Positions 1 through 21,772 of a stretch of DNA of 21,772 nt are shown here, piece by piece. How positions within the stretch are numbered: the stretch's first letter is position 1; every line of letters begins with the position of its first letter. The DNA is from a virus. The position numbers and the translations under genes were made by a program. The notes beneath the pieces were generated by a model. That model saw only the letters and a program-made list of their open reading frames with translations, made no database searches and had not been told where the DNA came from. The stretch is from IMG/VR virus record IMGVR_UViG_3300024268_004547; one strand, written 5' to 3'.

Positions 1-2
1 TA

Positions 3-389
3 GACTCTAATTTAAACAGTATTGCTTCTGTTACTTTAGATGGTAAATGTAATATGTTGGTTAGTGATTATAATGGTAATGTTTATACTGTAGATGAGAA
101 TAGTTATATTTATCATGCTAATTATAATACCTCTTCTTTATCTTGTAGTAAAACCAGTTTTAACATTAACCCAATCACAACTGCAATGGCATATTATAAT
201 AATAAACTCTATATAGGAGATAATAATGGTATTTTATGGGCTTTTGATGTTGCAAAATTGAATTTATCTCTTAGAAATAGTTTAGTTTGGGCTTCTGATG
301 TTGGTTCTGCGATTACAGGAGGTATCACAGTCGGTAATGATGGTACTGTATACTTTGGTGCAATGGATAATTCTTTATACTACATTTAA
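3..389 (+). CDS. 3' end of a beta-propeller (PQQ-like repeat) protein, truncated by the window edge
   Basis: The frame is open from base 3 (DSNLNSIASV...) into the ORF at 54. It has blade-like motifs KLYIGDNNGILWAFD and GTVYFGAMDNSLYYI with a preceding LVWASDVG. Confidence 0.7.
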   Translation, partial: DSNLNSIASVTLDGKCNMLVSDYNGNVYTVDENSYIYHANYNTSSLSCSKTSFNINPITTAMAYYNNKLYIGDNNGILWAFDVAKLNLSLRNSLVWASDVGSAITGGITVGNDGTVYFGAMDNSLYYI

Positions 390-460
390 GCTTGTGATTA
401 AACACATAAGATTGTTAAAAATAAACAAAAGAGCATTAATGGTTTATTTATAGGAAAATG

Positions 461-510
461 TATTTTAGTGGAGTTTTTTTATTTTAAAACTCCAAAATAT
501 TATTTTTTTT
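461..510 (+). terminator. Hairpin plus T-tract, probable terminator of the propeller gene
   Basis: GGAGTTTT (470-477) pairs with AAAACTCC (486-493), flanked by TATTTT/AAAATA and followed by a T run. Confidence 0.5.
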
Positions 511-548
511 AAATATTAATGTTACTTTCTTTGAATATTGTGAATAAA

Positions 549-3500
549 ATGAAATTTAATAAAAATATCTTATTTATACTTCTGATTGTTTTTTTATTAA
601 GTTTGAATTTTGCTGTTGCAAAAGACCTTAATGAAACTAATGTAAATTCGGAATCATTTGAAATAGATTATGATAATTCAATTTCTATATCAGATGCAAA
701 TTATCAAGATGACTCAAATCAAATGAATAGTGTACACTCAACTGAATCATCAAATAAATCAACAGAAATTATTTCCAAAGAAAATAGCAATGAACATAAT
801 TTATTAAATGATATTGACAATTATAATCATGTTTATGTTTCACCAGATGGTAGTGATGATGGTTCATCTCCTAATGCTCCTGGGAATTTCATAGATATTA
901 TATATGAGGTTGACGAAGGTACTGTTATTCATATGCTTGATGGTATTTATACTCTCAATGCTGGAGATGAGCTTTATCCAGAAGATCTGAACAATGTTAT
1001 GATTATTGCAGATAATCCTGGTAAAGTAACAATTGATTCTCAGATTTATCCTACAGGTAAATTTACAGAAACTAGTGTATTTTATTTTACTAATTGCGAT
1101 TTAAAATTTGAAAATATTATATTTTCCTCCACATTAGTTGAAAACCAAGGAAATTATAATCATATTTGGGGTTATTTCGTCTTTGAAGAAGGTAATTATA
1201 TTTTTGAGGATTGTAAATTTATAAATACTTATTCAGCTTGTTTAATGTATCTTACTGAAGACTTTGATAATAAAGTTAAAATTAATAATTGTTCATTTAT
1301 TAATAATAATATACTCAATGATGATTCTGATGAGATTTTAGGGTTAATTCGTATTTGTAGTGGTGATTTAACTTTAGAAAATATTATTTGTGATAAGTCT
1401 TATAATATTTATTATCCTTTCGAAGATTCTGGAGTTTTCAGTTCACATGCAACATTAACTTTTTTAAATGGTGAAGAAAGTGTTACTGTAGGAGAAAATA
1501 GTAATTTGATTATTAATGCTTCTTTAGTTGATGATTATGGTAATATTATTATTTTACCTAACATTAAGTGTACTATTTTTGAACAAGAACGTACACTTTC
1601 ATATTCTAATGGAGTTTATCAAACTACAGTTACTACTCCCGATACCTTAGATACTTATAATATAGATGGTGTTGATGATTTTATTGATACTTATTTAAGT
1701 GATTGTACTATTATAATACCTGATATTGTTGTTGGACATTCTCATAATGTTACATTAAATACTAGTGATATCAGTTATGGTGAAAATGCTACTGTAAATA
1801 TTACAGTTTCTAGTGTGGAGTCTGGAAATATTTCATACACTGTAAAATCAGGCAATAATATTATTAAAGAAGAAGTTAATAAAGAATTTTCAAATAATTC
1901 TGCTAGTATTGTTCTAGATAATTTAGATGCAGGTACTTATACTGTTACTGTTACTGTTTTAGCAACTGAAGAGTATGGGGAAACTACTGTTTCAAGAACT
2001 TTCACAGTCAACCGAGTAACTCCTAATATTAGTGTAATAGTTAATAATGTTACTACTTTGGATAATGTTACAGTTAATGTAACTGTTCCGGAAGGTGTAA
2101 CCGGGCAAATTCTTATTCAAATAGGAGAAGTATTTACTGGTGGTTTCAATAATAGAATAGTTGATGATAAGACTGTTCAGGTTAAATCTGGAGATAATGT
2201 TATTATCACATATGCTCCATTTGCTGCTAAAGACACATACGCATTAGGATGGTCATTTACAAGCAATAACCCTAATTATAATAGTGTTTCAAATAATAAT
2301 TGGAATACTGGTGAGGGAAGATCCAAATTAATTAAATTTGAAGTTGTTAAAGCAGATTCCAATTTAACAGTCAAAGCGGATGATGTTGATTGGGGTAATA
2401 ATGTTACTGTATTTGTTACTACTGATTCCAGATTCACCGGTAACATTACTGTCAAATTAGGGGATGATGAAAAAATTGCTGAAATCAAAGAGGGTTCCGG
2501 CAGTGTTTCATTTGCAAACCTTAAAGCTGATACTTATAATGTTACTGCTAAGTTTAATGAAACAGATTTGTTCACTGCATCACAAAAGGACATTAATGTA
2601 ACTGTCAATAAAGTGAATTCCACTTTAACTTTAGATGATATTGTATTTGATTGGAATAAAACAGGCTCAACCACTGTATCCTATTCAGGTGCTACAAATG
2701 TTGAAGCTGTTATTGTTGAAACTGGAACTTCTATTCCTATCCAAGGCAATACAATCACTGTATCTAACTTAAAGGCAGGTAACTATACTTTAAGAGTAAC
2801 TACTGTTGCTGATGAAAACCATACTGGTGTAACCAAAGAAGTTAACATTAAAGTTAATAAGGTTAATTCCACTTTAACTTTAGGTGATGACATCATTTTC
2901 AATTATGGTGAATCCGGTTCTACCACTGTATCTTATGAGGATGCAACAAGTGTAGTTGCTGAGGTAGTTGATAATACAGCAAATATTAAAATAGAAAATG
3001 GTAATATTACTGTTTCTGGTTTGGATGCAAGTAGTTATACATTAAAAGTAACTACTCAAGTTGATGAAAACCATACTAGTATAAGCAAAACTGTTAACAT
3101 TAAGGTTAATAAGGTGGATTCTGATATTAATATTCTAAATCCGGTAAACTATGTTTATGGTAATGTGGGTCAGTGCAGTGTTTTCAGTCAGGGAGTAATT
3201 AATTTTACTGCTGTTATTGTTGATCATCCTGAAGCAAATATCACTATTGATAATGGTATTGTCAATGTTTCAGGTTTAAAAGTCGGCAATTACACCTTAA
3301 GAGTTACTGCTAACCCTGACAGGAATCATAATTCTGTCTTTAGGGAGTGTAATGTTACTGTTAATATGGCTGAGGTTCCTGCTGATCAGGCATTGAACAT
3401 TACTGTTCCGGCGGACAGTCAGTCACCTACATTCAGCATTAATCTAGATTCTAGTGCTGAGGGTAATTTCACTGTCTATGTTGACGGTAAGGAATGGGGT

Positions 3501-4199
3501 ACTGTAAAAGTAGTTAATGGTAGTGCAAGCATTACTGTAGCTAACTTGCCTGCTGGTAATCACAATATCACTATCAGCTACTCTGGTGATGATAATCACG
3601 CTGCGATTGTTCAAAACACTACTTTATCAATCAGTAAGATCGCTACTGACATCAGTGCTTCCAAGGTAACTGCGGTTTATCTTACAAGTAAAAAACTCGT
3701 TGTCACCTTAAAAGACAAGGCTGGAAATATCCTGACTGGTATGAAGGTGACTGTTAAAGTGGGAAGCATTTCAAAAACTTTAACCACCGACAGTAAAGGT
3801 CAGGTTTCAGTTGATGTGTCCAAACTTGTTCCAAAAACATACACTGCTAAATTCACATTTGCCGGTGATGACAAATACCTTAAATCTGAAGGATCCGCAA
3901 GTGTTAAAATCAACAAGGCAGCATCTAAAATAACTGCTAAAAAGAAAACTTTCAAGGCTAAAAAGAAAACCAAAAAATACACTATCACTTTAAAATCCGG
4001 TAAAAAAGCAATCGGTAAAGTGAAAGTCACCATTAAGATTGGTAAAAAAACTTACACTGCTAAAACCAACAAGAAGGGTAAGGCTACATTTAAAGTTAAA
4101 AAATTAACCAAAAAAGCCAAATACAATGCAGTTATTAAGTTTAAAGGAAACAAATACTATAAGGCAACAACTAAGAAAGTTAAAATTGTATTAAAATAA
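549..4199 (+). CDS. Adhesin-like protein: signal peptide, beta-helix-like N-terminal region, Ig-like (Big) repeats, Lys-rich C-terminal domain
   Basis: Signal peptide MKFNKNILFILLIVFLLSLNFAVA from ATG 549 (the ORF is open from 519). It has a HVYVSPDG motif, tandem Ig-like repeats (VNKVNSTLTL...) and a C-terminus KKKTFKAKKKTKKYTITLK...KTNKKGKATF typical of Methanobrevibacter ALPs. Confidence 0.85.
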   Translation: MKFNKNILFILLIVFLLSLNFAVAKDLNETNVNSESFEIDYDNSISISDANYQDDSNQMNSVHSTESSNKSTEIISKENSNEHNLLNDIDNYNHVYVSPDGSDDGSSPNAPGNFIDIIYEVDEGTVIHMLDGIYTLNAGDELYPEDLNNVMIIADNPGKVTIDSQIYPTGKFTETSVFYFTNCDLKFENIIFSSTLVENQGNYNHIWGYFVFEEGNYIFEDCKFINTYSACLMYLTEDFDNKVKINNCSFINNNILNDDSDEILGLIRICSGDLTLENIICDKSYNIYYPFEDSGVFSSHATLTFLNGEESVTVGENSNLIINASLVDDYGNIIILPNIKCTIFEQERTLSYSNGVYQTTVTTPDTLDTYNIDGVDDFIDTYLSDCTIIIPDIVVGHSHNVTLNTSDISYGENATVNITVSSVESGNISYTVKSGNNIIKEEVNKEFSNNSASIVLDNLDAGTYTVTVTVLATEEYGETTVSRTFTVNRVTPNISVIVNNVTTLDNVTVNVTVPEGVTGQILIQIGEVFTGGFNNRIVDDKTVQVKSGDNVIITYAPFAAKDTYALGWSFTSNNPNYNSVSNNNWNTGEGRSKLIKFEVVKADSNLTVKADDVDWGNNVTVFVTTDSRFTGNITVKLGDDEKIAEIKEGSGSVSFANLKADTYNVTAKFNETDLFTASQKDINVTVNKVNSTLTLDDIVFDWNKTGSTTVSYSGATNVEAVIVETGTSIPIQGNTITVSNLKAGNYTLRVTTVADENHTGVTKEVNIKVNKVNSTLTLGDDIIFNYGESGSTTVSYEDATSVVAEVVDNTANIKIENGNITVSGLDASSYTLKVTTQVDENHTSISKTVNIKVNKVDSDINILNPVNYVYGNVGQCSVFSQGVINFTAVIVDHPEANITIDNGIVNVSGLKVGNYTLRVTANPDRNHNSVFRECNVTVNMAEVPADQALNITVPADSQSPTFSINLDSSAEGNFTVYVDGKEWGTVKVVNGSASITVANLPAGNHNITISYSGDDNHAAIVQNTTLSISKIATDISASKVTAVYLTSKKLVVTLKDKAGNILTGMKVTVKVGSISKTLTTDSKGQVSVDVSKLVPKTYTAKFTFAGDDKYLKSEGSASVKINKAASKITAKKKTFKAKKKTKKYTITLKSGKKAIGKVKVTIKIGKKTYTAKTNKKGKATFKVKKLTKKAKYNAVIKFKGNKYYKATTKKVKIVLK
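2604..3359 (+). repeat. Three tandem ~84-aa Ig-like repeats inside ALP1
   Basis: Units start at 2604, 2853 and 3105 (VNKVNSTLTL / VNKVNSTLTL / VNKVDSDINI) and end in YTL(R/K)VT...(D)xNH. DNA identity is visible (aattccactttaacttta; gatgaaaaccatact). Confidence 0.75.
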
Positions 4200-4235
4200 G
4201 TGAAGATTTTATCTTCACATTCTTTTTATTTTTTT
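4200..4235 (+). terminator. Hairpin plus T-tract after ALP1
   Basis: GTGAAGAT-ttt-ATCTTCAC is a perfect 8-bp stem at 4200-4218, immediately after the stop and followed by T runs. Confidence 0.7.
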
Positions 4236-4381
4236 TAGGATTATTTTGTTGAAATTTTTTCATTTATAAATAAGAACTTTTTTTTCGTAAATTTCATTTT
4301 ACAAAATTATATATTAACCTTCAAACAAAAGATAAATCATATTTTAATTTTTGTTAAAATATTTTTATTAAAATTTAATGA

Positions 4382-6649
4382 TTGATGGATTTTTTGTGGG
4401 AGGTGAGAAAGATAAGAGATTCATTGAAAATATCCCTGTTGATGTTAATATTTGTGATTTCATTAACGTCCGTTTCAGCTCATGATGATAATGTCACTGA
4501 CACGATTCTGGATTTGTCCAATGAAACTGCTAGTGTTTCATCATTGGACACTGTGGATGATGCCAGCACTAATCAGGCAGTAGGCGAAGCGGATGTAGCT
4601 GACTTGACAATCAATATCACTAATGATAATGTTGATGATTATTTTGTAAGGGGAGTGCTTAAGTCCACTTACTCTGATGCTAAACTGTTCATATCTGAGG
4701 ATATGGAGGATCTTGGCATTTTGACCGTTAGGGCTAAGAATGTCACTATCTACGGTAATAATCATACATTGAAAAATACTGTTTTCAGCATTGAGGCTGA
4801 TGATGTCACATTAAACAATCTGGTATTGAATGTGACTGAATCCTTTGAGGATAATGATTATGCGGCAGTCCTGTTATGGCATTGCGACAATGCAGGTATT
4901 TACAATACTGTTATCAACTACGTCGCTCCATTGAACGCTGATGCCTATGGTATTTATAGTGAAGGCACCAAGTACAAGAATAACCGTAATGTCCGGATAG
5001 CCAACAGCACTGTAAACTTAATCGGCAATAACCCAAGCAGTGGTCGTGTTTACGGTATTAAGTTGGAACACTCTCCTAATACTTTATTTGAAAACAACAC
5101 AGTCAATACTCAGTTGCCTTTGCGTACGGTTGCATTTCTGGACACTACTGCTAATTTGGATTCTGAATTCTGTCTGGCAGTGGGAATCAGCAACTGTGAT
5201 GACCTGTCATTCAACAATAACATTATCAATACCAATGTAAATGTCCGGCCCGAGTGCGCTTATCCTACATTGGACAGCGTATTCATCTGTGATTCAAATA
5301 ATTGCAATGTTACCAATAATGTGATTACTTTGATTGATGATATTACCTATAAGGATGAGGCCAATTATCTTTATGCATTGGATGTTTATCGTGCAAAGGA
5401 TTTGCTTGTTGATGGCAATAGCATTCGTCTGGGTACCAATGGTGGTGCTTATGCTGCGGGAACCGCTTATCCGATACAGTTGACAGGTCCTGCAAGCGGG
5501 GTAATGATTAGATACAATAACTTGTACTCCAAGAGCAACGGTCCAAATATTGGTATTTATTCACATAACTTCAATGGTGACAACTACATTACAATTCTCA
5601 ACAACTACATTAATGTGACTGGTCGTGCGGGCAATCACAGCTGGGCTTTGGTTGCGGGTATTGAGTCACAGGACAACAATGACATCATAATGAACAACAT
5701 AATAGAAATCCACAATACTGGAGCTGTGAAATGGGATGATAACCTTTACGGCATTTCATATTCTCAGAAAACCGACAGTACACACACATACAGGGTGGTG
5801 AACAATACTGTTATCAGTGACGGTTATTACGTTTCACATATGCTGGATGCCGACAACACTACAGTGACCAACAATACGCTAGTAAGAACTGACAAGTATG
5901 CCGATACCAATTATGATCCCTTCAAGCGTGGTGACAATATTGGTGCTGATACTGATAAGGATAAGAATAATGATTTTTCAGGAAACCGTGTAATCACAAT
6001 ATTCGAGTATGGTCTCGAGCATCAAAGCAATGAGGTTGATGGCGGTGATCCGTTTGTATATGTTCCGCCTGAAAACGTCAACGGCAGAACCAATGTCATT
6101 AACGGCAGTGGAATTGTTCCTCAAAGGCCGGGATTTCCTGGTGGCAATCCTTTGCTTCCGGGAGGCAATGGCGGAGGTTCAATAAACACCGGCGGCAATA
6201 CTCCTAGTGGATTCAATAGTCCGGATAGTGCTGATGGTGACAATGGTTTTAAAGGTTTTCCTGACCTGAGCGGGGACAATGGTGAAAGCCTGTCACGCAA
6301 AACAAATCAGGGAACAGATACAAAAACCGTGAACTCATTCAACAATGATGGGACAGCTAGCAACTCATATAATAATGATGTGGTTGCAAGTGAAAACTCA
6401 ACATCAAGTGAAACTCCAAGCGTCAACGGCATGACCTCATCTGGCAGGTCATCAAGTTCCGCTTCATCTGCCGGTGCCGGTGGAAGCAGTGGTGCATCAC
6501 AGGATGTGAGTAAGGCTTATGAGATTACCAAGAATATTGTGGAAAACGGTCCGGATGATATTTTGAAGTTCATTGCACTTGCAGTGGTGTGTGAGATCTT
6601 GTTGGTTGTCGGATACAGGAGAAAGGAAAGTGAAGACATTACAGATTAA
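4382..6649 (+). CDS. Membrane-anchored adhesin-like protein with right-handed parallel beta-helix repeats
   Basis: Signal peptide (LKISLLMLIFVISLTSVSA), Asn-rich beta-helix repeats (NNIIN, TNNVIT, NNYINV), a Gly/Ser/Pro-rich linker and a C-terminal TM helix with RRK tail. The true start is uncertain (4412 ATA or 4424 TTG after an SD at 4399-4406). Confidence 0.8.
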   Translation: MMDFLWEVRKIRDSLKISLLMLIFVISLTSVSAHDDNVTDTILDLSNETASVSSLDTVDDASTNQAVGEADVADLTINITNDNVDDYFVRGVLKSTYSDAKLFISEDMEDLGILTVRAKNVTIYGNNHTLKNTVFSIEADDVTLNNLVLNVTESFEDNDYAAVLLWHCDNAGIYNTVINYVAPLNADAYGIYSEGTKYKNNRNVRIANSTVNLIGNNPSSGRVYGIKLEHSPNTLFENNTVNTQLPLRTVAFLDTTANLDSEFCLAVGISNCDDLSFNNNIINTNVNVRPECAYPTLDSVFICDSNNCNVTNNVITLIDDITYKDEANYLYALDVYRAKDLLVDGNSIRLGTNGGAYAAGTAYPIQLTGPASGVMIRYNNLYSKSNGPNIGIYSHNFNGDNYITILNNYINVTGRAGNHSWALVAGIESQDNNDIIMNNIIEIHNTGAVKWDDNLYGISYSQKTDSTHTYRVVNNTVISDGYYVSHMLDADNTTVTNNTLVRTDKYADTNYDPFKRGDNIGADTDKDKNNDFSGNRVITIFEYGLEHQSNEVDGGDPFVYVPPENVNGRTNVINGSGIVPQRPGFPGGNPLLPGGNGGGSINTGGNTPSGFNSPDSADGDNGFKGFPDLSGDNGESLSRKTNQGTDTKTVNSFNNDGTASNSYNNDVVASENSTSSETPSVNGMTSSGRSSSSASSAGAGGSSGASQDVSKAYEITKNIVENGPDDILKFIALAVVCEILLVVGYRRKESEDITD

Positions 6650-6680
6650 CTGCATCTTTGGCAGTTGATCTCTTTTTTTA
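6648..6680 (+). terminator. Hairpin plus T-tract after ALP2
   Basis: AACTGC (6648-6653) pairs with GCAGTT (6661-6666), followed by ctcttttttta. Confidence 0.6.
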
Positions 6681-6914
6681 TATTTTTCAAAAGCATCGAA
6701 TAATTGATTTTACGATTAATCAAATAATTACTTTTATTATTAACTGCTATTTTTATCGACTGTTTATTTTATTATTTCATATGTATTTCTCATAATTTCT
6801 ATTTTCACAAGTGTCAGTATATAGGAAATTAATGAGGTTGGTTAAAAAATAAAAAATTTGGATGGCGGGCAGATGATTTTTTTGTCCTTATATAATCAAA
6901 AGTTTATTATATGG

Positions 6915-6947
6915 TTTATATAAATAATATAATAAAAAATATAATAT
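6915..6947 (+). promoter_or_regulatory. Conserved promoter-like motif, copy 1 (upstream of portal)
   Basis: TTTATATAAAT-aata-TAATAAAA. Bases 6927-6947 (ATATAATAAAAAATATAATAT) are identical to 14233-14253. Confidence 0.55.
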
Positions 6948-6962
6948 AATGGATGATTGTTT

Positions 6963-8264
6963 ATGGGAATAACCTCTTTTATAAAAACCAGATTACTCAA
7001 CAACCGTGTGGAACAGTACAACACCAGGCGCAGCTATTGGGGCGAAAATGAAAGGCAACCTAGGACTGATGGGATAAACACCGGCCTTGACCTTGTCGAT
7101 GCGCTGCCGCCGGTAATTAACAAGACAATAGCCAATGCTCGTTATGCTGTTAAGCTTGACGGTTACACTTCAGGTGTTTTGAAAAACAGAATCGATAAGG
7201 CAAATGTAAATATTGTATTGGTGGATAAGGAAAACAAATTATCTGCTGAACAGAAACTGACTTTGATTTTATGGGCAAGAAAAATTGACATATCACAAGT
7301 TGCTAAAAACATCCTGCAGGCTGGAATGGTCGATGGGGAAGGATTAATTAAACCTGTAGAGAGATGGGATAAATCCATCGGCAAATATATCAAACCTATA
7401 TTTTTGGAAATCGGGGCTCATGGCTATGGATTGAAAAAGGAATTCAACGATGACAATGAAGTCGAGCTTTACTTGCATGAGATGCCTAAAGATATTGTTA
7501 ACGGATCTCCGGAGGAGTTCGATAATTATGTCAGCGTTGAGGAGGGAACATTGACTGTAAAGTACGAACCTGAAGAGGTAATTAACTTCATGTACAATGA
7601 AATCTACTGTGAAGCTCAATCTATTATCCTTAATTGTCTTGATGATATATACCACAAGTGCAATTTGGAGCGTAATCAAGTTGAGCGTATTAATAAGGAC
7701 AATATCATTGAAGTAAAACCATCACTTGATTCAAACGGTCAACCTATTGTTACAGAACTTTCATCTACTGCAAAAGAAAATCTTTATGCAGATTACGGAA
7801 CAACAGCTGATTCAAACGTAGCTATTGTACCGCCAGGAATTGAAAGTAAAATACTCGGGGGTAACAACTACCAGTCAGACTATACAAGACAGACCGAAAT
7901 CTTCAGGAATAATATTTTAAGAACTTTTGTAACACCGCAGTCACAGGCAGGTAATGAGAAATCTAATCAGAACGTGGCGGAGTACATTAACGATTCAGCT
8001 ATTACAGGTTTCATTGTTAATGTGGCCAATGACCAGAAATGGGTGTTAAAGTATTGCAATCAATTATTGAATATGCAGTTGGAGTTAATGGGCATCAGCG
8101 AAACTTTAGATGTTTACTTTAGCTATTCAAGAGATGACGTTTTAAGATATATTATGGAATTGTCTTCTGAAGGGGATGAGATATATAAAAACTATCTCAG
8201 TAACTTTGAAGAGGAACAACCTGTCGGTGAAAGGATTCTGACTGATAGTGGTGTTGAAATATAA
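6963..8264 (+). CDS. Phage portal protein (HK97/Mu gp29-like)
   Basis: About 433 aa with portal-like ordered motifs: DGYTSGVLKNR, ILQAGMVDGEG, YEPEEVINFMYN...QSII, VAIVPPGIESKILGG, FRNNILRTFVTP...GNEKSNQNVAE. Recognised by pattern, not by HMM search. Confidence 0.75.
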   Translation: MGITSFIKTRLLNNRVEQYNTRRSYWGENERQPRTDGINTGLDLVDALPPVINKTIANARYAVKLDGYTSGVLKNRIDKANVNIVLVDKENKLSAEQKLTLILWARKIDISQVAKNILQAGMVDGEGLIKPVERWDKSIGKYIKPIFLEIGAHGYGLKKEFNDDNEVELYLHEMPKDIVNGSPEEFDNYVSVEEGTLTVKYEPEEVINFMYNEIYCEAQSIILNCLDDIYHKCNLERNQVERINKDNIIEVKPSLDSNGQPIVTELSSTAKENLYADYGTTADSNVAIVPPGIESKILGGNNYQSDYTRQTEIFRNNILRTFVTPQSQAGNEKSNQNVAEYINDSAITGFIVNVANDQKWVLKYCNQLLNMQLELMGISETLDVYFSYSRDDVLRYIMELSSEGDEIYKNYLSNFEEEQPVGERILTDSGVEI

Positions 8265-8321
8265 TGTGAAATATTTATTTCATAAGTATCTTTAAATATT
8301 ATTTTATCTAATATATTATAC

Positions 8322-8834
8322 ATGAAAATTTCCAATATAGATAACTTAAAAATTGTTAAAACTAACTTAGAACAGTTAAAAACAATTGATTTTGATTGTG
8401 GTGACGAAGATTTAAATGAATTCCTATTAAAAGATTCCGTTGAAAATATTAAGAATAATCTTTGCACAATATTTTTATGTATCTATGAGGAGGATGTTGT
8501 TGGATTTTTTTCATTATCTGCAGATTCAATTAAAATTAATGAAAAACTTAAAATCCAATATCCTCAATATCCTGCAATTAAAATTGGTAGGTTGGCGGTG
8601 TCTAAGGAATTTCAAAACCAGCATATTGGAAGTTTAATGATAGATTGGGTTGTTGGGTTTTGCAGAAATTTAGGAAATGAAATTGGTATTAGATTTGTTT
8701 CAGTTGATGCATATAATAACACCAAAACTGTAAACTTCTATAATCACAATCAATTTGTAGAATTGGAATCTGTAAATAAGAAAAATAGAAGGAATATTCC
8801 TATGTATAGGGATATCTGTGAAAAATTAAACTAG
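8322..8834 (+). CDS. GNAT acetyltransferase of the AtaT/TacT toxin type
   Basis: FDCGDEDLNEFL, GFFSLSADSI, PAIKIGRLAVSKEFQNQHIG (acetyl-CoA motif) and VDAYN...FY motifs. Confidence 0.85.
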   Translation: MKISNIDNLKIVKTNLEQLKTIDFDCGDEDLNEFLLKDSVENIKNNLCTIFLCIYEEDVVGFFSLSADSIKINEKLKIQYPQYPAIKIGRLAVSKEFQNQHIGSLMIDWVVGFCRNLGNEIGIRFVSVDAYNNTKTVNFYNHNQFVELESVNKKNRRNIPMYRDICEKLN

Positions 8835-8902
8835 CACAATATATTTAAATAAAGTGCAATATACTATTTAATATAATAGTTAAAATATGGAGGATGTAAA
8901 TC

Positions 8903-9052
8903 ATGGCAAGTAAAGTAAATGCTACACCAACATTAGATGGTATCGATGCAAAAAGATTCATTGAAAAATTAAATTCTCCGTCAACACCAAAAGAGGTAGA
9001 ATCATTAAAAAGAGCTGATGAGGTATTTAAAAAGATTAAATATATTCATTAA
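8903..9052 (+). CDS. 49-aa protein, putative antitoxin-like partner of the GNAT (not in ORF track)
   Basis: SD GGAGG at 8889-8893 and ATG at 8903. Translation: MASKVNATPTLDGIDAKRFIEKLNSPSTPKEVESLKRADEVFKKIKYIH. A T-tract follows, and a paralog lies at 21265. Confidence 0.7.
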   Translation: MASKVNATPTLDGIDAKRFIEKLNSPSTPKEVESLKRADEVFKKIKYIH

Positions 9053-9400
9053 ATTCTTTTTTTAATTGTACCTAAATTATTTTCATTTTTTATTAAAGGA
9101 TGGAGATATCATATTTACATTGTTTATTTGAAGGTAAAAACTTCATTAGAAGTTCAGCCTATATATCCTTGTCTCGACGAGGGGCGAATTGGGTGGTATG
9201 TGGGTTCTTCAATAATTCATGAAAATAATTATAATTTTCCCTATACTGTTTTTACAACTTTGTTTTTTTTATGTCTAAAAATTCATGATATTTTTTTCTG
9301 ATTCATAATTTTTAAAACATTTCTTGAAATTAAAATTAATTTGGCAACTTATTTTTTTTAATATTTTTCCTCTGCTATCACACTAAAAATATAATAAAGA

Positions 9401-9433
9401 TTTATATAAAATAAGTAATAAAATATATAATAA
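9401..9433 (+). promoter_or_regulatory. Conserved promoter-like motif, copy 2 (upstream of protease/scaffold)
   Basis: TTTATATAAAAtaagTAATAAAATATATAATAA, 31/33 identical to 14197-14229. Confidence 0.6.
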
Positions 9434-9449
9434 TTAATATAATAAAATT

Positions 9450-10415
9450 GTGATAACTATGAGACATGAACTTTTTGAAGTAGGATCATATGATTATTCC
9501 GACTTGGATAATCGCCTGACAAAACCGGTGAACTGGACTGAAGATGATCTAAAGCTAATAGCTGAAAACTATCGTGGAGGAATTCCATTAACTTCTGAAC
9601 ATGACAATATCTATGTGGGTATTGGAAATAATATTGAATACGAGGAAGGAAAGCTATTCATTGAAATTCCGGATGAACTGGATATGGACGGGAAAGGCCT
9701 ATCTCCTAAAGTTGATGTCTTATTAAAGGATAAAGGAGATTCATTTGGAATTGATACTATGAGTTTAATAGACGTTGGAGTTACTAAAAACCCTAGAAAA
9801 ATTAGATTGTTGAATTCTGAAATAACCGGAGAAACTGGTGCTGCGGGAAATCCAAATCCTGAACCTGCTCCACAGCCTCAACCCAGCAAGGAAACTAATG
9901 TGGCCACTAGTTTATTATTGGAAAAACTGCAGGGTAAAGATGCTGAAATCGGAAAGCTTCAGGAAGAGATTAATGCTCTTAAAGAAGAGTCTGAAAAATA
10001 TGAAGAAATTAAAAAAGCTATTGAAGAGAATAAGGAATTCATTGACAGTAAAGATGATATATTAAAGGAATTGTCTGAGCTTAGAAAAGCTGAAAATGAA
10101 CGCAAGATAAAAGAGTACGAAGCCAAGTACAACTTCAACTATAATGAAAACGCTCAGGATAAAGAGATAATAGATAAGCTATTGTCCGGTGACGTTGATA
10201 TGGAACTTATGGAAAAGCTTGCTGAGAGAAGAATAAAAATTGAAGCAGCTAATGACGGTTCCACTCCAGGTGGTAGAAAACCTGGAAACGATGGTGAAAC
10301 TGGCCAAACCGGATCTACTGGCGGAAGTGAAGATGAAAACGCTCCATCATTCACCACTCGTGAAGAGTACAATAAAATCTTAAAGGATATGGGATTCAAT
10401 AGAACTAGAATATAG
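9450..10415 (+). CDS. Capsid maturation protease/scaffold protein (Mu gpI-like N-terminal domain plus coiled-coil scaffold)
   Basis: WTEDDLKLIAENY, IPLTSEH, GLSPKV and LIDVGVTKNPR correspond in order to Mu-I-like motifs (IDxEH, LSP, VALTNxP). A Pro-rich linker, an acidic coiled coil and a short C-terminal helix follow. The start may be ATG 9459. Confidence 0.7.
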   Translation: MITMRHELFEVGSYDYSDLDNRLTKPVNWTEDDLKLIAENYRGGIPLTSEHDNIYVGIGNNIEYEEGKLFIEIPDELDMDGKGLSPKVDVLLKDKGDSFGIDTMSLIDVGVTKNPRKIRLLNSEITGETGAAGNPNPEPAPQPQPSKETNVATSLLLEKLQGKDAEIGKLQEEINALKEESEKYEEIKKAIEENKEFIDSKDDILKELSELRKAENERKIKEYEAKYNFNYNENAQDKEIIDKLLSGDVDMELMEKLAERRIKIEAANDGSTPGGRKPGNDGETGQTGSTGGSEDENAPSFTTREEYNKILKDMGFNRTRI

Positions 10416-10452
10416 CTATGATGGTGTTTTATACTTTTTACACCGGAGCTAT
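10412..10452 (+). terminator. Hairpin after the protease gene
   Basis: ATAGCT/AGCTAT (10412-10417, 10447-10452) encloses GGTGT/ACACC. Confidence 0.35.
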
Positions 10453-10482
10453 AAATCTTCGTTAAACGCTCGTTATTGAATT

Positions 10483-10740
10483 AGATATAGGGAAGTGTTT
10501 GTGGTGTTTCACTTCCTATAATATCTTGCATTGAAACCCTCAATGCCTAATTAAGGAGGGCAAGCTCTCCTTTAATTGCCCACGAATGCCAATGCAAAAT
10601 AAAATCACGTTTACAAAACTTAACCTCGAACCGACCGCTAGGGTCGGTTCCTCACTATAATATATGCTCACCAATTCTTTACACCAGGCCTCCACACACG
10701 CCTCCCTTGCGGTCGGCGTGGTTGCGGCCTGGCGAATTGG
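10483..10740. other. Non-coding cluster of five inverted repeats, candidate structured RNA or cruciform DNA element
   Basis: Stems at 10483-10526, 10528-10546, 10549-10577, 10628-10650 (perfect 9 bp) and a nested GC-rich stem-loop at 10671-10740. Confidence 0.55.
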
Positions 10741-10938
10741 TTCGCTTAAAACATGAGTTGAATATGGTGGAATTAACTACAAATTATTACAGTTAATTGA
10801 ATTTACTTATGAACAATAATGTTTATCTTGCATTAATGGTAAAATCAAGTTGATTTATAATTTCTGCATATATAAAAGGAACATTAACATTATTAAGCAT
10901 TAAAAAAAGATATTAATGTTAGAGGTGTGAATTTTAAA

Positions 10939-11025
10939 ATGTTTTGCAAATGGTATTATCATGGCTATTGTGTGGTATTTGGCTGTCCATGTGACTTGAT
11001 GGGAATGTGCGGAATCAAGGAATGA
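10939..11025 (+). CDS. 28-aa Cys-rich peptide, possible metal-binding microprotein (not in ORF track)
   Basis: SD GAGGTG at 10922-10927. Translation: MFCKWYYHGYCVVFGCPCDLMGMCGIKE (5 Cys, 1 His). Confidence 0.45.
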   Translation: MFCKWYYHGYCVVFGCPCDLMGMCGIKE

Positions 11026-11149
11026 AGAAAAAGATATCATTTAATGGAATGATGACAATATATGATTCCATCACATAAATATTTATTAATGAGGTAAGGT
11101 TTATAAGAATCCGTCGATGGGCAAACTCATCATGGTCAAAGAATAGTTA

Positions 11150-11206
11150 AAATTAATTTTTTAGATAATTAAACTAATGGTTACTGGTGTGACTGTTATT
11201 TTAATT
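11150..11206 (+). repeat. Imperfect direct repeat, copy A (left of MNT-HEPN)
   Basis: AAATTAATTTTTTagATAATTAAACTAAtGGTTA-ctggtgt-GACTGTTATTTTaATT, matching 12090-12147. Confidence 0.75.
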
Positions 11207-11306
11207 ACCTGTTTTTTTCACAAAGTTGTAGTTTCAAAGGTTTTATAATTGATGAGGTTAATATTAATTATTATAAAATTGACTGTTAATCTTTTGGTGA
11301 TGTGTA

Positions 11307-11612
11307 ATGTATAATAGAATCGAAATTGCTCATGAGTTTGCTGATGCTATTGATTCGGATGAAATTATTAGAATGGTTTTGTTTGGTTCTGTTGCACGTG
11401 GGGATGATGGTGATGAATCTGACATTGATATTTTGATTGTTGTTCATCATGATAACAGGGAGTTGGAATCAATTATTGATAATCTTGTTGTTGATTTTAT
11501 TCTTGAAAAGGAAGAGGTTATTTCACCTCATGTCATGACTGAAGATCATTTCAATAAGACAAAAGATTATAGTTTCCTTAAAACCGTTATGGCTGAAGGT
11601 GTTCCCATATGA
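11307..11612 (+). CDS. Minimal nucleotidyltransferase (MNT) antitoxin
   Basis: LFGSVARGDDGDESDIDILIV fits GS-X10-DXD. It overlaps the downstream HEPN gene by ATGA. Confidence 0.9.
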   Translation: MYNRIEIAHEFADAIDSDEIIRMVLFGSVARGDDGDESDIDILIVVHHDNRELESIIDNLVVDFILEKEEVISPHVMTEDHFNKTKDYSFLKTVMAEGVPI

Positions 11613-11983
11613 ATGTTGAAGAGGTTAATGGTGTTATGGATTTGGCAGTTGAAGAGTTGAGCATGGCACAAATATTATATGATGCTGGAAAGTATAGGGG
11701 TTCTATTACTCATTCATATTATGCAATGTTTGATGCTGCTAAAGCATTATTGCTCACTCATGATTTTATCAGCAAAAAACATGACACTATATTGGCTCAG
11801 TTCAGCAAGGATTTTGTTCGTGATGGGGATTTTAGTCAAGAGGTTTATACTTATTATTCTAATGCTAAAAAACTTAGAAGAAAATCCAGTTATGATTTTT
11901 CAGTAAATTTTGATAAACAGGAAGCTTTTGATTGTTTGATTCAGGCTGAAGAATTCATAATTGAAGCTAAAAAATTTTTATAA
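11609..11983 (+). CDS. HEPN domain protein (PF05168-like class)
   Basis: HSYYAMFDAAKALL, SKKHDTILAQF and LRRKSSYD motifs; coupled to the MNT. Confidence 0.85.
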   Translation: MNVEEVNGVMDLAVEELSMAQILYDAGKYRGSITHSYYAMFDAAKALLLTHDFISKKHDTILAQFSKDFVRDGDFSQEVYTYYSNAKKLRRKSSYDFSVNFDKQEAFDCLIQAEEFIIEAKKFL

Positions 11984-12089
11984 TAATTTATCTTTTTTTT
12001 TCAAAAGTATTTTTTTGCTCTTTTTAAAGCTTTGATTTTTCTCATCTCTGGGGAGGTGTTCGTATTCTTCGTAAAATTCATGATGGTTT

Positions 12090-12147
12090 AAATTAATTTT
12101 TTCTATAATTAAACTAACGGTTATGGGGAGGGACTGTTATTTTTATT
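12090..12147 (+). repeat. Imperfect direct repeat, copy B (right of MNT-HEPN)
   Basis: AAATTAATTTTTTctATAATTAAACTAAcGGTTA-tggggagg-GACTGTTATTTTtATT. Confidence 0.75.
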
Positions 12148-12221
12148 TATTTTTATATGCTAATTTTTTCAAAGGATGATACGACCTTTTGATATGCCAT
12201 ATTATTTTTATTATTATATTA

Positions 12222-12247
12222 TTTATATAAAAAAGATAATAAAATAT
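12222..12247 (+). promoter_or_regulatory. Conserved promoter-like motif, copy 3
   Basis: TTTATATAAAAaagaTAATAAAATAT. ATG 12253 follows at a spacing compatible with a leaderless transcript. Confidence 0.55.
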
Positions 12248-12252
12248 TATTT

Positions 12253-13437
12253 ATGACATTGATGAAAGAATTGCAGATTAACATTGCAATGAGTAATTAC
12301 CAAAAAAGAAGCGGCAGCTATTCATCCAACTATGATTATATATTCTTAGATAACTTGTTGGATAGCTCTCATGCCAGTTCATTCAGAAGTGATTTGAAAA
12401 ATCTGAAGATTAAAACAAAAGATGGAACCAACTGTCCTGTCTTGTATATTCCAGAATATGGATCTCAAGGTGCAGCTATTGTTGTTAGAGTTCCTGTTGG
12501 AAAAATTTCTGAAACTACAAAGCTGATCCTTGAAGTTCATGACACCACATTCTCAAGCACATTAACATCAGGTAATGATCTGTTAATGTTTGATGCAAAC
12601 TCTGATACATTCTCACAATATTTCATGAACTACTCAGGTTTAAGTATCAATAATGACTCAACAGATAATGGAAAATTTCTACGTGCCAGATTTGTTCCAA
12701 GCCTTGAAGGCAGCTCACCAACATCATTATTTACAACATTCGCTTCAGGACAGTCTTTAAGTAACTGTCGTGTTACTGTAGCCAGATTCAAAAGAATAAA
12801 AGGCAATGTTACAGTTAATGATAATGCAACATATCATGGAACAACAAGCGGAAGCATCATGGTGCAGTCCGACTTTAATCTCACAGCATATCGGGAAGAT
12901 ATAAAGTCAACAAGGCTGAACTTTGGTGGAAGCAAGTCATATTGCATGTTTGACGGAGCAGAAACATTAGTAATGGCCAGTTCATTTGATGCATATTCAT
13001 CAGGCAGTGATGATGAGGGAGATTGGAAACAATACCATTTACATGGCCGTGTAGGTAAGGGAACATCAAGTTCATCAGATTATCTTGAAGGATTTAACCG
13101 TAACAATCCAACTAAAATATATCAAAAGAATTACGCGGAAGTTGAAATCTCACCAGAATGGTACGCCACAACTGATTTTGACCAATACAATTATGTTGAC
13201 CTGAAATGGCTATTGATATTCCCATCACCCATATTTGCAGCTAACGGAATTCCTGAGATTACAGTTACTGAAAAACAAACTAAAACTGGAATCAGATTAT
13301 TCAAAGGAGAACATGAATATCCCAAAGCATATAAAGGAAACAAGCTATTGTGGGATGCTGATGATGAGTCAATGGAAAATACTGGACTATACATTCCAGA
13401 TAAAATTAAAAACAAAGATTGGGATTGGGTGTTCTAA
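12253..13437 (+). CDS. DUF2341-like domain protein, probable virion-surface protein
   Basis: N-terminal FRSDLKNLKIKTKDGTNCPVLYIPE...AAIVVRVP...TTKLILEV resembles DUF2341. It has a beta-rich middle and a C-terminal LFKGEHEYPKAYKGNKLLW motif. Confidence 0.5.
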   Translation: MTLMKELQINIAMSNYQKRSGSYSSNYDYIFLDNLLDSSHASSFRSDLKNLKIKTKDGTNCPVLYIPEYGSQGAAIVVRVPVGKISETTKLILEVHDTTFSSTLTSGNDLLMFDANSDTFSQYFMNYSGLSINNDSTDNGKFLRARFVPSLEGSSPTSLFTTFASGQSLSNCRVTVARFKRIKGNVTVNDNATYHGTTSGSIMVQSDFNLTAYREDIKSTRLNFGGSKSYCMFDGAETLVMASSFDAYSSGSDDEGDWKQYHLHGRVGKGTSSSSDYLEGFNRNNPTKIYQKNYAEVEISPEWYATTDFDQYNYVDLKWLLIFPSPIFAANGIPEITVTEKQTKTGIRLFKGEHEYPKAYKGNKLLWDADDESMENTGLYIPDKIKNKDWDWVF

Positions 13438-14205
13438 ATGATTGAAGAATATAGAGAAACAATTGGCCATGGGCGTGGATATCCGACAGGTTTAAGCCAT
13501 GAAGAAAAGATGGATGTAATAGCCTGCCTGCTGGACGAGGGTGAGAGAACATATGTTAATGAGGAATATACTGCCTGGATTTCATCCGACCAGTGCAGAG
13601 TAGGTGAAATGGTAACACTGGATGAATCATCAACAATGAATCATACAATAGTTAGAAAAGCCAAGGAAGGAGAACTGGCATTTGGCTATTTATTAGGAAA
13701 GGTTCAGGTTCGCTCTTCAGGACATACTTTAGTTACTGTAGCCGTATTGGGTGATGTATTCAGATTAAAACTTAAAAAGCCAAACGTAAGGATTCATCCA
13801 AATGACAGAATCTACATTGACAAAAACGGCTTGTGCAATCCAAGTGAAGGCCATGACCTAAGGCTGCTGTCAATTGTCGGTCTTGATGAAACAGAACATG
13901 CAGAATACATCCGAGTATACAGGCAGATGTCTGAAATCGAAATGTATCCTGAATCCCAGAACTGCATTGATCTTGCAGACTGCAGCTTCGAGCAGGATGA
14001 AATAACTCATGTGGTAAACATGATCGTACCGACAGAGTCCAACATCATGGCACAGGCCAATTATATCAAGGACAAGGACGGAGTCACTTATTGCGAACTT
14101 CCGGACGTGGCTATTGTCAATAACGTCAGATTCGTATGGGAGGACAACAAACTCTACATGGAATGGGACGGTTGCGATGATAATGAAAAAGTATATTTTA
14201 TATAA
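13438..14205 (+). CDS. Capsid decoration/cement-like protein with a C-terminal extension; paralog of 15746
   Basis: CLLDEGERT...VGEMVTL...AFGYLL...VTVAVLGDVFRLKL...PNDRIYIDKNG aligns by eye with the N-terminal domain of 15746..16375. The pattern resembles DUF2190-like cement proteins. Confidence 0.5.
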   Translation: MIEEYRETIGHGRGYPTGLSHEEKMDVIACLLDEGERTYVNEEYTAWISSDQCRVGEMVTLDESSTMNHTIVRKAKEGELAFGYLLGKVQVRSSGHTLVTVAVLGDVFRLKLKKPNVRIHPNDRIYIDKNGLCNPSEGHDLRLLSIVGLDETEHAEYIRVYRQMSEIEMYPESQNCIDLADCSFEQDEITHVVNMIVPTESNIMAQANYIKDKDGVTYCELPDVAIVNNVRFVWEDNKLYMEWDGCDDNEKVYFI

Positions 14206-14253
14206 AAGAAATAATAAAATATATAATAAATTATATAATAAAAAATATAATAT
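14197..14253 (+). promoter_or_regulatory. Conserved promoter-like motif, copy 4 (overlaps the stop codon of 13438..14205)
   Basis: TTTATATAAAAgaaaTAATAAAATATATAATAA followed by a 21-bp block identical to 6927-6947. Confidence 0.6.
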
Positions 14254-14271
14254 CATTAGTGAGGTTTGATT

Positions 14272-14463
14272 ATGACTATAAGGAAGCTTGTCGGAACATT
14301 GGAAAACAAAGGCCCTTACATTGACCAGGCCACAGGCCACTGGTTCTACTGGAACGGCACCAAATATGTAGACTCTGGTTATCCTTATGCAGTTAAACCC
14401 ATCATTGAGTTTAAAATCGAAGACGGCATATTGTACTATTCAATTACTTGGGAGGCACAATGA
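14272..14463 (+). CDS. Small fibre-associated-like protein
   Basis: SD GAGGT at 14261 and ATG at 14272. GPYIDQATGHWFYWNGTKYVDSG resembles the YVWNGxxWxNxG segment of the neighbouring collagen-like proteins. Confidence 0.55.
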   Translation: MTIRKLVGTLENKGPYIDQATGHWFYWNGTKYVDSGYPYAVKPIIEFKIEDGILYYSITWEAQ

Positions 14464-14627
14464 AATACATCAAATACTTTGAAACCCTTGAAGAATACGA
14501 AAATTGGATAAACGTAGAGGAAAACGCGGAAGAAGTCTACAGGACTGAAGAAAAGATTTGTGTTGACGGCATAATACTCAGCCACACAAACAAATCATAT
14601 GAAGAGGTGGAAAACATTGCTTTATGA
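14460..14627 (+). CDS. 55-aa acidic hypothetical protein (not in ORF track)
   Basis: SD GGAGG at 14451-14455 and an ATGA overlap with the previous stop. Translation: MKYIKYFETLEEYENWINVEENAEEVYRTEEKICVDGIILSHTNKSYEEVENIAL. It fills the operon gap. Confidence 0.65.
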   Translation: MKYIKYFETLEEYENWINVEENAEEVYRTEEKICVDGIILSHTNKSYEEVENIAL

Positions 14628-14868
14628 ATGGTTAGAGCGAAACAGAAAAGACATTGACATATTAACTTCATTTTTAGTCACCATTATACCAATCATCATG
14701 TTATACTCAGAATCTTTAGGAATCACAGAAAATACCATTCCCTACTGCATACTAATGATTATTTTAGGCGTAGCCAGTCATTATGCAAGTAGGATAAGAG
14801 GCGATGGGGATGTTGAATACGCAAAGAAGAAAGCTAAAAGAGTTTTGGGATACCCTCAAAAGGAATAG
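14617..14868 (+). CDS. Small two-TM membrane protein, holin-like
   Basis: Two hydrophobic segments (ILTSFLVTIIPIIMLY; IPYCILMIILGVASHY) and a basic C-terminus. SD GAGGTG at 14604 favours TTG 14617 over ATG 14599. Confidence 0.5.
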   Translation: MLYEWLERNRKDIDILTSFLVTIIPIIMLYSESLGITENTIPYCILMIILGVASHYASRIRGDGDVEYAKKKAKRVLGYPQKE

Positions 14869-14874
14869 GCTTTT

Positions 14875-15159
14875 ATGGAGAATATTGTTAAGTTGATTTC
14901 TATGAAAGATTTAAAAAAGAAAATCATCATCTGTAACTTTACCAAAACAATTTCAAGTGCTGTTTTAACAGCCGTAGCTATCAACATCATAATGGATAAT
15001 GCAACAAAGTATGCTTTAATGGAAGGCATAATACCATTTGCTTTAGCCATCATCATTGTACTATTAATTGACTTGTATCAGTATAGATGTGACAAAGAGG
15101 ATAAGACTAATTTGAATGAACTTGAGGAGAGAATCCAGAAACTGGAGGGTGAGGAATGA
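14875..15159 (+). CDS. Small two-TM membrane protein with C-terminal coiled coil, holin-like
   Basis: ISSAVLTAVAINII and GIIPFALAIIIVLLIDLY segments, followed by LNELEERIQKLE. Confidence 0.5.
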   Translation: MENIVKLISMKDLKKKIIICNFTKTISSAVLTAVAINIIMDNATKYALMEGIIPFALAIIIVLLIDLYQYRCDKEDKTNLNELEERIQKLEGEE

Positions 15160-15749
15160 AGATACTGATTGCAGTTCCAACCTTTGAGACCATCAAACCG
15201 GAATGCTTCAAAAGCATATACGGACTCAAAAGACCTGACAGTTGTACTCTCTACTTTGATTATGTTTCAGGCTATGACTGTGCCAAGGCCAGAAATCAAA
15301 TAGCCAAAAACGCAATGGCCGGAAACTATGACTATGTACTGATGGTGGACTCAGACATACAGCTTCCTCAAGACACTTTAATCAAGCTATTGGAATGCGA
15401 GTCAGATATTGCGCTTGGATGGTACTACAGAAAAAGAACAAAGACAGATCAGACAGTGATATTCACTTTCGGCAAAAACTTCGATGATCAAAACTGCATT
15501 ACTGGCCAGACCATGATTCATGAAGTGCCAAGGCCAATTGAAATCAAAGGTGGAGGACTTGGAATTGCACTGATTAAAGTTGATATCTTTAAAAAGCTAT
15601 CATATCCATATTTCAAGTTCGTAACCTACGAAGATGATTCAGTATTGTCAGAGGATTTATACTTCTGCAATCTGGCCAGTGAAAACGGCTGCAATATCAA
15701 ATGCAATCCTTCAGTTAAAGGAAACCATATATTCGATGTGATAATGTGA
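15156..15749 (+). CDS. GT-A fold (GT2-like) glycosyltransferase
   Basis: KILIAVPT, CAKARNQI, LMVDSDIQLP (DxD), GGGLGIALIK and SEDLYFC motifs. Confidence 0.85.
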   Translation: MKILIAVPTFETIKPECFKSIYGLKRPDSCTLYFDYVSGYDCAKARNQIAKNAMAGNYDYVLMVDSDIQLPQDTLIKLLECESDIALGWYYRKRTKTDQTVIFTFGKNFDDQNCITGQTMIHEVPRPIEIKGGGLGIALIKVDIFKKLSYPYFKFVTYEDDSVLSEDLYFCNLASENGCNIKCNPSVKGNHIFDVIM

Positions 15750-16375
15750 ATGATACAATTGTTTTATTGGAAGAAAGAAAGGAGATTACTACCTTCTTAT
15801 TGGATGATGGAGTTAAAACATTAGTCGATAATGTAATAACAACATCTGGTAGTAGTCTTGGATACGAGTATTCCAATAAGTGCATGGTTGACGACATACT
15901 CTGTATTTCAGACAAATCAGCAATAGGAAAGGAGTCACTCAGAAAATACACTGGTGACGACACAGAAGTTCCTGTCGGCGTCCTTGTCAATGAACCGGTT
16001 GTAATGACAAACGGCGAGAGAAAAGGAAGTGTACTACTACTCGGAGGACTTTACAGATTGAAACTGGCTTCAGGTCAAATTGTTAAAGCTGGTGACAGAA
16101 TCAAACTGACACCAAATGGAGCTATTGTTGACAATGCCGGGGAGTTCCTTGCTTTTCATCCTGTTGCAGACTCTGATGAATACAATTATGTCAATTGTTT
16201 CCAAGTAAGTCTTGGAGGTAAAGGAGAGAAAGGAGACACCGGAGATACAGGTGCTGCGACTGTAATCCTCGGGTCTTATGATACTTTCGAAGAACTAATT
16301 GCAGCACATCCAACTGCCAACGAAGGAGATGCCTTCCTAGTTGCAGGTGAACTATTCGTTTGGCATAATGATTAA
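15746..16375 (+). CDS. Capsid-decoration-like domain fused to a short collagen stretch and a half fibre module (putative head-fibre anchor)
   Basis: The N-domain is paralogous to 13438, followed by [13 protein letters not shown]. The protein ends in GSYDTFEELIAAHP...GDAFLVAGELFVWHND. Confidence 0.6.
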   Translation: MNDTIVLLEERKEITTFLLDDGVKTLVDNVITTSGSSLGYEYSNKCMVDDILCISDKSAIGKESLRKYTGDDTEVPVGVLVNEPVVMTNGERKGSVLLLGGLYRLKLASGQIVKAGDRIKLTPNGAIVDNAGEFLAFHPVADSDEYNYVNCFQVSLGGKGEKGDTGDTGAATVILGSYDTFEELIAAHPTANEGDAFLVAGELFVWHND

Positions 16376-16405
16376 TTTAAAATAAATAAATAGAGGTGTT
16401 TATAT

Positions 16406-17278
<873 letters not shown>

Positions 17279-17296
17279 AATCCATTAAAATCCCTC

Positions 17297-17337
17297 AAAA
17301 GGAAGTGCTGGCTTAATAGTTAGCGCTTCCTTTTTTT
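17297..17337 (+). terminator. Intrinsic-type hairpin plus T-tract inside the fibre gene cluster
   Basis: AAAAGGAAGTGCT...AGCGCTTCCTTTT with a G-T-containing stem, followed by T7. Confidence 0.7.
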
Positions 17338-17365
17338 ATAAACAAATAATAAAGGTGATAAAAAT

Positions 17366-17689
17366 ATGGCATGGATAAATGTAGGAAACCTTAAAGGCGA
17401 AACTGGTGCAAGCGGCCGTAGTGTCAATGTATATAAGGACACATCCCATGGCCAAATAATTTTCGTTGGTGAAGATACAGAGGCGATAATTTATCTCAGC
17501 GAACTCAAAGGAGATACTGGTGCAACTGGTCCTGCAGGTCCGGTTAATATGACTTCAACATTGGATACTTCAGACACTACAAATGCAGTAACCAACAGTG
17601 CAATAGCTACAGAAATCGAAAGCATCCAAACAGCTATTGGAAACATTACCTCTGCTCAGCAAAGCAACCTGACATTACTTGGGAGTTGA
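17366..17689 (+). CDS. Short fibre/adaptor protein with collagen remnants
   Basis: It starts MAWINVGNLKGETG, contains [12 protein letters not shown], and has a C-terminal NAVTNSAIATEIESIQTAIGNI helical segment. Confidence 0.65.
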   Translation: MAWINVGNLKGETGASGRSVNVYKDTSHGQIIFVGEDTEAIIYLSELKGDTGATGPAGPVNMTSTLDTSDTTNAVTNSAIATEIESIQTAIGNITSAQQSNLTLLGS

Positions 17690-18528
17690 TTAATATGTCA
17701 TATACAGCTCCAGACCTTTCCGATATTCTATCTAATGAGCAGGAACTGAACACCAGATTAACAAGTTTAAAAACTTTACTTGAAAATCAACTGGATGATT
17801 TAAGCACAAGCCATTCCAGCAATGATTCAATTTTAAAGTTAATAAGTATGATAAGCAATCCTCCAGTCTGGAAGATTGAGAGAAGTTCAACATATGATTC
17901 TGGCCAATTGGGAGATCGTGTTGCAGTAACCGGATGTGATGTATATTCATGGAACAGATACAATCCAACAACCTATGAAGATAACGATTACTGGTATCTT
18001 CAATCTTTAGCAAAGAGTTCAAATGCAACAGCATGGGGATTATTCAACACAGGCACAATCAATCCAACAGATAGTTTTGATTTGGTAGTATATGGAAGAG
18101 CAATGGCTAACTTTAACAATAATGCTTTTTCAGGCGTAGGTTTTAGCTATGGTACTCCAACAGCAAATTCTCCATTCTCAGGTTTTTATATTGGAATTAC
18201 ATTAGATTCAGGAACATATCATCCGGCATATGCAATATTCAATAACAGTACAACACCAACAATAACAAAAATGGATTATGGAACATATGATTCCACAAAC
18301 CAAAAATTCAGATTACACATGATACATGATGAGGATTATTTGGCAGTATACTGGTTTAAGGATAAGGAATTCCTATGGAATGATTGGATTAACATATCAG
18401 ATTTACCATCCGGATATTCCAGTGCAGATTTGAAGATGAGTTATGTAAGCCATGGAACAGGCCTTGGAAGAAATGCATATGTTCCTAGACTGGAGTTGGC
18501 CTCACCATGCAGATTAAACATATTATAA
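17686..18528 (+). CDS. Putative receptor-binding/fibre-tip protein (N-terminal coiled coil, beta-sandwich C-terminus)
   Basis: The helical N-terminus (LNTRLTSLKTLLENQL) is followed by an aromatic-rich beta region. The start is probably ATG 17695. Confidence 0.45.
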   Translation: MINMSYTAPDLSDILSNEQELNTRLTSLKTLLENQLDDLSTSHSSNDSILKLISMISNPPVWKIERSSTYDSGQLGDRVAVTGCDVYSWNRYNPTTYEDNDYWYLQSLAKSSNATAWGLFNTGTINPTDSFDLVVYGRAMANFNNNAFSGVGFSYGTPTANSPFSGFYIGITLDSGTYHPAYAIFNNSTTPTITKMDYGTYDSTNQKFRLHMIHDEDYLAVYWFKDKEFLWNDWINISDLPSGYSSADLKMSYVSHGTGLGRNAYVPRLELASPCRLNIL

Positions 18529-18543
18529 TAGGGGTGATTAAAA

Positions 18544-19626
18544 TTGTCAATTGCAAGTGATGTAATCAATACAAATACAAAATTAACAGCCGTAAGGAAT
18601 GCATTGAGGGAATTATTAACAGAGCACGGAATAGTCTATTATAGCGATGATGATGTTTTCACATTAGCACGAAGAGTATGGTTTTTAGTTCATCCAACTA
18701 ATGGAGCACCTGGAGGCTCATACACTGAGGCGGCTGCAGTCGGCCAACCAGTTAATGTTAGTGTTTACAAGGATTGTGATGATGATGCAGAATTGCCTGA
18801 TGGTGCGGTTGCGGATTTTATCATAAGCATCAACGGTGAAGAGAAAATCCATATCAAATCATTATTCGATAACGGCACTGCTCGGTGTTCATATGTTCCT
18901 GAAAATGCTGGAGATACATTATCAATCAAAGCATTAGTTAATGATTATGTAGGAGTGCATTTTGAAAAGGAAGTATTGGCATTCAGATATAAAGACGAAT
19001 ATACTGTGAGTTCTGATTCATATACGCTAGTTAAATATCCAAGTACTGCAGACATTACCGTTAGTGAAGTGGCTGAATTCAACAGTTCTTATGATTATGT
19101 TAATGCGATTGAAATTTCAAAAACCTACGGTGCAGCACAGGCCGCTTATTTGATACCAACCAGTTTAATTGAAGGTGTGGATTTATCTGAAAAGGGAATT
19201 CACTTCTCATCTTTTGTAAGTCCAATGTATTCATCATCAAGCGGTTGGGCTTCAGGAATTTGCCTTCTGAATTCAAAAACATTAACACACTACCGTGACA
19301 ACAAGATACTGGAACTTGGAGCATATCCCGGTAAAAAGGGATTGCAATATTCAGGAACCGATCATACAATAAATACGATAAATACAACAACCGGACAGTT
19401 AAGCATTAATGGTGCCTATAAATTTAATTTATGGTATGATGGAGCATATGTTAAAGCTACAATCACAGATTACTGGGGAACAACAACATATTATAGCTAT
19501 GAAACATCCTCACTTCCAGATGCAATAGCTAATATGGACACAGTATTTCCAGCATTCATGATTTATGATTACGGTGGAAAAATAAGATTCAGAGAAACAG
19601 TTATAGAACCATGGAGCAAGGATTAA
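18544..19626 (+). CDS. Putative receptor-binding/fibre-tip protein
   Basis: TTG start after SD GGGGTGA. N-terminal SIASDV...AVRNALRELLTEHGI helix of the kind seen in phage fibre proteins, then an Ig-like segment and a lectin-like beta-rich C-terminus. Confidence 0.45.
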   Translation: MSIASDVINTNTKLTAVRNALRELLTEHGIVYYSDDDVFTLARRVWFLVHPTNGAPGGSYTEAAAVGQPVNVSVYKDCDDDAELPDGAVADFIISINGEEKIHIKSLFDNGTARCSYVPENAGDTLSIKALVNDYVGVHFEKEVLAFRYKDEYTVSSDSYTLVKYPSTADITVSEVAEFNSSYDYVNAIEISKTYGAAQAAYLIPTSLIEGVDLSEKGIHFSSFVSPMYSSSSGWASGICLLNSKTLTHYRDNKILELGAYPGKKGLQYSGTDHTINTINTTTGQLSINGAYKFNLWYDGAYVKATITDYWGTTTYYSYETSSLPDAIANMDTVFPAFMIYDYGGKIRFRETVIEPWSKD

Positions 19627-19627
19627 G

Positions 19628-20563
19628 ATGGCTGAAAAAGAATGGATAGAAATCGGACCTGTGAGAGGAGATACAGGACCTAAAGGAGATACTGGAGACA
19701 TTGGAATTGGAACTGTAATAAAAGGACATTATGATAATTACTCAGAGTTCATTGCAGTTCACCCTTCAGGTAGTTTAGGTGATGCATATATAGTAGATGG
19801 CAGCTATTACTACTGGAACGAAAACGGCTGGGCAAATGCAGGCTCTGTAAAAGGTGATACTGGAGCAACAGGTGAGAAAGGACAACAAGGACCTAAAGGA
19901 GATACTGGAGATACAGGAGCTACTGGCGATACTGGACCGGCCGGGGCAAAGGGGGACACTGGAGCTACTGGCACTGGCATCACTATTAAAGGTTCGTATA
20001 ATACTTATGAGGAATTAATAGCTGAACATCCAACTGGTAATGATGGAGATAGCTATTTAGTAAACGGATCTCTTTATGTCTGGAATGGAGCTGCTTGGGA
20101 AAACGTAGGAAACATAAAAGGAGAAAAAGGAGATACTGGAGCTACAGGTGCAACTGGAGCAACCGGAAGTAAAGGTGATAAAGGAGACAAAGGCGATACT
20201 GGTGCAACAGGTCAGGGCAGTGATGAGGAGGCCGGATGGAAGTTACCAGTTGATAAAATACAAACCACAACAACATTGCCGACAGGTGTCAGTAAAGGTT
20301 ATCGTGTAGCTATTGTAACCAGTTCTGTCATGGCCATTAAAGAGTATAACGGCAGTTCATGGGATACTGAAACACTTGACCAGTATTCAGTGATACCTTT
20401 AAAGCATTCTGGAAGTATACAGATGTATTTGGCAAAATCAACAGGGCCAGTTTATATGGGTGTTGAATATGGTGTCTTTGGTAAGTTTAGATTTATGACT
20501 CAGGCAGCATATGATGCGTTAGGTAGCTATGATGAGGATACAATTTATTTTGTGAGAAGCTAA
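19628..20563 (+). CDS. Collagen-like fibre protein with two complete repeat modules
   Basis: Gly-X-Y tracts and two full I.GSY...HP.G..GD.Y.V.G..YxWNxxxWxNxGxxKG modules. The C-terminus is MTQAAYDALGSYDEDTIYFVRS. Confidence 0.9.
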   Translation: MAEKEWIEIGPVRGDTGPKGDTGDIGIGTVIKGHYDNYSEFIAVHPSGSLGDAYIVDGSYYYWNENGWANAGSVKGDTGATGEKGQQGPKGDTGDTGATGDTGPAGAKGDTGATGTGITIKGSYNTYEELIAEHPTGNDGDSYLVNGSLYVWNGAAWENVGNIKGEKGDTGATGATGATGSKGDKGDKGDTGATGQGSDEEAGWKLPVDKIQTTTTLPTGVSKGYRVAIVTSSVMAIKEYNGSSWDTETLDQYSVIPLKHSGSIQMYLAKSTGPVYMGVEYGVFGKFRFMTQAAYDALGSYDEDTIYFVRS

Positions 20564-20626
20564 TGTATTTCAAATAATTTATTATATATGAATGTGATAA
20601 TAATTATTATTGAAAGGTGATTTTTC

Positions 20627-20920
20627 ATGATTTACACTATTGAAGAAATTAAGCAAAAGGCTATTCCAATCGCACAGGAGTATGGTGTTGACAGCATGAG
20701 TCTGTTTGGATCATATGCCCGAGGCGAAGCTAGTGAGGATAGTGATTTGGATTTTTTCATTGATCGTGGAGATATAAAAGGTTTATTGGACTATATTGGA
20801 TTTGTCCAAGACCTGGAGGAAATTTTCAAGTGTCATGTTGATGTTGTATCAACAGGAATTGAAGATAAAAACTTTTTGGCAATAATTAAAAAAGACGGAG
20901 TTCTTATCTATGAAAAATAA
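20627..20920 (+). CDS. MNT nucleotidyltransferase antitoxin (MntA-like)
   Basis: LFGSYARGEASEDSDLDF (GS-X10-DXD) and HVDVVS motifs; overlaps the HEPN gene. Confidence 0.9.
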   Translation: MIYTIEEIKQKAIPIAQEYGVDSMSLFGSYARGEASEDSDLDFFIDRGDIKGLLDYIGFVQDLEEIFKCHVDVVSTGIEDKNFLAIIKKDGVLIYEK

Positions 20921-21245
20921 TGATATTCAATATGTTAAAAAAATTATTGAATACTGTGACATTGCAGATAATCTGTTGGATGAATATGAACGAGATTATC
21001 TTCTCTTTCAAACATCACAATCTTTTCAGTTATCCACAAGCATGTGCATTGTTCAAATTGGAGAATACGTTTCAAGATTGTCCGATGAGTTTAAAGAAAA
21101 ACATGACAATATCCCATGGAAGCAAATCAAAGGAATGAGGAACTTTGCGGCTCACCAATATGAACATTTTGAATTTGAAGTGTTATGGCACACCATCACA
21201 GAAGAGCTTCCGGAACTAAAAGAAAGCCTATTGCCACTAATATAA
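20910..21245 (+). CDS. DUF86/HepT-like HEPN ribonuclease toxin
   Basis: IPWKQIKGMRNFAAHQY contains the R-X4-H-X-Y motif; also QIGE and LWHTI motifs. Confidence 0.9.
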   Translation: MKNNDIQYVKKIIEYCDIADNLLDEYERDYLLFQTSQSFQLSTSMCIVQIGEYVSRLSDEFKEKHDNIPWKQIKGMRNFAAHQYEHFEFEVLWHTITEELPELKESLLPLI

Positions 21246-21264
21246 ATCTAAAGAGGTGTTTTTT

Positions 21265-21405
21265 ATGGCAAGACCAATCGGGACAACTCCTGTTTTTGAA
21301 GGTGAAGATGCAATTGCTGTTTTAAAAGAAATGCAAGAACCACCTACTCAGGAAGATAAAGAGTTTGCAAAAGAAATAAGAAATCAGAGGATTGTATTGT
21401 TCTAG
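21265..21405 (+). CDS. 46-aa protein paralogous to 8903..9052 (not in ORF track)
   Basis: SD GAGGTG at 21253-21258. Translation: MARPIGTTPVFEGEDAIAVLKEMQEPPTQEDKEFAKEIRNQRIVLF. Confidence 0.7.
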   Translation: MARPIGTTPVFEGEDAIAVLKEMQEPPTQEDKEFAKEIRNQRIVLF

Positions 21406-21452
21406 ATTATAACTCCCTTATTATTTTAATTATTAACTTAAATCTTGTCCTT

Positions 21453-21734
21453 TCATAATCTATTTTTTATCTGCTCTTTTGTCATCTCATGTAAATCGAA
21501 TGCCCATCGATCCCATAGAAAATATTCTTCATCATCTTCGTCTTCACGGTAATCCTCAAGTGTCCTATTGCATTCTATGCCATATTTGTCTGCAATAGTT
21601 TTTATTTTATTGTAATAGTTTTTAGAATGTTCCAGTAGATTATATTCATCGGTCCAGTTTATGTTGTGCTCTCCCTGCACTACTCCTAACCGGTACATGT
21701 CATTAAGACATTCTTCATTGTTTTTATGTATCAT
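21453..21734 (-). CDS. Hypothetical acidic protein (93 aa), minus strand
   Basis: The protein listed in the track (MIHKNNEE...) reads from the reverse complement: CAT ends at 21734 and TCA occupies 21453-21455. The + label is wrong. Confidence 0.65.
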   Translation of the reverse strand: MIHKNNEECLNDMYRLGVVQGEHNINWTDEYNLLEHSKNYYNKIKTIADKYGIECNRTLEDYREDEDDEEYFLWDRWAFDLHEMTKEQIKNRL

Positions 21735-21772
21735 ATATTATTAATTTTCTCTTTTAGGTTATAGTATTTTCC

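Follow-up and report, generated by a model that had tools for sequence, protein, structure and literature searches.

The locus studied here raises the question of whether a run of intact virion genes, seen without capsid, terminase or integrase genes, belongs to a complete virus or to something less. The stretch of DNA that was analyzed (hereafter the window, 21,772 nt; IMG/VR record IMGVR_UViG_3300024268_004547) had been presented in a preliminary description, made from the sequence alone, as a virion-morphogenesis cluster abutting host adhesin genes and studded with toxin–antitoxin (TA) modules, for which a decaying provirus, a provirus with an unusual gene order, and a GTA-like or helper-dependent element were all proposed. 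Our analysis indicates that the window is very probably the central 21.8 kb of a complete temperate tailed virus of ~45 kb, excision-competent and residing in the chromosome of a rumen Methanobrevibacter. The element is an ordinary temperate provirus of the lineage of vir323 (Caudoviricetes sp., BK063679.1 / NC_133304.1), a circular genome of 34,179 bp with a host in the Methanobacteriales, and is neither a GTA nor a decaying remnant. The vir323 genome reportedly comes from the compendium of methanogen viruses that Medvedeva and colleagues published in 2023 (cited in PMC11375127). The ORFs of the window were intact at the coordinates previously given, and its features were as follows, where vir323 and the integrated relatives G006 and G078 serve for comparison.

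3–389, plus strand: C-terminal end of a 795-aa adhesin-like protein (ALP) with PQQ/Chlam_PMP repeats, the gene beginning ~2 kb upstream of the window; cargo.
519–4199, plus strand: ALP1, 1226 aa, with a signal peptide and Big_3_5 Ig-like domains (Pfam Big_3_5, 2.9e-31); cargo.
4382–6649, plus strand: ALP2, 755 aa, with a signal peptide and a C-terminal membrane anchor; portal-adjacent synteny in G078; cargo.
6897–6950, plus strand: AT-rich, late-promoter-like motif with a TTTATATA box; further copies at ~9396, ~12217 and ~14192.
6957–8264, plus strand: portal protein, probable ATG start at 6963.
8322–9052, plus strand: GNAT acetyltransferase of 170 aa (8322–8834) and a 49-aa ORF; an accessory insert that vir323, G006 and G078 lack.
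9450–10415, plus strand: putative prohead protease with a coiled-coil, scaffold-like C-terminal part (layout like that of Mu gpI); vir323 annotation, 87% identity.
10628–10755, no strand: non-coding, GC-richer segment that follows the protease gene and is conserved in many loci as well as in vir323; no Rfam family.
11143–12123, plus strand: MNT (11307–11612) and HEPN (11609–11983) genes; NTP_transf_2 1.3e-10, HEPN 2.5e-15; PADLOC PDC-S09.
12253–14205, plus strand: conserved pair of virion genes encoding 394 and 255 aa; identity to gp05 of vir323 78% for the first, to gp06 87% for the second.
14266–15749, plus strand: short ORFs, membrane-like segments being present in two of them, together with a glycosyltransferase gene (15156–15749; phrog_1574, 2.4e-21).
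15746–20563, plus strand: six tail/fiber genes with collagen-like repeats; PHROG tail-fiber families and PF24243 (Phage_tail_C).
20627–21245, plus strand: second pair, MNT and HepT/DUF86 (NTP_transf_2 and HepT-like); accessory insert.
21453–21734, minus strand: 93-aa ORF, the last gene before the window end; function not assigned.

The ends of the element were read from other assemblies of the same strain and not from the window's own record. JGI contig Ga0216340_10000875 matched the window at 100% identity over 18,264 nt and at about 99.95% over the rest; the left-hand extension contig was 100% identical over 16,005 nt. In identical metagenome contigs the capsid genes begin 0.6 kb past the window end (window-equivalent position 22371), and the window appears to be without capsid and terminase because it stops before those genes. 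Two MCPs, of 312 and 308 aa, were 97% and 99% identical to vir323 proteins annotated as ‘major head protein, HK97-like fold’; the 308-aa protein scored 29.8 bits for PF25209 (Phage_capsid_4), where the cut-off is 27, and both MCPs are predicted to carry the HK97-type fold. Downstream of them were a Peptidase_C71 pseudomurein lysin of the PeiW type, a TerS-like protein with a weak match to Phage_Mu_Gp27, and a TerL of 469 aa (window-equivalent positions 27468–28877), which had precomputed Pfam matches to Terminase_3, Terminase_6N and Terminase_6C and was 93% identical to the TerL of vir323. The replication/early module is located after TerL in the identical contigs. With an HK97-type MCP, a portal and a large terminase, the element falls within the Caudoviricetes. 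Hence the statement that capsid, terminase and integrase are missing holds inside the window, as does the more specific one that a terminase is lacking ahead of the portal and a capsid gene after the protease, but all three genes are present in identical contigs just outside it.

A tyrosine integrase gene was found in identical contigs, 15.5 kb upstream of the portal and beyond the ALP array. Its 379-aa product scored 26.5 bits for PF00589, 0.6 below the Pfam cut-off, and was 59% identical over its full length to the integrase of G006, which scored 38.8 bits for the same family. This gene ruled out the idea that the provirus has no integrase and was grounded by a deletion beside a host cassette array. 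A 12-nt direct repeat, GTTTTATACGAA, occurs at both ends of the element and constitutes the att core; what had been taken for a ‘135-bp repeat’ at the right end consists of the viral attR arm and this core, and no tRNA was found at the element ends. Three other species (G016, G077, and G057) have an empty attB, in which host-left sequence, core and host-right sequence are uninterrupted, and host-left homology ends at the last base of the core in >20 genomes. Metagenome contig OCTX012245422.1 contains the attP junction, in which the right end (99.3% identity), the core and the left end (99.5%) are joined. This junction suggests that the element excises or circularizes, although a tandem double lysogen could in principle also be its source. 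Integration is attributed to the integrase and takes place at the 12-nt core, downstream of a host flavoprotein gene; attP on the circular genome lies between the terminase end and the portal end, so that the integrated late block begins with the portal and finishes with the terminase. The preliminary description had named this very situation, in which att-bounded DNA immediately beyond the window holds MCP, terminase and integrase, as that of an ordinary provirus.

Several other candidate repeats were rejected. Att searches that paired the portal promoter with sequence immediately beyond TerL, or beyond the early module, gave only chance AT-rich matches, as did the att search at the portal-side junction of G006 before the empty site was used. 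A 14-nt match between an ALP gene and the attR of G078, located within an intact ORF and lying half on the viral side, was also judged to be due to chance.

From left to right, the element consists of attL, the tyrosine integrase, a 72-aa portal-fragment scar, four adhesin-like cargo genes, the late genes, a leftward early/replication module and attR. Because the portal fragment adjoins the integrase, the element is best read as a chimera of two related viruses that arose by past recombination. The late genes are ordered portal, protease/scaffold, virion and fiber genes, preneck-like gene, two HK97 MCPs, PeiW-type pseudomurein endopeptidase, TerS-like gene and TerL, every one of them full length relative to vir323, and the element presumably produces particles. 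No tape-measure or recognizable tail-tube genes were identified in the element, and no Rfam family was matched within the window. The late genes would form several operons, all preceded by the same AT-rich promoter-like motif, and the gaps between operons would act as insertion points, occupied by the GNAT gene, by the two MNT-HEPN pairs and, in sister strains, by restriction-modification systems. On the left, DNA homology within the family breaks off sharply at the motif at 6897–6950, and collinearity of the window with vir323 starts at position 6899.

The portal ORF itself had no Pfam and no PHROG match, but it was 95% identical to the annotated portal of vir323, and its remote homologs matched Portal_Mu and Phage_portal. 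An AF2 model (pLDDT 70) gave PDB fold matches to phage portals only, 164 at E ≤ 1e-3 with the best at about 1e-8; these came from the fold search only, since a PDB sequence-profile search with the portal alignment returned nothing. The median dN/dS (omega) over 43 portal copies was 0.033, with dS ranging from 0.8 to saturation, which points to strong purifying selection. The ORF at 9450–10415 is a putative prohead protease on the basis of the vir323 annotation and of an ESM-atlas likeness of 0.94 to Mu-like_Pro, the latter a language-model lead only; its homolog search recovered close relatives only, all without Pfam domains. For the 394-aa virion gene (12253–13437), the earlier label of decoration-like found no support; the sole lead was an atlas match to DUF2341/Laminin_G_3, by which it is possibly a ConA-like/DUF2341 appendage protein. 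PHROG tail-fiber family matches for the ORFs at 15746–20563 reached 2e-40. Compared with vir323, the fiber proteins were 87–90% identical at the start of the block and 38–39% identical in its middle two genes, and these two diverged genes probably represent the receptor-binding part. The intact portal and fiber ORFs noted from the outset were thereby confirmed, the portal by its identity to vir323 and by remote-homolog and fold matches, the fibers by PHROG/Pfam matches.

The three TA modules proposed earlier were reduced to two. Both MNT-HEPN pairs were recognized by Pfam, and in both the MNT and HEPN genes are adjacent or overlapping, which is the type VII (MntA-HepT) arrangement; scores with the curated MntA/HepT equivalog models were 29.5 and 45.4 bits (NF047752) and 27.1 bits (NF047751), where the cut-offs are 60 bits. 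The pairs are absent from vir323 and G006, strain-specific and placed between late operons, the first being flanked by 41-nt direct repeats (repeat family D8), and their role may be one of defense or stabilization. The GNAT gene and the 49-aa ORF matched no toxin–antitoxin family, the GNAT product being recognized by general acetyltransferase models only. Nor did they have the GNAT-RHH arrangement of the TacT/AtaT type, as there was no upstream RHH/DUF1778 partner and the 49-aa ORF, without a family match, is downstream.

The adhesin genes are not host genes abutting the virus. All four ALP genes lie within the att sites, between attL/integrase and the portal, and the portal adjoined the exact ALP2 protein in 24 of the 24 contigs read. 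In the sister species G078 a related provirus, integrated at another att site, contains the same ALP array, so that the array appears to travel with the virus; ALP2-like genes also occur within two other family members, G003 and G086. It is conceivable, at somewhat less than an even chance, that the virus mobilizes this ~15-kb four-gene array, which makes up about one-third of the viral genome, from one Methanobrevibacter species to another and from one chromosomal site to another. If this is true, lysogeny would re-equip the methanogen surface and alter the rumen partners or substrates to which the cells adhere, the ALPs presumably being expressed in lysogens.

Could the element nevertheless be a defective (‘grounded’) remnant, which makes no virions, does not move, and is retained since loss of its MNT-HEPN pairs is costly? 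It is a recombinant with a portal-fragment scar; two sister contigs with the same fiber gene (L066 and L067) have other right-hand parts, for example a helicase and restriction-modification genes after the MCPs; truncated copies of portal and TerL are numerous in the genus; and all 24 contigs with the exact ALP2 have the portal, no cured strain being seen among those. Set against this, the late genes are full length and 62–99% identical to those of vir323, save for two fiber genes at 38–39%, the integrase and both att sites are intact, the element's own attP junction is on record, and portal omega is about 0.03. Moreover, the TA pairs are absent from equally well conserved close relatives. These points argue against a decaying provirus stabilized by TA modules, and we regard a grounded remnant as improbable.

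A domesticated GTA-like system that packages host DNA, like the VTA of Methanococcus voltae, would account for the strong conservation of structural genes across species (portal 89–98% aa) and for carriage by over half of the species of the genus (of 103 species genomes, 55 had the portal and 56 had TerL). It is very unlikely, given that integrase, att sites, replication module and lysin are all in the element alongside its own portal, MCPs and TerL, that a genome can contain up to five copies, which occupy different loci and have different att cores, that related species have empty sites, and that free circular genomes are on record (vir323; attP contig). Synonymous divergence between copies is saturated, and they are therefore old separate virus lineages and not one vertically inherited locus. 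Least probable of all, and refuted by the flanking sequence, is a helper-dependent satellite borrowing its capsid or terminase, which would fit the window taken alone, where both are absent, whereas MCPs, a TerS-like gene, TerL, portal, protease and lysin of its own are enclosed by the att sites. Of the three options first proposed, the correct one is thus the provirus with a permuted gene order, an order shared by vir323.

These results show that the locus is neither a GTA nor a particle system lacking a capsid; the window simply stops 0.6 kb short of the capsid genes. They define ends, att sites and integration logic for a family found in about half of the searched rumen-type Methanobrevibacter species. 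The arrangement with the portal first, the terminase last and the capsid after the fibers is typical of this family, which should be useful to provirus callers that expect the canonical order. As the virus carries large adhesin arrays together with defense/TA genes, it also bears on how methane-producing archaea acquire surface and defense traits.

Among known genomes, vir323 shares both the late genes and their order (portal, protease, gp05/06, glycosyltransferase, fibers, preneck-like, two HK97 MCPs, PeiW lysin, TerS-like, TerL) at 62–99% protein identity apart from the two diverged fiber genes (38–39%), and its portal is preceded by the same late promoter motif. Unlike the present element, vir323 is without recognizable integrase, ALP genes, GNAT and MNT-HEPN pairs, has its early genes between lysin and terminase instead of after the terminase, and encodes a DNA methyltransferase and a GIY-YIG homing endonuclease. 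A search of IMG/VR gave a single related contig. The integrated relatives G078, G006, G012, G009, and G003, which come from species-representative Methanobrevibacter genomes, share early-module genes with the element, with portals at 90–98% aa, TerL at 91–96% and an integrase family at 59–61%, and a four-gene ALP array also precedes the portal in G078. They differ in cargo and have the integrase at the other end or in opposite orientation. For G006, G078, and G012, separate att pairs and empty sites were identified at loci that differ from that of the element; the core is ATTATTAGTCAA for both G078 and G012, and about ATCATCATT, next to AMMECR1, for G006.

More remotely, the family resembles the head module of phage Mu (gp27, gp28, gp29, gpI/Z) through weak or indirect matches: remote homologs of the portal lead to Portal_Mu, the TerS-like protein leads weakly to Phage_Mu_Gp27, and the protease, with an N-domain like Mu-like_Pro and a scaffold-like C-terminal part, recalls Mu gpI/gpZ. 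Unlike Mu transposition, integration proceeds via a tyrosine recombinase at specific att sites. MSTV1 of Methanobrevibacter smithii has been described with a tape measure, a siphovirus layout and the canonical gene order (PMC11375127); compared by description only, the present family differs from it in having the MCP genes after the fiber genes and in that no tape measure was seen. MSTV1 (PMC11375127) and phi-mru of M. ruminantium (PMC2812497) are likewise temperate tailed proviruses of gut or rumen Methanobrevibacter, and resemble the element in encoding a tyrosine integrase and a pseudomurein endoisopeptidase and in having a hypervariable region with toxin–antitoxin or defense genes (PMC11375127).

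The window is in all probability the central part of an ordinary, complete temperate provirus, belonging to a catalogued lineage of methanogen viruses and integrated in rumen Methanobrevibacter. Its G+C content was low (25–45%), and nearly all coding was on the plus strand.

3–6649: 3′ end of an adhesin-like protein (ALP) gene, then two complete ALP genes (ALP1, 519–4199; ALP2, 4382–6649)
6957–8264: 435-aa ORF (portal)
After the 435-aa ORF: GNAT gene
9450–10415: 321-aa ORF that includes a long coiled coil (putative protease)
Between the 9450–10415 and 12253–14205 ORFs: nucleotidyltransferase-HEPN (MNT-HEPN) pair
12253–14205: two conserved ORFs
Between 14205 and 15746: small ORFs and a glycosyltransferase
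15746–20563: six collagen-like fibre ORFs
After the fibre ORFs: second pair, MNT-HepT

The acetyltransferase, MNT, HEPN, glycosyltransferase and fibre genes were matched by Pfam and PHROGs, searches in which the putative portal and protease had no match. The portal call of the preliminary description was nevertheless borne out. The 435-aa ORF shared 95% identity with the protein annotated as portal in the published methanogen virus Caudoviricetes sp. vir323 (BK063679.1), and several distant full-length relatives matched Portal_Mu, Phage_portal or Portal_T4. Only 81 relatives were found among 1.84 billion representatives searched; the AlphaFold model built from their alignment (pLDDT 70, pTM 0.65) matched phage portals only (lambda, G20c, HK97, T7, HFTV1 and others; 164 at E ≤ 1e-3). 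The protease/scaffold call was upheld in part: 87% identity to the vir323 “prohead protease” suggests a prohead protease, less firmly than for the portal, while the likeness of residues 1–135 to Mu-like_Pro (language-model score 0.94) is a lead only. The “decoration-like” label for 12253–13437 found no support, the sole lead being to DUF2341/Laminin_G_3 appendage-type proteins.

A GC-richer non-coding stretch 3′ of the protease gene (10628–10755), with neither an ORF nor an Rfam match, was kept in vir323 and many related loci. Also conserved in vir323 were two small ORFs (89 and 94 aa; 14599–15159) with hydrophobic membrane-like segments amid the virion genes, which could encode holin-like or membrane-associated assembly proteins.

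Capsid, terminase and integrase genes had been reported as absent. This holds within the window, because it starts after the integrase and ends short of the capsid and terminase genes, but not for the element. Exact-protein look-ups located a twin contig, JGI Ga0216340_10000875 (111.5 kb), identical to the window over 1–18264 (100%) and at about 99.95% over the rest. Read from it in window-equivalent coordinates, the downstream genes were:

Past 21772, before MCP1: preneck-like gene
22371–23309: capsid gene MCP1, 97% to vir323
23324–24250: capsid gene MCP2, 99% to vir323 (PF25209, 29.8 bits; cut-off 27)
Between MCP2 and the lysin: 132-aa gene
25107–25916: Peptidase_C71/PMBR lysin
Between the lysin and TerL: TerS-like gene, 269 aa
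27468–28877: TerL (Terminase_3/6N/6C), 93% to vir323
29571–35086, leftward: early module, one of whose products (564 aa) weakly matches a plasmid-replication-type domain (PF27228)

The two adjoining capsid genes (22371–24250; 4904–6783 on metagenome contig L074) are HK97-type paralogues with 54–56% mutual identity, each 93–99% conserved over the virus family; two such genes within one small tailed virus are unusual.

In the species-representative genomes G006, G003 and G078, a tyrosine integrase directly follows the early module; at that place the contig of the window carries a 135-bp repeat. Loss of the integrase was considered and rejected, as a 379-aa integrase was found on the leftward extension L113 (ERZ27247467 k141_825773), which matches the twin contig at 100% identity across 16,005 nt. 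From the left, L113 carries:

Host Peptidase_M50 and flavoprotein gene
379-aa integrase (PF00589, 26.5 bits; 59% full-length identity to the G006 integrase)
Late-promoter copy and 72-aa N-terminal portal fragment
1838-aa ALP, minus strand
795-aa ALP, ALP1 and ALP2, then the portal

One copy of the 12-mer GTTTTATACGAA is found 98 nt upstream of the integrase gene and another at the right end of the element, exactly at the crossover point mapped by genome comparison. In G016, G077 and G057, the left and right host flanks are joined via a single GTTTTATACGAA core (empty attB), and in more than 20 genomes the host-left homology ends at the last base of this core. A scan of the metagenome collection yielded one contig with the predicted attP junction, OCTX012245422.1, running from the right end (99.3%, 3,171 nt) through the core into the left end (99.5%, 209 nt). 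This makes the element an att-bounded unit of about 45 kb, apparently caught in excised or circular form, the sole other reading of this junction being a tandem lysogen.

Direct ~135-bp units consisting of the attR arm and the 12-nt core, 1.3–4.2 kb apart, occurred in L074 (17715–17850 and 20530–20665), L088 (four copies), L086 and L075. Small cassettes lie between them (a 265-aa ORF plus an ATPase_2/STAND-like gene; Cupin-MarR-FMN_red-adh_short genes). The pattern resembles a hot spot of tandem integration, or an array of remnants or small elements that depend on the same integrase family. In the species-representative metagenome-assembled genome G101, the flanks of the provirus were 100% identical (C13 149542–153041, C13 161539–161665, C27 47816–49980), with only the integrase end and portal fragment present. 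The central contigs were probably dropped by binning, so MAG-based provirus surveys will under-count this family.

Of 103 Methanobrevibacter species genomes, 55 contained the portal (some 63 copies intact and full-length, some 30 fragmentary, with a maximum of five matches in one genome) and 56 contained TerL (51 intact copies, 91–96% identity). Homology between members starts sharply at 6895–6903, at an AT-rich motif containing TTTATATA that recurs ahead of the protease gene and of positions 12253 and 14266. The gene absences and TA modules had raised the prospect of a decaying provirus, or of a GTA-like or helper-dependent element. Relaxed selection was contradicted by a comparison of the window portal with 43 other copies (median dN/dS 0.033; dS from 0.8 to saturation); the copies are strongly constrained virus lineages that diverged long ago, reflecting neither decay nor a recent sweep. 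On the sequence evidence, the decaying-remnant, GTA and satellite readings were all rejected in favor of a complete provirus.

The locus had also been described as studded with TA modules. Modules are present, but as ordinary accessory genes in insertion-tolerant gaps. Both MNT-HEPN pairs had clear domain matches, yet fell below the NCBIfam MntA and HepT cut-offs, and the MNTs matched PADLOC candidate family PDC-S09. Direct repeats of 41 nt (family D8) flank the first pair. Both pairs and the GNAT were absent from vir323, G006 and the matching gaps of G078; the GNAT and its 49-aa ORF are accessory genes and at most a putative toxin-antitoxin pair. Other inter-operon gaps of sister strains held MvaI/BcnI or Eco47II restriction-modification, TIR, FRG or HNH genes. 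Inserts (an MvaI/BcnI restriction-modification pair, a helicase with Eco47II restriction-modification genes, TIR/FRG/HNH genes, or an IS, DDE_Tnp_1_6) lay between HepT and the preneck-like gene (L076, L078, L081), after the MCPs (L066, L067), between the lysin and the TerS-like gene (L075) or in the ALP array (L084), and varied among sister strains whose fibre or TerL proteins are identical. Cargo turnover is fast within the population.

The ALPs, previously taken for host adhesins, sit between attL/integrase and portal, and are therefore part of the DNA inserted relative to empty sites, i.e., virus cargo. An enrichment of Ig-like domains has been noted among gut archaeal viruses (PMC12134362). 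The closest species-representative genome, G078 (portal 98% aa), has the same four-gene array before its portal at 66–82% nucleotide identity, unbroken over the ALP2-portal junction, whereas its provirus has a different core (ATTATTAGTCAA), another locus (empty in G026, G086 and G092) and its integrase at the opposite end; the array has thus travelled together with the virus. G003 and G086 also have ALP2-like genes, on the downstream side of the portal. The ATTATTAGTCAA-type attB lies inside a multi-copy ~350-nt repeat with hairpins (G078:C9 about 30590–31100; G012:C1 399607–400080 and 456632–456808; several other genomes), and at the left provirus end 137 nt precede a copy of the right arm of this repeat.

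At L113 3530–3899, about 8.3 kb before the window begins, the second late-promoter copy and portal fragment directly follow the integrase. Over the first 65 of its 72 aa, the fragment matches the real portal at about 85% identity, and it is best read as the scar of an integration-module swap, in which a G078-type body would have been joined to a G058-type “attP-integrase-promoter-portal” module. Modestly new are the exact ends and att logic, the putatively recombinant integration module and, apparently, the large ALP array riding in the virus.

From 6899 to its end, the window aligned block by block to vir323, with breaks at the GNAT insert (8279–9389), the MNT-HEPN insert (about 10756–12199), a diverged fibre segment (17764–19270) and the final MNT-HepT pair. 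The vir323 record (34,179 bp, circular) is arranged as follows:

At 143: portal
At 1508: protease
Up to 13.4 kb: fibres
17.4–19.8 kb: preneck-like gene, plus two genes annotated “major head protein, HK97-like fold”
24.5 kb: pseudomurein endopeptidase
30.9–32.3 kb: TerL, closing the circle 1.9 kb before the portal

Each vir323 late gene had a full-length counterpart in the window and its downstream extension. Where portal and TerL shared a contig in genomes of the genus, TerL was mostly 28–49 kb downstream, and in a minority 4–5 kb upstream (the canonical order); the 20.5 kb in the present element was the most compact spacing. With capsid genes after the fibres and TerL last in vir323, the odd order of the window is therefore a property of the family, already visible in that 2023 GenBank record.
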